Source of the DNA: a plasmid
DNA length: 64,000 nt
Reading direction: 5' to 3' (one strand)
Sequence record: NZ_CP137560.1
Below are positions 1 through 64,000 of this stretch, piece after piece. The translations under genes and the position numbers were made by a program. Position 1 is the stretch's first letter; each line of letters starts with the position of its first letter. Below the pieces are notes generated by a model that saw only the letters and a list, made by a program, of their open reading frames with translations, made no database searches and was not told the origin of the DNA.

Positions 1-351
1 ATCTCAATCATGCGGTTCAAGATAACCTCTGCGCTTGTTCTCCATCGTTTCATGAAGATTTCGCTGCGGAGAATGTTCTCACGTTCCGTAAGCGGACGAC
101 CTTTGAGGAAACCGAACAATTTCTGTATATCGCCCCTGGCATCCGATAGGCTGTTCAAAGCCTCCATTTCTTTGTCTGTCAAGCGTTGTTTGGGGTATTT
201 GCCCTCCAACCGCTTGCGTGCGTATGCGCTTGTGGTTAGTCCGCAAAGAGCAGCATATTCCGCTATCTCCTTATGGAGTTGCGGTGTCAGCCTTACTATC
301 AGGCGGCTCGTGTATTTCGGAGCCTCCTTATCTATAATTCTCTTATTCATA
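1..351 (-). CDS. MobC-family mobilisation (relaxosome accessory) protein, partial; start at 351, 3' end beyond window
   Basis: Own minus-strand translation gives MNKRIIDKEAPKYTSRLIVRLTPQLHKEIAEYAALCGLTTSAYARKRLEGKYP...; paralogous to the MobC-like ORF at 17014..17424 (shared ...L.RL.....KE.GLS.S.Y...... pattern); absent from the ORF track because it has no stop in the window. Confidence 0.55.
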
Positions 352-425
352 CCAAGTATTGCTTCTATAAAAGTGTGCAACCCAATGCGAGCTTGCGAGC
401 GTTCAAGAAGTCCATTGGCATACGG

Positions 426-444
426 ACAAACGAAGTGCGTTTGT
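426..444. promoter_or_regulatory. 7-bp perfect inverted repeat ACAAACG-aagtg-CGTTTGT immediately upstream of the partial mobC-like gene; candidate oriT/nic hairpin
   Basis: Read directly from sequence; sits in the mob-upstream position where oriT lies in NBU-like elements. Confidence 0.25.
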
Positions 445-551
445 ATGACATTGGTATTTCTTGCATAGCACTGCCATCAGAGTTTACGCACAAGCACGCT
501 ACGCACTGCGATTGCACCAGTTCACAGACTTGTTGTATAACGGTTCTCAAA

Positions 552-1202
552 TTACCCAAGCAACAGCAATTGTGGGGCATCCTCCGCTTCCATCTGTTCT
601 TTGAAGAATTGCCTTCTGGCTTCTGCCTCCAGTTCCATGTCAGAGACGCTTGGCGGTGGAACATCTTCCTCCTCTCCATTATTGCCATTTCCTGAAGTTA
701 GGGAAGAAAAGGAACTGTTGGCAAGTTGTGTTGGAGAAGTACCGCCATTTTTGATGGGTGGATCCTCCTTGTTAGGGAATGCGGTTGTGGAAGTCATAGT
801 ATTAGACTTGCCGGAACAGTCTCTTTGGTTGATGGGAACATAGTGAGGATTGACATATTTCTTGCCGTCAACAATCCATGCAGAAATGCAGAGCAATGTG
901 TGAACACTTCCTCGTCTTGTCTGTACAGAAGAAAGGATGCCCAATTTGTTCATGTGGTCAAGCATCTTGGAGACGGTTTTTCGGTCACACTTCCATAGTT
1001 TGGATAGAGCCACCTCTGACATGTTCACCTCCCATAATGCGGTTGTGGATTCCCCAACCTCATTTGATGTTTCAATCTGTCGTGTCACAATCTGAATGAG
1101 TTGATAAAGGCATGAAAGGCGATTGATGCCAGCCGTGCCACCCATCAGATAGTTTACTTGTTCATTACTCAGGATAATGCTGTTGAAAATATTACTGTTC
1201 AT
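552..1202 (-). CDS. conserved mobile-element backbone protein (paralog of 17695..18519)
   Basis: Shares the motif L(A/S)KLW..DRKTV.K.L..M...GI and the same position (between a small ORF and mobC) as the 274-aa ORF in the second module; Ser/Gly/Asn-rich C-terminal tail. Confidence 0.5.
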   Translation of the reverse strand: MNSNIFNSIILSNEQVNYLMGGTAGINRLSCLYQLIQIVTRQIETSNEVGESTTALWEVNMSEVALSKLWKCDRKTVSKMLDHMNKLGILSSVQTRRGSVHTLLCISAWIVDGKKYVNPHYVPINQRDCSGKSNTMTSTTAFPNKEDPPIKNGGTSPTQLANSSFSSLTSGNGNNGEEEDVPPPSVSDMELEAEARRQFFKEQMEAEDAPQLLLLG

Positions 1203-1273
1203 CGTTGTTTATTTTTGTTGTGTGAATTTTTTCTTGCTGTTATGCGGAAAACTCTCTGCCGTCAAAAGAGAAG

Positions 1274-1621
1274 CTATCGCCTCATGCCGAAGCCTCTCTC
1301 TGGCATATAATACTCCTTGTCGTATGCGATATGGTCAAGCACACGTTGCAGTCGGTCAAGTTGAAGACTGTCAAGCACTTGTATGGCATTGATGGTAATT
1401 TTCTGTGATGCAATTCTTCGATGCTCACAGTTTCTTTCAGACATGGTTCCGTCACCGTCAGCATAGACCGAATGAAGATAGGTATTGACTGCTTCCGTCT
1501 GTTCCTTGCTTGGGTAAGCAGCAGGAAAGCGGTCGGAAATGTAGTCTACCATATTGCTGACCGCATTAGCCAACAGAGGGTCACGTTTTTGCAGACTGTT
1601 TACAAGTTCATCTTTCGTCAT
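1274..1621 (-). CDS. hypothetical protein, mobile-element backbone (positional equivalent of 18584..18901)
   Basis: ORF abutting the HTH gene (5-bp gap); same synteny as in the second module. Confidence 0.4.
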   Translation of the reverse strand: MTKDELVNSLQKRDPLLANAVSNMVDYISDRFPAAYPSKEQTEAVNTYLHSVYADGDGTMSERNCEHRRIASQKITINAIQVLDSLQLDRLQRVLDHIAYDKEYYMPERGFGMRR

Positions 1622-1625
1622 GATG

Positions 1626-1958
1626 CTATGGTCTATTGTTCATTTCATTCAGACGGTTTGCAGCCTCCAGTCTTATCTCCTCCTCCGACATGGCTCTTGC
1701 TCCTCGTACCCAGTCAAGCAAGGCTTTCTTCTCAAAGAAGATGAGCTTGCCAGCAGGCTTGAAGTACGGCAACTGGTTAAGATGCGTCATCTTGTAGAGC
1801 GTGCTCTTGGCAATGCCGAGAAAGGCGGAAGCCTCTTCAAGGTTCAACACTTCCTTTGTCATATAGCAAAGGTTCTCCAACTTGTTCACTCTCGACTGAA
1901 GCTCCACTATCTTGCGCTCATGGTCGAGGTTCATCTTTAATGCGTTTTTTTCTGTCAT
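1626..1958 (-). CDS. helix-turn-helix DNA-binding protein, excisionase-like (paralog of 18904..19221)
   Basis: Shared ...LEEA..F.GI.KS.LYKMTH...LP.F.P.GK.I.FEK..LL.W.R... with 18904..19221; typical small Bacteroides mobile-element HTH protein. Confidence 0.6.
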   Translation of the reverse strand: MTEKNALKMNLDHERKIVELQSRVNKLENLCYMTKEVLNLEEASAFLGIAKSTLYKMTHLNQLPYFKPAGKLIFFEKKALLDWVRGARAMSEEEIRLEAANRLNEMNNRP

Positions 1959-2115
1959 AAATCTGATATTTTGTTTATTTTGTTATCGATTTCGGCTGCA
2001 AAGGTATATTGTTGCCAATGATATTCAAGCAGCCGTTATGGTTTATTAAAAGTGCTGATTTTCAATTCTTTGGTTCTATTTTACCATGCTGCAATGTGGT
2101 AGATTGGTCGGACAC

Positions 2116-2778
2116 TCACTTGAAATTCAGCATCTTCAAATGTCTATCGTTCAAACATTCACAAAACCAAGGATTGGACAATAAGGGTGGCAAATCTTTG
2201 GTTCTATTGCCAGTTCTCGTTTTTGAAAATGTCCAACAGAGTGAAAAACAAAATTTAACACCCGATATTTGCAAGTCATACTGTTTGAGGTCAAAATCGC
2301 TTGCAATAACCACATTTGGGGTACAATGGTAGGAAAATGAGTTGTGAATGAGAGAAATAGGGATTTCCCCTCGTTTTTCAAGGGACAAATTTGTACCTTT
2401 GCAAACGAAACAGAGGTATTCCACAAGGGATATTTCGGGCAAAGTGTTCTTGACTTTATTTTTCCGTGGTTTTGTCCCGTTTTTGTCCCTCGCTGATTTT
2501 GTATCACGAGACAAAAAATTATAAATAGCTGATTTACAGCGATAAAAGTCGTGTTTTGAAGAATTGGTAACGGCAACCACCAGTAACCACCAAAACGGAC
2601 CTTGGGAACCAATGAAATCAGCGTTACAAAGGAACTCGTTGGTCTGAAATACAACGTTGTCTATATCTTCCTCGAATAAATCCACGCCTATGGTTTTTGA
2701 AAGGTCCGAGATATAATCGCCCATTCCCGTCATAGTGCTACCTACAGAAGTATCTAAGAATAATGATGTAAATGCCAT
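2116..2778 (-). CDS. hypothetical protein (long ORF through an AT-rich, promoter-like stretch; true extent uncertain)
   Basis: 220-codon open frame; N-terminal ~100 aa look protein-like, remainder low complexity; an antisense TAccTTTG promoter-like motif lies inside it at ~2397. Confidence 0.3.
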   Translation of the reverse strand: MAFTSLFLDTSVGSTMTGMGDYISDLSKTIGVDLFEEDIDNVVFQTNEFLCNADFIGSQGPFWWLLVVAVTNSSKHDFYRCKSAIYNFLSRDTKSARDKNGTKPRKNKVKNTLPEISLVEYLCFVCKGTNLSLEKRGEIPISLIHNSFSYHCTPNVVIASDFDLKQYDLQISGVKFCFSLCWTFSKTRTGNRTKDLPPLLSNPWFCECLNDRHLKMLNFK

Positions 2779-2805
2779 AATGATATTTTTCTATTTTTTA
2801 AAGTT

Positions 2806-3546
2806 CTAGGGTTTTTCCTTAGCAAAGCCATCCACCGCCATGGCCGCTTGCCAGCGTTTATAAGCATCCTTGGCGATGACAACATTGGAAGAAAGTCGCT
2901 CCGGGGTGACGGCTTGCTCTGATATTTTTTTACTCTTTTTCAAGGAATTCCAATAAAGCAATTGTTTGACGAGAGTCAGATTTCTTTTGACCACATCCTG
3001 ATAGATGGCCAGGTACTCCTTCTTCCTCTTACCCAAGTCCTGATAGGACTCATGGGTAATCTTGATGGCGGTCTCAAAGCAATTGTAGAGATTTCTCCAA
3101 GATTGGTAGTCATTGGGGGAACCACCATAAGATACAATATTGTTGATGTTCTTGTTAAAGATCTCCATCTTACCATCGAGTTTGCTTTTCTCCAGTACCC
3201 ATGAAAGGTCACTGGCACTTGACCTTGAAACAATGTTGATAGCTTCCACCTTCGCTCGCTTGGTGTAATCAGAATCCACTTTCTCTGCCAAGTCTTGCTC
3301 CAGGGTTGTGTAGCCCATGACCTCCGTGCGGTAGAGCAATTTGTTTCTTGCATTGGCATCTTTTTGGTATTTCTTATGAAATGTGTTATAATACCAGGCA
3401 GGGGATAGGCTTCCAGCACCTGTCTCCATGGTAGTGAACTGGTTCATGATGTCACGTTCATGGACATAGGTCACTTCCTGAGCACCGGCATGTAGGCTCA
3501 TTGCGCACAGCAAACCTAAAATCAACTGTTTGAATTTACGTTTCAT
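2806..3546 (-). CDS. secreted protein (signal peptide), paralog of 3571..4386
   Basis: N-terminal signal peptide MKRKFKQLILGLLCAMSLHAGAQ; shared internal motifs (TFHKKYQK / TYHKKTSKK) and C-terminal (I/V)xKDxYxRWxAA with the next ORF. Confidence 0.5.
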   Translation of the reverse strand: MKRKFKQLILGLLCAMSLHAGAQEVTYVHERDIMNQFTTMETGAGSLSPAWYYNTFHKKYQKDANARNKLLYRTEVMGYTTLEQDLAEKVDSDYTKRAKVEAINIVSRSSASDLSWVLEKSKLDGKMEIFNKNINNIVSYGGSPNDYQSWRNLYNCFETAIKITHESYQDLGKRKKEYLAIYQDVVKRNLTLVKQLLYWNSLKKSKKISEQAVTPERLSSNVVIAKDAYKRWQAAMAVDGFAKEKP

Positions 3547-3570
3547 ATCTTTTAATTGCTTTTTTAAAGT

Positions 3571-4386
3571 TTAATCTTCTTTTCTTCCTCCAATCAAACT
3601 GCCGCCACCCAGGGGAGCATGGGTAACAGACTTCTTGTCTTGCAAGCAGTTATGAGCTTCATCACCAGCAGCCAACCATCTGGTATAGGAGTCCTTGACG
3701 ATCTCTTTGATGGTACGAGCCATGAATATCTCCTTTTTCCAGTACCCAAGCCTGATGGTCATATAGGTATGAATGTCCAAATAGGCATGATAGATGGTAT
3801 AGTCAATATGATCCATACTCTCGTTGATGGAATTAAGAATAACCATCAAGTTGGCTGTAGAACACTCTGACTCACCTGAAATAATCAAAGATAAATCCAA
3901 GTATGACTTATAGAGATTTAAAACGGACTTCTCAACCTCCTTGACGGCTCTTTTGCTGGTGTTGACAATCAGCGTATCAGATGACCAGATGGCACCATGG
4001 GAGAGGATTTTCTCATTGTATGTATCTATGAGCTTCCAATATCCAGTGATATTATGCTTGATGCTCTCATAGGTATTTACCCCATGAAAGGCCGTGGCAG
4101 TTCCCTTGAGAATCAAGTCCACAATTTCAAAGCAACGTTTATAATTATCGAGCTTTTGTTCTATCTCCCTATAGTCCGTTATTTTTTTGGAGGTTTTCTT
4201 ATGATAGGTATATGCGCCTAGTTCAGAGATGGCTCTTACTTCCAATACGGTTCTTACCGTCTTGTGGTTTTTAATCATTGCCTCCAAGCTGCCAACGTCA
4301 TCCTGTGCCCAAACATGAGAAGGCAATAAGAGTAGAAGCAAGAGTGTCAGAGGGTTGACTCTTGTTTTTATGATGGAGTATTTCAT
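3571..4386 (-). CDS. secreted protein (signal peptide), paralog of 2806..3546
   Basis: Signal peptide ...LLLLLLPSHVWAQ; C-terminal KDSYTRWLAA motif matching KDAYKRWQAA of the paralog. Confidence 0.5.
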   Translation of the reverse strand: MKYSIIKTRVNPLTLLLLLLLPSHVWAQDDVGSLEAMIKNHKTVRTVLEVRAISELGAYTYHKKTSKKITDYREIEQKLDNYKRCFEIVDLILKGTATAFHGVNTYESIKHNITGYWKLIDTYNEKILSHGAIWSSDTLIVNTSKRAVKEVEKSVLNLYKSYLDLSLIISGESECSTANLMVILNSINESMDHIDYTIYHAYLDIHTYMTIRLGYWKKEIFMARTIKEIVKDSYTRWLAAGDEAHNCLQDKKSVTHAPLGGGSLIGGRKED

Positions 4387-4395
4387 ACTTGATAC

Positions 4396-7077
4396 TTATT
4401 GTTTACTTTGTTTCAGACTGGTTGGCTTTTGTTCCGTTTCCAGGGGAGAGCACTTCTTCATGGCCTGAAGACTGGCTTCTTCCCATCTTTGAAGAGCATA
4501 GGATGCAATCGTGTTCCTCAATCTCCTGGAAACCACATCGAATATTTGTCGCTTGAGAAAATCCAGAACACATTCCCTTTGTGTCATCACCTTTTCTATG
4601 AGAACCAACTGAGCATAGATGCGGGTCAGTTCTTGCTCCACATAGCGAGCCACCTGCAAACGGTCACTGGCCAAGAGCAGATGAATCCCATCTTCATCAT
4701 CCTCATCATCTTTTGTCTGGCTTTGATAGTTGTATCTCATGGAAATGCTACAGTTCGGCATGTCATCCATCCACTTGCGCATTCTCTCGTTGACTTCATC
4801 AGTCAGTTCCTTCTCACTCTTGTTCATGTCAAGCTGCATGACCTCCAATACATTTTCAGAGCTGCTACTAGAGGTTAGCTTAAAATCCACGGACAAGATT
4901 GCTCTATGGATGCGGATGCCCAATGCATAACGAGGCTTACGAGAAAGCTTCAACGTAGCTGTGTAAGTAACTTGACTTTTGGCATCCGGACAGTAAGCGT
5001 GTCTTACGAATACATATTCATCGCTCCCCTGAATCCATTCTCCTTCATCCGCCCACTGCAAGTGGTACATGGAAGCGAGGCTTGCCATGTTGGATGGGAT
5101 GCGATAGGAACCAGAAAGATTGTCGCCCAAGTCCTTGTAATAATCATCCAAAGCCTGATTGAGCTCAGAAAGCATGCGTTCTTTCTGTTGCAAGTCCTGT
5201 TTAAGCAGGGCGTTCTCATTGGAAAGAGCATTATACTCATCATCCAACTTATTGGCCAGCGGATAATTCTTGCTAAACTTGGCCTGTTGGATCCTGGAAA
5301 GGAGATTTTTCTGCTTTGTATCATTCTCCTTGATTTCAGCTTTCAAATTCGCTATTTGCTGATTGAGCTTATTTTGTTTTTCAATGAGTGCCTTAGAGGA
5401 ATCATCCGCCAAGTTGGGCGTTGCTTCCATGGCAAAGTCCTTGGACTTTGGCCATTCCAAGGAGCCACCTTGATTACCATTTTCTTTCCAATTGAAACTT
5501 CCTTCTCCCAAGGAGGCTCCATCCTCACAGGCTGCAAGGAAACTCACAGAAGAGCAGCCTTGCATCTTCCTTTCATCGGCCATAGTATAGTAGCGTGGAT
5601 TGTCACTGCCTAGCTTGAAAGAGATAGTAGGGTGTTCGCCAAGAAACTTTTCATGCTCATCGATAACACCCTGAAGCCTTGCCTGCATTCTCTTCATGAA
5701 GGTGGTCTTGTCCATGGTCTGTGAGTCAAATATTTCCTCATAAACATCTTCCCTGATATCCCATTGGTCTCTCACCTTAACACGGTAAGAATGGAAACAA
5801 TAGCGTTCATCATAAGAATGGCTGAACAAGCCTCCTCCATAGTGGCGGTTTCTGTCCTCATGTCTCTTAACATAGGTAATGGTGCAGTCATGACCAGGGT
5901 TTTGGATATTATACTCATTACATTTAGCCTCATTCCACTCACATCTTTGGAAAAGTTTGTCCTTGAGCTCGGTATCTTCCGCTTCAGTAAGATACTTGTA
6001 GCAAGGTATTACAGAATAGTTCTGTCGTTTTTTCCCACTGGAATGGACAAACCAATCAAGATTCCATCCTGCGTCTCCCCAATTGTTATATCCGGCAGGA
6101 TTGTAGTCGCAAAGTACTCTGCTTCCAGCATCTTGCTGATAGATATACCAACGTTGGGTATAATACTGTCCTTGCATTTCTTCTATATAGGAGGAAATAT
6201 AACCAGAAATATTATAATCACTGATTTGGAATAATTTATCCACTGTGGCTTCATCTCCTTCACCAATCACGGTATAAAGAATCTCCTTGACATTAGTAGC
6301 ATTCTTGAAGGATTTGTATTTATCCCTGAAACTCTCATAGAGTCTGGCTATCTCCCTGGGCTTGGCCTTAAAGATACCTCCAATTTTGGTGACATCCTCC
6401 AGATTATGGTCAATGGCCACCTTACCTGCTTGCGCAATCACGCTGCCCAAATGCTTGAAATCATCAGCGATGTCATCCTGGGAAATTCCCTTGCCAAACT
6501 CTCCAAGCTTAGAAAAAAGACTCTTCCAGTCCACATCAGCAAGCTGCGCCAAGTCGAATAACTTTTGAAGCTTCTCATTGATTAGCAAGAATTGGATATC
6601 CTTGAAGGAGAACTTGCCATTGGTGACCACGCACTCAAACTGTTTGCAGAGGTTTTCGACATTATGGGTGGTCTTATACAGATAAGGTCCCCAATAGAGT
6701 GCATTCTCTGGCTGCTTGATCATTTTGCCAGCCACTGTGATGAACTTAGGCATGATGCCATCCTTTACCAATCTGAATATTCTATGGTAATAGTAATTTT
6801 CCTCCGTGGCAAACAAGCCTGGATTCCGGCGGGCCTCTCTCTCTTTCTTCTTGCTCAGGAAAATGCCGGCAGATGCGATACCTGCCGTTTTGTAATGCTC
6901 CAGTATTTTACTGATATGTGTAGCTGTGTTGCTCTCCTCCAAGGCTTCCGTAGCGTAGGCTGCCGACATGGCTGCCGCCGTGGTATAATCCACGTTGACT
7001 GCGTGCCAGCTCAAGGCCTGCGCCCGAGAGAACAAAAATATGGCAAAACAAACGAATGCTATGATTTTACGCATCAT
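4396..7077 (-). CDS. large secreted coiled-coil protein of unknown function, translationally coupled to traG
   Basis: ORF 4396..7134; likely start at MMRKIIAFVCFAIFLFSRAQA (~7077) directly after the traG stop at 7067; long heptad-like Q/K/E/L-rich region; no recognisable Tra homology. Confidence 0.5.
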   Translation of the reverse strand: MMRKIIAFVCFAIFLFSRAQALSWHAVNVDYTTAAAMSAAYATEALEESNTATHISKILEHYKTAGIASAGIFLSKKKEREARRNPGLFATEENYYYHRIFRLVKDGIMPKFITVAGKMIKQPENALYWGPYLYKTTHNVENLCKQFECVVTNGKFSFKDIQFLLINEKLQKLFDLAQLADVDWKSLFSKLGEFGKGISQDDIADDFKHLGSVIAQAGKVAIDHNLEDVTKIGGIFKAKPREIARLYESFRDKYKSFKNATNVKEILYTVIGEGDEATVDKLFQISDYNISGYISSYIEEMQGQYYTQRWYIYQQDAGSRVLCDYNPAGYNNWGDAGWNLDWFVHSSGKKRQNYSVIPCYKYLTEAEDTELKDKLFQRCEWNEAKCNEYNIQNPGHDCTITYVKRHEDRNRHYGGGLFSHSYDERYCFHSYRVKVRDQWDIREDVYEEIFDSQTMDKTTFMKRMQARLQGVIDEHEKFLGEHPTISFKLGSDNPRYYTMADERKMQGCSSVSFLAACEDGASLGEGSFNWKENGNQGGSLEWPKSKDFAMEATPNLADDSSKALIEKQNKLNQQIANLKAEIKENDTKQKNLLSRIQQAKFSKNYPLANKLDDEYNALSNENALLKQDLQQKERMLSELNQALDDYYKDLGDNLSGSYRIPSNMASLASMYHLQWADEGEWIQGSDEYVFVRHAYCPDAKSQVTYTATLKLSRKPRYALGIRIHRAILSVDFKLTSSSSSENVLEVMQLDMNKSEKELTDEVNERMRKWMDDMPNCSISMRYNYQSQTKDDEDDEDGIHLLLASDRLQVARYVEQELTRIYAQLVLIEKVMTQRECVLDFLKRQIFDVVSRRLRNTIASYALQRWEEASLQAMKKCSPLETEQKPTSLKQSKQ

Positions 7078-9979
7078 GATTTTTCTTGTCTTTAAAATTG
7101 AATACCTTTTGTTCCTTGAGAACAAGTTGGGCAAACTCCAGTGGCTTCTTTATGCCACTGAGTTTCCAGTCTCTGACGTAAGTCTCAAGTGCTACCTGAT
7201 AGTTCGAACGAAGCATTTTTTTATATAGCTTTAGAGCTTCCTTCTCTTGCTTTTCAGTGGTATACGCCATGTAGCACTCCGGTGGTTCCTCCACGCCAAA
7301 GACATCACCCACCAAACCGCGCTTGATGAAAACTTCCATGAAAGGAGAGCGATTGTCCTTATTGTCCAGGGCATTGATGGTAAATATCTTCTGACAGTCA
7401 TTATCTGTCAGCGCCAAGGCAGCCTTGATCTCCGAGAACTTGTCCTTGAACCTGCTCTGGTCCAAAAGCATGAACACATCTGAATTATTCACGATTGCTT
7501 CCTTAACAATAGGAGAGGAAGTAATATCCTGGATTTCCTGGGTAACAACACCTACCATCGCCCAATGCTTTCTGGCAGTCTTATAGAGATACTTGATGTA
7601 GTTGGCCATGACTGGAGTGGCGATGGCCTTCCATGCTTCCTCGATAACTAGGCATTTTCGACCTTTTTTAATACGCATTTTCTGCGTAAAGACATCCATG
7701 ATGATGAGGACAATAATAGGAAAGAGCACAGGATCATCCTTTACCTTGTCTATTTCGAAGACTATGAACTTTTCATCGAAAAGTGTACTGTCCAAGTCAT
7801 TGTTCAAAATGTTCTCCTGCTCGCCACCCTTATAATAAGGCTTCAGAATAGCCGCAAAGTCGTGGATGGGAAACTCAATGTTCTGCTGCAAGATGAGCTG
7901 AGGGATTCTCTCCAAGGCAAACTCATAATAAGAGTTGAAGGATAACTCCGCAACCTTTAAGTTCTTTCTTTGTCGTTCGATTTTATCAATCTTACGCTCA
8001 ATCCTCTGCAAGTAGTTTCTCTCCACCAACTCCGGAGTGAGTCTTTGGAGCTGTTTTTGTGCAGCTTCCTTTTCACCCTCTGTGGCAGCACTGTCAACCA
8101 CTAGGGCTTGGAGTTTACTTTTCAAACGTTCATTGCGTTCTATTGATGAATCCTGCTCCAGAGTTTGTTCCATCTTTTCTTCAAACTCTCTTTCATACTG
8201 GTCATATTTTCCATTCTTCTTATCCTCAAGAAGGATGATTTCCTTCATTTGCTTTCTTTCAATAGCATTGAAATGCTCAAAAGGATGGAAATACTCCTCA
8301 TAATACTCCGTAATAGTCTGATTGATAATGGTATCTTCTATCTTGGTAGGATAATCTGTGCCCTTGAAGAGTTGGAAGATAAGGCTCTTGAGAAAATTCT
8401 TCTTCTCGCCAAAGTTCTCCTCATACTCTATCTTGGAAATTTTGAAAGGGTTCATGGAAATAGGTTTTTCCTTACTGTAAGAGATATAAGTTCCCTCAAA
8501 GTAATGACAGATACCCTCATAGCTATCTCCAGTATCCACAATTACGATATCTGTATCTTGTTCAAAATACTGTCTCATCACGGTGTTCATAAAGAAACTC
8601 TTGCCGCTTCCAGAGGGACCAAGGACGAAGAAATTGGCATTGTTGGTATATTTAACCTTACCTTCTTTTCCTGTGGTGTCTATAGGCAATGGCACTCCTT
8701 GTCGGTCAGTATAGTAGCATTTCAAGGGTGAATCATCTCCTTTTTGCTGGTGCTCCTTATACATCAAACATAAGGCTGGCTCGGACAAGGTGAGGAACCT
8801 GTCATAATCCGGATTCAGCTTGAAGCAATTCCCAGGAAAGCTTGCCACGAAGAGTTCTAGCTGGTTATAGGCTCTCTTGGAAATGTGTATGTTGTGCTTG
8901 GAAAAGAGATTCTCCAAGGCATTTGTAGCCTTTTGGAAATCCTTACCTCCATCCAGTTTGATGACCATGTTATAGTGGGCATATACAAGCGTCTTGCCGT
9001 TGCGGGCTATTTCAGATTGCACCTTATTGATGTCCTCAACGGCAATCTGATTGTTAGAATTAGGAATGGAAGCATGTCTGTTCTTTTTCTTGTCCAGTTT
9101 CATCATCTCCTTTTTTTGGTTAGGAAGAAAGATGACCTGATTATATACCAAGGTATCTACATCACCAAGGCTATCTATGTTAGATAGTAAGTCTTCTGAG
9201 AAAGACGCATTGCCCACTTGATTCTCAGAGAAAGGACGAATCGTGCCAGGAAGTCCAGCTTGGTCCACATCCAAAAGACTATAGACCTTGACATGCTCGT
9301 TTCCCATACCTATTTCCTCGTTGGTAACCTTAAAGTTACTCATGGCTACTGTCTCATGCTTGAAGTCCATGGCAAAAAAGCGCTCGGTAAATTCCCTGCA
9401 ATCTTCTGCGCTAAGGAAACTGCATTCCACATTGTAACCTGTTAAACGGTCCGCAACTTTCTGGAGCTTGACCAAGAAATCCTTCCATTTTGCACTATCA
9501 TAGCTATGAATACTACCATTCTTACCTTTTTGGGTAACAATGAGATAAGTGAAATGCTCCGTATAAGTGCGTCCATTGAAGAAACGGAAATAAGAATCAG
9601 AAAGGAATCTTTTCGATGGATCTCTATCCTCCAAGGATGATATTTTTTTCATATCAAAGCGCTTGCGAACAAATATATCTTGCTTATGAAGGGCATAGCC
9701 TTCACCCAATATTTGCAGGATAGAGGCAAACAAAGTTGTGAAATCATAATAGCTGCTCTTCTCGGCAGAATACTTTCTTACGGGATTCGTCATTTTCAAG
9801 ATGGCAGAATAGTCTCCTCCCTTTGTATAGACAATTCCCATATCATTTGTATCCTCCACGCTGAAATAAATGTCCTCAAATATCTTGGCTCTTTTACCTC
9901 CGGTGCCAAAGGCATAAACAGAAATGGCCATACCTATGGAGATAGCCACGAGGATTGTTATCACTGCGATTGCAACCAT
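7067..9979 (-). CDS. traG: conjugative transfer ATPase TraG (VirB4-like) of Bacteroidetes conjugative transposons
   Basis: 970 aa; N-terminal TM segment; Walker A GPSGSGKS; Walker B-like CLVIEEAWKA; overall TraG/VirB4 family architecture. Confidence 0.9.
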   Translation of the reverse strand: MVAIAVITILVAISIGMAISVYAFGTGGKRAKIFEDIYFSVEDTNDMGIVYTKGGDYSAILKMTNPVRKYSAEKSSYYDFTTLFASILQILGEGYALHKQDIFVRKRFDMKKISSLEDRDPSKRFLSDSYFRFFNGRTYTEHFTYLIVTQKGKNGSIHSYDSAKWKDFLVKLQKVADRLTGYNVECSFLSAEDCREFTERFFAMDFKHETVAMSNFKVTNEEIGMGNEHVKVYSLLDVDQAGLPGTIRPFSENQVGNASFSEDLLSNIDSLGDVDTLVYNQVIFLPNQKKEMMKLDKKKNRHASIPNSNNQIAVEDINKVQSEIARNGKTLVYAHYNMVIKLDGGKDFQKATNALENLFSKHNIHISKRAYNQLELFVASFPGNCFKLNPDYDRFLTLSEPALCLMYKEHQQKGDDSPLKCYYTDRQGVPLPIDTTGKEGKVKYTNNANFFVLGPSGSGKSFFMNTVMRQYFEQDTDIVIVDTGDSYEGICHYFEGTYISYSKEKPISMNPFKISKIEYEENFGEKKNFLKSLIFQLFKGTDYPTKIEDTIINQTITEYYEEYFHPFEHFNAIERKQMKEIILLEDKKNGKYDQYEREFEEKMEQTLEQDSSIERNERLKSKLQALVVDSAATEGEKEAAQKQLQRLTPELVERNYLQRIERKIDKIERQRKNLKVAELSFNSYYEFALERIPQLILQQNIEFPIHDFAAILKPYYKGGEQENILNNDLDSTLFDEKFIVFEIDKVKDDPVLFPIIVLIIMDVFTQKMRIKKGRKCLVIEEAWKAIATPVMANYIKYLYKTARKHWAMVGVVTQEIQDITSSPIVKEAIVNNSDVFMLLDQSRFKDKFSEIKAALALTDNDCQKIFTINALDNKDNRSPFMEVFIKRGLVGDVFGVEEPPECYMAYTTEKQEKEALKLYKKMLRSNYQVALETYVRDWKLSGIKKPLEFAQLVLKEQKVFNFKDKKNHDA

Positions 9980-10007
9980 TGTTAGTTATTTTATTTGAAA
10001 TTTAAAT

Positions 10008-10307
10008 TTAATATTTATATGAATGGGCAAAGATAAAAATGCCCTTTGGCGTCTTTTTGGTATGGAGTCCCTTATGCTGCTTGATGAAAATCATGGTTCC
10101 ACCCACACCTACCATCGTGGTAAGGAGAATGAGTCCTACCAAAAAGCCAAAAACAATATAGCCTGCAAGAAAGGATAGCAGCCCTCCTCCCACGGCTCCT
10201 GCGGCCCAATAGATGTATCTTCCCTTCAGTCCCATGAATTCAAGGGGCTTTTGAAGCCCCTTGAAAACAGGGAAATCTGGGAATTTCTCCTGTTCTGCTG
10301 TATTCAT
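10008..10307 (-). CDS. traF: conjugative transposon protein TraF (DUF4133-like small membrane protein)
   Basis: 99 aa, two TM helices, FKGL..PLEFMGL motif; immediately upstream of traG as in CTnDOT-type operons. Confidence 0.7.
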   Translation of the reverse strand: MNTAEQEKFPDFPVFKGLQKPLEFMGLKGRYIYWAAGAVGGGLLSFLAGYIVFGFLVGLILLTTMVGVGGTMIFIKQHKGLHTKKTPKGIFIFAHSYKY

Positions 10308-10317
10308 AAACTAATGA

Positions 10318-10578
10318 TTACAGACCAAAGAACAAAGGCAAGCTCTGAGCTGCGGCAATGAGGAAGATACAAGCACCTACTATCAGCATGATGCTCTTCT
10401 TGAAATCTTGCTGATTGTTCGTAACGTACTGATAATCAACACTGATTGGAATGATAAAATGACGAAAGAAACAAATTAGGAACAACATAATTGAGAAACC
10501 CCAAAATGAAAGTATGGGAAAACAAAAATTAACATAGAAAACAACGGAATTTTTCCGATTTTGGCATTCATAAATCAA
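10318..10578 (-). CDS. traE: chimeric TraE (DUF4134) ORF: authentic traE 3' end (10318..~10403) fused in frame to a repeat-encoded surrogate N-terminus
   Basis: C-terminus SIMLIVGACIFLIAAAQSLPLFFGL matches the TraE/DUF4134 C-terminal consensus; N-terminal 58 aa are encoded by the 248-bp repeat and recur verbatim at 13234..13608. Confidence 0.5.
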   Translation of the reverse strand: MIYECQNRKNSVVFYVNFCFPILSFWGFSIMLFLICFFRHFIIPISVDYQYVTNNQQDFKKSIMLIVGACIFLIAAAQSLPLFFGL

Positions 10579-10651
10579 CTACAAAAGAAGAATCTTATAA
10601 GTAGGTACATCTGTTTTCATTTTAACAGAATATAGTGATATGCAAGATAAA
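10404..10651. repeat. ~248-bp direct repeat, copy A (left end of the insertion in traE); carries a traE-like 5' coding segment
   Basis: Near-identical (a handful of mismatches) to 13434..13682; identity starts right after a TCTTGA at 10398..10403 and ends at gataaag. Confidence 0.85.
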
Positions 10652-10822
10652 GAGGGAAAGAGTCACTGTAAATCATACAAAAATCAATGGGATTTCCAAT
10701 TAGACAAATTATTTTCGCTTTTTATAATGATTTTCGGATTTAACAAACGATATTTGGAGAAGAATGAGTATTTTTGCAACCGAAAACAAAAATAATATAC
10801 GCAATGGCTTACGGAAAATCGT

Positions 10823-11020
10823 TTGTCAAGATTCCAAAATAGAATCACTCCGTCTTGGATAAAAGATATGGGGGAAAACGAGATTTTTGTGTTTGCCAGT
10901 AATGTCAACGGTTATCATGGAGGTGGACCTCATGTGAATTTTGAAACACTGAAGCCAAATCCCAACAAACCTGGAAAGATGATGGTTGATCAAAATTATC
11001 ATGTTTTCATAACCGAATAA
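10823..11020 (+). CDS. hypothetical small protein
   Basis: First ORF of a same-strand run of short AT-rich ORFs between the repeats. Confidence 0.25.
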   Translation: MSRFQNRITPSWIKDMGENEIFVFASNVNGYHGGGPHVNFETLKPNPNKPGKMMVDQNYHVFITE

Positions 11021-11024
11021 TAGA

Positions 11025-11285
11025 ATGAAAAAAGTCACATTAAATGTTCCGAATTATTCCCCTGATACCGGAGTGGCACTCAATTGGGAAGGTAATTTCA
11101 CAATTAAGGTCTCCGATATAAATGGGAGCGTCTCAATTGAGGCTAATACCGAGGGATTAGTTTCTTTAGCAAATCACTTGCTAAATTTATCCCAATCATC
11201 GGTTCCTATAGGAACTCATCTTCATCTTGATGAGTACAACTCTCTTGAAGAAGGATCTTTAGATTTAATAATCGAAAAGATTTGA
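11025..11285 (+). CDS. hypothetical small protein (immunity-protein-like size)
   Basis: 86 aa, 4-bp spacing from the upstream ORF. Confidence 0.3.
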   Translation: MKKVTLNVPNYSPDTGVALNWEGNFTIKVSDINGSVSIEANTEGLVSLANHLLNLSQSSVPIGTHLHLDEYNSLEEGSLDLIIEKI

Positions 11286-11348
11286 TTCCAATAAGTCTGT
11301 TTATGGGTCTGACAATACGATCCATAAACAAATCTAATAGATTAACAG

Positions 11349-11699
11349 ATGATTGAAGATATGTTCTTTTGCGTTCTTTCAATTGTAGTGGGAGGCTATT
11401 TAGTGTCTCAAAAATTAAGAGCTATTTATAATAGACTCCCCCTTTCTCTAAAAGATAAGATTTCTTTTGGGGAAGGACTCATCCTAATTATATCTGGGTT
11501 CATTGCATTATATGTGAAATCGGCTATACCAATTAATGCTTTGCTTTTTGGGTGTTTCCTACTTCCGAAAATGTATCAACAAGAAAAGTATTGGAATGCT
11601 CGTCGTTTTACAACCGCATACATAATGCATTGTAGCGGTTGGATTTTAAGTATAGGGCTTATTATCTATGGTATTCTCCAATTATTTCAGCCTATATAA
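11349..11699 (+). CDS. hypothetical small membrane protein
   Basis: 116 aa with 3-4 predicted TM helices. Confidence 0.35.
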   Translation: MIEDMFFCVLSIVVGGYLVSQKLRAIYNRLPLSLKDKISFGEGLILIISGFIALYVKSAIPINALLFGCFLLPKMYQQEKYWNARRFTTAYIMHCSGWILSIGLIIYGILQLFQPI

Positions 11700-11740
11700 A
11701 TTGTAAGAACATAGATTAGTTCAACAATAAAACAAATTCA

Positions 11741-12118
11741 GTGAGGCTATGTTTAAAAAAAATTGAAAATCGAATTGTTATCACACCGCCTTCAGGCATG
11801 ACTGTTGAGCAATTTGATGAGATGGTTATTAAAACAGGTAATAGCTTTGGAAATAATCCCAATATTACATACTGTTTAGAGCCATTCGAACAAACACAAG
11901 GTAATTGTAATTCAAGTTCAAGTACGTTGCTTTATAAAGCGGGGGTTCCTTTAAGTAGGATAAAGGATTTGAGGAAGCAAATATCAGGTTTTGTTTGGGG
12001 ATTTGGTGATATTAAACCGTGGACAGTAGAGGAACAGTCAAAAGCTGTTCAGAGGCAGAGGGAATTCGACCAACTCCGTAATGAAATGATGAACACAATC
12101 ATCCTTAACAAATATTAA
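11741..12118 (+). CDS. hypothetical protein
   Basis: 125 aa; stop overlaps start of next ORF (taaATG). Confidence 0.3.
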   Translation: MRLCLKKIENRIVITPPSGMTVEQFDEMVIKTGNSFGNNPNITYCLEPFEQTQGNCNSSSSTLLYKAGVPLSRIKDLRKQISGFVWGFGDIKPWTVEEQSKAVQRQREFDQLRNEMMNTIILNKY

Positions 12119-12595
12119 ATGAGAAAATTGAGTTTTAAAATGGTCATAAGAGCATATTTAATATGTGCTCTTATGACATCAATATTAGGAATTATATCAT
12201 GCAGTGTTCATGACATAATAAATTGGTTTCCAATCGTATTACTTTATGCTTGGATAATATTGTCTCCAATATCTATTTTAGCATTGATAACTGTATATTT
12301 ATTGGGAGTTCAAAGAGATTGGATTTGTAAGATACCGTTAATTTGCTTATGCGCATTTATAGTATATTTTATAAACCTAAACTCATCAGAATCTTATTTG
12401 ATTAATTTTTTTGCAACCCAAACCGTACCATATGACCTTCTATATTACAATAATGGAATAGAGATAAGGGTCAATGACACTATTTTTTCTATTTTCACAT
12501 GGGTATTATCGTATTTTATATTAGTATTGCTTATTGTTATATCTACAATTATGTATAGATTTTTTAAAAAGCATAGCAAAATAAAATTATTCTAA
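12119..12595 (+). CDS. hypothetical polytopic membrane protein
   Basis: 158 aa, at least four hydrophobic helices. Confidence 0.35.
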   Translation: MRKLSFKMVIRAYLICALMTSILGIISCSVHDIINWFPIVLLYAWIILSPISILALITVYLLGVQRDWICKIPLICLCAFIVYFINLNSSESYLINFFATQTVPYDLLYYNNGIEIRVNDTIFSIFTWVLSYFILVLLIVISTIMYRFFKKHSKIKLF

Positions 12596-12639
12596 AATAA
12601 AGTGTTCTCATTAGTGATGATACTAAATCATTCTGTACA

Positions 12640-13434
12640 ATGCTCACCATCCAGCACAGCGGCCCAGACGGTGAGATTACCACCACCTTCGAGTACGACG
12701 GCATACAGCGCCTTGTTCGTGTCACCGACATGGAGGGCAATGTAACGACCTCTACTTACGACATGGGTGACCGCCGTACTGAGGTGAACCATCCTGCAAG
12801 CGGCATCACAAGTTTCACTTATGATGCGCTCGGCAATGTGCAGACTAAGCAGACTGCCAACCTTGCCAAGGAAGGAAAGTTCATTACTTACGATTACGAC
12901 TATCAGCGTCTGACGGGTATCAACTACCCAGACCATCCGGAGAACAACGTGAAGTATTACTATGGTGGTCGCAACGCCTCTCAGAACCGTATCGGTAGAT
13001 TGATGCTCCGCGAGGACGGAACAGGTGCCATTGAGTATTTCTATGGCAAGATTGGCGAGGTGACGAAGACCCGCCGCACGATGATTGTGCCTAACCAGGC
13101 GATAGCAACCTACGTGACGCAATGGACTTACGACAGCCACAACCGTCTGTTGGAGATGATTTATCCTGATGAGGAGAAAATCACTTACTCTTACAATCTC
13201 GGTGGTCAGCTTGAAAAGGTCCATGGCTACAAGTCATACGGCTATGACTATGTGAGCAAGATTGGCTATGACAAGTTCGAGCAGCGCAGCTACCTGAAGT
13301 ATTGCAACGGCGCGGAGACATTCTACACCTTCGACAACCGCCGCCGTCTCAGCAATCTCGCGGTCAACAGCGGCAACACGTCCATCATGGACAATGACTA
13401 TACGTTTGACGCGGTGAGCAATGTCCTCTCTTGA
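12640..13434 (+). pseudogene. RHS/YD-repeat protein fragment (internal repeat region only; no N-terminus, no C-terminal tip)
   Basis: Repeated YD motifs (FEYDGIQRL, STYDMGDRR, FTYDALGNV, ITYDYDYQRL, WTYDSHNRL, YTFDNRRRL); abrupt GC-rich block in AT-rich surroundings; terminated by stop inside the TCTTGA junction with repeat B. Confidence 0.7.
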
Positions 13435-13682
13435 ATCTTGCTGATTGTTCGTAACGTACTGATAATCAACACTGATTGGAATGATAAAATGACGAAAGAA
13501 ACAAATTAGGAACAACATAATTGAGAAAACCCCCAAAAAAAGTATGGGAAAACAAAAATTAACATGGAAAACAACGAAATTTTTCCGATTTTGGCATTCA
13601 TAAATCAACTACAAAAGAAGAATCTTATAAGTAGGCACATCTGTTTTCATTTTAACAGAATATAGTGATATGCAAGATAAAG
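13434..13682. repeat. ~248-bp direct repeat, copy B (left end of the integrase-bearing element)
   Basis: Near-identical to 10404..10651; preceded by TCTTGA (13429..13434). Confidence 0.85.
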
Positions 13683-13818
13683 GTAACTATTCAGTTCACC
13701 ACTACACAGAATGATAAGATTGCTTAATAAATACGAAATAGTATAAACTTGTTTAATAAAAATAACAACATGTTTGTTTTTGGACTATATTTACAACAAA
13801 TTTTAAAATTTATCAATT

Positions 13819-14178
13819 ATGTATATGGCTAATACTGCTACGGATACGTTGTCAACGGAAACCATGAATCCTCCAAAAGGTTCTTATGTCAATATGGTTG
13901 GTCAAGCGACAGGGAAAAGAGTAAGTGGAACTATCTCCAATGTTTCATATGATGTTCTTAATGCAAGTAAGAAAGTGTTGCTTCAAGATGTTTATCTTGC
14001 GACATATACTTCAAAAAGCGGTGATAGTGGGGGTATTGTATATGCTCTACGTTCAGCACACAATCAACGTCTAACTGTAGGTATAAATATAGGTTCTGCA
14101 AAAATTAACCGTACTACTTATGGCATGTGTGTAAAAGCATCGAATATAAATAGAATTTTTGGACTTACAAGATACTAA
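13819..14178 (+). CDS. orphan C-terminal half of a trypsin/chymotrypsin-fold serine protease domain (possible toxin-tip fragment)
   Basis: KSGDSGGIVY (GDSGG serine nucleophile motif) followed by GINIGSA, but no upstream His/Asp barrel; only 119 aa. Confidence 0.4.
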   Translation: MYMANTATDTLSTETMNPPKGSYVNMVGQATGKRVSGTISNVSYDVLNASKKVLLQDVYLATYTSKSGDSGGIVYALRSAHNQRLTVGINIGSAKINRTTYGMCVKASNINRIFGLTRY

Positions 14179-14187
14179 AGGGCTGTC

Positions 14188-14697
14188 ATGAATTTCTTAT
14201 TTAAGACATTTTGCATTATGGTCATATTCACGATGTTCGTGGATATGACCGCTCTAAGTAATAACATAACGAATAGAGATGGTTTATGGCGTGTTGATTC
14301 AGACTCCGTCACAATTACCACAAGCTATAGTGAGAAACAGCCAGAAAAATTAAATGTATGCATTTATAATCACAGCAATTCGACGATATATATAGGGCGA
14401 ACTTATGGATTGTTGATGCAAGTAGATGGGGAATGGAAATACATTGCCAAAGGTAGAAATCAAAAGTGCATAACTATATGGCCAGCGTCAAAACGTAACT
14501 TTCAAGTCAGTCTATGCGCTAAGAAAATAAAAAGCTCCTCTGGATGGGCATATAGAACAGATTCACTTTACAAAGTAAGATTTGACATGTATGACAGCGA
14601 TGGCGTTTTTATTGACAAAATGGACTCTGATTTCAAAGTTTCTGGTAATATTGTTTGGCATCTGACTGACGGATTAGTGATTATACATTTAGATTGA
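14188..14697 (+). CDS. secreted/membrane-anchored hypothetical protein (candidate immunity partner)
   Basis: N-terminal hydrophobic signal/anchor MNFLFKTFCIMVIFTMFVDMTALS; 10-bp spacing from the upstream ORF. Confidence 0.4.
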   Translation: MNFLFKTFCIMVIFTMFVDMTALSNNITNRDGLWRVDSDSVTITTSYSEKQPEKLNVCIYNHSNSTIYIGRTYGLLMQVDGEWKYIAKGRNQKCITIWPASKRNFQVSLCAKKIKSSSGWAYRTDSLYKVRFDMYDSDGVFIDKMDSDFKVSGNIVWHLTDGLVIIHLD

Positions 14698-14706
14698 ATA
14701 TTCCAA

Positions 14707-15111
14707 ATGCGACATCTCAATTCTTCAATATACGTAGATTGGTTGGATCCATCAATGCCCGCTCGTACATGTGGAAGAACAGCAGAAAATATAAAAGAGA
14801 AAATAAAAAAATATGATAAGTTTATACTTGTTGCTACAGAAGGTGCTATTGCGTCAAAATGGTGCAATTGGGAATTAGGCTTTGGTGATGCTCAAAAGTA
14901 TGCTTACGGTAAAATAGCCTTATTTCCTATCCGTTATGACGAAAAGGATTGGTCAGAAAGTGAATACTTAGAACTATATCCTGTTATAGGATATATTGAT
15001 AGTTGTCAATATTCGGATGAGTTTAATCAATCCCTTTTTACAGGTTATTATGTTTTTTGTCATTATGGCACGAAGAAGGCAATAAAATTGGTTGATTGGT
15101 TATCGAGATAA
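14707..15111 (+). CDS. TIR-like domain protein (stand-alone, 134 aa)
   Basis: KFILVATEGAIASKWCNWEL closely resembles the TIR alphaC-region motif (cf. [20 protein letters not shown] in TLR TIR domains); size matches a single TIR domain. Confidence 0.4.
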   Translation: MRHLNSSIYVDWLDPSMPARTCGRTAENIKEKIKKYDKFILVATEGAIASKWCNWELGFGDAQKYAYGKIALFPIRYDEKDWSESEYLELYPVIGYIDSCQYSDEFNQSLFTGYYVFCHYGTKKAIKLVDWLSR

Positions 15112-15169
15112 TAATAGAAATCGCCTAACTTTAAGTGCAAACTTAATGTTAGGCAGTAACTCGTCTATC

Positions 15170-15772
15170 TCATATATAGTTCTGTGCAATTATCATTCCA
15201 ACACCTCCTGCAACAACAAAGATACCAATCGTGAAGAAAAAACAAAAGAACCATTGTGCATAGTGACCGAGATAGCAACCATCATATTCCTTGTAGCGTT
15301 CACGGACTTTCTTCCGTTCATCGGCAAACATGGAATTGACCTCACGGATATGCATCTGCATCTGTGCGGTCATCCATTGGCGTTCTTTGGCAAACAGTTC
15401 TTGGATTTTCTGCCAGTCAGCATCATTGACATTTACAGACACCTTTAATTTAGTGGAAGCATTCTCCAAGACCTTGTCTATGTGCTGATTGATGGTATCT
15501 ACCTTTTTGCCGATGGTAGTCACAGCACCACCCAATTGAACTTCCGAACGCTGATACTGCTGAATGGCAGACTCCAGTTCAAGTGTGGCATTGATGAAGG
15601 TGTCGGTTGCCTTATCAATGTCCTTACTCAACTGCTTCAACTCAGGAACACGGTTTACAAGTCCGTCTTCGGCTTGCTGTTCCTCGACCTCGTTTTCGAC
15701 ATCATTCATCATGTTGTCGAAGTCGGATCTTTCTTCTGTGTCTATGTTTATCTTGCTTTTTCTGATTGCCAT
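15170..15772 (-). CDS. hypothetical coiled-coil protein with C-terminal TM anchor, downstream of relaxase
   Basis: 200 aa, acidic coiled-coil N-terminus, hydrophobic C-terminal ~35 aa; 12-bp gap after relaxase. Confidence 0.4.
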   Translation of the reverse strand: MAIRKSKINIDTEERSDFDNMMNDVENEVEEQQAEDGLVNRVPELKQLSKDIDKATDTFINATLELESAIQQYQRSEVQLGGAVTTIGKKVDTINQHIDKVLENASTKLKVSVNVNDADWQKIQELFAKERQWMTAQMQMHIREVNSMFADERKKVRERYKEYDGCYLGHYAQWFFCFFFTIGIFVVAGGVGMIIAQNYI

Positions 15773-15784
15773 ATTGTTATTGAT

Positions 15785-17017
15785 TTATCGGTGGAAACTT
15801 CTACTGCGTGGTTTAGGCTTGCACATGGAATGAGCCATCTGTGCGCAACGGTGGGCAAACTTCCAGTCATCTTCATCGTCTTTCTTTCCCCAACCAGATT
15901 CAGGAGAAGAACCGCCACCGCCACATGACTCAGACATGGAAGTGGCTGCATCAATGTACCCTGCAAACAACAGCATTGCTACATGAGCGACATTCTCCGT
16001 TGTCGCTATATCATTATCCTCTGGAATCTGAGCCTCATTAGTAAAGACATCTTTGACAGAGTTCGGAATCCACACCTTCTTGACTCCATCGCCAATGTTA
16101 ATTTGGAATGCTGTTTTTGAAGGTTGAACTTGTGCCTTTGGTTGTGATGCTGTTGAAGTCTGAGCGACAGGACGAACTGGGCGAGGCGTTGAAGCAACGG
16201 ATGGTGAAACAGGCTTTTCCTTGACCTGTGTAGGTTGTGGGTGCAGTTTCTTCCATGTGTCTTCAATCTTTGACACCATGTACTTTCTGCCAATCTCAGA
16301 AGCCTTGAACACGGAAGCGTTCTTGCCGACTGTATAGCCGACAAGTTTCCGCTGCTTGTCGTAACGAGGTTTAACCTCATAGCCTTTCATGCGCAACAGA
16401 TTGAAATATCTGTCAATGTTGAACTGCTGCATATCTTTGAGGATATGTTCGCAATCCTCCGCAAGTTCAGCCTTTCGCATATTCCGAATCTCCTGCGGTT
16501 GTTCCCATCCATGGCGCTTATTGATGATTTCCGCAGCCTTCATTGCCCGAAGGTGAATATCGTGTACATCATTGGTCTTACCCTCCATATCCACACGACA
16601 ACAATCAATGTGAAGGTGCAGCATTCCAGACTTGGAATCAGAGTGCAGTCCGCCCACATTCATAGAATTGGTGAAGTTGGTCTTTATTTCATTGGAGAAA
16701 CCGTTGGGCGAAAGTCCAACAGAATCCAAAACTCCCAATGCTTCGTCTTGGAGGTTTGCCCAATCTGCCATCGTGAAGTTTGCAGACTCTTCCTTTGATG
16801 GGGAAAGTACAAAAGTGGTCATGAACCTTTCCAACTTTCTGCCAACCGTCCTTTCCGCCTGATGATACTGGCAATGATGCTTCATCATGTACCAGATGGC
16901 GGTAGGGTCAAGACCATCGGGCATGTTGTTCACCTTGACCGTCTTTGCCTTCTCCTTTTCCAATGCGTACCTTACGGAATTGCCTCCATACGATACGACC
17001 TTTGCGAGCATAATCAT
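15785..17017 (-). CDS. mobilisation relaxase (MobA/VirD2-type relaxase domain, Bacteroides MobB-like)
   Basis: N-terminal MIMLAKVV.YGGNSVRYALEKEK motif (relaxase motif I with Tyr), HLHID His-cluster motif, Pro/Ser-rich linker. Confidence 0.8.
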   Translation of the reverse strand: MIMLAKVVSYGGNSVRYALEKEKAKTVKVNNMPDGLDPTAIWYMMKHHCQYHQAERTVGRKLERFMTTFVLSPSKEESANFTMADWANLQDEALGVLDSVGLSPNGFSNEIKTNFTNSMNVGGLHSDSKSGMLHLHIDCCRVDMEGKTNDVHDIHLRAMKAAEIINKRHGWEQPQEIRNMRKAELAEDCEHILKDMQQFNIDRYFNLLRMKGYEVKPRYDKQRKLVGYTVGKNASVFKASEIGRKYMVSKIEDTWKKLHPQPTQVKEKPVSPSVASTPRPVRPVAQTSTASQPKAQVQPSKTAFQINIGDGVKKVWIPNSVKDVFTNEAQIPEDNDIATTENVAHVAMLLFAGYIDAATSMSESCGGGGSSPESGWGKKDDEDDWKFAHRCAQMAHSMCKPKPRSRSFHR

Positions 17018-17424
17018 GATTGTTCCTTTGATTTTGTCTGTACGTTTGTTGCGATATTCTCTTCAATGCTATACCAATGTTGGATAAGTCCTGCAACGGC
17101 ATCAATCCACCAACGCATGAACTTCTCATTCTTGAAGAACCGAGCCTTTTCCTCAGCCGTTTTCTTGGATAGCACGTTGCTGATTTTTATCAAATCCGTC
17201 CTTGCGATGGCGAGAGAGTTGAGAGCGTCCACCTCTTCCTTGGTGAGCCTCATGCGTGGACGGTGCTTTAAGCCAGTCTCAACGACATAGCGGCTCAGGC
17301 TTAACCCACACTCCTTGGCATGTGTCTGGAGACGTTTCAATTCCTCTTCCGTGCATCGGTAGGTATGGACTTCCGTAGGCGGTTTTCTTATGATGTTCTT
17401 CTTTCTCATTTGTTCTTGTCTCAA
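17014..17424 (-). CDS. MobC-family relaxosome accessory protein
   Basis: 136 aa; overlaps relaxase start by 4 bp; RHH-like ...CTEEELKRLQTHAKECGLSLSRYVVE... typical of small Bacteroides Mob proteins. Confidence 0.65.
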   Translation of the reverse strand: MRQEQMRKKNIIRKPPTEVHTYRCTEEELKRLQTHAKECGLSLSRYVVETGLKHRPRMRLTKEEVDALNSLAIARTDLIKISNVLSKKTAEEKARFFKNEKFMRWWIDAVAGLIQHWYSIEENIATNVQTKSKEQS

Positions 17425-17503
17425 ATTAAAATGGGATGATTACAAGCATCTTACAAAGGTGGTCACGACTGCGAGCCTGCGAGTAGTCCGAGAAACTTTT
17501 AGG

Positions 17504-17534
17504 AATACAGAAAGACGGACACGGCTTCTGTATT
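17504..17534. promoter_or_regulatory. candidate oriT hairpin: AATACAGAA-(13 nt)-TTCTGTATT inverted repeat in the mobC-upstream intergenic region
   Basis: Perfect 9-bp inverted repeat in the 270-bp gap upstream of mobC, where oriT is found in NBU-type elements. Confidence 0.3.
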
Positions 17535-17694
17535 ACAAAAGGATTTCTCGAAAAGTACCTATAAAATGACGGCACTTTTAACAGCCTCCGTCCCCAAGGC
17601 TGCTTAAACGTATAACAGTTGGGCGGTAGCCTATGGCGGTTAATCGTCCTTTGGGATGATTTTTATGTATAGTGGCTTATTTGCCTCTGTATGC

Positions 17695-18519
17695 CTATTG
17701 ATTGCCGTTATGGTATTCGTTAGGTTTGTAGCCATTGGCATTAGAACCGTTCGACTGTTGTGTTTGACCTCCAAACTGATGCTGTGGATATGTGTTGTGC
17801 TCTCCCTCATTCTGTTTGGCATCTGCTTCTTGCAGGGAAGAAGGATTGCCAACAGACTGTCTGGAGTAGTTTTGCTGTGGAGAAATTCCACCAGTAATAG
17901 CATCGGAAAGATTGCCATTAGTTCCGATCTTACCCACGCTTCCATTATCATTAGATGAAGCCGAATTTAGGGAAGAAGAAATATCTGCCGTAGAAGAATT
18001 GCCCTTTTTGTCTGTATCGGATATTCCATTGGAAAAATGCCCATCTTCCTTGTCCGACTTTGTATCAACCCCCGTTGTCGTAACAATTACTCTTACTTGT
18101 GGAACTTCCGTGTGGATGATTGCAGAGCCATCAGTATTGCGCTTCAATGAAAATCCGTTCTTGAAAAATCTTCCGTCCACATACCAACCAGAGAGGGAAT
18201 GCAGGGTAATGATGCGGTTGTCTCCAACTTTTTGTGAAGAGGAAATCCCCACAGCCTCCATAGCCTGTAAAAGTTTGGGTACGGTCTTGCGGTCTTTATC
18301 CCAGAGTTTGGCAAGTTGGGTATTGTCAACCATACATTGCCCACACAAGATTTCCACTTGTTGGGTCTTGCTGATAGGTACAAGTGTTGTTTCACGTTCG
18401 GCAAGAGAGGCAAGAGACATGAAGCATTCCATGCGGTCAATCTTGTACTTCTTGCAGCGAAGATACTCCATCTGTACATCGGACAGCGTGAAGTAGTAAT
18501 GTATCTTTTGTTTATCCAT
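17695..18519 (-). CDS. conserved mobile-element backbone protein (paralog of 552..1202)
   Basis: Motif LAKLWDKDRKTVPKLLQAMEAVGI shared with 552..1202; Ser/Gly/Asn/Gln-rich C-terminal tail. Confidence 0.5.
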   Translation of the reverse strand: MDKQKIHYYFTLSDVQMEYLRCKKYKIDRMECFMSLASLAERETTLVPISKTQQVEILCGQCMVDNTQLAKLWDKDRKTVPKLLQAMEAVGISSSQKVGDNRIITLHSLSGWYVDGRFFKNGFSLKRNTDGSAIIHTEVPQVRVIVTTTGVDTKSDKEDGHFSNGISDTDKKGNSSTADISSSLNSASSNDNGSVGKIGTNGNLSDAITGGISPQQNYSRQSVGNPSSLQEADAKQNEGEHNTYPQHQFGGQTQQSNGSNANGYKPNEYHNGNQ

Positions 18520-18583
18520 CTTCTGTAAATTTTGAATATTATAACCATAAATGGCAAGACTGTTTTTCTCAGTAAAGAGAAAA

Positions 18584-18901
18584 TCATCTGTGCCGTCCTC
18601 TCCTTGGGGAAATGTCCTCTGCTATAACATAGAGCTCGCCTTGCAACCTGTCATTAGAATGGCTGCTTAATCGTGAAATGCACTCAATGCAGACAGACTG
18701 GGCAAGAAGTTTTCTTCTTCCGACAGTTGCTTCATCATTGATGCCCTTGTTGGCTCCGCATTGTTCGGCAAGCTGATTGAAAGCATCACGCATCCGAAAG
18801 TAGCCGTTGCCAGTATTGATGTAGCTCACGGCAAGGTCAGCGACATTCGCCAACTTGCTTCTGTACTCCTCATGGGAAATATCGTCCTTCATCATCGCCA
18901 T
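18584..18901 (-). CDS. hypothetical protein, mobile-element backbone
   Basis: 105 aa; 2-bp gap from the HTH gene. Confidence 0.35.
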   Translation of the reverse strand: MAMMKDDISHEEYRSKLANVADLAVSYINTGNGYFRMRDAFNQLAEQCGANKGINDEATVGRRKLLAQSVCIECISRLSSHSNDRLQGELYVIAEDISPRRGRHR

Positions 18902-18903
18902 GT

Positions 18904-19221
18904 CTATTTACAAAGTTCACTCATGTGCTTGGTCGCTGCAGCCTTGGTCTCAGCCTCGGACATACTGCGGTTCTGGCGCATCCAGTTCAAAAGTTCGGAC
19001 TTCTCAAAGTAGATAATCTTGCCGTTGGGACGGAAGAACGGAAGTTCATGCTTGTGTGTCATCTTGTAGAGACTACTCTTTGATATACCCATGAATAAGG
19101 CTGCTTCCTCCAGTGTCAATACTTGCTTGGCATCACGGAGTAGGTTCTCCATTATCCCAATGCGGTGCTCATGTGACTCTACCTTCAAGAGAAGAGTCTC
19201 GGTGTCGATAGTTTTGTTCAT
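18904..19221 (-). CDS. helix-turn-helix DNA-binding protein, excisionase-like
   Basis: LTLEEAALFMGISKSSLYKMTHKHELPFFRPNGKIIYFEKSELLNWMRQ; paralog of 1626..1958. Confidence 0.6.
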   Translation of the reverse strand: MNKTIDTETLLLKVESHEHRIGIMENLLRDAKQVLTLEEAALFMGISKSSLYKMTHKHELPFFRPNGKIIYFEKSELLNWMRQNRSMSEAETKAAATKHMSELCK

Positions 19222-19360
19222 TATCCTGTAATTTATTGTTTGTAATTCGTTGTACTGCTTGTTTTGAAAGTGTAGTCCCCCAAGACAGAGAGAATTCCCT
19301 GCCCGAAAAATGGGGACTACAAAAGTGAAATTTACTGGTTGTTATCCTGAAAAGTTCCGT

Positions 19361-20677
19361 TTACTTGTTATCCTGTAAAAAAGTTATTCTGCGTGGATGG
19401 GTGTTGGTGGCTGCTGTCCGCTTTGTCCTCGGTATTTGCTTGTTCTCCTCACGCTGTTTGCGACCTCGAAAGGCTTTCTTCGTGTTGTCAACAGCCTTGA
19501 CCTTTTCATTCGTCAGCACATCTGCATAGATGGCGGTGGATTTGAGCGACTTGTGTCCCATCAGTTTCTTGGTAGTCTCAATGTTGCCGGTAACCGCCTG
19601 CACCAAAATTCCGAATGTATGTCGGGAACAGTGAAAAGAGATATTCTTCTCAATGCCCACCTTTTTGGCTATCCTTTTAAGGGCAGCATCCACATTAGCC
19701 TTAGCAGGAAGGTGGAACACAAAATCATCATCACCTTTGGGTGGCATCCATGACAAGGCGGTATTGCCGATTGGTACGGCATTGAGAGCCTTTGTTTTCT
19801 TTTGGACGATTACAAGCGTGTTCGTTTCCTTGTTTCTCTTGATGTCACTCCACCGCAGAGCCTTGATGTCGCTTATACGAAGTCCTGTCAGACAGGCGAA
19901 ACCGAAAGCCTTTTGTGTCTCTGCAACTCCTGGACTTCTCTCATCTGAAGCCATGAACCTTTTCAGTTCATCGGGAGTGAGATACTGCTTATGTGATGAC
20001 TTTGGCTTGGGAAAGATGTCAGACTTCTCCAACAGGTAGAAAGGGTTAGCCTTCAATTTACCGAACTTGACAGCCTTGTTGAATACCGCCACTGTGCGCT
20101 GTTGAACATTGTGAAGCGAGCCTTCACACAAAGGCTTGGCTTCAACTCGTACATACTTCTGTGGTACATAGTCGTTCTTCAGCCAAAGGAAGAAAGCCTT
20201 GAACCATTCCTTGTCGAACTTCCTCAGAGTGATGTGAGGTCTGCGCTTGTTGGCAAGGAACTCGCTCATTAGGTATTTCAAATACTTTGACTGGTCAACA
20301 ATAGCCTTGGAGTAGTCTGTATTGTCGCTCATCCAGTCGATGTAAGTCTGGATCCAGTCCATGACTTCGGGAGACTCGTCATTGGGGATTTCCTTCACAA
20401 TCATCAAGTGACCTACCTCTGGGATGGTCTCTGGATGAAGAATACGCTCTGCCCTTATCTGGTGAGCACGTTGCAATGTTTCTTCGTTTCTTGCTTTGGT
20501 CTCTGCATCAACCTCTGGCAACAAATAGAGAGAAAGAAATTCAAACTTGCGCTTGCCACCATCGTAGATGTCAAGATACAAGCTTATGTTGTCGTTGGCA
20601 AGTGCCTTTTGTCTGATAGTTATTGTCATGTCTATATATATATTCGTTGTCAATGATTTATGTGAACATACCGTCAA
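19361..20677 (-). CDS. tyrosine site-specific integrase with N-terminal arm-DNA-binding domain
   Basis: N-terminal ISLYLDIYDGGKRKFEFLSLYL arm-binding-type domain; C-terminal HCSRHTF...LMGH...STAIYADV (R-H-R-Y catalytic signature). Confidence 0.85.
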   Translation of the reverse strand: MTVCSHKSLTTNIYIDMTITIRQKALANDNISLYLDIYDGGKRKFEFLSLYLLPEVDAETKARNEETLQRAHQIRAERILHPETIPEVGHLMIVKEIPNDESPEVMDWIQTYIDWMSDNTDYSKAIVDQSKYLKYLMSEFLANKRRPHITLRKFDKEWFKAFFLWLKNDYVPQKYVRVEAKPLCEGSLHNVQQRTVAVFNKAVKFGKLKANPFYLLEKSDIFPKPKSSHKQYLTPDELKRFMASDERSPGVAETQKAFGFACLTGLRISDIKALRWSDIKRNKETNTLVIVQKKTKALNAVPIGNTALSWMPPKGDDDFVFHLPAKANVDAALKRIAKKVGIEKNISFHCSRHTFGILVQAVTGNIETTKKLMGHKSLKSTAIYADVLTNEKVKAVDNTKKAFRGRKQREENKQIPRTKRTAATNTHPRRITFLQDNK

Positions 20678-21830
20678 TGAGGTTTATGGCTTCCTCCTTC
20701 TTCTTATCCACGATTTTAGCATAGATTTCCGTGGTCTGAATGTTGGAATGTCCCATCAGCTTGCTTGTGGTAAAAAGGTCTGCACCGAGAGTGAGCATCA
20801 TCGTTCCGAACGTGTGCCGTGAGCTATGGAATGAGATATGCTTCTCTATCCCTGCCGCTTCCGCCCATTTGCGGAGAGCCCTGCCTATAACGGTCTGTGT
20901 GGTCGGTATGTCAAAGAAAGGAATATCATTTCCTCTTGGCTTTGGCAACCACCGCTTAGCCTCTTCCGAGAGAGGTATTATAACTGGCTTCTCCGTCTTT
21001 TGCATTTCCATGTCTATGTATTCGCCCTTTCCGTCAGCGGTCTTGAAGATGTGCATCGGAGCAAGATGGTACATGTCACTTAATCGCAATCCAGTAAAAC
21101 AGGCGAAGATGAAAGCCTCCTTGACCTCTGGGCGGTAACTGTCCGTAGCCATGAGGGTACGAAGTTCCTCAATGGTCAGATACTCTTTCTTGCCGTCCTT
21201 GGGCTGAATGCGCTCACGTGCATCAAGTTCTTTCATAGGGTTGTTGCGAATAATGCCTTGTCGCACAGCGTTATTGAGAGCAGTGGAGAACATTCCGAGG
21301 TATCGGCTTGCCGTATTCTCGCTGATTGGTCTTGGCTCGCCATACTTGATATGGGAGTTTGGGAAGTTACGCAAGAACTTCACATATCCACGGCAGAACT
21401 CCGCATTGACCTCTTCAAGCGAAATGAAGCCTTTGTTGGTCTCGTCAAGATACTTCTCCACGGTGTGCAGCATTTCCACACGGCAATGGAGCGTTGACTT
21501 CTTGATGCCGACACCACCTTCACAATACTTCTTTATCCATGTGGTAAGAAGCATCGAGCCTTGTTTTACTGTCTCCCAGTCCTGTATGCCGTGACCATGC
21601 AGGGCTTTGATGCGCTCTGCCTTGATGCGTTCTGCAACTGCCATAGTCTGCTTGTTCTGTTCCTTGCAAATGGGATTGATTTCGGGAACGAGGTAGAGTT
21701 TGAGGTATTCATACTTCCTCACTCCCTTGTAGTAGATGTCAAGATAGATACTCTTGTTGCCATCTGCGAGCGACTTCAACCGAATTTTAATCGGTTCTTT
21801 CAGCTTTACTTGTTTCTTTGGTCTTGCCAT
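20658..21830 (-). CDS. tyrosine site-specific integrase (second, tandem copy)
   Basis: SIYLDIYYKGVRKYEYLKLYL N-terminal domain; HSSRHTF...LMGHSNIQTTEIYAKI catalytic motifs; 20-bp overlap with the downstream integrase. Confidence 0.85.
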   Translation of the reverse strand: MARPKKQVKLKEPIKIRLKSLADGNKSIYLDIYYKGVRKYEYLKLYLVPEINPICKEQNKQTMAVAERIKAERIKALHGHGIQDWETVKQGSMLLTTWIKKYCEGGVGIKKSTLHCRVEMLHTVEKYLDETNKGFISLEEVNAEFCRGYVKFLRNFPNSHIKYGEPRPISENTASRYLGMFSTALNNAVRQGIIRNNPMKELDARERIQPKDGKKEYLTIEELRTLMATDSYRPEVKEAFIFACFTGLRLSDMYHLAPMHIFKTADGKGEYIDMEMQKTEKPVIIPLSEEAKRWLPKPRGNDIPFFDIPTTQTVIGRALRKWAEAAGIEKHISFHSSRHTFGTMMLTLGADLFTTSKLMGHSNIQTTEIYAKIVDKKKEEAINLIDGMFT

Positions 21831-21978
21831 GATGTATGAAGTGTTATTTTGTTTTTGTATTCTGCTACATTGGAGGGTCTTTCTCCCTCTTGTTGAAAGT
21901 TCATGTCAGATATGGTTTCCTATGCTGACATTTGCTTTTCTTTCTCTTCCCTTACTTCGGAAAACTGATGTAAAGATA

Positions 21979-22024
21979 AGAAAACAAACCGAGAAACGAG
22001 AAACAAAACGGAAACAAGAAACAG
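21979..22024. repeat. cluster of 4-5 direct (A/G)GAAAC(A/G) repeats; candidate integrase arm-type sites at the int-proximal element end
   Basis: aagaaaacaaaccGAGAAACGAGAAACaaaacgGAAACaaGAAACag between the integrase start and the traE junction. Confidence 0.4.
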
Positions 22025-22028
22025 TCTT

Positions 22029-22469
22029 TTATGTCTTTTTAAGAGTGAGTTTAGCAAACATCGGAAAATTCAAATTGTCGCTTAAAGCATTGATACTTAG
22101 CGCATTTACTTTCATTTGCTTTCTTGTCTTTTCAAACGCATTTTGTAGGACTAAGATATTCTTGACATCCTGCTCCTCGTTGTTCATCTTCACATACACG
22201 GAGATAGCACCGATGATAGCTACGATACCTGCAATGGCATAGCAGAGGTTGGTGACCACAGGCACATACTTCTTCAAGCTATCTGTAGAGGTCTCGATGG
22301 CTGCAAGACCGGCATCCACATTCTGTGCGAAAGTGGAAATAGACACCACCAAGAGCATCATGGTCAACATACCCATGCGTGGGTTAGAAACGAAAGACTT
22401 GGCTTTCTTCACAGTGGCTGTGGCGCAACGTTTTGCGCCGCAAGCCAAATTACTGATTACTTTGTTCAT
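22029..22469 (-). pseudogene. traE: traE 5' fragment (DUF4134 signal peptide and first TM, through ...VYVKMNNEEQDVK) whose ORF then runs into element DNA
   Basis: MLTMMLLVVSISTFAQ signal peptide and AIETSTDSLKKYVPVVTNLCYAIAGIVAIIGAISVYVKMNNEEQDVK are TraE-like; the following 43 aa (NILVLQNAFEK...) are encoded by the inserted element. Confidence 0.6.
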
Positions 22470-22530
22470 TGCTAATTGTTTCTTAGATAAAATTAAATGA
22501 TTAATATTGTTTTTAAATGAAAATTGATTC

Positions 22531-22884
22531 TTACCACAAATGATCGGTTACACCATAATGGAAACCGAAGAATGATGGGAAGACCACCGTGGAAACACAT
22601 AGGAAAATCAAACTTCCTATCAGAATAATCACGCTCTTGGTGAATCCTTCCTCTCCAGTTTGCATCTTAATGTAGATGTTGGTAGCACTATAGAGCGACA
22701 GCAAGGTGGCAATAGCGTACATGAGCTGAGCCACGTAGGAGCACATGGTCAGCACATAGGTGACCATATCATATAGCCTTCCGGTATTGCCGCTATAATC
22801 TGTTGTACCACAGTTGGCCATCGCAACCTGAGAGCATAGAAGCATGAGCAGGGCTAATGCCAATAGTCTAAAGTTATCCTTCAT
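22531..22884 (-). CDS. TraE-like DUF4134 family small membrane protein (complete paralog)
   Basis: Signal peptide plus ...YIKMQTGEEGFTKSVIILIGSLIFLCVSTVVFPSFFGF matching the DUF4134 C-terminal pattern. Confidence 0.55.
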   Translation of the reverse strand: MKDNFRLLALALLMLLCSQVAMANCGTTDYSGNTGRLYDMVTYVLTMCSYVAQLMYAIATLLSLYSATNIYIKMQTGEEGFTKSVIILIGSLIFLCVSTVVFPSFFGFHYGVTDHLW

Positions 22885-22888
22885 ACTT

Positions 22889-23362
22889 TTAACCCTCGTT
22901 TATTTGACTGAGTGAACCCAAGATTTCAGAAGAAGTTTCATCAAATTGCTGATGACCAATTTGAAAATCCTCAATAGAGTACTCTTTCTCAGCATCTGCC
23001 TTATATGTTATCATTTCCTCTTTTGCCTTCTCTATCTTTTCATGAAGTTCTGAGGCTTTGAGATTGTTGATTTCTTCTACCGAAGCTTGCGCAAAGGTGT
23101 CCTCTGAATGAGAATCGTTTTCTTGACTTGGAGATTGTTCATCCAAAGTGTTTGTTCCATGCATGAAACTATCCTCATCAACATCCACAGGCTTTTCTTC
23201 TTCCAAAGCTTCCGGAGCTTCCTGCTCCGTAGTATGGATGATTTCCACATCTTCTTTCTTTTCTTTTCGGGATTCCTTATGACAATCAAGAGTAATGATC
23301 ACCACGTAATATCCCAATAAAATGATTGTTGCTACGATAGCAAATATGCCAAATGTTCCCAT
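22889..23362 (-). CDS. hypothetical acidic protein with N-terminal TM anchor, first gene of the tra-like cluster
   Basis: 157 aa; N-terminal hydrophobic helix then Glu/Asp-rich region; 5-bp gap to the DUF4134 gene. Confidence 0.35.
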   Translation of the reverse strand: MGTFGIFAIVATIILLGYYVVIITLDCHKESRKEKKEDVEIIHTTEQEAPEALEEEKPVDVDEDSFMHGTNTLDEQSPSQENDSHSEDTFAQASVEEINNLKASELHEKIEKAKEEMITYKADAEKEYSIEDFQIGHQQFDETSSEILGSLSQINEG

Positions 23363-23994
23363 TGTAATTTAAATTGTTAAATTCCTGAATACGGCTGCAA
23401 AGGAATAGCTTTTTTCCCTCATAGCGAGCAAAAACATAATAAAACTCAATTTTTAACTAAAATCGGACGTTTTGGGGCAAAAAACGTCTGACAAGTGTTA
23501 AAATTATCAAGATACCATTATGAGATTTTTATCACCTCCAAGAACGTAATGGGAGAAAAACTGTCAGATTTGATAGATTTTATCCTATCTAGTTCTTCGT
23601 TTTGTTCTTGGATGGTTCACCTCAATCTTCTTTTCTTGTTATCCGGGTCGCATACCCATTTACTACCTGCTTTTTTCTTTGCAAAGGTACGGATGCCTTG
23701 ACAGACACCAAACACCATCCCCAAAGGGGATTATGGCATAAAAAACTATTTGGAAGCCTTCCCGATTGCCTTGCAATAGGGTATTCCAAAAGTTTTTAAT
23801 GGCATTGCTTGGTTTTCTGTCATCATTTGGCAACCGTATTTTAAAGCACGAAAAAAGGCATAGTGGTAAAGGATACGCCGGAATGTATCTTTTAAAAAAA
23901 AGCTCGGATTCTCCAAGAACAAAAGTCTTAAAAAGGCAGTGGTTGCAGGAAATCCAGAATATATTTTATTGTTGAACTTTTAAATTTTATAGAA

Positions 23995-24309
23995 ATGGAA
24001 AGATTAATTTCTGAAAATGACCAAGAGTTTGCGGACGTGTTCTCACGATTTGTCAATGGGAAGATGGGCAGTGCTCAGCGAGTAGGGGAAAAGTTGGCTG
24101 ATGACCACAGATTTCTCGTGAATGAGAAATTCAAGGTAGTCATGGCGTTTATTGACAAACTATCCTTCTGTTATGGCAAGGGTCACTATGACCTTAGAGA
24201 CGAGTGGGCTTGTAAGTTGGCGGCATCCATCATGGAGCATTTGGAAGAGCATGAATTGTATTATTCACAAATAGATAATCAGGAAGAATATGACATATTG
24301 GGCAAGTAA
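23995..24309 (+). CDS. hypothetical acidic protein
   Basis: 104 aa; divergent from the tra cluster. Confidence 0.35.
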   Translation: MERLISENDQEFADVFSRFVNGKMGSAQRVGEKLADDHRFLVNEKFKVVMAFIDKLSFCYGKGHYDLRDEWACKLAASIMEHLEEHELYYSQIDNQEEYDILGK

Positions 24310-24859
24310 CAGCTATCGAATCGAGGGTAAGCAAGAGGACCTTCAGCAGATTTATGACCTTTTCGTTAAGTTTGACAAGGGAAGAAGAAAGCCGTTTGAT
24401 GAGCAGACATCCAAAGACTGGGAAGGTAACATCGTTTGGGCTTTGGGAGGTGAAACAAAGGATTATTATCTCCGTGGTTTCATCCAGACTTGTGAGATTT
24501 CAGAGGGACTTTTATGCATCGAGGCAGAAGAGGCATGGGGAGCCACAGACTTCCGCCATTTCCTTGAAAAGCATTATCAAGACATGAGCGTCTATTTCTG
24601 TGTGGAAGAAGAAGGTGAAGAGATTTATGCCACCAATGACATTGAGGGCAAATACTTCAAATTTCGCTATATGGTTAATTCTTGCATTGATGGAGTGGAT
24701 GAATGGGAATATTTCAATACTTCAGAAGAGGCACTTCAATATATTGCCAATCGTTTGGAAATAGACTCCTTAACCATTTCTCAGTTAGAAACATGGCAAG
24801 AGAACCATGTGAATGAGGATGATTACATCTGCTTCAATGAATATAAAATAGTAGCATAA
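24290..24859 (+). CDS. hypothetical highly acidic protein
   Basis: 189 aa, Glu/Asp/aromatic-rich; overlaps the upstream ORF by 20 bp. Confidence 0.4.
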   Translation: MTYWASNSYRIEGKQEDLQQIYDLFVKFDKGRRKPFDEQTSKDWEGNIVWALGGETKDYYLRGFIQTCEISEGLLCIEAEEAWGATDFRHFLEKHYQDMSVYFCVEEEGEEIYATNDIEGKYFKFRYMVNSCIDGVDEWEYFNTSEEALQYIANRLEIDSLTISQLETWQENHVNEDDYICFNEYKIVA

Positions 24860-24911
24860 ACATTAAAGGTAACGGAGAGGCTAACCACCTCTCCACAAAA
24901 TAACTCATGAT

Positions 24912-25247
24912 ATGAAATACGTAGATTTTACCAAGAAGAGAATGGAACTTCACAAGGAAATTGAGAATGCCATCAAGGACTTGATGAAAGAAAAGGAAGT
25001 GAAGGAGATAGATTTAACCACAGACGAGGATACCTATGATACTGGATGGATAGTAAGGTGCTTTTACGGTGAAAGCACAGTGGAAGAGGTTCAGGTTGCA
25101 GCTATCAAGTTAGATGGTAACACATTATTATATAAGGGGAAGAATACCTGGATAACAGATTCCGATTGGCTTCCATTTGATGTATCAGACAATGTCATTG
25201 CAGGTACAATAGATACAGTTTATGATGCGGTTTTCCAGCGTATCTAA
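24912..25247 (+). CDS. hypothetical acidic protein
   Basis: 111 aa; followed by a strong hairpin. Confidence 0.35.
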   Translation: MKYVDFTKKRMELHKEIENAIKDLMKEKEVKEIDLTTDEDTYDTGWIVRCFYGESTVEEVQVAAIKLDGNTLLYKGKNTWITDSDWLPFDVSDNVIAGTIDTVYDAVFQRI

Positions 25248-25298
25248 GAATTTGATTATGGGTGGAGGGTGGGGAAGATGGGGGTGGTTAATACGGCG

Positions 25299-25339
25299 GC
25301 GCAGGCTCATTTCTTTGGATGGAAGAAATGAGCCTGCGC
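25299..25339 (+). terminator. GC-rich hairpin (17-bp perfect stem GCGCAGGCTCATTTCTT / AAGAAATGAGCCTGCGC, loop tggatgg)
   Basis: Read from sequence directly after the 24912..25247 stop. Confidence 0.5.
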
Positions 25340-25776
25340 GCAGTTTATATCTAAGATGTATTCTTTGCTGTTGTTTTCGTGTCCTCATGGCTACCTATAG
25401 TATGATACAATCTGATATTTGATTTAATTTAGTTTACTCTGAAAAAAGTAGTACTATATCAAAAGAGTTAGTTACTTTTATAATGTAATGAACCTATGAG
25501 ACCAATGGATATAACTCTCCTATAAGGAAATATCCAAATAATTAATGGCAATGATATAGCAGTTGGTATAGAACAATATTTTATACGTATAACGGAAAAT
25601 CGCAAATGCTTTGCTTTTCGTAAATTTGCAATATCGTTTAAGAAAAGTTCAGCGTTATGATTAATTTCAAGAAGTTCAACAACATCATCTCACTTACAGC
25701 ATACTTCAAAACGCAGTTACATTCCCAAAATTAACTTTTTTGAAACTTTTTTTGTGCTACGAAAAAAGACTTCACT

Positions 25777-25795
25777 CTCCCTTTATACCTTTGCA
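25777..25795 (+). promoter_or_regulatory. Bacteroidetes -7 promoter element TAccTTTGcatcgtc upstream of the tRNA array
   Basis: Matches the TAnnTTTG -7 consensus of Bacteroidetes sigma-A promoters; the identical 15-mer recurs at 36778. Confidence 0.4.
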
Positions 25796-25807
25796 TCGTC
25801 AAAACAA

Positions 25808-25893
25808 GGAAGTATGGGTGAGCGGCTTAAACCAGCACACTGCTAACGTGCCGGACCGAAAGGTTCCGAAGGTTCGAAATCCTTCTGCTTCCG
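25808..25893 (+). tRNA. tRNA-Ser (anticodon GCT), class II with long variable arm
   Basis: Acceptor GGAAGTA/TGCTTCC, anticodon loop cTGCTaa, GGTTCGAAATCC T-arm, discriminator G. Confidence 0.75.
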
Positions 25894-25899
25894 CACTTT

Positions 25900-25974
25900 G
25901 GCTCGTTAGCTCAGTTGGATTAGAGCACGACGCTACGAACGTCGGTGTCGGGAGTTCGAGTCTCTCACGAGTCA
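25900..25974 (+). tRNA. tRNA-Arg (anticodon ACG)
   Basis: Acceptor GGCTCGT/ACGAGTC, D-arm GCTCAGTTGGATTAGAGC, anticodon stem CGACG/CGTCG with loop ctACGaa, T-arm GGGAGTTCGAGTCTCTC. Confidence 0.8.
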
Positions 25975-25981
25975 CAACATT

Positions 25982-26067
25982 GGAGGTTTGGCAGAGTTGG
26001 TCTATTGCACCGGTCTTGAAAACCGGCAGGCGGCAACGTCTCAAAGGTTCGAATCCTTTAGCCTCCG
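25982..26067 (+). tRNA. tRNA-Ser (anticodon TGA), class II
   Basis: Acceptor GGAGGTT/AGCCTCC, anticodon stem CCGGT/ACCGG with loop cTTGAaa, long variable arm, GGTTCGAATCC. Confidence 0.8.
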
Positions 26068-26074
26068 CAAACTT

Positions 26075-26138
26075 GCCCTATGGTATATGGTAGCACAACG
26101 GGTTTTGGTCCTGTTAGCGAAGGTTCGATTCCATCTGG
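26075..26138 (+). pseudogene. degenerate tRNA-Gln-like element (anticodon arm with TTG and T-arm present; acceptor and D stems do not pair)
   Basis: ACGGG-ttTTGgt-CCTGT anticodon arm and GAAGGTTCGATTCC T-arm are recognisable, but no 7-bp acceptor pairing can be formed; a tggagttt duplication precedes tRNA-His. Confidence 0.3.
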
Positions 26139-26147
26139 AGTTTATAT

Positions 26148-26221
26148 GGAGTTTGTAGCTCAGTTGGTAGAGTGCCAGATTGTGGCTCTGGTGGTCGTGG
26201 GTTCGATTCCCATCAAACTCC
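26148..26221 (+). tRNA. tRNA-His (anticodon GTG) with encoded G-1
   Basis: G-1 plus acceptor GAGTTTG/CAAACTC, anticodon stem CCAGA/TCTGG with loop ttGTGgc, T-arm GTGGGTTCGATTCCCAT, discriminator C. Confidence 0.8.
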
Positions 26222-26226
26222 CAAAT

Positions 26227-26298
26227 GCTTCAATAGCACAGTGGTAGTGCAGCTCACTTGTAATGAGCAGGTCGTAGGTCCGAATCCTACTTGAAGCT
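26227..26298 (+). tRNA. tRNA-Thr (anticodon TGT), CCA encoded (to 26301)
   Basis: Acceptor GCTTCAA/TTGAAGC, anticodon stem GCTCA/TGAGC with loop cTTGTaa, T-arm GGTCCGAATCC. Confidence 0.8.
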
Positions 26299-26407
26299 CC
26301 ATATAAGAAAGGCTTCTCTTCAGGCAGTTTTGCTTGAAAAGAAGCCTTTTAGCTTTTTTGTAAGACGATGTTTTGTTGATATTCGTTCATAATTTCCTCC
26401 TTTATCC

Positions 26408-26821
26408 TTACACGAAGTTCAGAATAGATTTGAGTCTGTCCTGTGCCTTGTTGAGCACCTGAATGGTGTCTTCGTTATTCTTATCCTTCTTGTTTTCAAG
26501 AAGAATGATAGCCTTCTTTATCAACTTGCAGTCCTCTATGGATAAAGGCATTTCAGTGATAGAATAGTCAGGATCAGCGTATCTGTAGTATATTCTATCA
26601 TAAACCTCGATAGGAGCATTGTAGCCCAGTTTGTCAGATCTCATAATCTGTATATCCATCTGAACAGTTCTGGCGCATACTCCTTTGATGATTCCCTCCA
26701 TGTCGTAGAGAGCGTCGCTACATGCCTCCACGAGATCTTCGAGAGTCCATCTTCTGTATCTGTTTCTCAAACAGTTGTCTATAGTTTTGTACCTTATTAA
26801 GGCATTCTTATTTGCTGGCAT
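26408..26821 (-). CDS. winged-HTH (HTH_11/DeoR-like) DNA-binding protein
   Basis: N-terminal IRYKTIDNCLRNRYRRWTLEDLVEACS...GVCARTVQMDIQIMRS pattern of HTH_11-type regulators; 137 aa. Confidence 0.4.
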   Translation of the reverse strand: MPANKNALIRYKTIDNCLRNRYRRWTLEDLVEACSDALYDMEGIIKGVCARTVQMDIQIMRSDKLGYNAPIEVYDRIYYRYADPDYSITEMPLSIEDCKLIKKAIILLENKKDKNNEDTIQVLNKAQDRLKSILNFV

Positions 26822-27911
26822 AGTTCTTTCATTTTAAGCGTAAAAAATGGTTGGATTTCATCCAGCTTTTTCTCGCCATGTCAGAGCAGATGCAAGCATT
26901 TGGCTAAAATGAAAAAGTTGGATTCTCCCGGCAAGGAAACTCCAACTCTTTCGTATTATCTTTGTTCTCTGTGGGGCACGCTGTTACGATACCCGATAGA
27001 AATAACTATGCGAATAATGATGTGGGAATCCTATACCGGCTGTATCTGATGTACTTGATGTATGTACATAACTATTCCGTTCAAAGCGTCGATAGCTCTG
27101 AACGAATGATTGTGATGTTATGTGCATATTTAAATTCATTTCCGTATAGGATTTTTATTGTATTTTACTTCTAAATTCTTTTAATGGGTGCAAAGATACA
27201 AAAATAGTGCGAAATCTTTTTGCGTAGCAACAAAAAAATGGTATAAACATGCGGATTTTAAGCAAAAAGAGCAGTTCTGATAGTGATAATCGGCTGATTT
27301 TCCCTGATAATGCTTCGCCCCTCGCCATGAAGGAAGCTACTGGAGTTCCACCTGATAGACTTTGCATTTATGTCAGCAGAGCATGACGTAAGTGCAAAGT
27401 CCCTCAGTCGGAAGGTGCCCACGAAACGACATCCGGTAGCTTACAAACTGAGTAGGTGGGACGCAAGCGATTCCCACTTAATCAGTTTGCCACTACTGCA
27501 TGTCCATTCGTCGAGAAGGGCACTGGCTCACAGCATCCTCCTTCATTTTCCCTCCCTTCCACCTTAATTATAATATACTGGTCTTCCTCTTTATAAGCAT
27601 TCTGTCTTTCCTTCTTACTGAAACCAAAATCTTTGATTCCGTATCGTCTTTGGGATTTCGGGATTCTTTTTCTTCAAAGTTATCGCATATTTGGCAAAAT
27701 CCTTTTGGAGTTGTTAATTAACGCAAATATGTAAAAATACTGGACTTATTTTTCTTTCTTTTCTCTTTCTTTTATTATAATTTTCTTTATCTATTTCTTT
27801 CTTTCAGAAAGTTTTTTTTTTACCGTATAGGGTAATGTTAATGGACTTTAATGGGATTTGGTGCGTAAATAGAAATGCCCTAAATTTGCTGCCAAGAAAA
27901 TTTTTGGAGTT

Positions 27912-28748
27912 ATGAAGACAAACAGAAACAGAAATGCAGAACTCATGCTTAGAATATATGAGTCTGTCATCTTTCCTGGCAAATGCCAGCACCTATCAAG
28001 AAACGAGCGAGAAGTATTTCGCTCAGTGTGGTCATACGACATCACCTATCTATATCCGTCGGTATACAAAAAGAATGATACGGATTGGATGGAGTTCGGC
28101 TTATTCGATTCCAAGAAAGTGGGACGGATGGTGCCGTTCTATAATATACAGCAAGAAAGGTTCTTGCAGCTTTCAGAAGAATGTGTTTGGATAGAGAACT
28201 TTGTGGAGTGTCCAATGGAAATTATATATCAGGATGACTTCACCTTGACATTTACCCCAGATTATCTTCTGAAGTTAGCGGACGGGAGCATCGTCATACT
28301 CATGCTGCAGTCTTACAAGTTGTTCTCCACGCAAGATGTGCAAAAGAAATGGCATAGTCTGATGGAATATTGCAAGAAACATGGCTACGGATGCGTCATG
28401 TTTGACCTAATTAAAGGCATCAGTCTCAAATGGCTTCTTGGAATCTGGCGAAACAAGGACATGAGCAGGTTTGAAAATGAGGTATTATCTATGCTGGACA
28501 GCAAGAATAGTCATTGGATGGATGGGATTACCCTATCTAAAATCATGGATAAGCATCATGCCAACTTGTTCGACTTTCAAGTACTAGTGCTTAAGAACAA
28601 TCTCTTGTTCCTCCCACAAAATGGAAAAAGAAAAGTAGATCTAATAAAGAGCCACGAACAAAACCTCTTTGATTCACAACTAATGATAGACAGTTATGCA
28701 GAAAATAATACAGCACAAAGACGAAACCATATACGAGTTAGGATGTAG
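27912..28748 (+). CDS. hypothetical protein; weak PD-(D/E)xK/TnsA-like hint (TPD...LQSYK)
   Basis: 278 aa; motif resemblance only. Confidence 0.35.
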   Translation: MKTNRNRNAELMLRIYESVIFPGKCQHLSRNEREVFRSVWSYDITYLYPSVYKKNDTDWMEFGLFDSKKVGRMVPFYNIQQERFLQLSEECVWIENFVECPMEIIYQDDFTLTFTPDYLLKLADGSIVILMLQSYKLFSTQDVQKKWHSLMEYCKKHGYGCVMFDLIKGISLKWLLGIWRNKDMSRFENEVLSMLDSKNSHWMDGITLSKIMDKHHANLFDFQVLVLKNNLLFLPQNGKRKVDLIKSHEQNLFDSQLMIDSYAENNTAQRRNHIRVRM

Positions 28749-29085
28749 TTCTGAAGACTTGGCTTTTTGGTCATCTTTTGGTTTTAAGCCATACCTATAT
28801 GACAAGTTTAAGGACAGTTATTCAATAAGGAAAGTCTGTCCCTTTAGAATTCATAGGAAGGTTAGCAGCTTATCCGTAGTCTCAAATGGCAGCAAGGAAG
28901 GTCTTGCCGATAGATGGGGAAATATCATTTTGGCCTGTAAGTACGAAAGGATAGAATTATGTATCAACGATGAAGCATCAGGTATTCATGTTTTACACTT
29001 TATGGCATATACCTCTCAAAGGGTAGAAATATTTAGATATATTGGTGGAAATCCGAAGAAAGTGCTTCAATTAGAAAAACTTTGA
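28696..29085 (+). CDS. hypothetical protein
   Basis: 129 aa; overlaps the upstream ORF by ~50 bp in another frame. Confidence 0.3.
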   Translation: MQKIIQHKDETIYELGCSSEDLAFWSSFGFKPYLYDKFKDSYSIRKVCPFRIHRKVSSLSVVSNGSKEGLADRWGNIILACKYERIELCINDEASGIHVLHFMAYTSQRVEIFRYIGGNPKKVLQLEKL

Positions 29086-29632
29086 GATGACATCTAAGTT
29101 GTCATTCTTTCTCCAGTGGGCAATCCTCACCTTTTTATGCTCTTTAAAAGCAAGTCTTTACCTCTTTAGCTTTTTACGTAGCAAAGGTAAGGCAGCTAGC
29201 TTAGATGCCAAGTACCACCGTAAGTTAGATAACAGAAATCCTGCGGCAGCCTTCCACAATCAAAGATTGGGTATTCCGCAGGATTTATGTCATCTTCCTT
29301 GGCTTTCTAAGGCATTAGCCGCCTTGTGATAGAGCACGTAAAAAGGCTATGGTGTAAACGGACATGCCGGAATATCATAAAAAAAAGTTCGGATTTACTG
29401 GAAAAAGAAGCATATAAAAAGGGCTGATGTACCAGAAATCCAGAATCTTTTTTTGAGGAGTTTGAGAGTGTGTGGATGATTGCATTCCCTTTCACTTACT
29501 TCTAAACTGAAAATGGATAGATATACGCTTTAGAGGATTATTCTTGCATATATGCAGCATATAACCTCCAAGAGTGTTAAACTGGAGCTTTAATTCTGCA
29601 GAATGAGGATACCCGGATGAAATCCATTAACT

Positions 29633-29977
29633 TTGTACAGATATTTAGAGTGGAAAAATATGAAAGCAACGGAGATTATATGGAAGGAAGAGAGCATCTT
29701 GCCACATAGTGCAAATGCCTATCCTAAGGGGAAACCCTATATGGTACAGATGGTGCAGGGCAATGTATTTCCTATTTCCAAGGCTCAAGCCATCAGTTTT
29801 GTCAAAATGGGATGCTGCTTGGGCGTATTGAACAGCGAAGATGTAAGAGTTGTTGAACTTTTGCTGAAGAGACATCAACTTGAAGTCTGTTATAGATATA
29901 CCAAAGGAAAAGACTTTGTCAAGCTCATCAACCAGCGTGATTTAGACAAGGCCCTTCAGGCTGAGTATGGGTTTTAA
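29633..29977 (+). CDS. hypothetical protein
   Basis: 114 aa ORF. Confidence 0.3.
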   Translation: MYRYLEWKNMKATEIIWKEESILPHSANAYPKGKPYMVQMVQGNVFPISKAQAISFVKMGCCLGVLNSEDVRVVELLLKRHQLEVCYRYTKGKDFVKLINQRDLDKALQAEYGF

Positions 29978-30159
29978 AGAAATGCCCTCCGAACTCATGT
30001 GAGAACAGAGGGCTGCCAAAGGAATTATATTTCCAGAAGCAATGGAATTTCCATCGCTGCTAAAATAGATGCAAAAGTACAAAAATAATTTCCTCAGCAC
30101 AAGATTTTAAGTGACATTTTAATAATTAAATAATAGAATTAGAGTATTAATAGACAAAA

Positions 30160-30720
30160 ATGAAAAAGATTATGAAGAAAACAATGGTAGCAATGATGAT
30201 GTTCATCATCTCCAGCAGTGCTTCTGCACAGAACGTGAAGGAGCCAGAGTACAATGGGCAAGTGGCAATTCTCCAAGCGGACAGTTCTTTGGTGGTGCTA
30301 CAAAAAGAAGTGGCCCAAATGAAGACCAAAACCACAGGTTTTGGATACATTCCCATACCAGGCAGCAGCTTGCTTGACAAGGGTAAGTCATTTTTGCAGG
30401 TCAAAGGCAATGCCTCACCTAATAAAGTGACCCAAGGAAAGGTAACCTTGGTCATTAGAGTCAAGGACAATAATGAAGACCCGAAGAACGCAATTGGGGT
30501 GTTTCAATTCGAGGCCAAGAAGAAGGAACGCAGATATCAACTGGCTGAAGTGGGTGTGCTATCCGGCATGAAGGCTACAACATCCTTCAACACCGTTGAC
30601 TATGAAGTCAAAAAGTGGGGAACAAGTTCTTATCTTATAGCCATCAAGCATCTGCAACCAGGAGAATATGGGGTGACTGCAGCCGATTTGGGCAATATCA
30701 CAACATTATCAGTTAAGTAA
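30160..30720 (+). CDS. secreted protein with signal peptide, unknown function
   Basis: MKKIMKKTMVAMMMFIISSSASAQ signal peptide; beta-rich. Confidence 0.5.
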   Translation: MKKIMKKTMVAMMMFIISSSASAQNVKEPEYNGQVAILQADSSLVVLQKEVAQMKTKTTGFGYIPIPGSSLLDKGKSFLQVKGNASPNKVTQGKVTLVIRVKDNNEDPKNAIGVFQFEAKKKERRYQLAEVGVLSGMKATTSFNTVDYEVKKWGTSSYLIAIKHLQPGEYGVTAADLGNITTLSVK

Positions 30721-30922
30721 AAATACCAATCATTTAAAATTCAAAAGTATGGGAGCAATATTTTTAGTTCTGTTTTTCGCATGGCTCTTCAAGGGATTTG
30801 GCAAAGCCATGAAGCATAGCGGCGATACCTTCAGACCAGACAAATAATCATAGGTAAAGTTCAACATTTATCATAACTCCAGCCCACCAAGCCATCGTGA
30901 GAAGGCAGGTGGGCATTTTCAT

Positions 30923-31468
30923 TTAGTCACACTCAAAACATATTTTTTTCTTAAGCTCATAGACTTTTTCTTCGGACAGAGGTCCACATAGCCTTTCTAA
31001 CAGTGGTACCATCTTGCTGGACTGAGGAACATATCTTTCATAAATTTCCACTGGGATAGTACATCGCTTCAAGAAGGTCATCAGCAAATCCTTCATTAGT
31101 TGTCCGTTTACAGTTGAATGATCATCATGATACAGGGGAATGGCCAATGAAGTAATTCCCTTGTCCTCATAGGTAGCCAGTAACTTATCAAAGCTTTGAC
31201 GAATGACATCCAAATCAATGAGTTCATTGGAGTTACAAAAAGGCATCGTCATAATGAGATGCTCCGTACTCCGATATATCCATAGCAACCCAGGTCTCAG
31301 AAGCTCTCGCTCGCAGAGGCTTTGATATTTCCTAACCATTTCTGGATACTTACGAATATAGCGCAAACCGGCCTCGCCCAATATAATGCCGTGGCAAGAA
31401 ACAGGGACAACAAGGGTCTGGCAATGACTGAACAGTATGTCTCCATACAGGATTTTCACATTTCCCAT
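30923..31468 (-). CDS. macro-domain-like (ADP-ribose-binding fold) protein; likely start at MGNVKILYGDIL rather than the upstream TTG
   Basis: MGNVKILYGDIL...VVPVSCHGIILGEAGLRYI...ITSLAIPLY resembles the macro-domain beta1 / G-rich loop / SIAFP order, but is divergent. Confidence 0.35.
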   Translation of the reverse strand: MGNVKILYGDILFSHCQTLVVPVSCHGIILGEAGLRYIRKYPEMVRKYQSLCERELLRPGLLWIYRSTEHLIMTMPFCNSNELIDLDVIRQSFDKLLATYEDKGITSLAIPLYHDDHSTVNGQLMKDLLMTFLKRCTIPVEIYERYVPQSSKMVPLLERLCGPLSEEKVYELKKKICFECD

Positions 31469-31475
31469 AAACACA

Positions 31476-32048
31476 CTATTTGACCAATCCCTCACACATA
31501 GCTTCCACATACAAAAGAATATCATCAAAGAGTACTTTCTCATCTGAATGAAGATCAGCTTTTTGTAACTTATCAGACAATCTTTGGAATACCTCAGGTT
31601 CATACTCAAAATGGTCTATCAGGAAATACCGAAGAAACTGCTTATCCTTGGGATGTGGCAACTGAAGGAAGCGATAGACAAAAGCCATAAGCTTTTTTTG
31701 TCGAAAGCGATCCATCGTGAAACTTCTGCCTGTATCCCAGTCGAACCATACGGTCAATAAGACAGCTTCACTCTTTAATCTGTCCAACTGGATTTGAATG
31801 ACTTCTATCTTAAATTTCTCTGCCAGTACGGATTGCAAGGCTATGACATCCTCCAATTTCACATTCGGTGAAATTGGAAACCGAATTTCTCGAAAGAGTA
31901 CCATATTGGCAAAACCGAGATTGTTATTAAACTGTCTGGCTCTTAAGAGGAGCTCGCGATGCTTATCTTCTACACTTACCCCCATCCAGAATTCATCCGA
32001 CAGAGACAAATTTTTGCTCTTTGGTTGGATATTGAAAAAATGCTTCAT
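31476..32048 (-). CDS. hypothetical protein, upstream partner of the macro-like gene
   Basis: 190 aa; 8-bp gap to the proposed macro start. Confidence 0.35.
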   Translation of the reverse strand: MKHFFNIQPKSKNLSLSDEFWMGVSVEDKHRELLLRARQFNNNLGFANMVLFREIRFPISPNVKLEDVIALQSVLAEKFKIEVIQIQLDRLKSEAVLLTVWFDWDTGRSFTMDRFRQKKLMAFVYRFLQLPHPKDKQFLRYFLIDHFEYEPEVFQRLSDKLQKADLHSDEKVLFDDILLYVEAMCEGLVK

Positions 32049-32255
32049 AATTTCTAAACTCTATAACTACTTTTTCCAAAGGTCACCATCCCTATACGTA
32101 TGCTTAATCTCGTAATAAACCGCTACCAGAATAGCTACAATGACAATGCCTAAAGCTACTATCAGTCCCATAACTCCTACAAACAAGTTGGAATTTCAGC
32201 AGAGGATAACTCCTTGACGAACTCCATAAGGTTTCTGTGTCCCTTATATAGGACA

Positions 32256-32828
32256 TCACAGTTCTTGGTTTTTTTTTTGGTTCCTTTGCTGAAGGGTCTT
32301 GGAAATCGTTTTCCCCAAATCTGTGTTTGGGAAGAATAGATAGACTTCATCAAAGTCATCGCTATCCACAACCATGTGCATGAAGTTAGAAACATGTGAC
32401 ATGATGATACAGGTTGCTGCTTGAGGTAGGCGGAAGTGATTCATACCCTTGAGTTCACAAAAGGCAAGATAATCCAAGAAATCATAAAACAAGCAGCACA
32501 CGTGTGTTACATTCTGCCTATGTGGACGAAGTGTTATGGTTGCCGTTGTCTTCAATGAAAAAGGGCGTTGCGTATATTCAGGATTGAAAACTTCATATCC
32601 TCCAATATCATTTTTCATGCCGATTCCCTGATAGCATTTATTTACACAGAGAAACTCTACCCTTGACAGGCTCAGCGGTAATCTTGAAAAGCCCATATCC
32701 TTGAGCATTTCCTTGTCTGCTTTGTTAAGCCTCACAAGTCTTATGTCATCAGTAGTGTAAATAAATGATGAAATTTTAAGGTTGTTCATTGTCATGTTTA
32801 TTTTGGTTGTTATTATTTTATATTGCAT
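32256..32828 (-). CDS. hypothetical protein, last gene of the replication module
   Basis: 190 aa per track; overlaps the primase stop by 11 bp; A10 tract near its 3' end. Confidence 0.4.
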   Translation of the reverse strand: MQYKIITTKINMTMNNLKISSFIYTTDDIRLVRLNKADKEMLKDMGFSRLPLSLSRVEFLCVNKCYQGIGMKNDIGGYEVFNPEYTQRPFSLKTTATITLRPHRQNVTHVCCLFYDFLDYLAFCELKGMNHFRLPQAATCIIMSHVSNFMHMVVDSDDFDEVYLFFPNTDLGKTISKTLQQRNQKKNQEL

Positions 32829-33864
32829 CTACCTGATGGAGCATTTCCCAGAGATTCTCAGAATTGCCTCCACCTGCAAAAAAATCACTCACGTCTTTTG
32901 ACTGTTTACTACCTGGCAACAGTAAGTCTATCTTAGCTACAGGATACTTATCCTTCAATTCACGGACTCTTGAACTTGACTCTGCTTTACCAGTAGAGTC
33001 CGTGTCGTACAGGAATATTATCTTTGAGAAACGCCTGGCAAGATCATCCATGATAGATGCATGCATCTTGGCGGTCTCACTATTCAAGCATATGGCAGGA
33101 AATCCATGGGCAGCCAAAGCTAGTACATCCTTTTCGCCGCCAGTTACGATTACATATTCACCAGAAGAGGGCAGTTGCTCCTTTCCAAAGAGATAAGGCG
33201 AAGGTAGCTTTCCTGCATATAGAAAACGGTTCTCAGATCTAGGTCTATAGACCTTGAGCCCCTGACCACCATCAAAGAAATAACCATAGCAGGGAGTCAA
33301 TGCAGTGGAATAGATTCCATATTGACCTCCAGATGGGTTAGTAAACAAACAACTCTTCAAACTTCTAACATGATATTTTTGAAGAGTATCTTCGCTTATA
33401 CCATAATGTTCCCAATAGGAAAGTCCATCCTGCGAGAAAGTTTTCTCTTCCGTCGCAAAAGTAATCAAACCGTCTTTCTTGGAAGACGGAATTATACGAA
33501 TTTCATTGCAGGTGCCCTTTATGGGAAGTCTGGAGGCATCATGCTGATCACCAAATACCCCCAGGCACATATCTTGGTCGATAGCCTTCAACAGTCGAAC
33601 AAACTCCATCTGAGGATTGATGCCAAGAACCAAACCGGCCACAGCAAAGCAATTTCCTGAGAACCTGCCATCGCCAAAATCCTGCAAATAATAATAGGGC
33701 AGACCACCCGGTTTCTGATTACAGTAGAGCTTGCATGATGGACGAATATCATCCTCACGGAAAGGACTACGAAATTTTGGCTTGAGACATTCCTTACCCA
33801 GATAATGGACAAAGATATCCAAACCACCTGAAGTCTTTCTCAAGATTATCTCTTTTTCAGTCAT
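32818..33864 (-). CDS. DNA primase (Toprim domain, DnaG-like phage/plasmid type)
   Basis: YVIVTGGEKDVLALAAHGFPAICLNSETA ... FLYDTDSTGKAESS ... KDVSDFF Toprim motifs. Confidence 0.75.
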   Translation of the reverse strand: MTEKEIILRKTSGGLDIFVHYLGKECLKPKFRSPFREDDIRPSCKLYCNQKPGGLPYYYLQDFGDGRFSGNCFAVAGLVLGINPQMEFVRLLKAIDQDMCLGVFGDQHDASRLPIKGTCNEIRIIPSSKKDGLITFATEEKTFSQDGLSYWEHYGISEDTLQKYHVRSLKSCLFTNPSGGQYGIYSTALTPCYGYFFDGGQGLKVYRPRSENRFLYAGKLPSPYLFGKEQLPSSGEYVIVTGGEKDVLALAAHGFPAICLNSETAKMHASIMDDLARRFSKIIFLYDTDSTGKAESSSRVRELKDKYPVAKIDLLLPGSKQSKDVSDFFAGGGNSENLWEMLHQVDAI

Positions 33865-34577
33865 ACTAAAACCTTGCTAAGCAATTGTGAATAATTGCGA
33901 TAGTTAGTATCAGGCATGGTCACGACCTCCATCATATGTTTCACTCTATCTGCCGCTCTATCGCCATAACGATTTCGAATAACATCCGATGGCAAGTTTG
34001 TGGTAACGATGGTAATCAGACGATTCTCATAACGAAATGCCAATAACTCTGCAAACGGGTTGCATTGCTGTCCATAGTTCAGAATCTTCTCTGGCTCCGC
34101 ACCCAAGTCGTCAATTGCCAAAAGTGCCTCTCTTTGATATCTCTGGAATTTCTTAGGCTCATTCACATAGACATTGCAAAGCTGAGTGGCAGATATGACT
34201 ACAAGACCAGCCGAAACTTGATGGGATGGGTTTGACTTGATAGGATCTTGTATATCCAATGATAAAACGAGTTTCTGAATAGCCTTGACTATTGTCGTCT
34301 TACCAGTCCCACCTAAACCACATAGCCATAACCCACACTTATAGCTATATCCCACAAGCCATCCTGAAATCATAGCCAAAGCATTCTCATGCTCAGGGCG
34401 ATGAATGTAATGAATACTGGCATCATTCACGCAATTTACATAAGCCTCCGTCAAGGCATAGTGGCAGAATGATTGGTTAAGGGGCAATCTGAAAATACCT
34501 TCTGGGGTTCGTGTTGAACGAAGGCGATTCATAATCCCAATCTGCTTAAATGTCAAATTCGTTTCTATTAATTCCAT
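33861..34577 (-). CDS. DnaC/IstB-like AAA+ ATPase (helicase-loader type)
   Basis: Walker A GLGGTGKTT, Walker B LLAIDDLGAE; 238 aa. Confidence 0.75.
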   Translation of the reverse strand: MELIETNLTFKQIGIMNRLRSTRTPEGIFRLPLNQSFCHYALTEAYVNCVNDASIHYIHRPEHENALAMISGWLVGYSYKCGLWLCGLGGTGKTTIVKAIQKLVLSLDIQDPIKSNPSHQVSAGLVVISATQLCNVYVNEPKKFQRYQREALLAIDDLGAEPEKILNYGQQCNPFAELLAFRYENRLITIVTTNLPSDVIRNRYGDRAADRVKHMMEVVTMPDTNYRNYSQLLSKVLV

Positions 34578-34602
34578 TTGTAATTGATGTATAAAATGTT
34601 AG

Positions 34603-35910
34603 TTAGAACTGATTTGTGTATATCTTTCCTGAACTTGATGACTTTGGGGTAAACTTGGAACCATACTCCAGAGTACCAGTTCGCGCCTTCTGTTTGTTGA
34701 CCCAATCACAGAAATGACTCATATAATCTTGAAAATTTTCATGGGAATCTTTTCCTCTGCACAGTATATCAAGCTCAAAAGATTCCAGTAAATGCCTAAC
34801 CACTTCAACTGAATCCAGCCGATAACGCTTACAAATACCTGAAAGCCATCTGCTGTTTTGGATCAAACTATCGTAGTAGCTTTCTTTGCTTGGTTTCTTT
34901 GCTTGGTTTCTTTCAACCTCCACCAATCCAGGGCTTTCTTGAAAAGCATCATACGCACACATACACGCGGATGATGATATTTTATCTTTTTCTTCTTTAT
35001 ATCTTTCTATATTATGTGTCAGTTGTTCGTCTCCACTTTGTCGGAAGTTCGTCGGTCGTATGTCTGTGCTTTGTCGGTTGTTTGTCACCAGTTTGTCACC
35101 TCTAAAATTTTCAGTCTTATAACCGTATGGTACACAACTGGTTACAGGATTACACCCGCTGGTTACTTCTTGTCCAAAATCAACATTTTGGAAATAAATA
35201 TTATTTTGTTGGACAAAGTTATTTTGGATAATGTTTGTGTTTGATTCTGTATTGTTAGAACTGTCTTGATAATGGCAATAATTAGAAATAGTGATAAGGT
35301 TGGAAAGGAAAGCAGAGTTTGGAAGGATTTCAATCTCACCTGTATTCTGTAACTTTTTGAGACAAGTCTTTATGCTTTGCACAGAAATACCAGTTTCATG
35401 TTGGAGGATATTCTTGCTGAGAGCCAGCTGAGCACGCCCAAGGGGACCATTAGGCAAATCTTGTCTCTGATAAGAGGCTCTTAAAAGCAAGTGAACAAAA
35501 AGGTGAACCATTTCAGCATTGGCATACCAACTCCAATCAAGAATCTTTCTATAAAGTTTAATCCACCCCACAGCATTGCTTTCTTCATCGAACTGCTGAA
35601 AACTACCATAATCCAGCATGGTAATAATAGTACCGCGGCTGTTGGAAACAATAGTAACTTCATTTGTTTTGGACAGCTTTTGCAAGCAAGTGCGCACATT
35701 ACGTGGTGAAAGACCTGTTCTGCCTGAAATCTGAGCATGGCTTGTCACCAATTGTCCAGGCATAATGGTCAAAGTTTTGTATTCGGTCTTTTTCACATTA
35801 GCCTGGAGCAACAAATACAGATATAGGTGAACCATATTGGACTCACTATACCATCGCCACGAAGTAAAACTTCTTGGCAGTTTTAGCCATGTACCATTTG
35901 TTTGTATCAT
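34603..35910 (-). CDS. DnaD/replisome-organiser-like replication initiator with duplicated N-terminal winged-helix domains
   Basis: Two tandem W.KL.R....W.WY....MVHL...LLL.A modules and a DnaD-like C-terminal region. Confidence 0.55.
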   Translation of the reverse strand: MIQTNGTWLKLPRSFTSWRWYSESNMVHLYLYLLLQANVKKTEYKTLTIMPGQLVTSHAQISGRTGLSPRNVRTCLQKLSKTNEVTIVSNSRGTIITMLDYGSFQQFDEESNAVGWIKLYRKILDWSWYANAEMVHLFVHLLLRASYQRQDLPNGPLGRAQLALSKNILQHETGISVQSIKTCLKKLQNTGEIEILPNSAFLSNLITISNYCHYQDSSNNTESNTNIIQNNFVQQNNIYFQNVDFGQEVTSGCNPVTSCVPYGYKTENFRGDKLVTNNRQSTDIRPTNFRQSGDEQLTHNIERYKEEKDKISSSACMCAYDAFQESPGLVEVERNQAKKPSKESYYDSLIQNSRWLSGICKRYRLDSVEVVRHLLESFELDILCRGKDSHENFQDYMSHFCDWVNKQKARTGTLEYGSKFTPKSSSSGKIYTNQF

Positions 35911-37082
35911 TTCATTTCATTTAAAAACACCTACTTGGTAGGTTGATAATTTATTAAGTTAGTTCCTGAACAATTTTAAAGGAGAGACTATTTCTACCAC
36001 TTTTTGTAGATAAAACAAGACTATCATCCAGGACTTTAACCACTCGGATCTGTGTGAGGTTTCTGCTTCCACGATGCCATCTCACAGAGGTGTTCTCTAT
36101 AATGTTTTTAATAATGGTCAATCGCTTCTTACAAGCGTCTGTTGAGTCTTGCCAATCATATACCGTTGGAGGAATCTTATATAGCAGACACACCATCCAG
36201 GTTGGTTTAGTATCACAATGTATTGTTTTCTTTATCTTATACATTAGGAATGCAATTTATAACACCTATTAGTCAAGAGCGTATATATCCCTTATGGGGA
36301 ATCATTCTGAAAATACCAATGATACTCCTTACTTAATTCTACATAAAAAGTAACTTAACTATATTTCAATCCTATGTTGATTTGACACAATATATATTTG
36401 GCCTTATTCTTCTATTTATTGCATCTATTTTCTTCTAGGTGTTGTTGTTAATACTTCTATTCTTGATATTATTATAATGTCAAACTATAAAAGTCTAAAC
36501 ATTTTTCATGTTGCAAAAATAATAAAATCCTATCATATCTATAATAAATATGTAATATATTAACATATTTTATAAACTTAAAGATACATATTTTAATAGC
36601 TTACTTACAATATGATTATTTTACATGACTTTTTAAGCCTAATTTTAACAAACTGTTACTTTAGTATATTATAACATTAGTTTATGATATAATCAGTATG
36701 CGTAGTCATAATGTCAACTATATTTGCTAATAAAGAAAAAAATACAGATAATATGACACGTATTTAAATCTTTATTCGTACCTTTGCATCGTCTTTCGAG
36801 ACATCATTTTCGTGGGAAAAAGTAAAGTGCCTCAACACTGTAAAATCGCCAAAATTTAACATTAATGCATGAGGCACGGAGCAACTCATATACGTGGGTT
36901 GTCTTTACGTTATTTGCTGCATTATGGGGTTTGGCGATTCCAACAGTGGGTATGGTAGGCAGCCCACTTTTTATTTTTAGGAATTTCAGTATTCAGAAAG
37001 GCTATAGGGAGGAAATAATTTTCAACAAAATAATATATATCCTTTATTTAATCATTTTTTTGCCAAATTATAATTTGACTAT

Positions 37083-37391
37083 ATGAACGGAAATGAACTA
37101 AGGAACATACTTGCAGCAAAGGGAATCATACATAAAGACCTTGCGGAGAAAATGGGCATCACACAATCTTGTTTCAGCCAATTGTTAAGAGCACAGGACA
37201 TACGAACAGGATTGCTGGAGAAGATTTGTGATATTTTGAATGTTCAAATGGATTTCTTTTATGGAGACACAAAATATCTAGCACAAAACAATCAACTCAT
37301 AAGAGAAGACATCAAGTCTCTAAGTAAACAACTGGACAAGATACAAATCCAGTGTTCTCAAATCATTTATCAAAATACTAAAGCCAGGTAA
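37083..37391 (+). CDS. XRE-family helix-turn-helix transcriptional regulator
   Basis: ELRNILAAKGIIHKDLAEKMGITQSCFSQLLRAQDIRTGLLEKICDILNV classic HTH_XRE; the TAccTTTGcatcg promoter motif lies ~300 bp upstream. Confidence 0.6.
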   Translation: MNGNELRNILAAKGIIHKDLAEKMGITQSCFSQLLRAQDIRTGLLEKICDILNVQMDFFYGDTKYLAQNNQLIREDIKSLSKQLDKIQIQCSQIIYQNTKAR

Positions 37392-37473
37392 AAGATATAT
37401 ATAAAGACGCCCTCATAGCCAAGTATATCTCAACTTTAGCATGAGGGCTTACAAAAATGTTAGACAAAGACTT

Positions 37474-38646
37474 TTATCCCTTGATGACGGCAATAGGCAG
37501 AAGATGGGTTCTTATTTTAACCAAGTCCATCTCTTGTGATAGAACCTCCTCGATGTTCTTATATGCAGAAGCAGCTTCCTCCAAATCCTGCTGGCATCTG
37601 ATGGCATGAACGATGCCTTTTTCTTCAAGCTTGTTAATCTCATCCTCAAGGTTCAATGTTCTCACGGCCTCGGTACGGCTCATGGCTCTACCTGCCCCAT
37701 GGGAACAACTCATAAAACTCAGTGGATTGCCAAGTCCCTCCACAATGTAGCTGCTGGTACCTTGTGAACCTGGTATGATTCCAATTTCACCCTCACGTGC
37801 GCTAGTTGCTCCTTTTCTATGCACTATACACATATCGTCAAAATGGGTTTCCCATGCCGCATAGTTATGGGCAATATTAATCATGGACTCAAACGTCACT
37901 TCCGGTAAGGCATCAGCAATGACTTCTTCTATACGCTCCATCATCAGTTTTCTATTGCACAGTCCAAAAGCTATGCAGTATTCCATCTCATGCCAATAAT
38001 CATTGAATTCCTGTGTCTTCAACGGAAGGAAAGGTAAATTGATCTCTGGCTTGACCACAGAGAAATATCTCTCATTGAGCACGGCAGCCTTATTGTTATA
38101 ATAGTCACCAACTTGCTTGCCTAGGTTTCTGGAACCTGAATGAATCATAATCCAAAGAAAGCCCTCGTCATCTTTCTGCAACTCTATGAAATGATTGCCT
38201 CCTCCAAGTGTACCCACCTGTTTGGTGGCTGAAACATATTGACGCTTGACCACTGTCATATTCTCAATATCAAATTCTTGAGGCATATACTTCTCGTCCT
38301 GGGCCGTCTTGTGATGTTCCATTCCAAGAGGTATCTGCTTTCTGATTCCACGCATAATTTTCTTGCGTAGAACGTCCTGTGCTATGGTCTCTACCTTAAT
38401 ATTAGTCTTAACTGCACACATGCCACATCCAATGTCCACGCCAACGGCATTTGGTATCACGGCATTCTTAGTTGCCAATACTGAGCCGATAGGCATACCT
38501 TTACCACCGTGCAAGTCTGGCATAAGCGCCAAGTGGTGATACAAAAAAGGCAAGCTACAGAGGTTCGTTATTTGCCTCCACGCCGTTGCATCACAAACAG
38601 ATGCCCACATCTTAACAGGGGTGTTATTAATCAAAAATTCTTTCAT
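37474..38646 (-). CDS. rtcB: RNA ligase RtcB
   Basis: 390 aa; HGGKGMPIGSVLATKNAVIPNAVGVDIGCGM, NIAHNYAAWE and SCSHGAGRAMSRTEA motifs of the RtcB family. Confidence 0.9.
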   Translation of the reverse strand: MKEFLINNTPVKMWASVCDATAWRQITNLCSLPFLYHHLALMPDLHGGKGMPIGSVLATKNAVIPNAVGVDIGCGMCAVKTNIKVETIAQDVLRKKIMRGIRKQIPLGMEHHKTAQDEKYMPQEFDIENMTVVKRQYVSATKQVGTLGGGNHFIELQKDDEGFLWIMIHSGSRNLGKQVGDYYNNKAAVLNERYFSVVKPEINLPFLPLKTQEFNDYWHEMEYCIAFGLCNRKLMMERIEEVIADALPEVTFESMINIAHNYAAWETHFDDMCIVHRKGATSAREGEIGIIPGSQGTSSYIVEGLGNPLSFMSCSHGAGRAMSRTEAVRTLNLEDEINKLEEKGIVHAIRCQQDLEEAASAYKNIEEVLSQEMDLVKIRTHLLPIAVIKG

Positions 38647-38901
38647 TACTATAGTCTCCTATTCTTTAAAATTTGTACTGCAAAATTAGTCTATAAGTGC
38701 GCAGTATTTTTGCGCAGTTGGAAATAATTTCTTGCTTGGGTCAAAAAAAACTTAAGTGCGCAGATAGATTGCGCAGTTTTTGTTTCTCTTTGCAGCTTAA
38801 GAACAAAAGAATAGGATTATGATATTATAAGGTGGAGAATTGTCTCTCCACCTCTTTATGTTTATACTCAAATCCTTTATATGTTATTGCATGGATATCA
38901 A

Positions 38902-39276
38902 CTACTCTGTTGGGGAGTATGCCAATATTCCAACTTGCATCCTAGTCAGATTGTATATGTCCTCGATAACAGACCAGGAGCATTTGTCTGAACCAAACAT
39001 CTTCTGAGCTTGAATCAGTTGATGCAGTTCTTTTTGTATGTCTCGCTTACCGTAAGGAATACGAAGCACCATGTTGATGGTGCTGGCCAGTCTAGCTGAA
39101 GGATTTAGTAATGCATGCATAAAGAACACATTCAGATCACTATCACAATCATTTATAGCGAACCTATAGTTTCCTGTTTCCAAAATTTTGCAGATGTTCG
39201 TATATCCTTGTGCCCCAGCAATGATTATATCACCATCAAAGAAGAAATCCAATATATCTTTTTTCTCTTCATCCAT
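38902..39276 (-). CDS. hypothetical protein
   Basis: 124 aa ORF. Confidence 0.3.
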   Translation of the reverse strand: MDEEKKDILDFFFDGDIIIAGAQGYTNICKILETGNYRFAINDCDSDLNVFFMHALLNPSARLASTINMVLRIPYGKRDIQKELHQLIQAQKMFGSDKCSWSVIEDIYNLTRMQVGILAYSPTE

Positions 39277-39301
39277 ATAGTAATATTTTAAATCATCATG
39301 C

Positions 39302-39754
39302 TTAAAAAGGAATCACTATACCAGGATTGTGCGATAACAATGTTTTCTCCTGGAAGTATGAAGGATTGTATGAAATGATCCTTTTACCTCCATAATGCGT
39401 AGAGGAGAACAGAGACTTGCATCTATCTTCCCAGTTTTTGAAAGCCTTTTCCGAATATACTTTTTGTGGGTACAGTTCGTCGAGTTCTTTTTCCCGGCCT
39501 ACTTTCTCATTGAGAAATGATGGTCGTGAATTTCCTTGCTCGTCATATTTGCTCTTGGAGCACAACACGTAGGAAGAGAATGGCATTTCCCTGGATTTTT
39601 TCTCCATCCAATCAACACCCTTAATCAGACTTTCCATGTGAGCTTCCCTTATTCTAACCCATGCTCGCCTTGTTGGTTTTGCTGTTTCTTGCATGAAGTC
39701 AGAATATGCCCATTTTTTAAGTGGCCCCAGAAATAATTTAATCATTGCCGACAT
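39302..39754 (-). CDS. hypothetical protein
   Basis: 150 aa ORF. Confidence 0.3.
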   Translation of the reverse strand: MSAMIKLFLGPLKKWAYSDFMQETAKPTRRAWVRIREAHMESLIKGVDWMEKKSREMPFSSYVLCSKSKYDEQGNSRPSFLNEKVGREKELDELYPQKVYSEKAFKNWEDRCKSLFSSTHYGGKRIISYNPSYFQEKTLLSHNPGIVIPF

Positions 39755-39776
39755 TTTTGCATTTTTTTAGCTGGAT

Positions 39777-41327
39777 TTGTACATTCTATCATATTATTTT
39801 GTATCTTTGCCAAAAGGATGGAAAGTTGCCATTCTTCTCACGCTTTTAGATATGAGAAAAATTGTTTTAGTCGTTTTATTAACCATGTGTATGATGATGG
39901 AAGCAAAGATACGTAAACCTGCCGTAGCAGGACAATTTTATGCAGGCGATACCCGGGAACTTCGCCATGACTTGAAGGAGTGTTTTCTGCAATGCAAGGC
40001 TTCACCCTTGAAACCTGTGCAAGCTATCATTGTCCCACATGCCGGTTATGTCTTCTCTGGCGTAACCACAGCATCTGCTTTTGCCTGCATCCAACCAGAC
40101 GCACAATATGAACACATTTTCTTGTTGGGACCTAGTCATCATGTTTATCTTGACAAGGCTTCGGTGAATATTGAAGCGACAGAATATGCAACGCCACTTG
40201 GTAATGTCCCGGTGGATACTGCACTCTGCAAATCTCTGTTGGAACAGAGCGATGCTTTTACCTATAATAATAAGGCACACGACAGCGAGCACTGTCTGGA
40301 AGTGGAGCTTCCTTTCTTGCAGTATCACTTCAAGAAGGTAGTTCCCATCGTTCCAATCATCATTGCCACGCAAAAGTTGAGCATACTTCAAAAGATAGCC
40401 CGTGTCCTCCAGCCATATATGAACGAAAGAAATCTGTTTGTCATCAGTAGTGATTTCTCACATTATCCAGCTTATCTTGATGCCAAAAGGGTGGATGGAC
40501 TTACTAAGGATGCCATCATGACGGGCAAGGCGGAAGCATTCGTAAAAGCCATCTTGCACAACCAGGAATTGAACATCAACAGTCTTGCCACAAGTGCTTG
40601 TGGAGAAGCGGCTATTGCCACACTCCTGATGATGACAGAAAATGATGCCAACATCCATCCACATCACATCATGTACCGCAATTCGGGTGATTCGCCCTAC
40701 GGAGGAAAGGATAGGGTAGTAGGGTATCATTCATTTATCTTTACAAGAGATGAAGTAAAGCCGGTTGAATCAAGAGAAAAAGACGAGGCAAACTTTTCAC
40801 TAAGTGACGAAGACAAAAAGATGCTCAAGGAGATAGCTTACGATGCCATCAGGATGACCTTGGAGGGTAGGAGTTATCAATTTCCCAGCCATCTGTCGGA
40901 AAAACTAAAGACCCTATGTGGAGCTTTTGTATCTCTGCATAAGCACGGCAGGCTGAGAGGTTGCATCGGACATTTCGGAGAGGATATGCCACTTTATAAG
41001 ACGGTCTGCCAAATGGCGAAGGCTGCAGCCTTTGAAGACCCAAGATTTCCAGCAGTCAATATAACCGAGCTTCCAGACATCGACATAGAGATTTCCGTGC
41101 TTACCCCGATGAAGCGCATCCATTCCATCGACAAATTTCAACTGGGCAAGCAAGGCATTTACATGCGTAAGGGCAATCGTGCAGGAACCTTCTTGCCACA
41201 AGTTGCCGATGAGGTGTCTTGGACTAAGGAGGAATTTCTCGGACATTGTGCGCAAGATAAAGCTGGCATTGGCTGGGAAGGCTGGAGAACTGCCGAACTT
41301 TATACCTACGAGGCAATCATATTCTGA
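39777..41327 (+). CDS. AmmeMemoRadiSam system fusion protein: MEMO1-like (system protein B) N-terminal domain plus AMMECR1 (system protein A) C-terminal domain
   Basis: AVAGQFYAGD...IVPHAGYVFSG...FLLGPSHH (Memo family) then LCGAFVSLHKHGRLRGCIGHF (AMMECR1); true start may be the internal MRKIVL at ~39852. Confidence 0.8.
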   Translation: MYILSYYFVSLPKGWKVAILLTLLDMRKIVLVVLLTMCMMMEAKIRKPAVAGQFYAGDTRELRHDLKECFLQCKASPLKPVQAIIVPHAGYVFSGVTTASAFACIQPDAQYEHIFLLGPSHHVYLDKASVNIEATEYATPLGNVPVDTALCKSLLEQSDAFTYNNKAHDSEHCLEVELPFLQYHFKKVVPIVPIIIATQKLSILQKIARVLQPYMNERNLFVISSDFSHYPAYLDAKRVDGLTKDAIMTGKAEAFVKAILHNQELNINSLATSACGEAAIATLLMMTENDANIHPHHIMYRNSGDSPYGGKDRVVGYHSFIFTRDEVKPVESREKDEANFSLSDEDKKMLKEIAYDAIRMTLEGRSYQFPSHLSEKLKTLCGAFVSLHKHGRLRGCIGHFGEDMPLYKTVCQMAKAAAFEDPRFPAVNITELPDIDIEISVLTPMKRIHSIDKFQLGKQGIYMRKGNRAGTFLPQVADEVSWTKEEFLGHCAQDKAGIGWEGWRTAELYTYEAIIF

Positions 41328-41381
41328 TTTTAAACATCCAAAGAATTCAAAATCGTATGATAAAACAAAAGGTTAGGAAAC

Positions 41382-42269
41382 ATGAAGGAATGTAGATATT
41401 ATACGAAGATAGAGGAGGGCAAAGATGGAGGCAAGAGCCTGAAGGTAAGATGCGAGCTTTGCCCCCATCGTTGCGTCATCCCGGATGGAAAGCATGGGAT
41501 ATGTGGAAGCCGATGGAATTTCAAGGGCAAATTGTATTCCATTGTTTATGGCAAGCCATGTGCCTTGGCAGATGACCCTGTCGAGAAGAAGCCTCTCAAT
41601 GAGTTTCATCCCGGCACCCGATGCCTGTCCTTGTCATGTACGGGGTGTAACTTTCGGTGTCTTAACTGTCAGAACTATGACATTTCGCAAGCGCTGCCCT
41701 CTGATGTGAATTTTTATGAGCTATCACCCCATGAAATTGTTGACATCGCCATGCAGCATCATCTGCCAGGAATCGCATTTACCTATACAGAGCCTCTTAC
41801 CTATTATGAGTATATCCATGACATAGCGAAGGTATCACATGAGTATGGGCTATGGAATATTCTCGTCTCGGCAGGTTACATCAATCCAGAGCCCTTGCAG
41901 GAGCTCCTTCCTTATATAGATGCCGCTAACATAGACATCAAGGCTTTCTCCGATACGATGTATATGCATCAATGTGGTGGACATCTAAAACCAGTACTTG
42001 ATACCTTGCTAGCCATGCAGAAGTCTGATGTTCATCTGGAGATAACCAATCTCTTGATTCCAGGTGTCAATGATAGTGAGAAGATGATCAGGAAGATGTG
42101 CCGCTGGCTCGTCTCGAATGGCTTTGCCCAGAATCCACTACATTTCAGCAGGTTCTTCCCTCTTTATAAGATGCAGGATGCTTCTCCAACGCCAAAAGAA
42201 ACCATATATTTGGCAAAAAGGGTTGCATTGGAAGAAGGGATGAAATTTATTTACTTGGGAAATATATAG
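41382..42269 (+). CDS. AmmeMemoRadiSam system radical SAM enzyme
   Basis: N-terminal CELCPHRC...C cluster plus CTGCNFRCLNC radical-SAM CxxxCxxC motif; immediately downstream of the Memo/AMMECR1 gene. Confidence 0.85.
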   Translation: MKECRYYTKIEEGKDGGKSLKVRCELCPHRCVIPDGKHGICGSRWNFKGKLYSIVYGKPCALADDPVEKKPLNEFHPGTRCLSLSCTGCNFRCLNCQNYDISQALPSDVNFYELSPHEIVDIAMQHHLPGIAFTYTEPLTYYEYIHDIAKVSHEYGLWNILVSAGYINPEPLQELLPYIDAANIDIKAFSDTMYMHQCGGHLKPVLDTLLAMQKSDVHLEITNLLIPGVNDSEKMIRKMCRWLVSNGFAQNPLHFSRFFPLYKMQDASPTPKETIYLAKRVALEEGMKFIYLGNI

Positions 42270-42439
42270 CAAATATATGATACCTGCACCATTCCATTTG
42301 TACCGATTGGAGCTATCATTGGCAGCAGCCGTGACAAGCTCTTCGTTATCAGCAAGGTCTGGAATACATGTACACATAAGGATGATTATGATAAATTATC
42401 TTTACGCCCTTATTCCTTGAACAAATATAGAAGTTTGTT

Positions 42440-42814
42440 ATGGATAGCTTATGGCTACGTATGATGATGAATCCTGGAGGCACCCAATATCTGCCTCAGA
42501 ACATCAACGGCATGAATATTCTGCCATTGTTCTATGGTAAGCAGATTGATACAGACGACCGAGTTCTTTATTGGGAATTCCCAGGTAAGCAGCGTGCTGC
42601 GCGCCACGGTGACTGGAAGGCTGTTACCATCAAGCCTAACAAGCCTCTGGAACTCTACAATCTGCATGAAGACCCAGAAGAGAAGCATGATCTCGCCAAG
42701 AAATATCCGGAAATGGTAATCGGTTTTGACAAGGTGATGAAGGAAATGCGTACTCCATCAGAGAACTGGCCAATACCGGAAGATGCGGAAAGTGGGAAAA
42801 GTAATCGGCTTTGA
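42440..42814 (+). pseudogene. sulfatase C-terminal fragment (gene remnant)
   Basis: LYWEFPGK...RHGDWKAV...LELYNLHEDPEEKHDLAKKYPE matches the conserved sulfatase C-terminal region; no N-terminal catalytic domain upstream. Confidence 0.55.
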
Positions 42815-42941
42815 GTAAATATCAGTCACGCTATCTTTCAATTTAACATTCAACATTTCTCTTTCAGCATATTCCAAAGGAACAGCGCAACCATGCTCCT
42901 ACCACCACATTGGCGCACGCTCCACAGTACCAGCGAAGAAA

Positions 42942-43178
42942 TCAAACACAGCGCCTATAGTCCCCACATGACAATGGATGTTCGAGAGTACGTCCATTTT
43001 CCTGCTTTGGCGCTGTCATACCAATCCAGAGGAGATCAGGGTTAGCCGCATTGATAGCATCAATGATAGCCTTATTATAAGAATGAGCATTTACAGTATT
43101 AATGAGCAATTTGCCCTCTGGCAGCGAGGCGAGTTCCGCCTTACTACCCAAAATATCCAAAGATTTTAAACAAAACAT
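42942..43178 (-). pseudogene. WecB/TagA/CpsF-type glycosyltransferase fragment
   Basis: INTVNAHSY ... PDLLWIGMTAPKQE motifs are ~20 aa apart instead of ~130, implying an internally deleted remnant. Confidence 0.3.
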
Positions 43179-43457
43179 TATAGTAATTTTTTAATTATCA
43201 AATATAAGCGAAGCTAAAGGAGTCTCAATCATAAGAATTTTACAGCGCCTTTCCAACCTCCGATAGGGAAACACCACAAAAACAGCAATCCTCTAGCAAG
43301 GCGGTCCCATCCCGCACAAAAAACTGACGAGACCTCTGATGGTCCGTCAACCCTAAAGCGAAGCGGTTAAGAGCGACAGGAGGGAGCGGTTACATCCTCT
43401 CCCTTCTGAGAAGGGCAGAGGCTTGGAGAGGGATGTGGAGCCCTCTTTGGAAAGAGC

Positions 43458-44719
43458 GGGCACTGAAAAAGTCCCTTTTGGGGTTATGGTAGTTTAACAT
43501 TCTGCTTTTAAAAGAGCCTCCCTAAAAGTTGCATATGTGCAATATTTTTTGTATCTTTGTAGGAAAATGCAAGGACTATGCTAGAGCAACAACAGACCAT
43601 ATCATTCAGTGATTATTCAAGTTTGTATGACTTGATTATCCCAAAAGACAACCTGCTCCGCCAGATTAATGACCTGATGGACTTTAGTTTCGTATACCAG
43701 GAATTGCAAGACAAGTATTGTCATGACAATGGTCGTACAGCAGAGAGTCCTATTCGTATGTTTAAGTATCTCCTTTTAAAGGTGATCTATAACATATCGG
43801 ATGAGGATGCCCGTACAGGACATAAAACAGCTCATTCTTCATTCTTTGGCTATAAGACGCATATGGCTATGAGCGATGAGAGAATTATCACCGCAGCTGC
43901 TGTCACTTCCAGCGAGAAGGGTGATGGACAGTAATTGCCAGAATTGATAAAAAAGACAGAGGAAGCAGGAATGGAAGTTGATTCCATAGTAGCAGATAAG
44001 GCATATTCCAGCAAGGAGGATCTCAAAATGGCAAAGGAAAACAATATGCGCCTCTCTGCTCGTTTAAGCTCTGCAATTGATGGTAAACGAACAAACAAAC
44101 TCCCTTTTGAATACAATAAGGATGCAGATCTGTACGTCTGCCCAGCAGGGCATCTGGCGAAATGGAAAGAGATGAATAATCGCAAAAATGACAAGCGTCA
44201 CAGAAACTCCAGCATTTTATTTTGATGTGGACAAATGCAAGGTCTGTCCATTACGTGAAGGTTGCTACAAGGAAGGAGCCAAGACAAAAACATATGCGGT
44301 TATCATCAAATCGGATGAACAGTTGGAGCAAATCGAATATCAAAAAACAGAAGAGTTTATAAATCTTTAGAGGAAACGATACAAGATAGAAGCCAAGAAC
44401 TCCGAACTTAAGAATGTCTTAGGATATGACAGAGCCCTGTCATACGGTTTGTCGTGCATGGAAATGCAGGGAGCTTTGATTATTTTCGCTGCAAATGTGA
44501 AGAGAATCATCAAGTTGATGCAAAATGCATAAGGGGGAAGCAGATTCCTCTATATATTGCCGAATTAAGCGCCAGAAAACGCTATAGAAAGCTATTTGGG
44601 GCTATATTCCTGTCCCAAAAAGTATTCCACTTTTTTTAAAAGATGAAATGCTTCTTGGTCAAGAATTAAAGTTCAAAAACAAGCTATGCAACTTAAAATT
44701 GGGTACCTTTTTCAGTGCC
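43458..44719. mobile_element. decayed IS1182/IS5-family insertion sequence with ~18-bp terminal inverted repeats
   Basis: Left end GGGCACTGAAAAAGTCCC vs right end GGGTACCTTTTTCAGTGCC (reverse complement); only ~1.26 kb, with a broken transposase. Confidence 0.6.
43578..44640 (+). pseudogene. IS1182-family transposase interrupted by an in-frame stop (after ...KGDGQ) and at least two frameshifts
   Basis: DUF772-like N-terminus (MFKYLLLKVIYNISDEDA), DDE-region fragments, C-terminal RYKIEAKNSELKNVLGYDRA in a third frame. Confidence 0.55.
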
Positions 44720-44864
44720 TTCACTGGGCTAGGAACTTTTGGGCCTTCAGCCCGTACTTGAACCACATGCGAAGCTTCGTGTTAATATAGGTTAACTTCA
44801 TTAACAAAAACACTTCTTTTCCGTTTATGTAGTAGTTTTGAACAAATAAAACAAGTGAGAGCAA

Positions 44865-45365
44865 ATGACAGAGAATGAATTCATCCATATCGTTCCGCAG
44901 TTGCGGCAGATAGCCTTGCAAATCAGTCAGGGTTATGGCGTTGGCTGTGATGAGGCTGAGGACATCGCACAGGATGCGATGCTCAAGCTCTGGGCTATCA
45001 AGGAAGACATTCTGTCTGCTGCTCATGCCAAAGGTTCGATGGGCTGCATTACCAAGCATCTTTGCATCGACTTCTTTCGCAAGCGAAAGATGATTTCGAT
45101 AGATGCCCAGCCTTTCGATAAGTCGCCTAGCTACTATGCGCCGCCCGATGTGGAAGTGGAAAACTCGGAGAACGAACAGTGGCTCCAAAAACGCCTCAAG
45201 GCGCTGCCCTCCAACCAGTATCAGGTGCTTTATCTGCGGCAAGTAGAGAAGAAAAGCTCTGAGGAAATAGCGCAAATCGTGGGTATCACCACAGAATCTG
45301 TATCCGTGTTGCTTTCGAGGGCAAGAAAGCAGATGTTGCAGGAAATCAAGAAAAGATGTCGATAG
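44865..45365 (+). CDS. ECF-subfamily RNA polymerase sigma-70 factor
   Basis: Region 2 and region 4 (QYQVLYLRQVEKKSSEEIAQIVGITTESVSVLLSRARKQM) motifs. Confidence 0.85.
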   Translation: MTENEFIHIVPQLRQIALQISQGYGVGCDEAEDIAQDAMLKLWAIKEDILSAAHAKGSMGCITKHLCIDFFRKRKMISIDAQPFDKSPSYYAPPDVEVENSENEQWLQKRLKALPSNQYQVLYLRQVEKKSSEEIAQIVGITTESVSVLLSRARKQMLQEIKKRCR

Positions 45366-45413
45366 CCCTTATATATAAAAATAGGTATAATTAATAAAGG
45401 AGGAAAAATTGAT

Positions 45414-46226
45414 ATGAAAGAAAAAGATATACGTTTGTTGCTCAATTGGTTTATGGCTGGTGAGACTACTCTTGAAGAGGAGGCTCTGCTAAGGGAGTGG
45501 TTTCGCCAGCATCCCGATGTGAGCGATGACCTGAAGGAATACCAGATGATGTTTGGATATTTCGACGAGGGGATGCCCCTCGAACATGAGCCGGGGATGC
45601 CCCTCGAACATGAGGCTGAGAAGTGTGAAGAAAATGTCGCCCATCCAAAGACTTCAAGGACTTCAATGTCTAAAGCGAGAATGCGCCGCCTATGGTTGCC
45701 GATTAGCATGGCTGCATCCATCGCCCTGCTCATTGCATTTGCTGTTCCTCGCATAGGGAAACAGATAGGACAACAGGCAGGACATCAGGATGATTCGAAG
45801 ATGGCTCAACTCGAAGGCAGAACGACTCCGGAGGATACAGATTCAGCTGTTGTTCAAAAGGAAAAAACGCCAGATGCCGATCTCTCCATGCCTGAAAAGA
45901 TAAAAAAGTCGGGTGATTCCGTATCTCCCAAAACAAGGAAGCACAAGCAGAGGAAATATCGTCAGCATCTGTTTGCTCCTGCTCCTCCAAAGCTTTGGAT
46001 AGCTCAGAATATTGCTACCGATTCTTTGTTGGCAGAGCCGGAAAAGCTTGCCGATAAGCATCTCTGTGAGATGGAGGCACAGCAGAATGAAATGTTCTTC
46101 AAACTCTATCTCATCAATGCTCTTCAGACCCAGTTGCTTAATGCCGATATTGCCAGTGCCTCGTTCGAAAGCGAGGAGAATGTGCATGATGAGGACCATG
46201 TGAGTGATGACCAGGAGGTTTATTAA
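45414..46226 (+). CDS. anti-sigma factor (single TM; contains a 24-bp tandem duplication GMPLEHEP/GMPLEHEA)
   Basis: 49 bp downstream of the ECF sigma gene; TM helix RLWLPISMAASIALLIAFAV. Confidence 0.55.
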   Translation: MKEKDIRLLLNWFMAGETTLEEEALLREWFRQHPDVSDDLKEYQMMFGYFDEGMPLEHEPGMPLEHEAEKCEENVAHPKTSRTSMSKARMRRLWLPISMAASIALLIAFAVPRIGKQIGQQAGHQDDSKMAQLEGRTTPEDTDSAVVQKEKTPDADLSMPEKIKKSGDSVSPKTRKHKQRKYRQHLFAPAPPKLWIAQNIATDSLLAEPEKLADKHLCEMEAQQNEMFFKLYLINALQTQLLNADIASASFESEENVHDEDHVSDDQEVY

Positions 46227-46253
46227 CAAGAAACAATTAAAAAGAAGAAGAAT

Positions 46254-47201
46254 ATGAAAACAACTTTTAAATTAGCATTTGTGGCTTGCCTGTTGGTGCT
46301 CTCTTCAGCTTGCCATGCCCAGAAGCCTATACCGAACATCGACCAGGCTTTTGATAAATTCGTACAGGATTTGTCGCAAGACGACCTCGTTACTTCTTCC
46401 ACGATGAATACCTATAATATAGGTATGATGAAGGGATTTGAGTTCGCCGTTCCCAGGAAGAAGCAGAAAATGGTGGATACTTTTCATAAGGCTTTGTTGA
46501 GCAATAGTCGTCTCGCTTATATCAGTTTTACCAAGAAAGCGGGTTCTGCCAGCATTGAGACGAATCGGGTGGGATATGGCAATAACAATTCCACGACCTA
46601 CGAGTTTGGTGCTCACAAGGACCGCAACTATAACCTGCAGTATTTCCGTGACTGCAAGGATTCTACCATGCGATATGTTTATGCCTTGGTATGGTATCCA
46701 GGAAAGAATGATGTGGTATTGGGCAGTGTGTATAAGTTCCACTCCAAGGATCCGCAAACCTATAAGAAGCCATCCGCCAATGTGAAGTCATTTTCTTATA
46801 CGCAGCCATTCTCTTATACGAAACCGTCTGTTCAAAGTCTGGATTCTCTTGTCTTGCTGGCCAAGAACTTCAAGTTTGACAAGAGTTTGGCTGGCAGTTA
46901 TTATTTCGATGAGACTCCTCCCAAGGATGCGGCAGAGTTTATGATGCAACTCAATACGCTTCGCGCTGCCTTTAAGAATGCCAAGGATTTATACCCTTAT
47001 CTCGGAAATCAGGTGTTTCGGCGTACCCTCCAGACGGGCATTGCCAACAAAATAGTCAAGCTTTGTAAGGGATACGGCAAGTTGCTGAATGCTGACGAGA
47101 AGAAGTTCTGTGCCACTTCGCTGAATAAGATGAAGAAGGATACAGACGATGAATATCTGCAAAGTCTTCTGGAACTGACTGCCAATTCTTTGAGAAAGTA
47201 G
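46254..47201 (+). CDS. secreted protein with signal peptide, third member of the ECF sigma/anti-sigma cluster
   Basis: MKTTFKLAFVACLLVLSSACHAQ signal peptide; 28 bp after the anti-sigma gene. Confidence 0.45.
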   Translation: MKTTFKLAFVACLLVLSSACHAQKPIPNIDQAFDKFVQDLSQDDLVTSSTMNTYNIGMMKGFEFAVPRKKQKMVDTFHKALLSNSRLAYISFTKKAGSASIETNRVGYGNNNSTTYEFGAHKDRNYNLQYFRDCKDSTMRYVYALVWYPGKNDVVLGSVYKFHSKDPQTYKKPSANVKSFSYTQPFSYTKPSVQSLDSLVLLAKNFKFDKSLAGSYYFDETPPKDAAEFMMQLNTLRAAFKNAKDLYPYLGNQVFRRTLQTGIANKIVKLCKGYGKLLNADEKKFCATSLNKMKKDTDDEYLQSLLELTANSLRK

Positions 47202-47224
47202 TAAGTTCTTGATGTATAAGCTTT

Positions 47225-47293
47225 GGAAAATGTGGAATTCTCTCTCAAAATATCGCTTTTAAACGATATTTTGAGAGAGAATTCCACATTTCC
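47225..47293. repeat. ~69-bp near-perfect palindrome (30/31-bp arms, 8-nt loop)
   Basis: GGAAAATGTGGAATTCTCTCTCAAAATATCG-cttttaaa-CGATATTTTGAGAGAGAATTCCACATTTCC directly after the 46254..47201 stop. Confidence 0.7.
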
Positions 47294-47766
47294 TAGACTA
47301 TAGTCTTGCTATAATTTTGTATCTTTCCTCTATAAAACGAAAATGATTTCCCTCGCATAGGGTAACCTTCCAGTTGAAATGTTAAAACTCCGAAAACTTG
47401 CTCAAACAATTCACCATCACTGTGCAAAATACAAAGAAAAATACTATCTTTGTGCACGTCAAGACCACATACTGCTTTCATAAGCCTACATTTTTGAAGT
47501 TTAAAAAATCAGTTTACGAACACTGCTTCAAAGATAATTAATATTTTTGTGACTCAGAGCACGTTAGTAGGATTTTTTGCAGTTGTGGTCTTGATTTCTC
47601 AAAAAATAAGGCAAATCTCGCACAATTCGAGGGAAATCATTCAAGTTTTTTATTATACTGGCTTATAATTCAGAAATTTTATCTAAATTTGCAATGCTAA
47701 ATGATATTTTAAATGTGGGAGATTGAATCTCCACTTAGAATAGGAGTTTTTTGATATGAAAAAATA

Positions 47767-48225
47767 TTGAATCCTTATCTGAATAAGGAAGGTTACAACT
47801 GCGTTTGCTGCGCACCAAACAATCCGGTAGGATTGCACCTTGAGTTTTGGGAAGAGAATGAGGATGTTCTTACCATCTGGAATCCTGGTGAGAATTATCA
47901 GGGATGGGTAAATACCTTGCATGGCGGCATCATTAGTATGCTGATGGACGAAGTGGCAGGCTGGGTCATCAACCGCAAGCTGCAGACTACTGGTGTTACG
48001 ATGCAATTGAACGTGAAGTACAAGAAGCCTGTGATGACCACCGATTCGCAGATTACGGTGCGTGGTCACATCGCCAGGCAGCGCCGCAACATCGTCACCA
48101 TCCACTTGACCCTGGAGAACTCCAAAGGCGAGGTTTGTGATGAGGGCGAAGCCGTCTATTTCACTTTCGGATCAGACAAAGCCAGAGAAATGGGCTTCGA
48201 AGGTTGCAAGATTGAGGGGGAGTAA
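47767..48225 (+). CDS. hotdog-fold acyl-CoA thioesterase (PaaI/4HBT-like)
   Basis: HGGIISMLMDEVAGWVIN motif characteristic of PaaI-type thioesterases. Confidence 0.75.
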   Translation: MNPYLNKEGYNCVCCAPNNPVGLHLEFWEENEDVLTIWNPGENYQGWVNTLHGGIISMLMDEVAGWVINRKLQTTGVTMQLNVKYKKPVMTTDSQITVRGHIARQRRNIVTIHLTLENSKGEVCDEGEAVYFTFGSDKAREMGFEGCKIEGE

Positions 48226-48353
48226 TAGCCTTCTATTTGCTGATACCACTACACCCTTGCTTAGAGCGTTCTGTGGAATTGAAATATCAACCATCAAAAT
48301 CAGTTTTTACAGCATGCTACTCAAATAAAAATAGAATAAATAATTTATAAAAT

Positions 48354-49394
48354 ATGATTTCATTTGAAAGTGACTATAACAACGGAACCTTGCCGGAGAT
48401 TTTGGAAGCGCTAGGCAAGACCAATGACGAGAAGACTTCCGGATATGGATTTGACCCCTATACAGAAGCCGCCAAAGAGAAGATTCGCAAGACCATCGGC
48501 ATGGAAGATGCGGATGTTACCTTCCTCGTGGGTGGAACCCAGACCAACACGACAGTCATCGATTCCGTCCTCTTGGGATGCGAGGGAGTTATTTGTGTGG
48601 AGACAGGACATATCGAGGTACATGAGTCTGGAGCCGTGGAAGCCTTTGGCCACAAGGTCATTACCTTGCCCTCCACAGATAGCAAGCTAAATCCTAATAC
48701 ATTGGCTTCCTATATGGATATCTTCCTGGCCGATGAGACCCACTCGCACATGGTTCAACCAGGTATGGTATATGTCTCCATGCCTACCGAACTGGGCATG
48801 GTATATACCAGAGAAGAACTTGAGGCACTCTATACCACTTGCCAGAAATATGATCTTCGTCTTTTTGTTGACGGAGCACGCCTGGGTTATGGACTGATGT
48901 CTGAGGCATGTAATTATGACCTGCCTTTCATAGCCCGACATTGCGATGTATTCTACATCGGTGGCACCAAGGTGGGAGCCATGTTTGGCGAAGCTGTGGT
49001 ATTCTCCGGCATGAAGACTCCCAAATACTTCTTTACCAATGTGAAGCGACATGGGGCATTACTTGCCAAGGGAAGAATGCTCGGCATCCAGTTTGATACC
49101 TTGTTTACTGACAATCTTTACTTCAAGGTGTCTCGCCATGCCATTGCCATGTCTGAACGTATCCGAAGCATCTTCTGCAAGCATGGCATCAACATCGCCT
49201 ACGACTCGCCAACCAACCAGCAGTTTGTCATCCTCTCCCCTACTCTTTATGAGAAACTCTCGCAAAAGGTGGCGTTTGAAATTTGGGAGAGAAAGAGCGA
49301 GACTGAAATCATCTGCCGTTTCGTGACCAGTTGGGCGACCCGGGAGGAAGAATTGGAAGAGTTGGACGAGATCTTACAGAATATCCTATCATAA
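48354..49394 (+). CDS. ltaE: low-specificity L-threonine aldolase (PLP-dependent)
   Basis: F.SDYNNG..PEIL, FLVGGTQTN, FVDGARL, GGTK (PLP lysine) pattern matching LtaE-family aldolases. Confidence 0.75.
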   Translation: MISFESDYNNGTLPEILEALGKTNDEKTSGYGFDPYTEAAKEKIRKTIGMEDADVTFLVGGTQTNTTVIDSVLLGCEGVICVETGHIEVHESGAVEAFGHKVITLPSTDSKLNPNTLASYMDIFLADETHSHMVQPGMVYVSMPTELGMVYTREELEALYTTCQKYDLRLFVDGARLGYGLMSEACNYDLPFIARHCDVFYIGGTKVGAMFGEAVVFSGMKTPKYFFTNVKRHGALLAKGRMLGIQFDTLFTDNLYFKVSRHAIAMSERIRSIFCKHGINIAYDSPTNQQFVILSPTLYEKLSQKVAFEIWERKSETEIICRFVTSWATREEELEELDEILQNILS

Positions 49395-49414
49395 AGAATA
49401 TAACCGACATCAAT

Positions 49415-50176
49415 ATGCAAATACTCTTAGCATCAGCCAAAATCATGAATGCTGCCACATCTGTGGACATTCCGATGAAAAGCAAGCCTAAGTTTCAGGA
49501 ACAAGCCGGACTGTTTGCCTTGGAACTTTCCACATGGGACACAAATCGTCTCATGAAGGAATTGAAATGCAGCCAAGCCATCGCCCTGGAGAATCAGCAA
49601 CGATATCAGAGTTTCTGGAACGAGGAAGAACTGTTGCCTTCCATCCTTGCCTACTATGGCCAGGCATATAAATATCTCCAGGCAGACAACTTTAGCCAAG
49701 ATGATTTTGCTTTTGCACAAGATCATCTCTTCATCACCTCTTTCCTATATGGTCTGTTGCGTCCTTTGGATATGATTCATCCTTATCGCATGGAAGGAAA
49801 GGTAAGGCTGGATGCTACTAAGGGAATGAATCTCTTTGCCTTTTGGAAAACTTATCTTACGAATATGTTGATTGAGGCTGTGAAAGCAAACGATGGCATC
49901 CTCATTCATCTAGCCACCGAGGAGTTTGAGCATCTCTTCGACTGGAAGCGAGTTTGCCAAGAGGTAAAGGTGATTCAACCTTTATTTTATGTGGACAAAG
50001 GTGACACCATCAAGATGTTATCCGTCCATGCCAAAAGTTGCCGTGGAGCCATGACTAAGTTCATCATTCAAAATCGGATAGACCAGCCTTCAGATATATT
50101 CAATTTCGAGTTGAATGGATTCAGATATGCTCCCAACTATGGAGATGAACTCCATCCTCACTTTATTAAGAAATAA
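49415..50176 (+). CDS. yaaA: peroxide stress protein YaaA (UPF0246)
   Basis: MQILLASAKIMN..., FSQDDFAFAQDHL, GLLRPLDMIHPYRMEG, AKSCRGAMTKFIIQNRI track E. coli YaaA motifs; start moved to the internal Met at 49415. Confidence 0.75.
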   Translation: MQILLASAKIMNAATSVDIPMKSKPKFQEQAGLFALELSTWDTNRLMKELKCSQAIALENQQRYQSFWNEEELLPSILAYYGQAYKYLQADNFSQDDFAFAQDHLFITSFLYGLLRPLDMIHPYRMEGKVRLDATKGMNLFAFWKTYLTNMLIEAVKANDGILIHLATEEFEHLFDWKRVCQEVKVIQPLFYVDKGDTIKMLSVHAKSCRGAMTKFIIQNRIDQPSDIFNFELNGFRYAPNYGDELHPHFIKK

Positions 50177-50218
50177 ATTTTAATTTACAAACGATAAAAG
50201 ACTTACGATTATCGAAAA

Positions 50219-50599
50219 TTAATCGTAGAGATAGAATATGCGTTCCATCATGTGCCACTTTTCATCGCTGGTAGCACCTTTGCCGCATTTTTGAAATTTG
50301 CCTACCACTTCTTCCCATTCTGCTTGTCTTGGGAGTGTGGCAAGTTCTGCCATTGATTTGTCCCAATCGAAATCTTCCGGCGCATCAACTATCATCACCA
50401 GTCTGTTGCCGAAGATGTAAATCTCCATCTCCAGAATGCCTACCTGTCGGATTCCATCTCGAATTTCCTTCCATTGCACACCCTCGGAATGCAATTTGCG
50501 ATATTCACGGATAGCCTCTTCATCCGATTCTAACTCCAACCACTGTACGTAGCGCTTGGTGGCTACGGGATATTTCTTCTGTTTATAACCTTCCATCAA
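50219..50599 (-). CDS. L-rhamnose mutarotase family protein
   Basis: KRYVQWLELESDEEAIREYRKLH...W.EI....GI.EMEIY...NRLVMIVDAPEDFDW pattern of the RhaM/DUF718 family. Confidence 0.65.
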   Translation of the reverse strand: MMEGYKQKKYPVATKRYVQWLELESDEEAIREYRKLHSEGVQWKEIRDGIRQVGILEMEIYIFGNRLVMIVDAPEDFDWDKSMAELATLPRQAEWEEVVGKFQKCGKGATSDEKWHMMERIFYLYD

Positions 50600-50798
50600 T
50601 TTCTATATTTAATTCATGTTTTACGTTCGTATTCTGTTTATTTTTGCAAAAATATAAAAAAAGTATGAGGAAAACAAGTCAAACTATTGATATTTTGTTT
50701 ATTTTTGCAATATCGTTTTGCAAATGCGGCATGATCACTAAGGAAATACGGCACATTAAAGCATATTTTAAAATATATCACCATAAAAATTATATCAG

Positions 50799-52454
50799 AT
50801 GAAAAAACTATTTCTATCACTCGCCTTTCTGCTCCCTGCTATGGGAATGATGGCACAGACACAGGTAAAGACTGCTGAAGGTATCCTCGAAGGAAAGGAT
50901 CTCTCTGGCATCAAGGTTTTCAAAGGTGTTCCATTTGCTGCACCTCCTGTAGGTAATCTCAGATGGAAGGCTCCGCAACCTGTACAGAAATGGGAAGGTG
51001 TGCGCGAGGCTAAGGAATTCGGAGCGAACCCGATGCAGGAACCTATCTTCGGCGATATGAACTTCGGAACAAAGAAAAATAGCGAGGACTGTCTCTATCT
51101 GAATATATGGACTCCCGCCAAGACGATGAAGGAGCATCTGCCGGTATTGATTTATTTCAATGGTGGAGGATTGATGGCTGGTAGCGGAAGCGAACCTCGA
51201 TATGCGGGCGATGCGATGGCGAGAAAGGGAATCATCTCTATCACTGCCAATTACCGTGAGGGCATCTTCGGATTCTTTGCTCATCCTCAGCTCTCCAAGG
51301 AGACTTCCTATAAGGGCTCAGGAAACTATGGTTTCATGGATCAGGTGGCTGCTATCCAATGGGTAAAGAATAATATCGAGGCTTTCGGTGGTGATCCTAA
51401 CCGCATTACTATTGTAGGAGAATCGGCTGGTTCCATGTCGGTTAGTGCCCTGATGGCTTCTCCTCTCTGTCAGGGGCTTTTTGCACAAGCTATGGGTTCG
51501 AGCGGTTCGGTGATGGGATTCAAGAAGATTGCTACCCAGAAGGAAGCCGAGGAGAAAGGCGTGCAGCTTGCCCAGAAAATAGCCGAGAAGATGGGCAAGA
51601 AAACGGGCAAGAAGGTGAAAAAGAACGTAGGTATGAAGAACCTCAACGAACTTCGTGCCCTGCCTGCCGAAGAACTGATGATGCTGGCGGGAGTAAGAGC
51701 GGTTCCTGTCTATAATATCGACGGATATTTTATGAAAGAACAGCCTGTAGATGTCTTCGCCAAGGGCGAGCAGACCAAGGTGCCTCTGCTCATTGGTGGC
51801 AACAACCAGGAGATGACTCCATGGGCGGTGTTGATGGGCAAACAGCCTACCGTTGAAAATCTGAAGGCTGGCGCCAAGGCTACTTTCGGAGAAGAGAACA
51901 TCGATGAACTCTTCCGTCTTTACGGAATCAACAGCGACAAGGATGTGTTGGAGCAGCCGGGTGTGAATCTGGCTTCGGATATCTTCCTGGATTATTCTAC
52001 CTGGAAGTGGGGCAACATGCACAAGCTGACCGGCGGACAGCCAGTTTACCGCTATCGCTATTGTCATCCTCGCCCAGCAATGGCCATCAAGGGCAAGGTG
52101 GCAGCTTTGGCTGGCGGCGTGGTAGATGCTAAGGAAGGTGCAGCTCCTGCTCCACAGGATAAGGGAGCCGTTCACTCTGCCGACATAGAATATGCAATGG
52201 GCACTTTGCCTACCAACCGCGTGTTCAACTGGCAATCGGAGGATTACATGATCAGCGACATCTTCAGCCAGTATTATGTAAACTTCGTGAAGACCGGAAA
52301 TCCAAACGGTCTGGGTCTGCCGGAGTGGCCATCTACCAACGGCAAGTCCGTAGCTCCTGTGCTTCAGATAGATGTGAATACTGAGGTAAAAGCTGATGCC
52401 CAGATGGAGAAGCGCTATGAGTTTATTGACCAACTGTTTTGGAAAGAAAAATAA
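50799..52454 (+). CDS. secreted carboxylesterase (type B carboxylesterase/lipase family)
   Basis: Signal peptide; GESAGSMSV nucleophile elbow; oxyanion-hole-like NGGGLMAGSGSE. Confidence 0.85.
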   Translation: MKKLFLSLAFLLPAMGMMAQTQVKTAEGILEGKDLSGIKVFKGVPFAAPPVGNLRWKAPQPVQKWEGVREAKEFGANPMQEPIFGDMNFGTKKNSEDCLYLNIWTPAKTMKEHLPVLIYFNGGGLMAGSGSEPRYAGDAMARKGIISITANYREGIFGFFAHPQLSKETSYKGSGNYGFMDQVAAIQWVKNNIEAFGGDPNRITIVGESAGSMSVSALMASPLCQGLFAQAMGSSGSVMGFKKIATQKEAEEKGVQLAQKIAEKMGKKTGKKVKKNVGMKNLNELRALPAEELMMLAGVRAVPVYNIDGYFMKEQPVDVFAKGEQTKVPLLIGGNNQEMTPWAVLMGKQPTVENLKAGAKATFGEENIDELFRLYGINSDKDVLEQPGVNLASDIFLDYSTWKWGNMHKLTGGQPVYRYRYCHPRPAMAIKGKVAALAGGVVDAKEGAAPAPQDKGAVHSADIEYAMGTLPTNRVFNWQSEDYMISDIFSQYYVNFVKTGNPNGLGLPEWPSTNGKSVAPVLQIDVNTEVKADAQMEKRYEFIDQLFWKEK

Positions 52455-52537
52455 TCTTTTTGCTGCATTCAAAAGCTTTATAATTTTGTCGTAGATAGAA
52501 TGATAAGGCTGATAAAGCAGAATAAATAATAGAATTC

Positions 52538-52831
52538 ATGTTTCAGAAATTCATCATCAATAGAGAGGGTGTACTGAAATTCGGACACGTCTATTTGCAT
52601 CGTGATATGCTGGCTCCAGGAGAGCAATGCACATACGGTGGAGGACTATGGAAAATCGACGAAGGTCGGGGAGCCATAGTCCTCTATGGTCGAAGTTTCG
52701 ATTTCGGTCCTCCCGATTTTGACTACGTGAAACAGATAGACTGGTCGGGCTTGGGGGGCACCCCTCGCCCACTGCTCTATCTGCCCCATTGGCCTAATGA
52801 AGAGGAGATTGTGCCAATCATCGTGAAGTAA
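52538..52831 (+). CDS. hypothetical small protein
   Basis: 97 aa ORF. Confidence 0.3.
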   Translation: MFQKFIINREGVLKFGHVYLHRDMLAPGEQCTYGGGLWKIDEGRGAIVLYGRSFDFGPPDFDYVKQIDWSGLGGTPRPLLYLPHWPNEEEIVPIIVK

Positions 52832-53076
52832 TTTACCGACACCAGTTATTACAAACCTATTACATTCCTCATTATTCACGTTAAATTCAATTAAGTTTCC
52901 ACTTGGAACTTTCGCTATTTCGGATATTTTTCCTAATTTTGCGCCACGTTTCTAACGATAGAAATGAATATGAAAATTCTATGATAAAGAATCTGATTAT
53001 TTTATGATAGGAATCAGATTCGCAGGAAAATAGAAATAATTAAGTATTATATATAAAATAGGTAAGAAAAGAAAAA

Positions 53077-54066
53077 ATGGAACATGTTTTTACTGAATCG
53101 ATGTTTTTGGTGGGCTTCGTGATATTCATTGCTGCCATTCTCGTATTAGACATGCTGGTTATCGACCGAAAGGCGCATGTAGTTTCCATCAAGGAAGCTG
53201 GCTCCTGGACAGCAGTATGGATTATTCTCGCTCTCGCCTTCGCCGTATTCATCTACTTCCATGGCGATATGGTGCACGGCATAGAGAACTTTGACGATTT
53301 GAAACTGATAGCCTCACGCTATGCTTCTCATCTCAAACTGGATCCGAATGACTATGAGGCAAGTCTGCAGCAATATCGCCACTACATGACCATCTCTTAC
53401 ATCTCAGGTTATCTGATAGAGAAGACGCTCTCGGTAGATAATCTTTTTGTGATGATGATGATCTTCAGTTCATTCGGAGTGGATAAGAAAGATTATCAGC
53501 ACGTATTGAACTGGGGAATCTTGGGAGCCATCGTACTTCGCTTCGTCTTCATCTTTGCGGGTGCAGCCCTCATCAGCCGATTTGCCTGGATATTGCTCGT
53601 ATTCGGAGGATTCCTGGTTTACAGCGGAGCCAAGATGTTCCTGAATAGAAATAAGAAGGAAGAAATCAATGCTCTCGATCATCCGGTGGTGAAGTTCATG
53701 CAGCGACGCCTGCATCTGGGTCCGCTGGTAATGACGGTAGTGTTCATCGAGTTCTGCGATTTGATATTTGCTTTCGACAGTATTCCAGCCGTATTCTCAG
53801 TATCACTCGACCCATTCGTGGTGTTCTTCTCGAATATCTTCGCCATTCTGGGCTTGCGTGCCCTCTTCTTCCTGCTGGCAGCGATAGCCGATAAGTTCCG
53901 CTATCTGAAGGTGGGTGTAAGCGTGCTATTGGTGTTCATCGGTATGAAGATGCTCATCCACGATTTCTTCGAGATTGATGCAGTAGCTTCTCTCGTCATT
54001 ATCCTTCTCGTATTGCTCGTCAGCATCGGAGCATCGGTTGTAATTCCAAAGAAACAGGAAGCTTAA
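53077..54066 (+). CDS. TerC-family integral membrane protein
   Basis: Multiple TM helices; SVDNLFVMMMIF and FSVSLDP motifs typical of TerC/YjbE proteins. Confidence 0.8.
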   Translation: MEHVFTESMFLVGFVIFIAAILVLDMLVIDRKAHVVSIKEAGSWTAVWIILALAFAVFIYFHGDMVHGIENFDDLKLIASRYASHLKLDPNDYEASLQQYRHYMTISYISGYLIEKTLSVDNLFVMMMIFSSFGVDKKDYQHVLNWGILGAIVLRFVFIFAGAALISRFAWILLVFGGFLVYSGAKMFLNRNKKEEINALDHPVVKFMQRRLHLGPLVMTVVFIEFCDLIFAFDSIPAVFSVSLDPFVVFFSNIFAILGLRALFFLLAAIADKFRYLKVGVSVLLVFIGMKMLIHDFFEIDAVASLVIILLVLLVSIGASVVIPKKQEA

Positions 54067-54834
54067 ATTACAGAAAATTGTATAGCAAAATAAAAGGCTA
54101 AAGCAAAATTCATATTGATATTGCAATATGGATGAAAGAAATTCCCGATAAAGAAAGTTCTGTTTGCAAACGTTAAGTTGCAGGCAGAACTTTTTTGTAT
54201 TGTTAAATCTAAGTATCCACCATTCCGTATAAGAACATATTTATTCCATTTATGAAGATATTTGTAAAGTTTATGCCAAATTTATCTGTATTTATGTTAA
54301 TTCTGTGCCGTAGCTATGGCTATGGGAAGTCTAACCAGTTGCCATACGAAAGAGGCTTCTAAGGATATTATCCAAGACAACGTTGATAATGCTGTAGCTC
54401 AACTTACGCTACAGACCGACATTATCGAGAAGAGCGGTAAATTCCTCAATCCTCGTACGTATGAAAAGGGTAAGATGAACTAGAAGTCATCTTCTATCAG
54501 CCAGGCACTTTGGCTATAGGATCTACCACCTTTAGCTTGTCTGCCTTAAATGATTTCAAGTATTTGTTATCTATAATCTGCTGGATGGCAGCATTTTCTT
54601 GAAGCTGGTACGCGTCATCGACCTTCAGAATACAAAAAAGCTCGATAGTGGTGCCAAAAGTGCTTAAAAAAGCAATTTTTGGCACCACTATCGGCGCTTT
54701 TTGCGTATTTTCCATCGTTTTTCCATTATTTTACATTATCTTTGCAGAAGATTTGCTGCACTCGGCAATCTGAAAGCAAGCTTTCATTGCGCTCATTTGC
54801 AGCATCTTTTCCGCCAGATTAAAGAAATAAAGAT

Positions 54835-56280
54835 ATGCTACAAAATATCATTGGAAGAAAACGGGAAATTGAGCTAATCAAAAATTGCGTCAGTTCCAAC
54901 AAACCCGAATTCATCGCCATCTATGGTAGAAGACGAATCGGCAAAACATATCTCGTCAAACAACTATTGGGCGAGAAGTTTAGTTTCTATATGACGGGTG
55001 TGTACCAATGCACCAAAAATGAAATGCTCGCTTACTTCAGCGAGCAGCTGTCGTTGTATTCAGGAAAGAAACAGGCAAGACCTAAAAACTGGTTCGAGGC
55101 ATTCTCTCAACTGCGTGCTTATCTCTCCACCCTATTGGCAGAAAGAAAACAAATCATCATCTTCATAGATGAACTGCCATGGCTGGATACACCGAAGTCT
55201 AATTTCATCCGAGCCCTAGACCTGTTTTGGAACGGATGGGCTTCAGACCAGCCAAACATCAAGTTCATCGTCTGCGGTTCTGCTACCACCTGGATGACCA
55301 ATAAGCTTTTGGGCGACAAAGGCGGCTTGCATAATCGGGTAACCAGAAAGATTTACCTCGCCCCCTTTGACCTTAACGAGACAGAGCTTTTCTTACAATC
55401 AAAAGGTATCGTATGGACACGCCATCAGATAGCAGAATGCTACATGATTATGGGAGGCACGCCATTTTACCTCAATATGATAGACAAGCAATATAGCTTG
55501 CCTCAAAATATTGATATGCTTTTTTTCGCAGAAGGCGCAGAACTCTCCAATGAATACGAGTTCCTGTTCCGCTCACTCTTCAAGGATTCCATACTTTACC
55601 GAAGAATTGTGGAACTTCTTGCCAAAAAAAAGATGGGTATGACAAGAGAAGATGTGATGAAAGCGTTACATCTCACATCAGGCGGAAAACTGTCTGAGGC
55701 ATTCAATGATCTCATCAGCTGCGACTTCATCAGAAAATACAATTCTTTCGGGAACAAGTCGAACGGTGCCATGTATCAGTTGACCGACCTCTACACCTTG
55801 TTCTATTTACATTATATAAAAGGTAAAGAGGAGACCGACGAACATCTTTGGAGCAACATGATAGACTCTCCGTCCCATCGTGCCTGGAGCGGTTATGCCT
55901 TCGAACAGCTCTGCCTTCACCATATCTCGCAAATCAAGAAAAAGTTAGGTATCCTGGGAGTACAGACGAATGTTTATTCCTGGCAACAGAAAGCCAACAA
56001 AGAAAAAGGAATTGAAGGTGCACAGATTGACCTTATATTAGACCGCAGAGACCAGATTATCAATCTCTGCGAAATGAAGTATTCTCTCCAGGCATACGAC
56101 ATCACCCCTGCTTATCTGCAAAAGCTGCTGGACAGAAGAGAAATCTTCCGCCAAGCTTCCAATACTAGCAAGGCACTTCATCTTACTTTCGTCACAGCTA
56201 CAGGAATAAAAAAGAATGCCCAGGAAGGCATGATTCAGAGCGAAGTGGGATTAGACGATTTATTTGGTGAGAAAGTTTGA
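54835..56280 (+). CDS. AAA+ ATPase of the DUF234/archaeal-ATPase family
   Basis: Walker A IAIYGRRRIGKTYLVKQ; Walker B IIIFIDELPWL; C-terminal DUF234-like region. Confidence 0.8.
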   Translation: MLQNIIGRKREIELIKNCVSSNKPEFIAIYGRRRIGKTYLVKQLLGEKFSFYMTGVYQCTKNEMLAYFSEQLSLYSGKKQARPKNWFEAFSQLRAYLSTLLAERKQIIIFIDELPWLDTPKSNFIRALDLFWNGWASDQPNIKFIVCGSATTWMTNKLLGDKGGLHNRVTRKIYLAPFDLNETELFLQSKGIVWTRHQIAECYMIMGGTPFYLNMIDKQYSLPQNIDMLFFAEGAELSNEYEFLFRSLFKDSILYRRIVELLAKKKMGMTREDVMKALHLTSGGKLSEAFNDLISCDFIRKYNSFGNKSNGAMYQLTDLYTLFYLHYIKGKEETDEHLWSNMIDSPSHRAWSGYAFEQLCLHHISQIKKKLGILGVQTNVYSWQQKANKEKGIEGAQIDLILDRRDQIINLCEMKYSLQAYDITPAYLQKLLDRREIFRQASNTSKALHLTFVTATGIKKNAQEGMIQSEVGLDDLFGEKV

Positions 56281-56824
56281 ATTTGTACTTTTGCCATGCC
56301 ATTCAGAGTTTTATTTGTTATTTTTTACTACACTAAGATAAGTGAAATTTTAGACATAAAAATCCTGAGCAACTTATTGTTGCTCAGGCACTTATAAGAT
56401 ATTAAATTAGAGTGTTGCGAAATTAGGGATTATTATAAATCCTCACCATTAGCATGATTGTATTCATTGTCATAAAACATTGTTATGTAGTATTCTCCAT
56501 AACTTTCACAAATTCTAAACCATACAGGTTTCATAAACATCATTTTCATGCCTATTTTTATTGCTGCATTTTGAATTTCCTTTGTCTTTTGGGTACAAAA
56601 CCTTTACTTACCAGTTTTTGTTTCATCTCAGATTTAAAACTGTTATGCTCTTCAAGCGGTCCCTCGGGGATCACGTGATGGGGAACTGGTGAACAAGAGA
56701 CGAGCAACGAGGGATCACGAGGCGGGCAACGAGTGCCCAAACAAATGGCTATGATTTGGGCAACGCATCTATCATCATCAGTCGCTTTTTTGACAGATTA
56801 ATCCATTTAATTGAATCAGATTTG

Positions 56825-59485
56825 TTATTTTTTTGCAACAAGATAAGTGAAAGTCTGCTTATCAGTAACTATACGCAACAGATAGATACCTGCAGGAATG
56901 CCTTGCAGAGAAAGCGAGGCTTGATTTCCATTTATATTCTCAGACTGTTTAAGGAGACTGCCACTTATCTGATAGAGTTTGATGTTTCTCAAACCACTAC
57001 CGGAAACTGATAGTTGATGACTTTCGAGACGGACATCAATGGAAGGAGCTGCATTTACAGAGGCTCCGATTCCTGTAGATGTGTCCTGGGAAATAGCGAG
57101 GAGGTCGCCTTTACGCTTCAGGTAATACACGGGTCCCTGCGGATTGCCAAGTTCGATTTCCTTGCCTTCTATCTCCCCCATCACCCTCATGCGATAAGTA
57201 TGACCATCTACAAAAGCCAAATTGTTCTTGCGCAGCCAATAACTGTAAAGGGGAACCTCGAAGGTTGAAGAAACACTCACTTCATCATCGATTCCCCGCA
57301 CCTGTATCTTTTCCTTTGTCTCTGTGTCTTCACCCATCAGCGTTATACGTCCTTCATAACTTCTGCCTTCGGATGCGAGCAGCGAGACTCCCAATTTGAA
57401 ATTAGCATATTTCGTCATATCAATAGTGCCTGATTCTATTTTCTCGTGGGAATCATCAGCTAAAAAGACTTCTGCTTTCGCCATTAGCGGCTTTTCCTGC
57501 GCTTTCTCCACCTGGATAAATGCAGCCTCCCGGTCGTGGATTAGGTTGACAGGATAGAACATCGTTTCTGCTTCATCGCCTGAGATGATGAGTTTCACTT
57601 CGTAGCATCCTGGAGAAAGATTTGAAGGCAGAGAAAGCAAAATTGGAATTTCGGTTTCGGTAAAACCTTCGATTTCGCTGAGCTGATCGACACGGGTATC
57701 CATCACGACCTCTCGACTATCATTGAGCAATTGTACTCTCAAATAACAGTCACGAGGTACTCCATTGAGATTTTTCAGCGAGAAGAATGCCTGTACTTTT
57801 TCCCCCTGTTCTACGCTGCCGATGAGTCTTGGCTGCGCCATTAACTGGAAATGAGGTTCTTCCGAATAGATTTCAGATATGCGCCCAGTTCTATCCTTCA
57901 GTTCCACTTCTACCACAGGCGCCTTTTTTATCAGAAAGAACTCATCCCACGACTGATCTTCTTTTCTGGCAACACATACAGGAAGGAGACGATAATATCC
58001 ATCCTGAAGACCTGAAAAATTCAACTTGACAGGTTGTGCTTCATTGATAAGATAGTCGTTCCCCATCCATCCGGCATGATCGGCACCATAGATTCGCTGC
58101 GTAAAACCTCCCAGAGCATGATCATCAGAATAGGCAACCTGCATGAGGTTCCCATCCACATCATAGACTGCTACACCAATATCTCCCCGGAAAGGCTTAC
58201 CCCTGTTGACGAATGAATTCATTTCCACTGTAATCGTCTGTGATGGGTTGAAATTCTTGCCAGTTGCCTCTTTTATCAGTAGCGAACCACCCTCATTGAA
58301 CATCAACTGTGGGGAATTTTCCAAGAGACTACGGTCTATCTCCGGATATTTCCCATTATCGGGATGTGCTAAGATAGCCATGATAGCACGGTTGAATGCC
58401 AGCGGCTTACCTTGGAACTCACTACCTGTCTGCGAAACACTGAGGTTGGTGAGTGAATAGTAGCCATCACCCTGTCCCTCCCAACCGAAATTCATGTGGA
58501 AGAGTCCATTTTCATCAAAACCATCTGTCACCCATGCATGTCCGGAAGCAGCACCAGCCGGTCTGCCTTCCAGATAGACAGGACATCCATTGAGGAGTTC
58601 CTGCCGCAGGATTTCTGCAAAACGGGTAGGCCCTTCTATTGCTTTGGTTGCGTAGGCAGCCGAATAATCAAAGTTTTTTAGCAGAGCCTGATAGGCAAAT
58701 ATGCCCTGTGTTCCGCTGGCATTAGGTGTATATTGCATGAAAGAAGCCACGCCCACATCACTCATCAGCAAGGCAACGGCATCTTCCTGTTCTGATGTTG
58801 CACGAACAGGATAACGGTAGTCGGGCAACATATTCGCCCAATCATAATGAGACTGACTGAAGTCTGCACTTTTCTTGGTATGATAATAAGTTACCTCATA
58901 CTCATTCTGTCCCTTTCCCTGAAGAGGCCATTGATGGTAATACATCAATTGTGCGATGGCAGTAGCCACACATCCGCTATAGGGGTAACCTGTACGGGCA
59001 TTAAAAGGATACGACTGTCCCCATCTGCTTTTCAGTAGAGGAGATACGGTTTGAGAAAACAGACCAGAGCGGGTTGCATTTCCGACAACTACCTTTCCTT
59101 CTTTCAGCACCTCGTATGTCTGGCGATACCCCTCCAAGAGGAGTTTTACGCAGGGGTTGGCATTCAGCGTGTCGAGTGTTCCCTCAGTACTGTAAGCCAA
59201 AATTTCCCCCATCTCATCATCGCCAGAGACAATCACAAATCCGCTTCCCCTGGCATCATTATATATATAATAAGGTGTATCAGCTGTTTGAGAGAAACCT
59301 TTAGATTTTGCCTTTACCTCTTGGGATTGAGGTAAGGTGACGTATCTTTGAGCTATCTTCGCTGCTTTGCGAGGATTGATATTTTTACTATATACTGCCG
59401 GACTAAAGGCTAAAAGGAAACAGACGATGGCCTGTGAAAGGGCTATCGAGGGGGAAAAGGACAGGATACTATGAATAACTTTCAT
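56825..59485 (-). CDS. C10-family (streptopain-like) cysteine peptidase with N-terminal inhibitor-like prodomain and T9SS C-terminal sorting domain
   Basis: Signal peptide; catalytic Cys in YSGCVATAIAQLMYYHQWP and His in GHAWVTDGF; C-terminal ...AGIYLLRIVTDKQTFTYLVAKK beta-sandwich tail typical of Por/T9SS substrates. Confidence 0.8.
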   Translation of the reverse strand: MKVIHSILSFSPSIALSQAIVCFLLAFSPAVYSKNINPRKAAKIAQRYVTLPQSQEVKAKSKGFSQTADTPYYIYNDARGSGFVIVSGDDEMGEILAYSTEGTLDTLNANPCVKLLLEGYRQTYEVLKEGKVVVGNATRSGLFSQTVSPLLKSRWGQSYPFNARTGYPYSGCVATAIAQLMYYHQWPLQGKGQNEYEVTYYHTKKSADFSQSHYDWANMLPDYRYPVRATSEQEDAVALLMSDVGVASFMQYTPNASGTQGIFAYQALLKNFDYSAAYATKAIEGPTRFAEILRQELLNGCPVYLEGRPAGAASGHAWVTDGFDENGLFHMNFGWEGQGDGYYSLTNLSVSQTGSEFQGKPLAFNRAIMAILAHPDNGKYPEIDRSLLENSPQLMFNEGGSLLIKEATGKNFNPSQTITVEMNSFVNRGKPFRGDIGVAVYDVDGNLMQVAYSDDHALGGFTQRIYGADHAGWMGNDYLINEAQPVKLNFSGLQDGYYRLLPVCVARKEDQSWDEFFLIKKAPVVEVELKDRTGRISEIYSEEPHFQLMAQPRLIGSVEQGEKVQAFFSLKNLNGVPRDCYLRVQLLNDSREVVMDTRVDQLSEIEGFTETEIPILLSLPSNLSPGCYEVKLIISGDEAETMFYPVNLIHDREAAFIQVEKAQEKPLMAKAEVFLADDSHEKIESGTIDMTKYANFKLGVSLLASEGRSYEGRITLMGEDTETKEKIQVRGIDDEVSVSSTFEVPLYSYWLRKNNLAFVDGHTYRMRVMGEIEGKEIELGNPQGPVYYLKRKGDLLAISQDTSTGIGASVNAAPSIDVRLESHQLSVSGSGLRNIKLYQISGSLLKQSENINGNQASLSLQGIPAGIYLLRIVTDKQTFTYLVAKK

Positions 59486-60135
59486 GATGACTGTAAGTTG
59501 ATAATTATTAAAATCTAATAGTTTTATTGATTGTAGAAATATCCATTTCTATATTTTTGCAAAGATACAAAAAATATTCATAATAGGCTCGTTTTGAACA
59601 ATATTTTATAACAAACTCTAATTCCGCCGCCCTACACCGCACCCATATTGTCATGAGTTGTTACGTTAATACTGTGAGTCAACGTGTATTATTAATAAAG
59701 CATAAAGTGGTCAATTTTTTTTTTTAGTTTCTATCAGAATAATGCAATAGGCTTCAACTGCTTACGAAGCTGCTTTCATTGCTCTATGAAATAGGCTTCA
59801 TTGACTATCGAAGCCGCTTTCGTATTTCGAGGCTTTACTATTCAAGTTTATGCTTTAGTAACGACAAGTTTTCAATAGGGGTGCTGAGTAGTTACTTATA
59901 GTGTTTGCCGTATAATGTAGGTTTTGTAAATTAAGTATTGGCATATCTGTTCTTGCCGATAAATTATCATTTATCTGACGATTGAGTTCTATTTTTGTTT
60001 CAATGGCAGAAAGGACAGATGCAATTTTTCTTTAGTATCATCATTATTTTTCTAAAATAAACATGTGGTAAGAGTGAAAAATAGCACTTACTTTTTGAAT
60101 ATTGCAGTTGCTGCAATATTCAAAAAACCTCCATT

Positions 60136-61254
60136 TTATTCTTCCTCCATTTTATTTTCTATTTCTTCTATCTGTGGCAAAGCCGAAGCGACATCAGCAA
60201 AGAGTTTTTCTGTTTCGTATTGTGCAATGCCCATTGGTTGAGTAATGCCACGAAGCGAGAACTCTGCTTTCTTGTTGCTCTTAGTACGGCAGAGAAGCAA
60301 GCCAATGGTAGGCTTGTCTTCAGGTGACTTTACCATGTCGTCAACAGCAGAAATATAGAAGTTCAGTTTGCTAACGAACTCAGGTTTGAACTCCACGGCT
60401 TTTAACTCCACAACAACATAGCAATGCAGTTTGAGATGGTACATCAGCAAGTCGATATAGTAGTCATCACCATCTACCGAAATGTGGTATTGCCTGCCAA
60501 TGTATGCAAAGCCACGTCCCATTTCAAGGAGAAAGTCTGTAATCTTGCTTGTCAATGTTTTCTCAATGTCAAGCTCATTTTGGAGTGCCACTGTACCCAA
60601 AAAACTAAAATTGTATGGGTCTTTAAAAATATACTTCGCCAAATCGGACTGAAGAGGTGGCAAGGTTTGCTCAAAGTTATTGATTGCATGCCCTTTAGCA
60701 TGGATATATCCATTTGCTATCTGCATAAGCATCACATCACGACTCCACCCATTCTGCGCAGTTTCTGTAATGTAATAAGCTCGTTCGGCAATGTCTTTTA
60801 CTTTCGATAGAAGCGAAATGTGATGATACCAAGTAATTTGTGCAAGTGGAACTTGCACAAAGCCTTTGTCATCTTCTTTAAATTGGTCAAGTACCACTTG
60901 ACCAATTGGAATATTTTCCATTTTTGCAAGCGGCACTTGCAAAAATGGAAAATCTGGATACGCTTCAGCGAAACGTCTCATACTTTTGAGATTACTCAAA
61001 GAGTATCCTCTATCATTAGGGAACTTTTGGGATAAATCAACAGATAATTTTGATATGATATTTGCTCCCCAGCCTAATTGTCTCTGCTGTGCTAAAATTC
61101 GTTTGCCCAAAGTCCAATATAACGCCAATGTGTCAGCATTGACATTAATTGCGGTACGTAGTTTTGCTACCTCTATAAGATGCTCTATGTCTTTGCGCCA
61201 TTCTGCATAACCATCAGGCAGCAAATCGGTATTTGCGTTAATAATTTCATTCAT
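60136..61254 (-). CDS. YhcG-like (DUF1016) PD-(D/E)xK nuclease-fold protein
   Basis: C-terminal YIDLLMYHLKLHCYVVVELKAVEFKPE (D...ELK PDDEXK core); family size and organisation. Confidence 0.65.
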   Translation of the reverse strand: MNEIINANTDLLPDGYAEWRKDIEHLIEVAKLRTAINVNADTLALYWTLGKRILAQQRQLGWGANIISKLSVDLSQKFPNDRGYSLSNLKSMRRFAEAYPDFPFLQVPLAKMENIPIGQVVLDQFKEDDKGFVQVPLAQITWYHHISLLSKVKDIAERAYYITETAQNGWSRDVMLMQIANGYIHAKGHAINNFEQTLPPLQSDLAKYIFKDPYNFSFLGTVALQNELDIEKTLTSKITDFLLEMGRGFAYIGRQYHISVDGDDYYIDLLMYHLKLHCYVVVELKAVEFKPEFVSKLNFYISAVDDMVKSPEDKPTIGLLLCRTKSNKKAEFSLRGITQPMGIAQYETEKLFADVASALPQIEEIENKMEEE

Positions 61255-61258
61255 GCCT

Positions 61259-61520
61259 TTATTCCTTTCCTACATTTCTATTAAAGCTAAGACTTCCGAG
61301 TTGCTTCATTATCTCATCTTCCAAACGATGACTTTCAGCGAATTGTTGTGCAAGCGTAGTTCTATAATCATTCATTCGCTTACTTTCAGCCACCATTTCC
61401 CCATGGTTGTTTGGCTTTTTTACCTCCACGAAGCAAAGAGGTAAACCATTGACAAACAAAGTGATGTCTGGGCGGAATTCATCTTGACCATTCTTGCAAG
61501 TGAACTCAGCCGTAAAATGA
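61259..61520 (-). pseudogene. Type I restriction enzyme HsdR N-terminal fragment (remnant)
   Basis: ITLFVNGLPLCFVEVKKP matches the conserved HsdR N-terminal NG(L/I)PL.VIE.KKP motif; fewer than 90 codons remain. Confidence 0.5.
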
Positions 61521-61676
61521 AAAATGTTGGTTTAAATCTTTCATAACATTCAATTTGTTGCTTTAAATGCAAATATAGTGATTTCTTTTTATAAATATAT
61601 GTCAACAGATTAATCTTTAACAAGATATAACAAAGAAAGGATAGCCCGTGAAAGGGCTATCGATCTACACCATTTA

Positions 61677-62633
61677 TTATTTCACATCCGGATATATCGC
61701 AACTTTAATGACTCCATCCTTTCTGTTTTCAAAGATATCGTAGGCTTCTTCGATTTTTGAAAGAGGGAAACGGTGGGTAATGAGAGGAGTGGTGTCTATC
61801 CTGCCCTGAGATATCAGATGCAGGATTTCCTCGCAGTCGCAACCATCTACACCGCCTGTCTTGAAGATGAGATTTTTGCCATACATATCTGGGAGAGGTA
61901 AGAGCTGAGGTTTATCGTACATCGCCACAATGGTAACTATCGCATTAGGACGGGCACATTGCCATGCCAACTGGAAAGTATCAGGACCGCCTGCTACCTC
62001 CATCACCACATCCGCACCACCGTGCAAACTCTGTTCCTTGACAAAAGCCTCGCAATCCTCTGGTTCTACCACCAAAACCTGCGGATAATGCTCCTTGATA
62101 AAAGCTCTTCTGGCTTCTGACTTCTCGCAAACGATGATTTTCTGCGGATTCTTCAACAACGTGCAAAGCAAACAGCACACTCCCGTAGGTCCTGCTCCGA
62201 TAATCAAAACTGTATCTTCTTCCTTGATTTCAGAAATCCTTGTTGCCCAGAAACCCGTGGCAAGAATATCTCCAACAAAGAGTGCCTGCTCATCACTTAC
62301 ATTGTCAGGAATCCTATTTAAGCCCGTAGTGGCATAAGGAACCCTTACATATTCGGTCTGCCCGCCATCAATACGACAGCCCAAAGCCCAACCGCCATGA
62401 GGAGAAGTACAGTTGTTCACATATCCATGTTGGCAGTAGAAGCATTCCCCGCAGTATGTTTCCACATTCACGGTTACTCTATCGCCTGGTTTCACATGGG
62501 TAACCTTCTCCCCTACTTCTTCTACGATACCCACCATTTCATGTCCCACAGTAATTCCGGGAATGGCACGAGGAACAGAACCGTGCTTGATATGCAGGTC
62601 GCTGGTACAGATACTGCTCATGGTAACTCTCAC
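61677..62633 (-). CDS. zinc-dependent alcohol dehydrogenase family (sorbitol/threonine dehydrogenase-like); N-terminus disrupted by a frameshift
   Basis: GHEMVGIVEEVG, C...CGECFYC structural-zinc motif, GAGPTG Rossmann motif; MKAFTYIKT... is in another frame upstream (62647..62721). Confidence 0.8.
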   Translation of the reverse strand: MRVTMSSICTSDLHIKHGSVPRAIPGITVGHEMVGIVEEVGEKVTHVKPGDRVTVNVETYCGECFYCQHGYVNNCTSPHGGWALGCRIDGGQTEYVRVPYATTGLNRIPDNVSDEQALFVGDILATGFWATRISEIKEEDTVLIIGAGPTGVCCLLCTLLKNPQKIIVCEKSEARRAFIKEHYPQVLVVEPEDCEAFVKEQSLHGGADVVMEVAGGPDTFQLAWQCARPNAIVTIVAMYDKPQLLPLPDMYGKNLIFKTGGVDGCDCEEILHLISQGRIDTTPLITHRFPLSKIEEAYDIFENRKDGVIKVAIYPDVK

Positions 62634-63008
62634 GATGGCATCGTGTTCATCTATCAGGATTGGTTTCTCCTTTTCGGTGAACCCAAATACACCTTGTTTT
62701 AATATATGTAAATGCTTTCATTATGACTGTAAGTTGATAATTGTTTTTATCTTTGTTTATCGGACTATTTTTCTTTTTGTTATCTGGCCGTTTTGTCAGA
62801 TTGTCGAAATATTCATTTCTATTTTTTTGCGGAAATATACAAAAAATATTCGGAACCAAGTATCAAACGTTTACCCAAAAGCAACATGCTCAATCGTTTG
62901 CACAAAAAAAAACAGATAAATGGCTGATATTCAGGATAACGACTTTAAATTTTAGATAACTTTGCAACCGAAAAAGATGAATAATAAACAATTTAAAGAT
63001 TATAAAAG

Positions 63009-64000
63009 ATGATAAAAATTAATGATTCCAAACATTTAAAAGCACTACTAGCGATATGCTTCCTGCTTTTACTCCCTTTACAACTTTTTGCAAAGGATAT
63101 CACGGTTTATTTCCGTGATGTAAATAATGAAAAACTTTCCTTGTACATCTGGTGGTACGGTGATAATAATAAAGAAGAACATCCAGTTGGAGATTGGGAT
63201 GCGGCATACAATCACCACTATGATACCAAAACAATAGGTGGTAAAGAATGGAAATACTGCACCGTTACCATTGATGACAATAAGACAATGAATGTAATTA
63301 TCCGAAAGGAAGGAGTAGCTCAAGGAAAAACACAAACTGTTGATATCACTGGTATAGACAAGGATACGTATTTGGAAACAAATGGTCATTTTCCAACTCC
63401 ATGGTCCGGAACCTATGTACAGCAGCTGGAAGATAGTAAGACTGAAGATAGGCATAAAGAAATCATGATTTTCAACGAACTGACTCGCTCTGAAGCAGAA
63501 GGCAAGACCATCAACTACGAGGTGCGCATGAAGGCAGGTAATACTACCAAGAAGTTCTATATGACCAATGTGAGAAATCAAGAACCAGGTATCCACTCTA
63601 TCAGTTCCAGTCTCTTTATGGTAGGTATCGCAGACAAGGATTTGCCAGGCGAAAACGGTAATCAAGTTGAATTCTATGTAGCAGGATCTGATGACGGACA
63701 GAAATATGACGATGGTACAACCATTACCAATGTATTCAGACCATGGGATAATAATTTTGATTTTACACAGCAGAAAGATCAAAATGGCAAGATTAAGCCC
63801 TATGCAGATTATTACAATTGCAAAAATGAAAGCGACAATACCAATACTTTCAAAATCACTAAAGGTTCAGGTGTGTCATATACCATTTGCCTGAATAACA
63901 GCAATTGGACAAAATCAGATTTTGAAACCAATAGTATAGGAGGAAATTCTAACCAATATAATACAAATAAACCAGTCGGTGATGACGATCATACTCGCTA
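63009..64000 (+). CDS. secreted protein with signal peptide, partial (runs off the window end); possible carbohydrate-binding module
   Basis: Own translation: MIKINDSKHLKALLAICFLLLLPLQLFAKDITVYFRDVNNEKLSLYIWWYGD...; open to position 64000; W/Y-rich beta-type N-terminal module. Confidence 0.5.
   Translation, partial: MIKINDSKHLKALLAICFLLLLPLQLFAKDITVYFRDVNNEKLSLYIWWYGDNNKEEHPVGDWDAAYNHHYDTKTIGGKEWKYCTVTIDDNKTMNVIIRKEGVAQGKTQTVDITGIDKDTYLETNGHFPTPWSGTYVQQLEDSKTEDRHKEIMIFNELTRSEAEGKTINYEVRMKAGNTTKKFYMTNVRNQEPGIHSISSSLFMVGIADKDLPGENGNQVEFYVAGSDDGQKYDDGTTITNVFRPWDNNFDFTQQKDQNGKIKPYADYYNCKNESDNTNTFKITKGSGVSYTICLNNSNWTKSDFETNSIGGNSNQYNTNKPVGDDDHTR

Follow-up and report, generated by a model that had tools for sequence, protein, structure and literature searches.

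Integrative mobilizable elements (IMEs) of Firmicutes split conserved conjugation genes of Tn5252-superfamily ICEs, with traG/VirD4, Maff2-like, and SNF2-like genes as targets and IMESp2907, Tn6104, and IME_Sco1050_traG as examples, and IMEs with tyrosine integrases use the oriT nic site of Tn916/ICESt3-type ICEs (PMC5704250; PMC5357655). According to the model of Guedon et al. 2017, excision restores the interrupted gene, and the IME then uses the mating pore of the ICE (PMC5704250). The Bacteroidota IMEs NBU1, NBU2, and Tn4555 are mobilized by CTnDOT-type elements; NBU1 and NBU2 insert at the 3' ends of tRNA genes, which stay undisrupted, NBU1 is also known to use secondary sites, and the specificity of Tn4555 is low. 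Integrases of the IntCTnDOT subgroup, found in Bacteroidota hosts, consist of an N-terminal arm-binding, an enlarged core-binding, and a catalytic domain (PMC8138268).

The locus described here belongs to a gut Prevotella-type sequence and lies on a plasmid (NZ_CP137560.1), of which a stretch of 64,000 nucleotides (the window) was analyzed. Its traE gene contains an insert that is very probably an IME, as it has its own integrases, an excisionase-like protein, and a mobilization module and is devoid of a mating pore. Like the Firmicutes IMEs, this small mobilizable element attaches in, and splits, a conserved ICE conjugation gene; unlike them, it occurs in Bacteroidota with MPF-B systems, targets a VirB2-like pilin gene, and has two tandem CTnDOT/NBU-class tyrosine integrases in place of the serine recombinases of the gene-internal Firmicutes cases. 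Compared by description, it shares with NBU1, NBU2, and Tn4555 the Bacteroidota host, an IntCTnDOT-subgroup integrase, an excision helper, and its own (here putative) relaxase, but differs from them in the integrase pair, the tra-gene target, and the mode of integration. No description of a Bacteroidota IME family in traE was found in the literature searched.

Interruption of traE and its empty sites

The traE gene is interrupted after codon 103 by 11,762 bp (10404-22165, one repeat copy counted in) with a 7-bp direct repeat at both ends, which bears out the split by an insertion of about 11.7 kb proposed in the initial annotation. The minus-strand ORF 22029..22469 (146 aa) comprises TraE residues 1-103 and 43 element-derived codons, and the C-terminal portion of the minus-strand ORF 10318..10578 represents TraE residues 104-129. 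The junction and the rebuilt protein had also been predicted correctly: the rejoined TraE of 129 aa matched positions 2-93 of the 93 positions of the Pfam DUF4134 profile (PF13572, E=3.5e-31), of which the separate pieces cover 2-70 (N part) and 58-93 (C part), and known intact 129-aa proteins (P0001 and P0002) are each 98% identical to the reconstruction. The gene was identified as traE by this full-length match and by its place in the operon ahead of DUF4133 (TraF) and VirB4 (TraG). TraE has been termed a VirB2 homologue (Guglielmini et al. 2014, PMC4027160), and its profile match to TrbC/VirB2 was weak (E=0.0013). In MPF-B type conjugative elements of Prevotellaceae, traE encodes the VirB2-like pilin.

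An unoccupied site in relatives, the check suggested by the initial annotation, was present in five human-gut metagenome contigs (L001-L005) that carry the same conjugative element with an uninterrupted traE. These contigs aligned gap-free across the junction with 5,739 bp of the joined flanks at 98.7-98.9% identity; in the 120 nt spanning the junction, there were 2-3 mismatches and no gaps, and the 7-mer occurred once. Their gene order is paralogue, traE (129 aa), traF, traG, and the order traE-traF-traG is common to the window. The split would have been called into question if no related genome had contained a matching intact traE or if the halves had belonged to different paralogous genes; both possibilities were tested, and neither applied.

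Ends, backbone, and cargo of the element

The boundaries of the IME (Table 1) are given by the 7-bp direct repeat at the insert ends and the five single-copy empty sites. The heptamer TCAAGAA marks the junctions of L009, L010, L016, and L036 and was also found at 99 of the 116 metagenome junctions. Beside canonical element ends, TGAAGAA was found at nine traE junctions and TGAAAAA at attR of L008, variants that are compatible with heterology tolerance in the 7-bp overlap, a trait of IntCTnDOT. The integrase-proximal arm contains three to four GRAAA(A)CAA motifs of the same orientation as candidate arm-type sites, and the terminal ~165 nt of the far end (10404-10568) show 84-88% conservation relative to the corresponding end of other copies. 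The inferred circular form would have the inverted repeat AAGAT-N9-ATCTT around its core. When metagenome contigs were scanned for the exact pattern of an attP/excised-circle junction, 0 matches were obtained; the sole junction of far end, core, and int end found (L191) is a chromosomal orphan end and no circle.

Table 1. Features of the interrupted traE locus (window coordinates; aa, amino acids)
Feature	Position	Strand	Remarks
Downstream tra genes, whole segment	7067..10307	-	
traG/VirB4	7067-9979	-	downstream, intact
traF (DUF4133)	10008-10307	-	downstream, intact
traE 3' part	10318..10396	-	rest of codon 104 to stop
7-bp core/overlap copy, far junction (attR)	10397..10403		TTCTTGA on +
IME, composite copy	10404..22158		backbone genes on -, co-oriented with tra operon; cargo genes on +
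Far-end arm	10404..10652	.	four GRAAA(A)CAA motifs
Cargo segment 1	10653..13433	+	RHS-array-derived modules
65-aa ORF	within 10653..13433	+	cargo segment 1
Imm32	11025-11285	+	cargo segment 1
116-aa TM protein	within 10653..13433	+	cargo segment 1
Toxin-tip remnant	11741-12118	+	cargo segment 1
158-aa TM immunity-like gene	12119-12595	+	cargo segment 1
RHS-repeat fragment	12640-13434	+	cargo segment 1; truncated
Internal second copy of terminal 249 nt	13434..13682	.	97% identical; abuts truncated RHS fragment
Cargo segment 2	13683..15169	+	
GDSGG protease gene	13819-14178	+	cargo segment 2; 3' remnant
Big_14-like gene	14188-14697	+	cargo segment 2; protease partner
TIR_2 protein	14707-15111	+	cargo segment 2
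Mobilization module, three genes	15170..17424	-	
Third mobilization-module gene	15170-15772	-	200 aa
MbpB-like putative relaxase	15785-17017	-	410 aa; MbpB E=7.4e-23
NikA/MbpA-like protein	17014-17424	-	136 aa; PF21983 45.7 bits, above cutoff; MbpA E=4.9e-15
Two backbone genes	17695..18901	-	105 aa and 274 aa; 90-99% conserved in other copies
Excisionase-like HTH_17 protein	18904..19221	-	PF12728 E=1.1e-13
int2, second tyrosine integrase	19361..20677	-	same three domains as int1
int1, tyrosine integrase	20658..21830	-	Arm-DNA-bind_5, SAM_5, Phage_integrase
Integrase-proximal arm	21831..22158	-	97-98% conserved in other copies
7-bp core/overlap copy, integrase-proximal junction (attL)	22159..22165		TTCTTGA on +, TCAAGAA on -
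traE codon 103	inside core 22159-22165	-	
traE 5' part	22166..22469	-	codons 1-102; DUF4134 match; 98% identical to P0001/P0002
DUF4134 paralogue	22531..22884	-	upstream, intact, not targeted; also in empty-site contigs

Both integrases matched Arm-DNA-bind_5, Phage_int_SAM_5, and Phage_integrase above the cutoffs, and int2 shares about 33% identity with int1. Their translations contain the R, HxxR, and H…Y motifs (TGLRLSD, HSSRHT, and GHSN..TTEIY in int1), and the element thus possesses integrases of its own, as expected for an IME. Classed by domain content, int1 and int2 are tandem CTnDOT/NBU-class tyrosine integrases. int1 is 98-99% identical in L009, L010, L013, L016, and L036, and the true start of int2 is probably the ATG at about 20629. 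The excisionase-like protein, 100% identical in six other copies, scored 41.7 bits with TIGR01764 'excise' (cutoff 28.8); by this and its HTH_17 match, it is the predicted excisionase/recombination directionality factor expected of an IME. No DDE transposase was found in the element.

The mobilization module has the three-gene layout of MbpA/MbpB/MbpC from pLV22a, and MbpA and MbpB were the best NCBIfam matches of the 136-aa and 410-aa proteins; with 55 versus 90 bits (MbpA) and 81 versus 400 bits (MbpB), both remained far below the equivalog cutoffs and are distant relatives rather than orthologues. The putative relaxase matched Pfam Relaxase only with E=0.0022. Profile searches gave no family match for the 105-aa and 274-aa backbone proteins, and no ORF of 10404-22165 contained a VirB4, coupling-protein, or other tra/mating-pore domain. 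Every backbone ORF in the window is full length relative to other copies.

The cargo varies among family copies, others carrying unrelated genes such as SacI-type restriction-modification systems or a beta-lactamase fusion. In the window, the second copy of the terminal 249 nt lies 3,030 bp inward from the terminal copy; together with the adjoining RHS fragment, it points to accretion of RHS-derived toxin-remnant/immunity cargo, and by this internal end copy the element in the window is a composite one. At the junction point of the internal copy, the intact RHS sequence does not resemble the core.

Recurrence at traE and alternative explanations

Many diverged conjugative elements, in Segatella copri, Prevotella merdae, Leyella stercorea, and other hosts, carry the same backbone at the same traE codon and in one and the same orientation. 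Amino acid identities of the backbone were 92-100% in L009, L010, L016, and L036 and in the incomplete copies L008, L014, and L049, and the junction structure was identical across the compared loci. TraE was cut off at the same residue in 45 of the best 120 cluster representatives, with 30 N-part alleles and 31 element-derived tails among these 45, and one TraE allele occurred in both states (intact P0001 versus interrupted P0021/P0022). Among 116 integrase-side (attL) junctions in metagenome contigs, 92 were located in traE with 49 distinct host flanks, including a divergent TraE clade (…KMQNGDQD); the remaining 24 were at look-alike sites sharing …(G)ATG followed directly by T(C/A)AAGAA. By this distribution of junctions, traE is the primary attachment site of the IME family. 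In L016, a second, unrelated integrase element interrupts traG/VirB4 at the Walker A motif.

The initial annotation had concluded from the cleanly reading halves that the insertion was recent. The halves are indeed clean, but recency is not the only reading, since clean halves were observed in dozens of insertions that hit diverged traE alleles independently, a pattern more in line with precise, probably reversible integration than with recency alone. That a transposon-like element inserted once, recently, and essentially at random, leaving halves clean only because of the short time elapsed, is highly improbable: the 2-3 residues by which the window halves differ from intact alleles and the identical N-part allele in both states are compatible with recency of the window copy, but insertions with this position, orientation, and 7-bp core were found in at least 49 distinct traE flanks and across conjugative elements whose TraG proteins are only 53-59% identical, the non-traE sites have a common motif (…GATG followed by TCAAGAA), and the element has tyrosine integrases with arm-binding domains instead of a DDE transposase. 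A random insertion was rejected as contradicted by the recurrence data. Even less credence is due to an assembly chimera or to TraE pieces from different paralogous genes. Though the operon contains two DUF4134 genes, the one at 22531-22884 is complete by itself, the empty-site contigs follow the joined flanks collinearly for 5.7 kb, and the interrupted arrangement was assembled independently in isolate genomes and in >90 metagenome contigs; the collinear, ungapped alignment of the empty-site contigs led to rejection of this explanation.

Site-specific integration could also have left a now fixed passenger in a host element that is dead or uses the DUF4134 paralogue, so that traE is not restored. 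The intact paralogue directly upstream suggests that loss of the interrupted traE copy might be tolerated, and the missing circular junction in the contig scan as well as deletions and rearrangements in the cargo (836 bp in the protease gene, 1 nt at the internal junction) would agree with such a state. We consider it unlikely, as there is no difference between the two cores, the arms agree with the consensus of other copies at both ends, and int1, int2, xis, and the mob genes are of full length, with 92-100% identity to their counterparts in other copies. In addition, one traE allele occurs in the occupied as well as the empty state, and the tra genes flanking the element are intact, sharing 98.9% identity with those of unoccupied elements. 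The cargo end resembles the AID/rAID-1 arrays of gut Bacteroidales, which are mobile low-GC collections of orphan immunity genes and toxin remnants. In rAID-1, a XerD-like recombinase precedes a set of co-directional genes (Ross et al., 10.1101/471110), the definition being a 5' recombinase with >44% identity to BF9343_RS08045 and then at least two co-directional low-GC genes. An integron-like rAID-1 immunity array, in which the 249-nt repeat is a cassette recombination site for adjacent recombinases, would account for the low GC of the cargo (0.34-0.37 versus 0.45 in the backbone), for Imm32, RHS remnants, and immunity-like genes shared with chromosomal RHS arrays, and for the repeat at module boundaries, the RHS fragment-repeat junction recurring in other contigs. 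It is nevertheless very unlikely: a leading XerD-like recombinase is lacking, the recombinases lie ~5 kb away at the opposite end, with the cargo on the other strand, the repeat is present in just two copies, of which one is a true terminus with its last ~165 nt conserved beside unrelated cargo, and the cargo is one of several alternatives in the IME family.

Proposed mechanism and implications

The insert, which the initial annotation had left unidentified, is in all likelihood a site-specific IME with a dedicated attachment site in traE, present in the window as a composite copy. Its integration would be a conservative exchange between attP of the element (…AATCAGCAAGATT/TCAAGAA/TATCTTAGTCC…) and attB in traE (…GAGCAGGATG/TCAAGAA/GAGCATC…), which would cut the pilin gene after codon 103 and put int-xis-mob on the downstream side of the tra operon, in the same orientation. 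The integrase(s) and the excisionase-like protein would excise the element and restore traE exactly, the relaxase would allow the circular element to borrow the mating apparatus of the host element, and the circle would re-enter traE of an element in the recipient.

A tentative extension is an excision-gated pilin switch: as int-xis-mob always follows the tra operon in the same orientation, tra induction would lead to its transcription and trigger excision, and excision would rebuild traE, licensing transfer of both elements; if true, this switch would guarantee the IME a ride. Equally speculative are a role of Prevotellaceae tra genes as landing pads for several IME families and a heteromeric recombinase formed by the integrase pair.

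A mobile element that is very common in human-gut Prevotellaceae is hereby defined down to its exact att sites, the interrupted type amounting to about 40% of the closest TraE protein clusters (best 120 representatives). Annotation pipelines will label the truncated 146-aa TraE as 'DUF4134 family protein' and overlook the element as well as the intact gene. As a parasite of conjugative elements, the IME resides inside their pilin gene and ferries variable cargo, and a phenomenon so far described for Firmicutes ICEs is extended to Bacteroidota and tyrosine integrases. The resulting model, in which a hitch-hiker may gate or tax conjugative transfer, lends itself to direct testing.

Reconstruction of traE and its empty site

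The normal N-terminus of TraE, extended by 43 foreign codons, is encoded by a minus-strand ORF at 22029..22469, and a minus-strand ORF of 86 aa at 10318..10578 carries the C-terminal end (…KKSIMLIVGACIFLIAAAQSLPLFFGL). Taken separately, the two pieces covered positions 2-70 and 58-93 of the Pfam DUF4134 profile. Joining the flanks at the point proposed in the initial annotation yielded a 129-aa protein matching profile positions 2-93 of 93 (E=3.5e-31), which confirmed that point. The heptamer TTCTTGA (+ strand) was present at both 10397-10403 and 22159-22165; the insert therefore comprises 10404-22165 (11,762 bp, one repeat copy counted in).

A protein search with the reconstructed TraE as query identified intact 129-aa proteins with 98% identity (P0001, P0002), encoded on contigs from human-gut metagenomes (L001-L005) in the gene order 157-aa gene, DUF4134 paralogue, traE, traF (DUF4133), and traG (VirB4). 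The joined flanks of the window aligned with these contigs over 5,739 bp at 98.7-98.9% identity, and the junction with 120 nt around it had no gaps, 2-3 mismatches, and one TCAAGAA. The unoccupied site sought in relatives was thus found as an uninterrupted traE collinear with the joined flanks. Both the lack of such a gene and an origin of the two halves from different paralogues were excluded, because the empty-site contigs align across the joined flanks and the DUF4134 paralogue directly upstream is a separate gene; the halves belong to one traE, as initially annotated. This paralogue was found in occupied as well as empty elements and could buffer the loss of traE.

The ORFs created at the two junctions were considered as genes and rejected. 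In four other copies, a TAA lies 4 codons before the junction in the 86-aa ORF, in which element sequence is fused to the TraE C-terminus. The 43-codon tail of TraE-N had 17/17/19 variable sites per codon position and earlier stops in 3/72 variants, which does not fit a selected coding sequence. Both ORFs are incidental.

Gene content and cargo of the insert

The gene set of the insert (see table) appears to be that of an integrative mobilizable element (IME); no mating-pore or coupling-protein domains were found in the insert. The weakest link of this assignment is the putative MbpB-like relaxase, because its matches were sub-threshold. An exact-protein look-up of the window relaxase gave no match, and relatives were instead sought by a genome scan with one genome per species. 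The IME backbone had no match in PLSDB plasmids. Relaxase relatives were also observed in bins assigned to Lachnospiraceae, Lachnospira, Aeriscardovia, and Oscillospiraceae (L015, L026, L031, L052), which probably represent a mis-binned Bacteroidales mobile element.

Backbone genes of the IME and the upstream traE paralogue, in order from the tra side (window coordinates)
Feature	Position	Strand	Basis or remark
DUF4134 (TraE-like) paralogue, intact, complete	22531-22884	-	directly upstream of split traE
int1, tyrosine integrase	20658-21830	-	Arm-DNA-bind_5, SAM_5, Phage_integrase domains
int2, tyrosine integrase	19361-20677	-	Arm-DNA-bind_5, SAM_5, Phage_integrase domains
HTH_17/'excise' protein	18904-19221	-	domain matches
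two genes of unknown function		-	listed between excisionase-like and mob genes
NikA/MbpA-like protein	17014-17424	-	domain match
MbpB-like relaxase	15785-17017	-	sub-threshold matches
200-aa gene		-	listed after MbpB-like relaxase

The backbone genes run in tra orientation (-) with a GC content of 0.45, whereas the cargo lies on the opposite strand with a GC content of 0.34-0.37. In the window, the cargo comprises Imm32, small TM proteins, an RHS-repeat fragment, a protease remnant with a Big_14-like partner, and a TIR_2 protein. The cargo of other copies differs considerably: a restriction-modification system of the SacI type (L009, L016), a beta-lactamase/esterase fusion accompanied by an IS (L036), or a secreted protease in complete form together with its partner (L010). 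An assignment of the cargo to rAID-1 was rejected because of its architecture.

The terminal 249 nt (10404-10652) are repeated at 13434-13682 with 97% identity, and this internal copy lies exactly where the RHS-repeat ORF is cut. Other copies, each with a single end copy, share only the last ~165 nt of the 249-nt end. The IME in the window is a composite. The genes flanking the internal end copy occur also in chromosomal RHS polymorphic-toxin arrays, where orphan toxin-tip and immunity modules come after full-length RHS toxins, and accretion of cargo from such arrays is indicated. The junction between RHS fragment and end copy is inherited rather than new, because the same junction is present in metagenome contigs L068 and L070-L072 as well as L075; L068 has two end copies as in the window but lacks 11337-12965. 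The 119-aa protease ORF (13819-14178) is the 3' remnant of a gene for a 401-aa GDSGG protease, truncated by an 836-bp deletion versus L069/L070 at 13815-13825 with ~10 nt overlap at the breakpoint. The internal end copy was also considered as a trace of integration into a core-like secondary site in RHS, but this found no support: the intact RHS sequence at that position (AATGTGCTCAGCGTGG) has no similarity to the core. The event may have been mediated by an integrase, or may have been a nested insertion with a subsequent homologous deletion.

traE as attachment site

In 45 of the 120 best TraE cluster representatives, the TraE sequence stopped exactly after …EEQDVK and gave way to NILVL…; these comprised 30 distinct N-part alleles and 31 distinct tails. 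One N-part allele occurred in both states, intact (P0001) and interrupted (P0021/P0022). The relaxase scan identified the same backbone, with all eight genes at 92-100% aa identity, between TraE-N and TraE-C in Prevotella sp. B2-R-102 (L009), P. merdae (L010), Leyella stercorea (L016), and Segatella copri F3-48 (L036); the TraG proteins of these host elements shared only 53-59% identity with that of the window. Three incomplete copies gave support from the traE-C side (L008, L049) or the traE-N side (L014) only. IME lengths ranged from 10.0 to 13.1 kb. At all loci, the integrase-end junction read host …CAGGAYG-TCAAGAA-TATCTTAGTCC… and the far-end junction …AATCAGYAAGATT-TCAAGAA-GARSAT….

When metagenomes were scanned for the integrase-end sequence, 116 junctions were informative. 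In traE, at the same codon, lay 92 of them, with 49 distinct 45-nt host flanks that take in the divergent …KMQNGDQD clade. The remaining 24 (20 distinct) were outside traE and had (G)ATG-T(C/A)AAGAA in common. Truncated TraE clusters, genome copies, junction anatomy, and metagenome junctions agree in pointing to an IME that is site-specific for traE.

IME copies at non-traE sites were observed at L013:4450-4866 (…GATG-TCAAGAA, beside a HigA-like antitoxin gene) and in L080, L083, L094, L107, and others sharing …GATG-TCAAGAA. The mob module was found on two separate contigs per genome in Prevotella sp. 885 (L006/L012) and Leyella stercorea MSK.21.24 (L007/L008); a single strain may therefore harbour two or more copies or variants of the IME.

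Joining the ends as read from the junction sequences gave an inferred attP with an inverted repeat, AAGAT-N9-ATCTT, around the 7-bp overlap. Core variants (TGAAGAA, TGAAAAA) at some junctions suggest that overlap mismatches may be tolerated. The motif GRAAA(A)CAA, at 0.84 per kb in the window overall, occurred 4x in the far arm and 3-4x in the integrase arm, always in a single orientation, and these arm motifs were kept in other copies; they are candidate arm-type sites. The exact attP junction (far end, core, and integrase end) had 0 matches in the metagenome contig scan. Such a junction in L191 was rejected as a circle or tandem because chromosomal SusC/D and GroEL genes lie upstream; here, an IME copy at another non-traE site with …GATG-TCAAGAA adjoins an orphan far-end remnant.

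Proposed cycle and relation to known elements

The data show the anatomy, the specificity, and the junction precision, and also that int-xis-mob points in the same direction as the tra operon in every copy. Integration would be a conservative exchange at the 7-bp overlap. With the help of the excisionase-like protein, excision would restore traE exactly (…CAGGATG-TCAAGAA-GAGCATC…) and give the predicted circular junction …AATCAGCAAGATT-TCAAGAA-TATCTTAGTCC…. The element would then be transferred through the mating apparatus of its host element and re-insert into traE of the recipient. This cycle follows a model put forward for IMEs that reside in ICE genes of Firmicutes (PMC5704250). With TraE considered the VirB2-like pilin of MPF-B systems (PMC4027160), the pilus of an occupied element should be disabled or altered, unless the paralogue upstream makes up for the loss. 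Hypothetically, int1 may be coupled to traE-N by read-through from the tra promoter. A search of the far end for an outward-facing Bacteroides-type promoter (TAnnTTTG) was negative, and no terminator-like hairpin was found between traE-N and int1, with sigma-70 and terminator scans at chance level.

The conjugative element in L016 (Leyella stercorea An906) that carries the traE-IME also has traG/VirB4 cut right after Walker A (…GPSGSGKSFHM; 16576-20969). The cut is due to a different element, which has genes for an HTH protein, a tyrosine integrase of 379 aa (~30% identity to int1), and an excisionase-like product. Several IME families may use tra genes as landing pads. In the window, 37474-64000 encodes RtcB, Memo/AMMECR1, a radical SAM protein, a carboxylesterase, TerC, and a C10 peptidase with a Por secretion tail; these housekeeping or other non-conjugation genes are probably chromosomal, and on its right side the host conjugative element probably ends near 36-37 kb.

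The use of a conserved ICE conjugation gene as att site is an established principle in Firmicutes IMEs and applies likewise here. In Firmicutes, traG/VirD4, Maff2-like, and SNF2-like genes are targets of serine recombinases, and oriT is a target of tyrosine integrases. The Bacteroides IMEs known so far (NBU1/2, Tn4555) integrate at tRNA 3' ends or show low specificity. In full-text literature searches, no element that targets traE was found described for Prevotella or Bacteroidales. While the concept already has precedent, the traE-targeting IME is common, cleanly defined, and experimentally tractable.

Follow-up and report, generated by a model that had tools for sequence, protein, structure and literature searches.

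A probable integrative mobilizable element in a DUF4134 conjugation gene of a plasmid-borne, Bacteroidales-type conjugative element: a probable 7-bp overlap region and a composite structure with Rhs-Imm32 cargo

We found that in a 64,000-nucleotide stretch of plasmid DNA (sequence record NZ_CP137560.1; hereafter the window) a DUF4134 gene is interrupted by an 11.76-kb insertion, whose ends are the same, base for base, at loci with unrelated flanks. The explanation that we hold, as a whole and with considerable confidence, is that this is an integrative mobilizable element that uses a 7-bp overlap and that became composite through the Rhs cargo of a sibling element. The element (10404-22165), devoid of transfer machinery of its own, would have entered DUF4134 of a Bacteroidales-type conjugative element by site-specific recombination, and the 7 bp between its fixed ends would be the overlap region, enclosed by a staggered pair of strand exchanges.

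Anatomy of the element and its insertion in DUF4134

The features of the element and of the interrupted gene, in the coordinates of the window, are the following:

10318-10403, minus strand: 3' part of the interrupted DUF4134 (TraE-like) gene, which joins 22166-22469 to give a 129-aa protein
10397-10403, plus strand: left-junction 7-mer TTCTTGA, the proposed attL overlap, present once in 10 empty sites and located directly left of AATCTTGCTG
10404-10652, plus strand: left arm (P' arm), copy 1 of the 249-bp repeat, delimited by repeat comparison
10653-13426, plus strand: toxin-immunity segment, probably captured, which contains Imm32 (11025-11285) and an Rhs core fragment (12640-13434), together with an Rhs toxin gene end and three small ORFs
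13427-13433, plus strand: 7-mer TCTCTTG of the internal junction, where the Rhs fragment meets the second left arm
13434-13682, plus strand: copy 2 of the left arm, recognized from the repeat and from elements with this arm alone, and the left end of the basic 8.7-kb element
13683-15111, plus strand: cargo of the basic element, i.e., a 119-aa ORF, a 169-aa Ig-like ORF (Pfam Big_14, weak) and a TIR-domain ORF (TIR_2, E 1.5e-6)
15170-17424, minus strand: mobilization module, with a 200-aa ORF (15170-15772), a relaxase-like gene (15785-17017) and an MbpA/NikA-like gene (17014-17424)
17695-18901, minus strand: 274-aa and 105-aa ORFs without assigned function, from ORF calls
18904-19221, minus strand: excisionase-like HTH protein (Pfam HTH_17, E 1.1e-13; NCBIfam excisionase family, 41.7 bits vs a cut-off of 28.8)
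19361-20677, minus strand: IntB, the second tyrosine integrase (422 aa as called in other contigs), from domain matches
20658-21830, minus strand: IntA, the first tyrosine integrase, 390 aa, from domain matches
21831-22158, plus strand: right arm (P arm), 328 bp, ending ...GGACTAAGATA, 96-100% conserved among 29 right ends, all of which stop at one and the same base
22159-22165, plus strand: right-junction 7-mer TTCTTGA, the proposed attR overlap region, from empty-site and junction comparison
22166-22469, minus strand: 5' part of the interrupted DUF4134 gene, from the rejoined ORF and its Pfam match

The tandem integrase genes share one strand and adjoin the right arm. Their products, which are 34% identical, each contain the Arm-DNA-bind_5 (PF17293), Phage_int_SAM_5 (PF13102) and Phage_integrase (PF00589) domains, and a conserved HxxR...Y stretch is visible in their pairwise alignment; both proteins are the presumed catalysts of the exchange. 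A protein identical to IntA is encoded at a different chromosomal site in locus L001. The relaxase-like protein is matched weakly by the Pfam Relaxase profile (E 0.0022) and by NCBIfam MbpB (E 7.4e-23, 81 bits vs a cut-off of 400), its accessory protein by the Pfam NikA-like profile (E 7.3e-12) and by NCBIfam MbpA (E 4.9e-15, under the curated cut-off). When the 410-aa relaxase ORF was looked up by its exact sequence, no match was returned, probably due to a start-codon difference. The Pfam search of the element ORFs detected no type IV secretion or mating-pore genes within 10404-22165, and no oriT was located. The combination of tandem integrases, an excisionase-like protein and a relaxase points to an integrative mobilizable element; judged from the predicted proteins, 10404-22165 carries the gene set of such an element, with a weak relaxase assignment.

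The two copies of the left arm are 97% identical, align without gaps and form the sole long direct repeat in the window; a preliminary description of this DNA had rightly recognized this repeat, at a length of 248 instead of 249 nt. The first ~170 nt of the arm are kept in family members with other cargo (L050, L053), while the 119-aa/Ig-like/TIR cargo is kept beside the arm in L014-L023. GAAAC-rich and TTTTCCGA motifs occur in both the left and the right arm, with a cluster of GAAAC repeats in the latter at 21980-22020, and could represent arm-type sites. The cargo has a GC content of 30-35% vs ~45% for the backbone. As for the segment between the two arms, the Pfam matches to Imm32 (E 3.3e-16) and RHS_repeat (E 1.2e-15) define its content.

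Deletion of 10404-22165 (11,762 bp) fuses minus-strand positions 22469-22166 and 10403-10318 in frame. The rejoined 129-aa protein is covered by the Pfam DUF4134 profile over positions 2-93 of 93 (E 3.5e-31) and is 98% identical, ungapped, to the product of the intact gene in L004. The interrupted gene is neighbored by a second DUF4134 gene, by DUF4133 and by a gene for a 970-aa TraG-type ATPase, a neighborhood that constitutes the conjugation region of a conjugative element of Bacteroidales type. A look-up of the DUF4133 protein yielded ten contigs from other metagenomes with the same conjugative element but without the insertion, all of which read ...catgatgctc TTCTTGA catcctgctcc..., with a single 7-mer each. 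One 7-mer in the empty sites, together with the 98% identity of the rejoined DUF4134, establishes a precise insertion of 11,762 bp, bordered by the 7-mer at both ends: one core copy when the site is empty, two when it is occupied, and a target that is restored upon removal.

Eight further empty sites read TTCTTCA cgtcctgttcc, a natural target variant with a synonymous Val codon; altogether, DUF4134 target variants differ by the synonymous Val codons GTC, GTG and GTA. The preferred target would be TTCTT(G/C/T)A followed by C(A/G)TCCT within DUF4134. Since the target matches attP over ~17 bp, excision is expected to restore the gene exactly, leaving a predicted target ...CATGATGCTC-TTCTTGA-CATCCTGCTCC... 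and a predicted attP joint ...TTTGTAGGACTAAGATA-TTCTTGA-AATCTTGCTGATTGTTCG... on the element. The attP pattern ACTAAGATA-N7-AATCTTRCTGATTG was absent from the viral collection and from the fetched loci (joints of this kind are seldom present in assemblies), nor did the window contain the shorter core AAGATA-N7-AATCTT.

Junctions across related loci and the internal Rhs junction

By exact-protein look-ups and pattern scans of metagenome contigs we gathered ~60 related loci and compared ~50 junctions (33 left-end and 29 right-end sequences, several of which are repeat recoveries of one insertion). The element is 96-100% identical across these loci, and its flanks comprise at least six DUF4134 variants (70-80% alike) and at least seven unrelated chromosomal sites. 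A near-identical element in divergent or unrelated flanks indicates independent insertions. The right end always stops at ...GACTAAGATA and the left end always starts with AATCTTGCTG..., AACC being found in one event, so that in ~50 junctions variation between the fixed ends is limited to seven bases. The variants of this 7-mer are distributed as follows:

TTCTTGA: the majority of junctions
TCTCTTG: all Rhs junctions, as well as the left junctions in DUF4134 of L014 and L022
TTCTTCA: left junction of L042 and right junction of L053
TTCTTTA: left junction of L070
TTCCATA: right junctions of L047 and L055
TCATAAC: left junctions of L020 and L046

In this small sample, all six variants begin with T. 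The excisionase-like protein was found in more than 46,000 blocks of a public assembly collection; the element is common in gut Bacteroidales and represents a well-documented case of a known kind of mobile DNA, with no new mechanism. A search of species-representative genomes with a 20-mer of the repeat retrieved no further copy, only two chance matches of 20-22 nt in Anaerobiospirillum and Pirellulaceae contigs.

The preliminary description had noted the hexamer TCTTGA at three junctions on the plus strand (10398-10403, 13429-13434 and 22160-22165), where we find it as well. It lies exactly at the homology boundary at the first and third junctions, but is one base out of register at the second, where the A at 13434 is both the last base of the hexamer and the first base of the repeat. 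The actual unit is 7 bp in length and not 6: TTCTTGA is common to the first and third junctions (10397-10403, 22159-22165), while the slot at the Rhs junction is occupied by TCTCTTG (13427-13433), so that the proposal of one core shared by all three does not hold. Between junctions 1 and 3 similarity extends rightward past the 7-mer (TTCTTGAaATCtTGCTg vs TTCTTGAcATCcTGCTc, 14/17 bases), and the exact position of junction 3, which the description could not place independently, was set by the ten empty-site contigs. We dropped the reading of junction 2 as a gapped TCTTGA-ATC with a 1-nt deletion in favor of a different 7-mer in the same slot, as the repeat copies align without gaps and the flanks of L014 and L021 are of equal length.

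TCTTGA occurs 64 times in the window vs 60.2 +/- 8.0 in shuffled sequences (27 vs 19.0 +/- 4.5 for TTCTTGA). As the hexamer is not enriched, the signal is positional; by our own arithmetic, the chance of the same hexamer lying within +/-1 nt of two further boundaries is ~2.5e-6 (34 plus-strand copies, 64,000 positions).

The 249-bp repeat is the left arm of the element, its second copy marking the point at which a basic 8.7-kb element (13434-22165) is joined to an Rhs fragment. The Imm32-Rhs segment that separates the two copies is present in the window and in L016-L018, L021, L023, L066, L067, L070, L071 and L074, and is missing from L014, L015, L020 and L022. The internal junction is identical in all composites, which implies a single origin of the composite, followed by its spread. 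The segment itself is a mosaic, 97-99% identical to Rhs orphan arrays; Imm32 normally sits after the gene for an Rhs protein of ~3,000 aa. Similarity to Rhs relatives stops at 13428, no more than two bases into the internal 7-mer, after which the relatives continue AGCGTGGT... (...NVLSVVNG). The closest Rhs proteins are 90-94% identical, and their DNA has TCAGCGT in place of TCTCTTG in the window; a parental Rhs gene, as the source of the fragment or of TCTCTTG, was not found among the Rhs relatives compared. In turn, L068 and L069 carry the same 7-mer, arm and genes alone in the chromosome (99.1% identity to 10397-12836 of the window) and are followed by a complete orphan Rhs toxin end and by other genes, with neither integrases nor a right end at those loci. 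These observations are read most simply as the entry of the basic element into a sibling that shared its arm and carried an Rhs/immunity cargo. The basic element would have integrated at a secondary site in the Rhs fragment of that cargo, and the composite would now move as one unit by means of the outer left junction and the right junction.

The presence of TCTCTTG at the DUF4134 left junctions of L014 and L022, which lack the segment, indicates that this 7-mer travels with the element, and hints that the internal junction can serve as a left site. If it is active, the donor is expected to keep ...GAGCAATGTCC-(7-mer)-CATCCTGCTCC...; a pattern search for this product of inner excision (Rhs flank, 7-mer and DUF4134 flank) gave no match. 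We propose, tentatively and as a possibility that may well not hold, that the duplicated left arm is the record of a working gene capture, i.e., insertion in the Rhs genes of the sibling, excision from the outer left junction and an active internal junction.

Alternatively, the Imm32-Rhs segment could be an integron-like cassette or a cis-mobilizable circle with an arm-plus-core site of its own, inserted at the left junction of a resident element. The segment is indeed flanked on both sides by 7-mer-plus-arm units, is found separate from the basic element in L068 and L069, and elements with and without it coexist; moreover, rAID-1 arrays, in which orphan immunity genes are accompanied by intergenic repeats, are known in Bacteroidales (10.1101/471110). 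Yet both bounding sites are of the left-junction type, so that the circle would need a site composed of Rhs DNA, 7-mer and arm, and our pattern searches detected no such circle or solo junction. We also observed one segment only, never an array of more than two arms, and the same internal junction in every composite, pointing to a single origin, while the defining features of integrons and rAID-1 are absent. We therefore regard a cassette as unlikely and retain the reading of a basic element that entered the Rhs cargo of a sibling.

Extent of the exchange region

The natural variant TTCTTCA allows the exchange to be followed through the 7-mer, for its G/C difference was recovered in both arrangements: L053 has TTCTTGA at the left and TTCTTCA at the right junction, whereas L042 with L035 (one contig) has TTCTTCA at the left and TTCTTGA at the right. 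Such reciprocal outcomes are expected for a mismatched base between two staggered exchanges, with the heteroduplex resolved by replication. The bases that border the 7-mer do not behave in this manner. The one directly to the left is always flank-type at attL and element-type at attR; the one directly to the right (A in the element, C in the target) comes without exception from the element at the left junction and from the target at the right. In L014, with TCTCTTG at the left and TTCTTGA at the right, element-borne differences occupy positions 2-7 of the left 7-mer, and in L047 target-type bases occupy positions 4-6 of the right one. Taken together, the reciprocal segregants, the fixed neighboring bases, L014 and L047 confine the exchange to the 7-mer. 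The deduced attP core AAGATA-TTCTTGA-AATCTT shows 5/6 bases in inverted symmetry around the 7-bp spacer; an imperfect inverted repeat around a short spacer is the usual layout of tyrosine recombinase sites, for which fixed element ends and an overlap of 6-8 bp are expected. Cleavage would fall at the borders of the spacer, 7 nt apart, perhaps with one strand cut by each integrase.

The 7-mers at the two ends are unequal in L014, L020, L053 and L042 with L035, and the verified target of L020 matches attP at 2/7 bases; the short identical core, which the preliminary description had taken as a signature, is thus not a requirement. Identity in the overlap is usual, and 1-5 mismatches of 7 were seen. 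A mismatched overlap would leave different 7-mers at the two ends, one of which could then travel with the element. Copies of the repeat with a boundary other than TCTTGA, which had been named as evidence that would speak against the motif, formally exist, but these exceptions map the exchange region instead of refuting it. The underlying proposal, that the motif marks the place of strand exchange by a tyrosine recombinase, is borne out by the two integrases and the excisionase-like protein, the precise insertion, the invariant ends (~50 junctions) and the reciprocal arrangements of TTCTTCA.

One event deviates. The empty site of L020 reads ...aaattct TCATAAT AACCTaacaac (L044, L045), and the insertion has the target 7-mer at its left junction and TTCTTGA at the right. 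Here the two junctions have traded the base that lies three positions beyond the right edge of the 7-mer, both positions being synonymous third-codon positions. This single event suggests either an exchange point 4-5 nt further to the right or two coincident SNPs. Apart from this exception, mismatches within the overlap segregated either way and those outside it never did.

L020 is also the point from which a different placement can be argued, in which the exchange takes place to the right of the motif, in the 5-7 bp AATCT(TG), a heterologous coupling sequence as in CTnDOT and MTnPi1-3, with TTCTTGA being only an adjoining recognition motif. The left junction of L020 has the target C of AACCT and its right junction the element T of AATCT, there are two differences between DUF4134 targets and attP in this stretch, and tandem-integrase transposons of Prevotella pair a fixed motif with 5 variable bases, TTAC-NNNNN-AA (PMC4755523). 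Against this, in ~10 independent DUF4134 insertions the stretch to the right of the 7-mer keeps the element sequence at the left junction and the target sequence at the right and never segregates both ways, the G/C inside the 7-mer does so (L053 vs L042 with L035), and L014 and L047 show their left (positions 2-7) and right (positions 4-6) differences; a right-shifted exchange predicts none of these four observations. Placements shifted rightward to positions 6-12 or 8-12 fit L020 and are ruled out by L014, L047, L053 and L042 with L035. An exchange to the right of the motif is, in our estimate, quite improbable, and we place the exchange within the 7-mer.

A 7-bp target-site duplication by a DDE-type transposase, with a coincidental copy at the Rhs junction, would yield the 7-bp direct repeat around the 11.76-kb insertion and the single copy in the empty site, but is hardly credible, as the element has no transposase domain and carries two tyrosine integrases and an excisionase-like gene instead, as TTCTTGA also flanks insertions at the unrelated loci L001, L017, L023, L048 and L068 and is thus sequence-specific, and as the unequal 7-mers in L014, L020, L053 and L042 with L035 cannot arise by duplication.

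Relation to known mobile elements and biological meaning

The closest described relatives by architecture are MTnPi1, MTnPi2 and MTnPi3 of Prevotella intermedia, mobilizable transposons shown to excise as circles (PMC4755523). Like the element described here, they combine tandem tyrosine recombinase genes, a relaxase and variable cargo with a short fixed att motif, accompanied by bases in which attL and attR disagree. The core of their sites reads TTAC/TTGC-NNNNN-AA vs TTCTTGA here, a comparison made by description and not by sequence; they have a primase-family gene, whereas no ORF of our element has a primase or Toprim domain, and their targets are hypothetical chromosomal genes and not a conjugation gene.

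CTnDOT of Bacteroides encodes an arm-binding tyrosine integrase, IntDOT, and uses a 7-bp overlap that tolerates heterology, with coupling sequences that travel with the element. The present element resembles it in tolerating non-identical overlaps (5/7 bases mismatched at the verified target) and in the Arm-DNA-bind_5 domain of both integrases, but CTnDOT is self-transmissible. Since the preferred target equals attP across the 7-bp overlap (14/17 bp overall), heterology is the exception here, unlike in CTnDOT and NBU elements. The latter are mobilized in trans by conjugative transposons and enter secondary sites at low frequency (PMC5704250). NBU1 and NBU2 of Bacteroides differ in having one integrase each, tRNA gene ends as targets and common cores of 13-14 bp.

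Integrative mobilizable elements of Firmicutes are known to enter conserved genes of conjugative elements, e.g., traG of the Tn5252 superfamily (PMC5704250). As in our case, a small mobilizable element occupies a specific site inside a conjugation gene of its potential helper, although the phylum, the recombinases and the target gene are different. In the literature searched we found no description of DUF4134 as an integration target, which is not proof of absence.

Composites that arise by accretion, with an internal att-type junction, and that can move as a whole have been described for the ICESt1/ICESt3 family (PMC5704250). There, the incoming element uses the attL or attR of the resident, giving an attP-like internal junction, whereas the internal junction here consists of Rhs coding DNA and a left arm, which indicates a secondary site inside cargo.

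As for the immunity genes, AID-1 and rAID-1 of gut Bacteroidales are mobile orphan-immunity arrays with toxin remnants, low GC content and tyrosine recombinases (10.1101/471110; PMC12247911); AID-1 was reported on a conjugative element, in contrast to the mobilizable element here. To qualify as rAID-1, a locus needs a XerD-like recombinase at its 5' side, with more than 44% identity to BF9343_RS08045, and directly after it at least two low-GC genes in one orientation, with repeated intergenic motifs (10.1101/471110). A repeat that precedes blocks of immunity genes had brought both rAID-1 and integrons into consideration. We rejected rAID-1, for the integrases are located 4-6 kb from the immunity genes, on the opposite strand and beyond the mobilization module. 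An integron was likewise rejected: the integrases score 58 and 41 bits with the NCBIfam integron-integrase model vs a cut-off of 265, and the 249-bp arms are direct copies and not attC-like imperfect palindromes. MTnBf8 (PMC13597742) was checked and belongs to a different family.

These results leave the current understanding of tyrosine recombination unchanged. They illustrate that an attachment site can be read to base level, without experiment, from the natural variation of its target, with the variants of a Val codon serving as markers. A preferred site in a pilin-like gene of Bacteroidales conjugative elements fits the notion of mobilizable elements that exploit their helpers, an arrangement known in Firmicutes. 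Of greatest interest is the evidence for an ability of such elements to acquire toxin-immunity blocks, and the composite suggests a simple route by which orphan toxin-immunity genes reach small mobile elements in gut Bacteroidales. Should the capture route proposed above be true, the internal Rhs junction would be an active alternative left site, from which TCTCTTG was exported to L014 and L022, and the element would be a set of nested mobile units; blocks of toxin remnants and immunity genes could then stack into mobile defence islands inside conjugative elements.

Junction variants and candidate arm-type sites

Some related loci depart from the usual junction. In the chromosomal insertion L020 (junctions at 7945-7961 and 16676-16692), the left and right junctions carry swapped bases 3 nt rightward of their 7-mers; T belongs to the element and C to the target, the latter as read from the empty sites L044 and L045. 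This swapped base is outside the prediction of a 7-bp overlap. At the left junction of L070 (8258-8264), which lies in another DUF4134 variant, we found TTCTTTA, which may reflect a target that uses GTA, a third synonymous codon for Val.

Both arms of the element carry clusters of GAAAC(A/G)A-type motifs, with four strict matches in 577 bp versus 0.34 per kb in the window. In addition, TTTTCCGA is present in one copy in the left arm and in two inverted copies in the right arm. We regard both motif types as candidate arm-type integrase sites.

Window 21980-22020, 10467-10545, 10551, 21957 and 22061: GAAAC(A/G)A-type and TTTTCCGA arm motifs

Elsewhere in the window, a near-perfect palindrome (47228-47291; 31-nt arms, 97% complementary, 2-nt spacing) appears to have no relation to the mobilizable element.

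Partial and basic copies in chromosomes

In L019 (9490-9608) and L022 (9500-9608), the cargo of the basic element resides in a chromosome, and its left flank still retains around 90 bp of a DUF4134 3' end, reaching the stop codon and preceded by AATGACA-rich short repeats; this fragment of the conjugation gene would thus have moved together with the arm. L068 (2721-8777) and L069 (2667-8723) carry a chromosomal stand-alone block composed of the TTCTTGA 7-mer, the left arm and the Imm32-containing genes, hosted by an ISAZ013-type transposase gene; both copies lack integrases and a right end. The block, with its 7-mer and arm, is 99.1% identical to window 10397-12836. After it come the complete end of an orphan Rhs toxin, an ORF of 226 aa and an ankyrin protein.

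Related elements and their cargo

L024 (937-20261) carries a related element that has two integrases in tandem, 407 and 409 aa long, along with two HTH_17 genes, a relaxase and one NikA-like gene. The DNA directly upstream of this element encodes an Rhs protein of 3,019 aa and Imm32, and also holds an orphan Rhs array. Loci L047-L056 share the integrase/excisionase/mobilization backbone of the window element, yet their cargo is quite different. For the 105-aa excisionase-like protein, 46,110 blocks are listed in the public assembly collection.

Cargo examples, L047-L056
Mfa-like fimbrial genes
AbiH together with methylases and a restriction enzyme of the MvaI/BcnI type
PAAR/gp25/baseplate genes
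IS21 insertion

The interrupted conjugative element

In a variant of the conjugative element (L015, 4001-9119), a reverse transcriptase gene of the group II intron type (RVT_N, RVT_1, GIIM) interrupts the coding sequence of the TraG ATPase. Immediately upstream of the interrupted DUF4134 copy in the window, we found an intact second paralogue (22531-22884); the conjugative element may therefore withstand the insertion.

Follow-up and report, generated by a model that had tools for sequence, protein, structure and literature searches.

A family of integrative mobilizable elements that prefers the pilin-like gene traE of conjugative transposons as attachment site, and its terminal repeat as a probable attachment arm

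Integrative mobilizable elements rely on conjugative elements for their transfer. In Bacteroides, NBU1, NBU2 and other mobilizable transposons are about 10-12 kb long. They code for their own mobilization proteins, for a small protein that acts in excision and for a tyrosine integrase that has an arm-binding domain. They lack a mating apparatus, have a short block of identity between attP and attB, and also use secondary sites (PMC5704250). The element described here appears to share these properties, a likeness drawn from their description. Elements of the NBU1/NBU2 type are mobilized by CTnDOT-type elements. They target the 3' ends of tRNA genes, which are regenerated (PMC5704250), whereas the site of the present element lies within a protein-coding gene, traE, so that the target gene is split and not regenerated. 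A further difference is that two integrases, with 34% mutual identity, are encoded in tandem, and the mobilization proteins are only weakly MbpA/MbpB-like.

The use of a conserved gene from a conjugation module as attachment site is known from Firmicutes, where elements reside in the traG/VirD4, Maff2-related and SNF2 genes of conjugative elements of the Tn5252 superfamily (PMC5704250). Those elements have serine recombinases, whereas the present one, from Bacteroidota, has tyrosine integrases with probable arm sites and targets the gene for a VirB2-like pilin. Because a conjugation gene of a conjugative element serves as its attachment site, the element comes to lie within a possible helper. 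The full-text literature searched gave no account of an element that targets traE in Bacteroidota.

A third group of elements regenerates the gene it enters, either by duplicating the 3' end of a tRNA gene or, as in prophages 21 and e14, by carrying a replacement 3' end of icd. In these elements, as in the present one, attP has a stretch that resembles the target at the crossover. The homologous segment of the gene-regenerating elements spans all of the displaced gene part, and its product is functional, whereas the homology described here ends after ~25 nt and is followed by ~50 codons that are unrelated to TraE. A preliminary description of this DNA had drawn an analogy to tRNA-targeting elements that supply a replacement gene end. 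The analogy holds for the homology between attP and attB, but not for the replacement of a whole segment.

The analysed DNA ("the window") is a stretch of 64,000 nt from a plasmid (NZ_CP137560.1). It contains, on the minus strand at 7-10.4 kb, the start of the transfer operon of a Bacteroidales conjugative transposon (Table 1). TraE (DUF4134) is regarded as the VirB2-like pilin of Bacteroidetes-type mating systems, and TraF is homologous to VirB3 (PMC4027160). The TraE homologue P0192 additionally bears a TrbC/VirB2 Pfam domain. In an intact TraE, a leader and the N-terminal segment of the mature protein precede two hydrophobic helices. In the window, traE is split. Its displaced 5' part, the first 101 codons (ending with ...GAISVYVKMNNEEQDVK), is found at 22166-22469 on the minus strand, 11.8 kb away from the 3' part. 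The ORF with this N-terminal fragment matches positions 2-70 of the DUF4134 profile, and 146-aa fusions between a traE 5' part and the element like that of the window also occur in P0201-P0205. The traG gene is downstream of the split traE; the Pfam domain P-loop_TraG was recorded for its counterparts in loci L029-L031. For CTnDOT, traG to traN have been reported as essential, in passages that carry no explicit statement on the essentiality of traE.

Table 1. Positions of the element, of the two parts of traE and of neighbouring genes in the window.
Feature	Position	Strand	Basis
traG (VirB4-type ATPase, 970 aa)	7067..9979	-	ORF; 98-99% identical to empty-site loci L029-L031
traF (DUF4133, VirB3-like, 99 aa)	10008..10307	-	Pfam DUF4133, E=2.4e-6
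Authentic traE 3' part (28 codons and stop; second hydrophobic helix)	10318..10403	-	base-for-base alignment with intact traE of L030
Chimeric ORF (86 aa, TTG start; 58 element-encoded residues, then TraE C-terminus)	10318..10578	-	ORF, Pfam
Repeat copy 1, probable attachment arm (P-type arm) at the far end of the element	10404..10652	-	homologous far ends in 13 distinct variants, all stopping at the same core
Three TTGTTTYYY motifs, candidate arm-type integrase-binding sites	10466-10474, 10517-10525, 10536-10544	-	invariant blocks of the 13-variant alignment
Further far-end sequence common to relatives (intergenic region and remnant of a divergent XRE-type HTH gene)	10653..10820	-	84-98% identity
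Cargo from a second, L023-type element	10653..13433	+	Pfam Imm32, RHS_repeat; homologous segment of L023
Imm32 immunity protein	11025-11285	+	Pfam
Rhs-repeat fragment	12640-13434	+	Pfam RHS_repeat
Repeat copy 2, at present internal; formerly the far end of the inner element (L012 type)	13434..13682	-	comparison with L012
Element body	13683..21830	-	Pfam, NCBIfam, PADLOC matches
ThsB-like TIR protein (cargo)	14707-15111	+	Pfam/NCBIfam/PADLOC
MbpB-like relaxase candidate	15785-17017	-	Pfam/NCBIfam/PADLOC
NikA/MbpA-like protein	17014-17424	-	Pfam/NCBIfam/PADLOC
Excisionase-family HTH_17 protein	18904-19221	-	Pfam/NCBIfam/PADLOC
Integrase 2	19361-20677	-	Pfam/NCBIfam/PADLOC
Integrase 1	20658-21830	-	Pfam/NCBIfam/PADLOC
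Integrase-end attachment arm	21831..22158	-	conserved with sister element L032 for ~205 nt from the core, then divergent
attL copy of the 7-bp core TCAAGAA	22159..22165	-	alignment with empty site
146-aa ORF: traE 5' part (22166-22469) and, in the same frame, 45 codons of the element	22029..22469	-	ORF and Pfam
Intact second paralogue with DUF4134 (TraE-like) in the host transposon	22531..22884	-	Pfam DUF4134, E=1.6e-19; also in empty-site loci

When the reconstructed intact TraE was used as a protein query, 129-aa proteins with 98% identity were retrieved from contigs L029-L031. These contigs represent the same transposon without the insert, with genes for a 157-aa protein, the DUF4134 paralogue (117 aa), TraE, TraF and the 970-aa TraG. 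The heptamer TCAAGAA occurs once in their empty site and at each of the two junctions in the window, the attR copy (10397-10403) being inside the traE 3' part. The flanks of the insert are 98-99% identical to the empty-site loci. Based on this alignment, with its single core, the insert comprises 10404-22158 plus one copy of the core (11,762 bp in total). The attB site in the empty locus reads ...GAGCAGGATG TCAAGAA GAGCATCATG..., while attL reads ...GGATG TCAAGAA TATCTTAG... and attR reads ...CAAGATT TCAAGAA GAGCATC.... The insertion at the 7-bp core is clean, and the element boundaries and the empty site are established.

As read from the sequence, the core of the reconstructed attP (AAGAT-T-TCAAGAA-T-ATCTT) has 5-bp inverted repeats that flank a 7-bp overlap. 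Inverted repeats around a short overlap are the typical layout of a tyrosine-recombinase core. A search for an attP junction, in excised or tandem form, among viral contigs and all fetched loci found none. Locus L011 was considered as a possible circular junction, reading TTCAAGAATATC like the reconstructed attP, but the agreement ends after 4 nt and the locus represents a secondary site.

Both tandem tyrosine integrases have the domains Arm-DNA-bind_5, Phage_int_SAM_5 and Phage_integrase (E=1e-13 to 1e-22). The NikA-like protein scores above the Pfam cut-off. The relaxase candidate matches MbpB (E=7e-23) and Pfam Relaxase (E=0.002), both below the curated cut-offs. No type IV secretion or mating-pore domains were seen among the ORFs of at least 80 aa in 10404-22158. 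Because two integrases are encoded together with excisionase-like and candidate mobilization proteins, and mating-pore genes were not seen, the insert is, as judged from its gene content, probably an integrative mobilizable element with a tyrosine recombinase, of the type of the Bacteroides mobilizable transposons. The element appears to be mobile, as one and the same end is found on 13 traE DNA alleles, in two transposon backbones and at no fewer than six other sites.

Integration leaves an in-frame chimeric ORF, and this ORF recurs in hundreds of protein clusters. It has 524 homologues in the protein collection, with the element-encoded part being 70-98% identical among them. In the best 120 of the 524 clusters, this part is fused to TraE tails in ~113 cases, with at least 29 different tail sequences, and to non-TraE sequences in 7 cases. 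Among the named sources are Bacteroides thetaiotaomicron, B. ovatus, Segatella hominis, Prevotella pectinovora and Alloprevotella. The match from Segatella hominis is 100% identical to the window ORF from an internal ATG of the latter onwards. Because the protein search favours open frames and TraE fusions, far ends were also collected by DNA pattern, independently of any ORF. This sample yielded 19 outer junctions, 12 of them in traE, one in a traE-like remnant and six at other sites. In both samples, the junctions with traE fall at the same traE codon. Sequences that follow the core at the secondary sites may resemble traE when read by eye, an uncounted impression.

A scan of species-representative genomes gave only two loci; therefore, the distribution was drawn from metagenome contigs and protein clusters. 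Among the fetched loci, the element end is found next to 13 distinct traE 3' DNA alleles, and one identical chimera occurs in two different transposon backbones. Since the far end recurs with many TraE tails, with many traE alleles and in two backbones, traE is the preferred attachment site of a widespread mobile element family.

The element end adjacent to the traE 3' part is one copy of a 249-bp direct repeat (10404-10652 and 13434-13682; 97% identical, 3030 bp apart). The preliminary description had recognized the repeat but had taken it to be 248 bp long (10404-10651). The second copy does not form the other end of the element; it sits in its interior (see below). The preliminary description had also reported a minus-strand ORF that starts in the repeat and runs in frame into the authentic TraE C-terminus, and the same ORF was recovered here. 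It reads MIYECQNRKN... to ...IPISVDYQYVTNNQQD and continues with FKKSIMLIVGACIFLIAAAQSLPLFFGL to the stop codon, the latter part being the last 28 codons of traE. Its match to DUF4134 is confined to residues 49-84 (profile positions 58-93 of 93).

To the left of the shared TCAAGAA, 12 of the first 19 nt of the element end are identical to the traE segment that was displaced (19/26 including the core), which bears out the earlier estimate of two-thirds identity over ~20 nt. At fixed register, a match of this quality has P ~0.0006-0.003. Further upstream, identity is 29/101 (29%), so that background is reached ~25 nt from the core. Viewed in the window alone, a single 19-nt match with 12 identical positions might be the chance outcome of one random insertion, which would also have left the in-frame ORF by coincidence. 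This is exceedingly unlikely, however, given the P value, the recurrence of the junction with at least 29 TraE tail alleles, 13 traE DNA alleles and two backbones, and an empty site that shows a clean crossover at the 7-bp core.

We consider it probable that a site-specific integrative mobilizable element has the repeat as the attachment arm at its far end, and that the open frame of the repeat is a by-product and not a selected TraE N-terminus. In the mechanism that we propose, the tyrosine integrases would recombine the attP core with the look-alike traE site GGATG-TCAAGAA-GAGCATC. This target site lies where traE encodes the loop that connects the two hydrophobic helices of its VirB2-like product. 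The ~25 nt of traE-like element end would represent the core-type recognition and crossover region common to attP and attB. Because attP carries a stretch that resembles the target gene, a continuous in-frame ORF results after integration. The long open frame further upstream is probably a by-product of a T-rich arm that is dense in conserved TTGTTTYC motifs. Integration splits traE, and the gene (attB GGATGTCAAGAAGAGCATC) would be re-formed if the element excised exactly at the 7-bp core. Which of the integrases acts, the role of the motifs and the restoration of traE upon excision are points that we infer from the sequence.

TTGTTTYYY occurs three times within 79 nt in each repeat copy. In the alignment of 13 variants, the blocks without any variation are TTGTTTT, TGTTTTC.CAT, TTTGTTTCTTT and the 20 nt adjoining the core. 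The integrase-end arm has two strict matches to the motif and a near-match (TTGTTTCCG), in the same orientation as the far-end motifs. In the whole window, 23 matches are found, with 10.8 expected. Both integrases have arm-binding domains, and the TTGTTTYC motifs are probably arm-type integrase sites. The sister element L032, with which the integrase-end arm was compared, resides in the same transposon, and its integrase 1 is 90% identical to that of the window. Beyond the repeat, the far-end sequence is shared with L001-L009, L013, L015, L021-L023, L027 and L028. The relatives have an intact HTH_26/HTH_3 gene (69-75 aa) where the window has the XRE-type remnant.

The preliminary description had offered another reading, in which the element end supplies a replacement for the TraE N-terminus and perhaps a promoter as well. 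In a full form of this reading, the end would have evolved as a surrogate, a chimera of 86-96 aa would keep the pilin function and traE-traF-traG would continue to be expressed. The fusion is indeed in frame, and 11 of the 13 variants have an open frame of 53-86 codons. Many variants start with an ATG or GTG, which leads to proteins of 96-98 aa. Everything before the loop is replaced by one hydrophobic stretch with T-rich codons. This segment has the length of a transmembrane helix and is followed by an NNQQD-FKK loop that resembles NNEEQD-VKK of TraE. The similarity to TraE, however, ends after ~8 codons. For the 58-71 element-encoded residues, no Pfam match was obtained at E<=10, and neither 116 intact TraE proteins nor a profile derived from these showed significant similarity. 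When the repeat is aligned with intact traE, the likeness is limited to the ~25 nt at the junction. The protein-level parallel of ISV and NN..QD.KK that had been pointed out is seen in the window, but ISV is not conserved in the family, where IGV, IYI and ISI also occur. As had been noted, the chimera lacks a signal peptide; in fact, the signal peptide, the mature N-terminal segment and the first transmembrane helix are all replaced. The topology would probably be inverted, a point deduced and not computed. A degenerate second traE-like stretch in the arm (EYQNRKNSVVFHVNFCF versus EEQDVKKSIMLIVGACIF) was evaluated with hmmsearch; with ~2 bits and ~41% DNA identity as counted by hand, it is taken to be a chance match.

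The pattern of variation is also at odds with a surrogate. Variable sites fall on codon positions 1/2/3 as 18/16/19 among 12 distinct variants and as 23/19/27 among 13 variants, and pairwise dN/dS values of the far-end variants are ~0.4-1.4. Controls from the same material show an excess at third positions (integrase 1: 34/16/158; traE 3' part: 10/4/21). Thus, the element-encoded codons are without a coding signature. The start of the chimeric ORF is not conserved: different ATG, GTG or TTG codons are used, and upstream stops vary among the variants. In the window, the TTG start is closely preceded by a TAG, whose counterpart in relatives is GAG. In the ORF-independent sample, two of nine distinct variants (L014 and L024) have 1-nt indels that shorten the frame to 41-42 codons, and in L016, a low-coverage contig, the junction is out of frame with traE. 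The open frames should be read in view of the fact that four of the 13 variants came from the protein search, which favours such frames. The same element-encoded ORF is, moreover, also fused to targets other than TraE. In summary, a functional replacement of the TraE N-terminus, restoring the gene, is very unlikely.

Two observations point in the opposite direction. An open frame of 58 codons has P ~0.03-0.08 from composition, so that the ORF is longer than composition predicts. Among at least 87 changes, none creates a stop codon, whereas ~3.6 would be expected. Because of this shortage of stops, which would also fit a surrogate, there may be weak pressure to keep the outward frame open.

Such pressure could reflect a role of the outward ORF or of the arm other than that of a pilin. 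The arm might provide a promoter and a translated leader that limit polarity on traF-traG, the ORF might encode a membrane peptide that interferes with the helper pilus, or a gene might be completed across attP in the excised circle. The excess length of the ORF is compatible with this. In the circular form, the frame would be extended by 45 codons into the integrase-end arm, and these tails are open in P0201-P0205. The region must have at least one promoter, because a divergent XRE regulator gene is located ~200 bp away in relatives, and a single outward TAnnTTTG (the Bacteroides-type motif) is found 391 nt from the core. A promoter scan, however, returned sigma-70-type matches at chance frequency, so that these are consensus matches of the kind expected at random. 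A gene spanning attP was rejected because differences in the 45-codon tail fall on codon positions as 10/9/12, and neither this half nor the far end (23/19/27) shows codon periodicity. The reconstructed circular-form ORF has a single weak Pfam match, to DUF7476 (E=0.029), which is below the cut-off. Altogether, we regard a non-pilin role as unlikely.

The attachment-arm interpretation can be extended by a speculation on regulation. Splitting and exact restoration of traE might couple the mating apparatus of the helper to excision of the element, and the open outward frame might limit polarity on the traE 3' part, traF and the downstream tra genes. We hold this extension to be doubtful.

The element family and its target are the more useful result, compared with the idea of a replacement N-terminus, which is disfavoured by the evidence. 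A family from gut Bacteroides, Segatella/Prevotella and Alloprevotella lands on the pilin-like gene of the very machinery that it would need. This makes it a testable system for the question of whether insertions disable helper conjugation, hitch-hike on it or switch it reversibly. It also explains why many genes in public genomes are called as "partial DUF4134".

A nested integration into the Rhs fragment left the second repeat copy as a relic. The junction of this copy with the fragment reads GAT|TCAAGAG, which is a core-like secondary site (TCAAGA). Three loci illustrate the components. In L012, an end of the copy-2 type with the same interior (98.5% identity over 2.3 kb) is directly joined to traE, representing the simple element. 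L023 has an end of the copy-1 type, Imm32 and an Rhs fragment that continues unbroken past the position of copy 2 in the window. L020, which is located outside traE, has the complete composite with both repeat copies (97.5% over 7.2 kb). In the simplest history, an element of the L012 type would have entered one of the L023 type at the Rhs fragment of its cargo. Excision of the composite would then have used the integrase end of the inner element and the far end of the outer one, and the composite would since have moved as a single unit. The accretion model, developed for cis-mobilizable elements, integrative conjugative elements and integrative mobilizable elements (PMC5704250), involves att-site recombination of related elements followed by movement of the composite. 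The internal arm copy and the captured cargo fit this scheme, but accretion proceeds by entry at an att site, while the inner element of the window used a secondary site in the cargo of the outer one. The composite thus illustrates how cargo, here Rhs and immunity modules together with three small ORFs, is picked up through nested integration. The identical junction between the element end and the Rhs fragment is also found in L020, L026, P0054 and P0065.

The element that splits traE is a composite. Within the window (10653-13682), the second repeat copy, which is the former far end of the inner element, adjoins a fragment with Rhs repeats. Like Imm32 and the small ORFs, this fragment is part of the cargo of a different member of the element family. 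In L020, a related public locus, the same composite occupies a site other than traE. Relatives carry an intact gene for an XRE-type HTH protein (69-75 aa), which is divergent from the far end (the element's attachment arm with the in-frame ORF); in the window, only a remnant of it is left (see the table).

Genes beside the far end, in the element and in the host transposon
Feature	Locus	Coordinates	Strand	Remarks
XRE-type HTH gene, remnant only	window	~10764-10862	+	homology to relatives breaks near 10820
XRE-type HTH gene, intact	L001	4012-4239		
XRE-type HTH gene, intact	L035	1100-1309		
XRE-type HTH gene, intact	L036	560-769		
XRE-type HTH gene, intact	L037	1197-1412		
XRE-type HTH gene, intact	L038	84-305		
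TIR protein	window	14707-15111	+	PADLOC ThsB profiles, E=6e-47
Second DUF4134 (TraE-like) gene, intact	window	22531-22884	-	directly upstream of split traE

The element also codes for a TIR protein. Its match to the PADLOC ThsB profiles starts only at profile position 59, and the scanned neighbours included no ThsA-like partner. The cargo may thus contain a Thoeris-type TIR gene that is either truncated or solo.

The second DUF4134 gene is also found in the empty-site transposon, and thus two pilin-like genes are the normal state of the host transposon. The window also contains an imperfect inverted repeat of 45 nt (43524-43568 and 59551-59595; 73% complementary), its arms being 16 kb apart.

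In L016, another related locus, one G is added at the junction between far end and traE (1107-1137, minus strand; AAGGAAGAT versus AAGAAGAT), so that the chimera is out of frame. Coverage of this contig is low (2.4x, a figure taken from the contig name), and the extra G may therefore be an assembly error.

The sister element L032 occupies the same traE site in the same transposon. It has a third integrase-like gene, with weak similarity (416 aa; 13987-15237), which separates the mobilization genes from the excisionase region; this gene is also present in L033 and L034. In L007, which represents another transposon with the same chimera, traG is shortened to 479 aa, and next to it come an HTH_17 gene and then an integrase of 368 aa (1818-5803). 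A different element may have inserted in traG here. In L004, two copies of an 84-aa gene flank a 341-aa gene within the tra operon (2503-4152).

Follow-up and report, generated by a model that had tools for sequence, protein, structure and literature searches.

The segment 10653-13433 of the analysed stretch of DNA (64 kb in full length, referred to below as the window) is read here, with a probability of about 0.7, as a passenger block of rhs-locus DNA carried on an integrative mobilizable element (IME), flanked on either side by a copy of the element's left attachment arm (L) and moving with it as a composite orphan-immunity island. The two arm copies (10404-10652 and 13434-13682) form a direct repeat of 249 nt with 97% identity and a spacing of 3030 nt, and the homology reaches back to 10396/13427 once a 1-nt indel is allowed, which gives 249-257 nt. 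The arm was the sole long direct repeat in a repeat search of the 64-kb window. The initial annotation had taken them for two tandem copies of the same element end about 3 kb apart and this proved correct, the repeat being the left attachment arm of an ~8.7-kb IME. The outer and inner L copies differ from each other in clusters at fixed diagnostic positions, which distinguish an "a" and a "b" variant of the arm. In-situ slippage duplication of the arm was considered and rejected, because the copies carry clustered lineage-specific differences that are found in separate elements too.

The whole insert (~11.8 kb, 10397-22174) splits the traE (DUF4134) gene of a Bacteroidales-type ICE into halves located at about 10318-10404 and 22029-22469. 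Its ends are formed by a 16-nt imperfect direct repeat, TTCTTGAnATCyTGCT, and this core occurs at 10397, 13427 and 22159. The complete IME corresponds to 13427-22174; between its left and right arms it holds cargo, mob genes, an excisionase-like gene and a pair of tyrosine integrases. The features of the region are as follows.

~10318-10396, minus strand: 3' fragment of traE (DUF4134), left flank of the insertion; Pfam DUF4134 positions 58-93 match the ORF 10318-10578
10397-10652, plus strand: outer L copy ("a" variant), core TTCTTGAAATCTTGCT at 10397-10412
10653-10909, plus strand: constant leader following the outer L, a putative promoter judging by a TAnnTTTG -7-like motif at ~10767
10823-11020 (65 aa), 11025-11285 (86 aa), 11349-11699 (116 aa), 11741-12118 (125 aa) and 12119-12595 (158 aa), plus strand: the five short ORFs of the module
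10910-11020, plus strand: toxin-tip remnant 1, the last ~36 codons of the Rhs-family toxin that precedes Imm32 elsewhere
11025-11285, plus strand: intact Imm32-family immunity gene, 86 aa (Pfam Imm32, 3.3e-16)
11349-11699, plus strand: gene of a 116-aa product containing three hydrophobic segments, a candidate for an immunity function
11766-12118, plus strand: toxin-tip remnant 2, in which ~116 codons at the 3' end of an Rhs C-terminal toxin gene (366 aa) are left, in the ORF that starts from GTG at 11741
12119-12595, plus strand: intact gene placed where the cognate immunity gene of toxin 2 would be expected; its 158-aa product has four hydrophobic segments
12640-13428, plus strand: fragment of an Rhs/YD shell that lacks both of its ends; GC 0.52 (Pfam RHS_repeat, 1.2e-15)
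13427-13682, plus strand: inner L copy ("b" variant), core TCTCTTGA-ATCTTGCT at 13427-13442
13683-15169, plus strand: the IME's own cargo, found in module-less and composite forms alike
13819-14178, plus strand: GDSGG protease remnant (IME cargo)
14188-14697, plus strand: Big_14 Ig-like protein (IME cargo)
14707-15111, plus strand: truncated ThsB-like TIR protein (IME cargo)
15170-17424, minus strand: mobilization genes (200-aa gene, 410-aa MbpB-like relaxase candidate, 136-aa NikA/MbpA-like protein)
18904-19221, minus strand: excisionase-like HTH_17 gene (TIGR01764 "excise" match)
19361-20677 and 20658-21830, minus strand: two tandem tyrosine integrases (Pfam Arm-DNA-bind_5, Phage_int_SAM_5 and Phage_integrase in both)
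21831-22174, plus strand: right attachment arm (R), core TTCTTGACATCCTGCT at 22159-22174; the 5' part of traE (22159-22469) adjoins it

The inner L copy is followed by GTAACTATTC. The R arm has the sequence GGACTAAGATATTCTTGA..., its core is conserved across loci, and its similarity to L is limited to the 16-nt core; a GA(2-4)CA[AG] motif is clustered both in the outer L arm and in the R arm. The mobilization proteins matched the NikA-like family of Pfam (7e-12) and the NCBIfam models MbpB (7e-23, the 410-aa protein) and MbpA (5e-15), the two NCBIfam scores lying below the curated cut-offs, and an exact look-up of the 200-aa protein gave no match. The element thus combines integrases and a mob module, has no conjugation genes, carries a short common core at both ends and is inserted at sites sharing this core.

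The right part of the module is the Rhs shell fragment. Its ORF (12640-13434) has 264 codons and its stop codon (13432-13434) falls inside the repeat core. The fragment was correctly described in the initial annotation as truncated and richer in GC (0.516 versus 0.323 in the remaining module), but the statement that it has no start was wrong: an ATG is present. In a 3019-aa Rhs protein the equivalent of this ATG lies internally, at ~residue 2110, and the fragment is therefore truncated at both ends. As had been suggested, it could be mapped to a full-length rhs gene, namely the gene of this 3019-aa Rhs in locus L011, where it is 92% identical to codons ~2112-2341; orphan fragments of L002 and L008 match it at 95% identity. 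Similarity to other Rhs genes ends at ...AATGTCCTC, i.e. at the L core, the Rhs continuation past the break point being ...AGCGTGGTAAACGG. A reading frame that reaches the inner L core in this way is the signature of an IME insertion into an orphan Rhs fragment. No full-length rhs gene was found in the 64-kb window.

The remaining part of the module is occupied by the five short plus-strand ORFs (GC 0.26-0.37), two of which had been taken for membrane proteins; the 116-aa and 158-aa products indeed have hydrophobic segments. A Pfam search of the module found neither recombinase nor mob families, as had also been claimed. Positions 10910-11330 match, at 99% identity, the 3' ends of two SpvB/TcdB/Rhs genes (3019 and 3314 aa) together with the adjoining Imm32 gene (L011, L017), which starts 4 nt past these giant toxins. 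The identical Imm32 protein occurs in 10,703 indexed collection blocks. Similarly, positions 11766-12853 are 97% identical to arrays where the 366-aa Rhs-CT gene directly precedes the 158-aa gene; the identical 158-aa protein (359 blocks) begins 1 nt past the toxin gene in L001 and L003. Remnant 2 shows 94-95% amino-acid identity to the C-terminus of the L001 and L003 genes, annotated as TEN_YD-shell, and is devoid of the upstream half of the toxin domain. When both full toxin C-termini were searched by sequence against Pfam and PDB, no family or structure was obtained. The identical 116-aa protein is present in 1,435 blocks and has distant homologues of similar length at 42-72% identity; Pfam and NCBIfam searches with it gave no match, and the neighbourhoods of the distant homologues, on very short contigs, gave no functional clue.

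In gut contigs elsewhere the identical immunity genes thus stand directly behind full-length Rhs toxins, and this gene position, along with the Imm32 family membership, suggests that the Imm32 and 158-aa products are immunity proteins, in line with the earlier description of the small ORFs as immunity-like. In the module both genes are intact and the toxin genes upstream of them are cut to the last ~36 and ~116 codons. Both tips are too truncated for reactivation by recombination with a main rhs gene. The module therefore would be a mobile orphan-immunity island, with intact immunity genes and presumably dead toxin genes.

The origin of this DNA is apparent from chromosomal arrays (L001-L020), which contain DNA 97-99% identical to the module. 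Orphan Rhs-CT/immunity arrays lie downstream of rhs genes, an example reportedly being given by Poole et al. in 2011. The module is built of the same units as these arrays, namely Rhs core fragment, C-terminal toxin tip and immunity gene, homologous to a main rhs gene; in contrast to them it resides on an IME inside an ICE, with no full-length rhs gene next to it. Capture of flanking rhs-locus DNA, one of the two origins initially proposed, was the right idea. Simple aberrant excision, the route offered for it, does not hold, as it leaves the second, slightly divergent left arm unexplained.

The composite, i.e. L, module, second L and the rest of the element, recurs at 97-99% identity, and dozens of independent contigs, representing different sites, show its two-copy structure. 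The inner junction (...GAGCAATGTCCTCTCTTGAATC) does not vary among the composite copies, save for a 1-nt deletion in one contig (L025/L059). The flanks of the outer L vary: several divergent traE alleles, two sites designated A and B, a MatE-side site and an IS transposase gene were found there, so that at least four unrelated sites besides several traE alleles adjoin the outer left end. All outer junctions sit at the border between CTTCTTGAA and ATC, each starting at the core. The right junction of the composite was seen in traE insertions only; contigs of the chromosomal sites end or decay ahead of R. Between loci the flanking ICE genes are 68-75% identical as against 97% for the composite. 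The variety of the outer flanks indicates that the composite moves as a unit, and the immunity genes travel between gut Prevotella-type bacteria because the module is caught between L copies of a mobilizable element.

Module-less copies of the IME also exist (L031, L032, L037 and L039). One of them, L031, is inserted in a traE allele shared with the composites L023 and L027, and both L031 and L039, located in traE, have the b-type core. In L032 an a-type L is joined straight to the IME's own cargo, a structure that fits deletion of the module via recombination between the two L copies. The a-type L along with the leader was found in L066 and L077, and no a-type element with a backbone of its own was recovered. 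The IME backbone is present in Segatella, Prevotella and Leyella genomes. In GTDB, relatives with this backbone differ in their cargo and in their diverged arm, and none of them has a second L copy; an exact 22-mer from the repeat had no match in GTDB species representatives, and a search of PLSDB gave no match to the region.

In several contigs (L066/L067, L081 and L088) the module continues into other arrays without a second arm. They were not accepted as cases of a module lacking the second arm: ~1 kb of the module shares 99% identity with chromosomal arrays, the switch occurs exactly at the start of this similarity, and the contigs may be assembly chimeras. In a further contig, L083, the Rhs end comes first and is followed by L and the leader, an arrangement compatible with tandem units of L and module; it is not relied on, as the arm is longer than the k-mer of the assembler and the join may be an artefact.

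The order of events behind the composite may be proposed as follows. A b-type IME would have inserted at a secondary site, namely within an Rhs fragment that had an a-type relative's left arm and leader upstream of it. The outer left arm and the right arm would then have been used for excision, giving rise to the composite, which now probably moves as one unit, and recombination of the two left arms would remove the module again. Transcription of the intact immunity genes probably starts in the leader, and their products would shield the recipient from the Rhs-family toxins that competing Prevotellaceae produce, whereas the module's own toxin genes are presumed dead remnants. By its presumed protective role the module would be an AID-like, mobile island of orphan immunity genes.

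The other origin offered in the initial annotation was accretion of a satellite into the regenerated attachment site of the IME. Here the L-module would be a non-autonomous, CIME-like unit with two ends of its own that integrated in tandem. It does possess an L arm, lacks mobility genes and travels with the IME, and forms with and without the module share one traE allele. In streptococcal ICEs, accretion and cis-mobilization of CIMEs are known, and CIMEs retain attL and attR of the family. The present block resembles them in being moved, without mobility genes, via the outermost recombination sites of an autonomous neighbour. However, its right edge consists of Rhs coding sequence that does not resemble the R arm, from which it follows that the L-module has two L-type ends instead of L and R; unlike in CIMEs both sites bounding the passenger are L-type, the inner one being a scar in an Rhs gene. 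Moreover, the essentially constant inner junction points to a single origin and not to recurrent site-specific accretion, and the L-module was never recovered alone between two att sites. A free-standing satellite is therefore unlikely.

Cassettes could also have been captured singly, as in integrons or rAID arrays, with the integrases inserting toxin/immunity cassettes at the L arm downstream of the leader and its promoter. L077, where different cassettes follow the same L and leader and divergence begins at ~10922 (13 nt beyond the leader), would agree with this, as would other contigs that part from the module after 12770 or 12836 and the unrelated cargo held by IME relatives in the L-proximal slot. 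However, these boundaries are homology breakpoints common to chromosomal rhs arrays, as expected for homologous recombination or chimeric assemblies, and no relative carries more than one L copy. In an integron the IntI integrase gene is adjacent to attI and each cassette ends in attC; the repeat search of the 64-kb window found no attC-like or other intergenic repeats between the ORFs, and the NCBIfam integron-integrase model gave 58 and 41 bits versus its 265-bit cut-off. The defining features of the rAID-1 system are an XerD-like recombinase gene 5' of the array and in its orientation, integron-like intergenic sequences of repetitive character, and at least two co-directional downstream genes of GC ≤ 41% (bioRxiv 10.1101/471110). 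The module is similar to it in its co-directional low-GC small predicted immunity genes of mixed origin (all five ORFs are within this GC limit), in the toxin-related remnants and in its occurrence in gut Bacteroidales. The likeness to rAID arrays, raised at the outset, fails on the defining features: no recombinase is present in or upstream of the module, the integrases of the IME (19361-21830) are 6-8 kb off on the opposite strand and have the Arm-DNA-bind_5/SAM_5 architecture, so they neither adjoin the cassettes nor share their orientation, and the repeat search gave no repeat family besides the arm. The module is neither an rAID-1 system nor an integron, and capture of single cassettes is quite improbable.

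It is conceivable, though rather doubtful, that L and the 257-nt leader constitute a dedicated expression and capture platform with which this IME lineage repeatedly collects and swaps orphan immunity cassettes from host rhs arrays, the element preferentially targeting traE of ICEs and replacing the 5' end of the split gene by its arm. Cassettes would be gained when the element inserts at secondary sites in Rhs fragments and when it recombines with arrays already present in the host. Such a platform would be a mobile counterpart of the rAID arrays in Prevotellaceae, and the IME would ride on its ICE without necessarily disabling it. The reading that requires no special biology at all (an Rhs fragment that is merely part of an ongoing chromosomal rhs gene, spurious ORFs, and a repeat produced by local duplication or faulty assembly) has only the small size and AT-richness of the ORFs in its favour and is already refuted. 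The ORFs are widely conserved, identical products being encoded in hundreds to thousands of independent assemblies, one of them belongs to the Imm32 family, the Rhs fragment stops exactly at the repeat, and both the recurrence of the two-copy structure and the fixed differences between its arms contradict an artefact.

Among the closest counterparts of the passenger island are AID-1 and AID-2 of Bacteroides, clusters of orphan immunity genes with pseudogenised remnants (Ross et al., bioRxiv 10.1101/471110; Nature 2019). AID-1 is located on an ICE and AID-2 on a transposable element, and both spread among strains and species of gut Bacteroidales (bioRxiv 10.1101/471110). The module likewise combines orphan immunity genes, devoid of functional cognate toxin genes, and broken remnants on a mobile element found at varied sites and in varied hosts, and at this functional level the resemblance to acquired interbacterial defence islands noted initially is justified. 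It differs in its hosts, which are Prevotellaceae (Segatella, Prevotella, Leyella), in the toxins, which are of the Rhs family here and the GA3 T6SS effectors of B. fragilis there, and in its carrier, a small mobilizable element whose attachment arm is duplicated and encloses the module. AID islands and cargo capture by integrative elements are established concepts, and our locus is a variation on a known theme, not a new type of system.

Mobile orphan-immunity islands decide strain survival in Bacteroides. The present locus indicates that the same strategy is employed in Prevotellaceae, whose genera Segatella and Prevotella are major gut taxa, against Rhs-family toxins. It also suggests a concrete route from chromosomal immunity genes to a mobilizable element, i.e. 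insertion into an Rhs fragment with subsequent excision by an outer second left arm. As the element hops between ICEs and chromosomes and the immunity genes are very widespread, this could matter for strain competition and engraftment.

The carrier itself can be compared with NBU-type mobilizable transposons and IMEs of Bacteroidales, which have one or more tyrosine integrases and small mob genes, are free of conjugation genes, bear a short core at both ends, use several target sites and hold variable cargo in a slot. All of these features are seen in the present IME. It differs from the NBU-type elements in having two tandem integrases and a preferred target inside traE of ICEs, and in its lineage a duplicated left arm encloses captured DNA.

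The minus-strand genes around the insertion form a Bacteroidales-type conjugation operon, in which a DUF4134 (traE) gene is found in two halves:

7067-9979, minus strand: TraG P-loop protein, conjugation operon
10008-10307, minus strand: small ORF in the DUF4133/TraF position of related loci, conjugation operon
10318-10404, minus strand: DUF4134 (traE), profile positions 58-93, one half of the split gene
22029-22469, minus strand: DUF4134 (traE), profile positions 2-70, the other half of the split gene
13819-15111: C-terminal GDSGG serine-protease remnant, Big_14 Ig-like protein and N-terminally truncated ThsB-like TIR protein, the inserted element's own cargo

The ~11.8 kb separating the traE halves is an insertion that contains, from right to left, integrases, HTH_17, NikA/MbpA-like and MbpB-like genes and a few plus-strand cargo genes. 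The two tandem tyrosine integrases have Arm-DNA-bind_5, SAM_5 and Phage_integrase domains, the HTH_17 gene is excisionase-like, and the NikA/MbpA-like protein and the MbpB-like 410-aa protein are the mobilization candidates. The insertion is an integrative mobilizable element (IME) and resembles NBU. The DUF4134 (traE-like) genes form an adjacent pair within 22029-22884, of which the IME interrupts the first alone; the intact paralogue (22531-22884) might compensate for the split gene.

The window's one long direct repeat revealed by the repeat search is a 249-nt pair with 97% identity (10404-10652 and 13434-13682, 3030 nt apart), the homology starting at 10396/13427 if a 1-nt indel is allowed. 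This repeat is the left arm of the IME, present in two copies. The common sequence of the IME ends is limited to a 16-nt imperfect core, TTCTTGAAATCTTGCT at 10397 versus TTCTTGACATCCTGCT at 22159. Per 260 nt, each left-arm copy and the right arm hold 4-5 copies of the motif GA(2-4)CA[AG] (0.34 expected), whose densest clusters in the whole 64 kb are 10397-10652, 13427-13682 and 21831-22174, with clustering nowhere else; since it was picked post hoc, after inspection of the sequence, we only suggest these clusters as candidate arm-type integrase binding sites. Clustered diagnostic differences separate the arm copies into variants a and b. The inner copy is mostly b; the outer one is a in about two thirds of the loci and b in the remainder irrespective of the insertion site, which indicates gene conversion between the copies. 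The left arm also contains an outward-reading ORF start (MIYECQNRKN...) crossing the junction. In the window (10318-10578, minus strand) its fusion with the 3' part of traE yields an ORF of 86 aa that has two hydrophobic segments, and at other sites the start runs into the local flank (contigs L024/L026, 8703-9140; L066, 2282-2812). It might serve as an outward promoter or as a substitute 5' end for the split traE.

The initial annotation described the module between the arm copies accurately: the repeat, five small ORFs, a GC-rich Rhs ORF and no recombinase or mobilization family, the last confirmed by a Pfam profile search. The five plus-strand ORFs encode 65, 86, 116, 125 and 158 aa, with three hydrophobic segments in the 116-aa product and four in the 158-aa product. 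ORF 11025-11285 encodes an immunity protein of the Imm32 family (Pfam 3.3e-16); the collection index lists the identical protein in 10,703 blocks. In contigs L011 and L017 Imm32 begins 4 nt past giant SpvB/TcdB/FG-GAP/Rhs proteins (3019 and 3314 aa), and the toxin end together with Imm32 is 99% identical to window 10910-11330; of this Imm32-associated toxin, ORF 10823-11020 retains only the final ~36 codons. Likewise, a gene identical to that of the 158-aa membrane protein starts 1 nt past a 366-aa Rhs C-terminal (TEN_YD-shell) gene in arrays L001 and L003, which are 97% identical to window 11766-12853, and all that ORF 11741-12118 retains of the 366-aa toxin is its last ~116 residues. The 264-codon ORF 12640-13434 (Pfam RHS_repeat 1.2e-15; GC 0.516 versus 0.323 in the remaining module) matches codons ~2112-2341 of the 3019-aa gene at 92% identity and orphan fragments in two further contigs at 95%. 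The 116-aa protein is identical in 1,435 blocks and has homologues of similar length at 42-72% identity; Pfam and other family-profile searches assigned it to no family, and the gene neighbourhoods of its homologues offered no functional clue. Thus both immunity genes are intact and both toxin tips dead, and one membrane protein and one shell fragment complete the inventory. Judged by the matches of the Imm32 cassette, the 158-aa cassette and the Rhs fragment, the module is a mosaic segment of Prevotellaceae rhs orphan arrays. It is also a displaced piece of a classical rhs orphan array, a type reportedly described by Poole et al. 2011. We regard the insert anatomy, the rhs origin and the coexistence of truncated toxins with intact immunity genes as demonstrated.

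The left arm, module, left arm, cargo and mobilization genes (in part with the integrases) were found by exact-protein look-ups as a 97-99% identical composite on many independent gut-metagenome contigs. All of them have the inner Rhs-arm junction in common, although one contig (L025/L059) lacks 1 nt there. Flanks on the outer side differ and include several traE alleles (in these ICEs the neighbouring genes share only 68-75% identity with those of the window), a chromosomal site by a Mem_trans gene, a site by mnmE, a MatE-side site and an IS transposase gene; all outer junctions lie between CTTCTTGAA and ATC. The simplest reading of these sequences is a single origin followed by transposition of the entire composite. 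Its right junction is seen in traE insertions only (two contigs), and the chromosomal-site contigs are decayed or end before it. At the Mem_trans site (five contigs) the composite arms and cargo are kept, the relaxase is truncated, the integrases are absent and chromosomal genes follow. A decayed simple element, L036, likewise kept arm and cargo, with a truncated relaxase, no integrases and then chromosomal genes. In both, the cargo has outlasted the loss of mobility.

Four contigs (L031, L032, L037 and L039) have one arm followed directly by the IME's own cargo; L031 lies in a traE allele shared with two composites. In L032 an a-type arm is joined to this cargo, as would be expected of recombination between both arms of a composite. 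In contig L077 the arm and the 257-nt leader (10653-10909) are those of the window; the sequence departs from the window at ~10922, 13 nt beyond the leader, and continues with other cassettes ahead of Imm32. Also counted as established are the inner junction, single and conserved, the several outer sites and the module-less forms. In other contigs the window match ends at 12770 or 12836 and chromosomal-type arrays continue; because such arrays match ~1 kb of the module at 99% identity, these may be real recombinants or assembly chimeras, and they were left out of the argument. Positions 1-300 of L083 open with the Rhs fragment's final ~15 nt and continue with an arm and then the leader, which may be a tandem arm-module repeat or equally an assembler join through the 255-nt repeat.

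The inner junction bears on the origin of the module. By alignment, the window Rhs is homologous to other Rhs genes as far as ...GCGGTGAGCAATGTCCTC, beyond which it reads TCTTGA-ATCTTGCTG, the arm core. The module-less IMEs L031 and L039, both in traE, have the same b-type core, CTCTCTTGAATC, so the core at the Rhs junction came with the element, and the junction looks like the expected scar of IME insertion into an Rhs fragment at a secondary site. The interpretation offered by the initial annotation was partly right. The missing right arm contradicts its accreted satellite, in CIME-like form: the Rhs end shows nothing similar to that arm, so the module is no two-ended satellite. Simple aberrant excision leaves the second, slightly divergent arm without explanation. 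Integron-like or rAID-like cassette capture is contradicted by the lack of repeated intergenic sites and by where the recombinases lie and what type they are.

We propose instead that the target of a b-type IME was an orphan Rhs fragment. This fragment would have lain downstream of an a-type left arm and leader, either as part of a related element's cargo array or beside the remnant of such an element. Excision by the integrases from the outer arm to the right arm would then have produced the composite, which has since spread. The leader (with a Bacteroidetes -7-like TAnnTTTG at ~10767) may drive expression of the immunity genes, which would shield recipients from Rhs-family toxins.

Orphan T6SS immunity genes are known on an ICE (AID-1) and on a transposable element (AID-2), and in rAID-1 an XerD-like recombinase lies 5' of co-directional, low-GC genes with repetitive sequences between them (Ross et al., bioRxiv 10.1101/471110). 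By analogy, the present locus would work like AID-1 and AID-2; it lacks two defining features of rAID-1. What is new is the host family, the Rhs-type toxins and the double-left-arm bracket rendering a passenger mobile. The family is Prevotellaceae, with Segatella hominis as the probable host given the identity of the 116-aa ORF and RtcB to WOZ82978.1 and WOZ83008.1. No account of this element came up in the literature searches made here. The feature is real.

In the IME's own cargo, the ThsB-like TIR protein (PADLOC 6e-47, profile 59-189 of 190) has no ThsA nearby; a full 434-aa GDSGG serine protease with the same Big_14 partner occurs in L050. Relatives found in Prevotella, Segatella copri, S. 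hominis, Leyella stercorea and other taxa have a 91-95% identical backbone (integrase/mob), a diverged arm and unrelated cargo in the slot beside the left arm, which in the window is occupied by toxin/immunity remnants: restriction-modification genes, an AraC regulator and a nucleotidyltransferase(-like) gene (five contigs). This slot is a general cargo hot spot. None of the relatives with a diverged arm has it duplicated. Three IME-bearing contigs belong to MAGs labelled Roseburia, Lachnospira and Duodenibacillus; for a mobile element such assignments are probably binning errors that do not reflect true hosts. In L032 (4681-6336) a group II intron reverse transcriptase (RVT_N/RVT_1/GIIM) lies within traG of a related ICE. 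Right of the ICE, 36000-64000 holds ordinary chromosomal-type genes, which encode RtcB, Memo/AMMECR1, a radical SAM protein, a carboxylesterase, TerC and a C10 peptidase that is T9SS-sorted and has a Spi inhibitor domain. A protein identical to this RtcB is annotated on a Segatella hominis 'plasmid'; as the longest recorded RtcB-bearing contig is 317 kb, the replicon is probably a secondary one.
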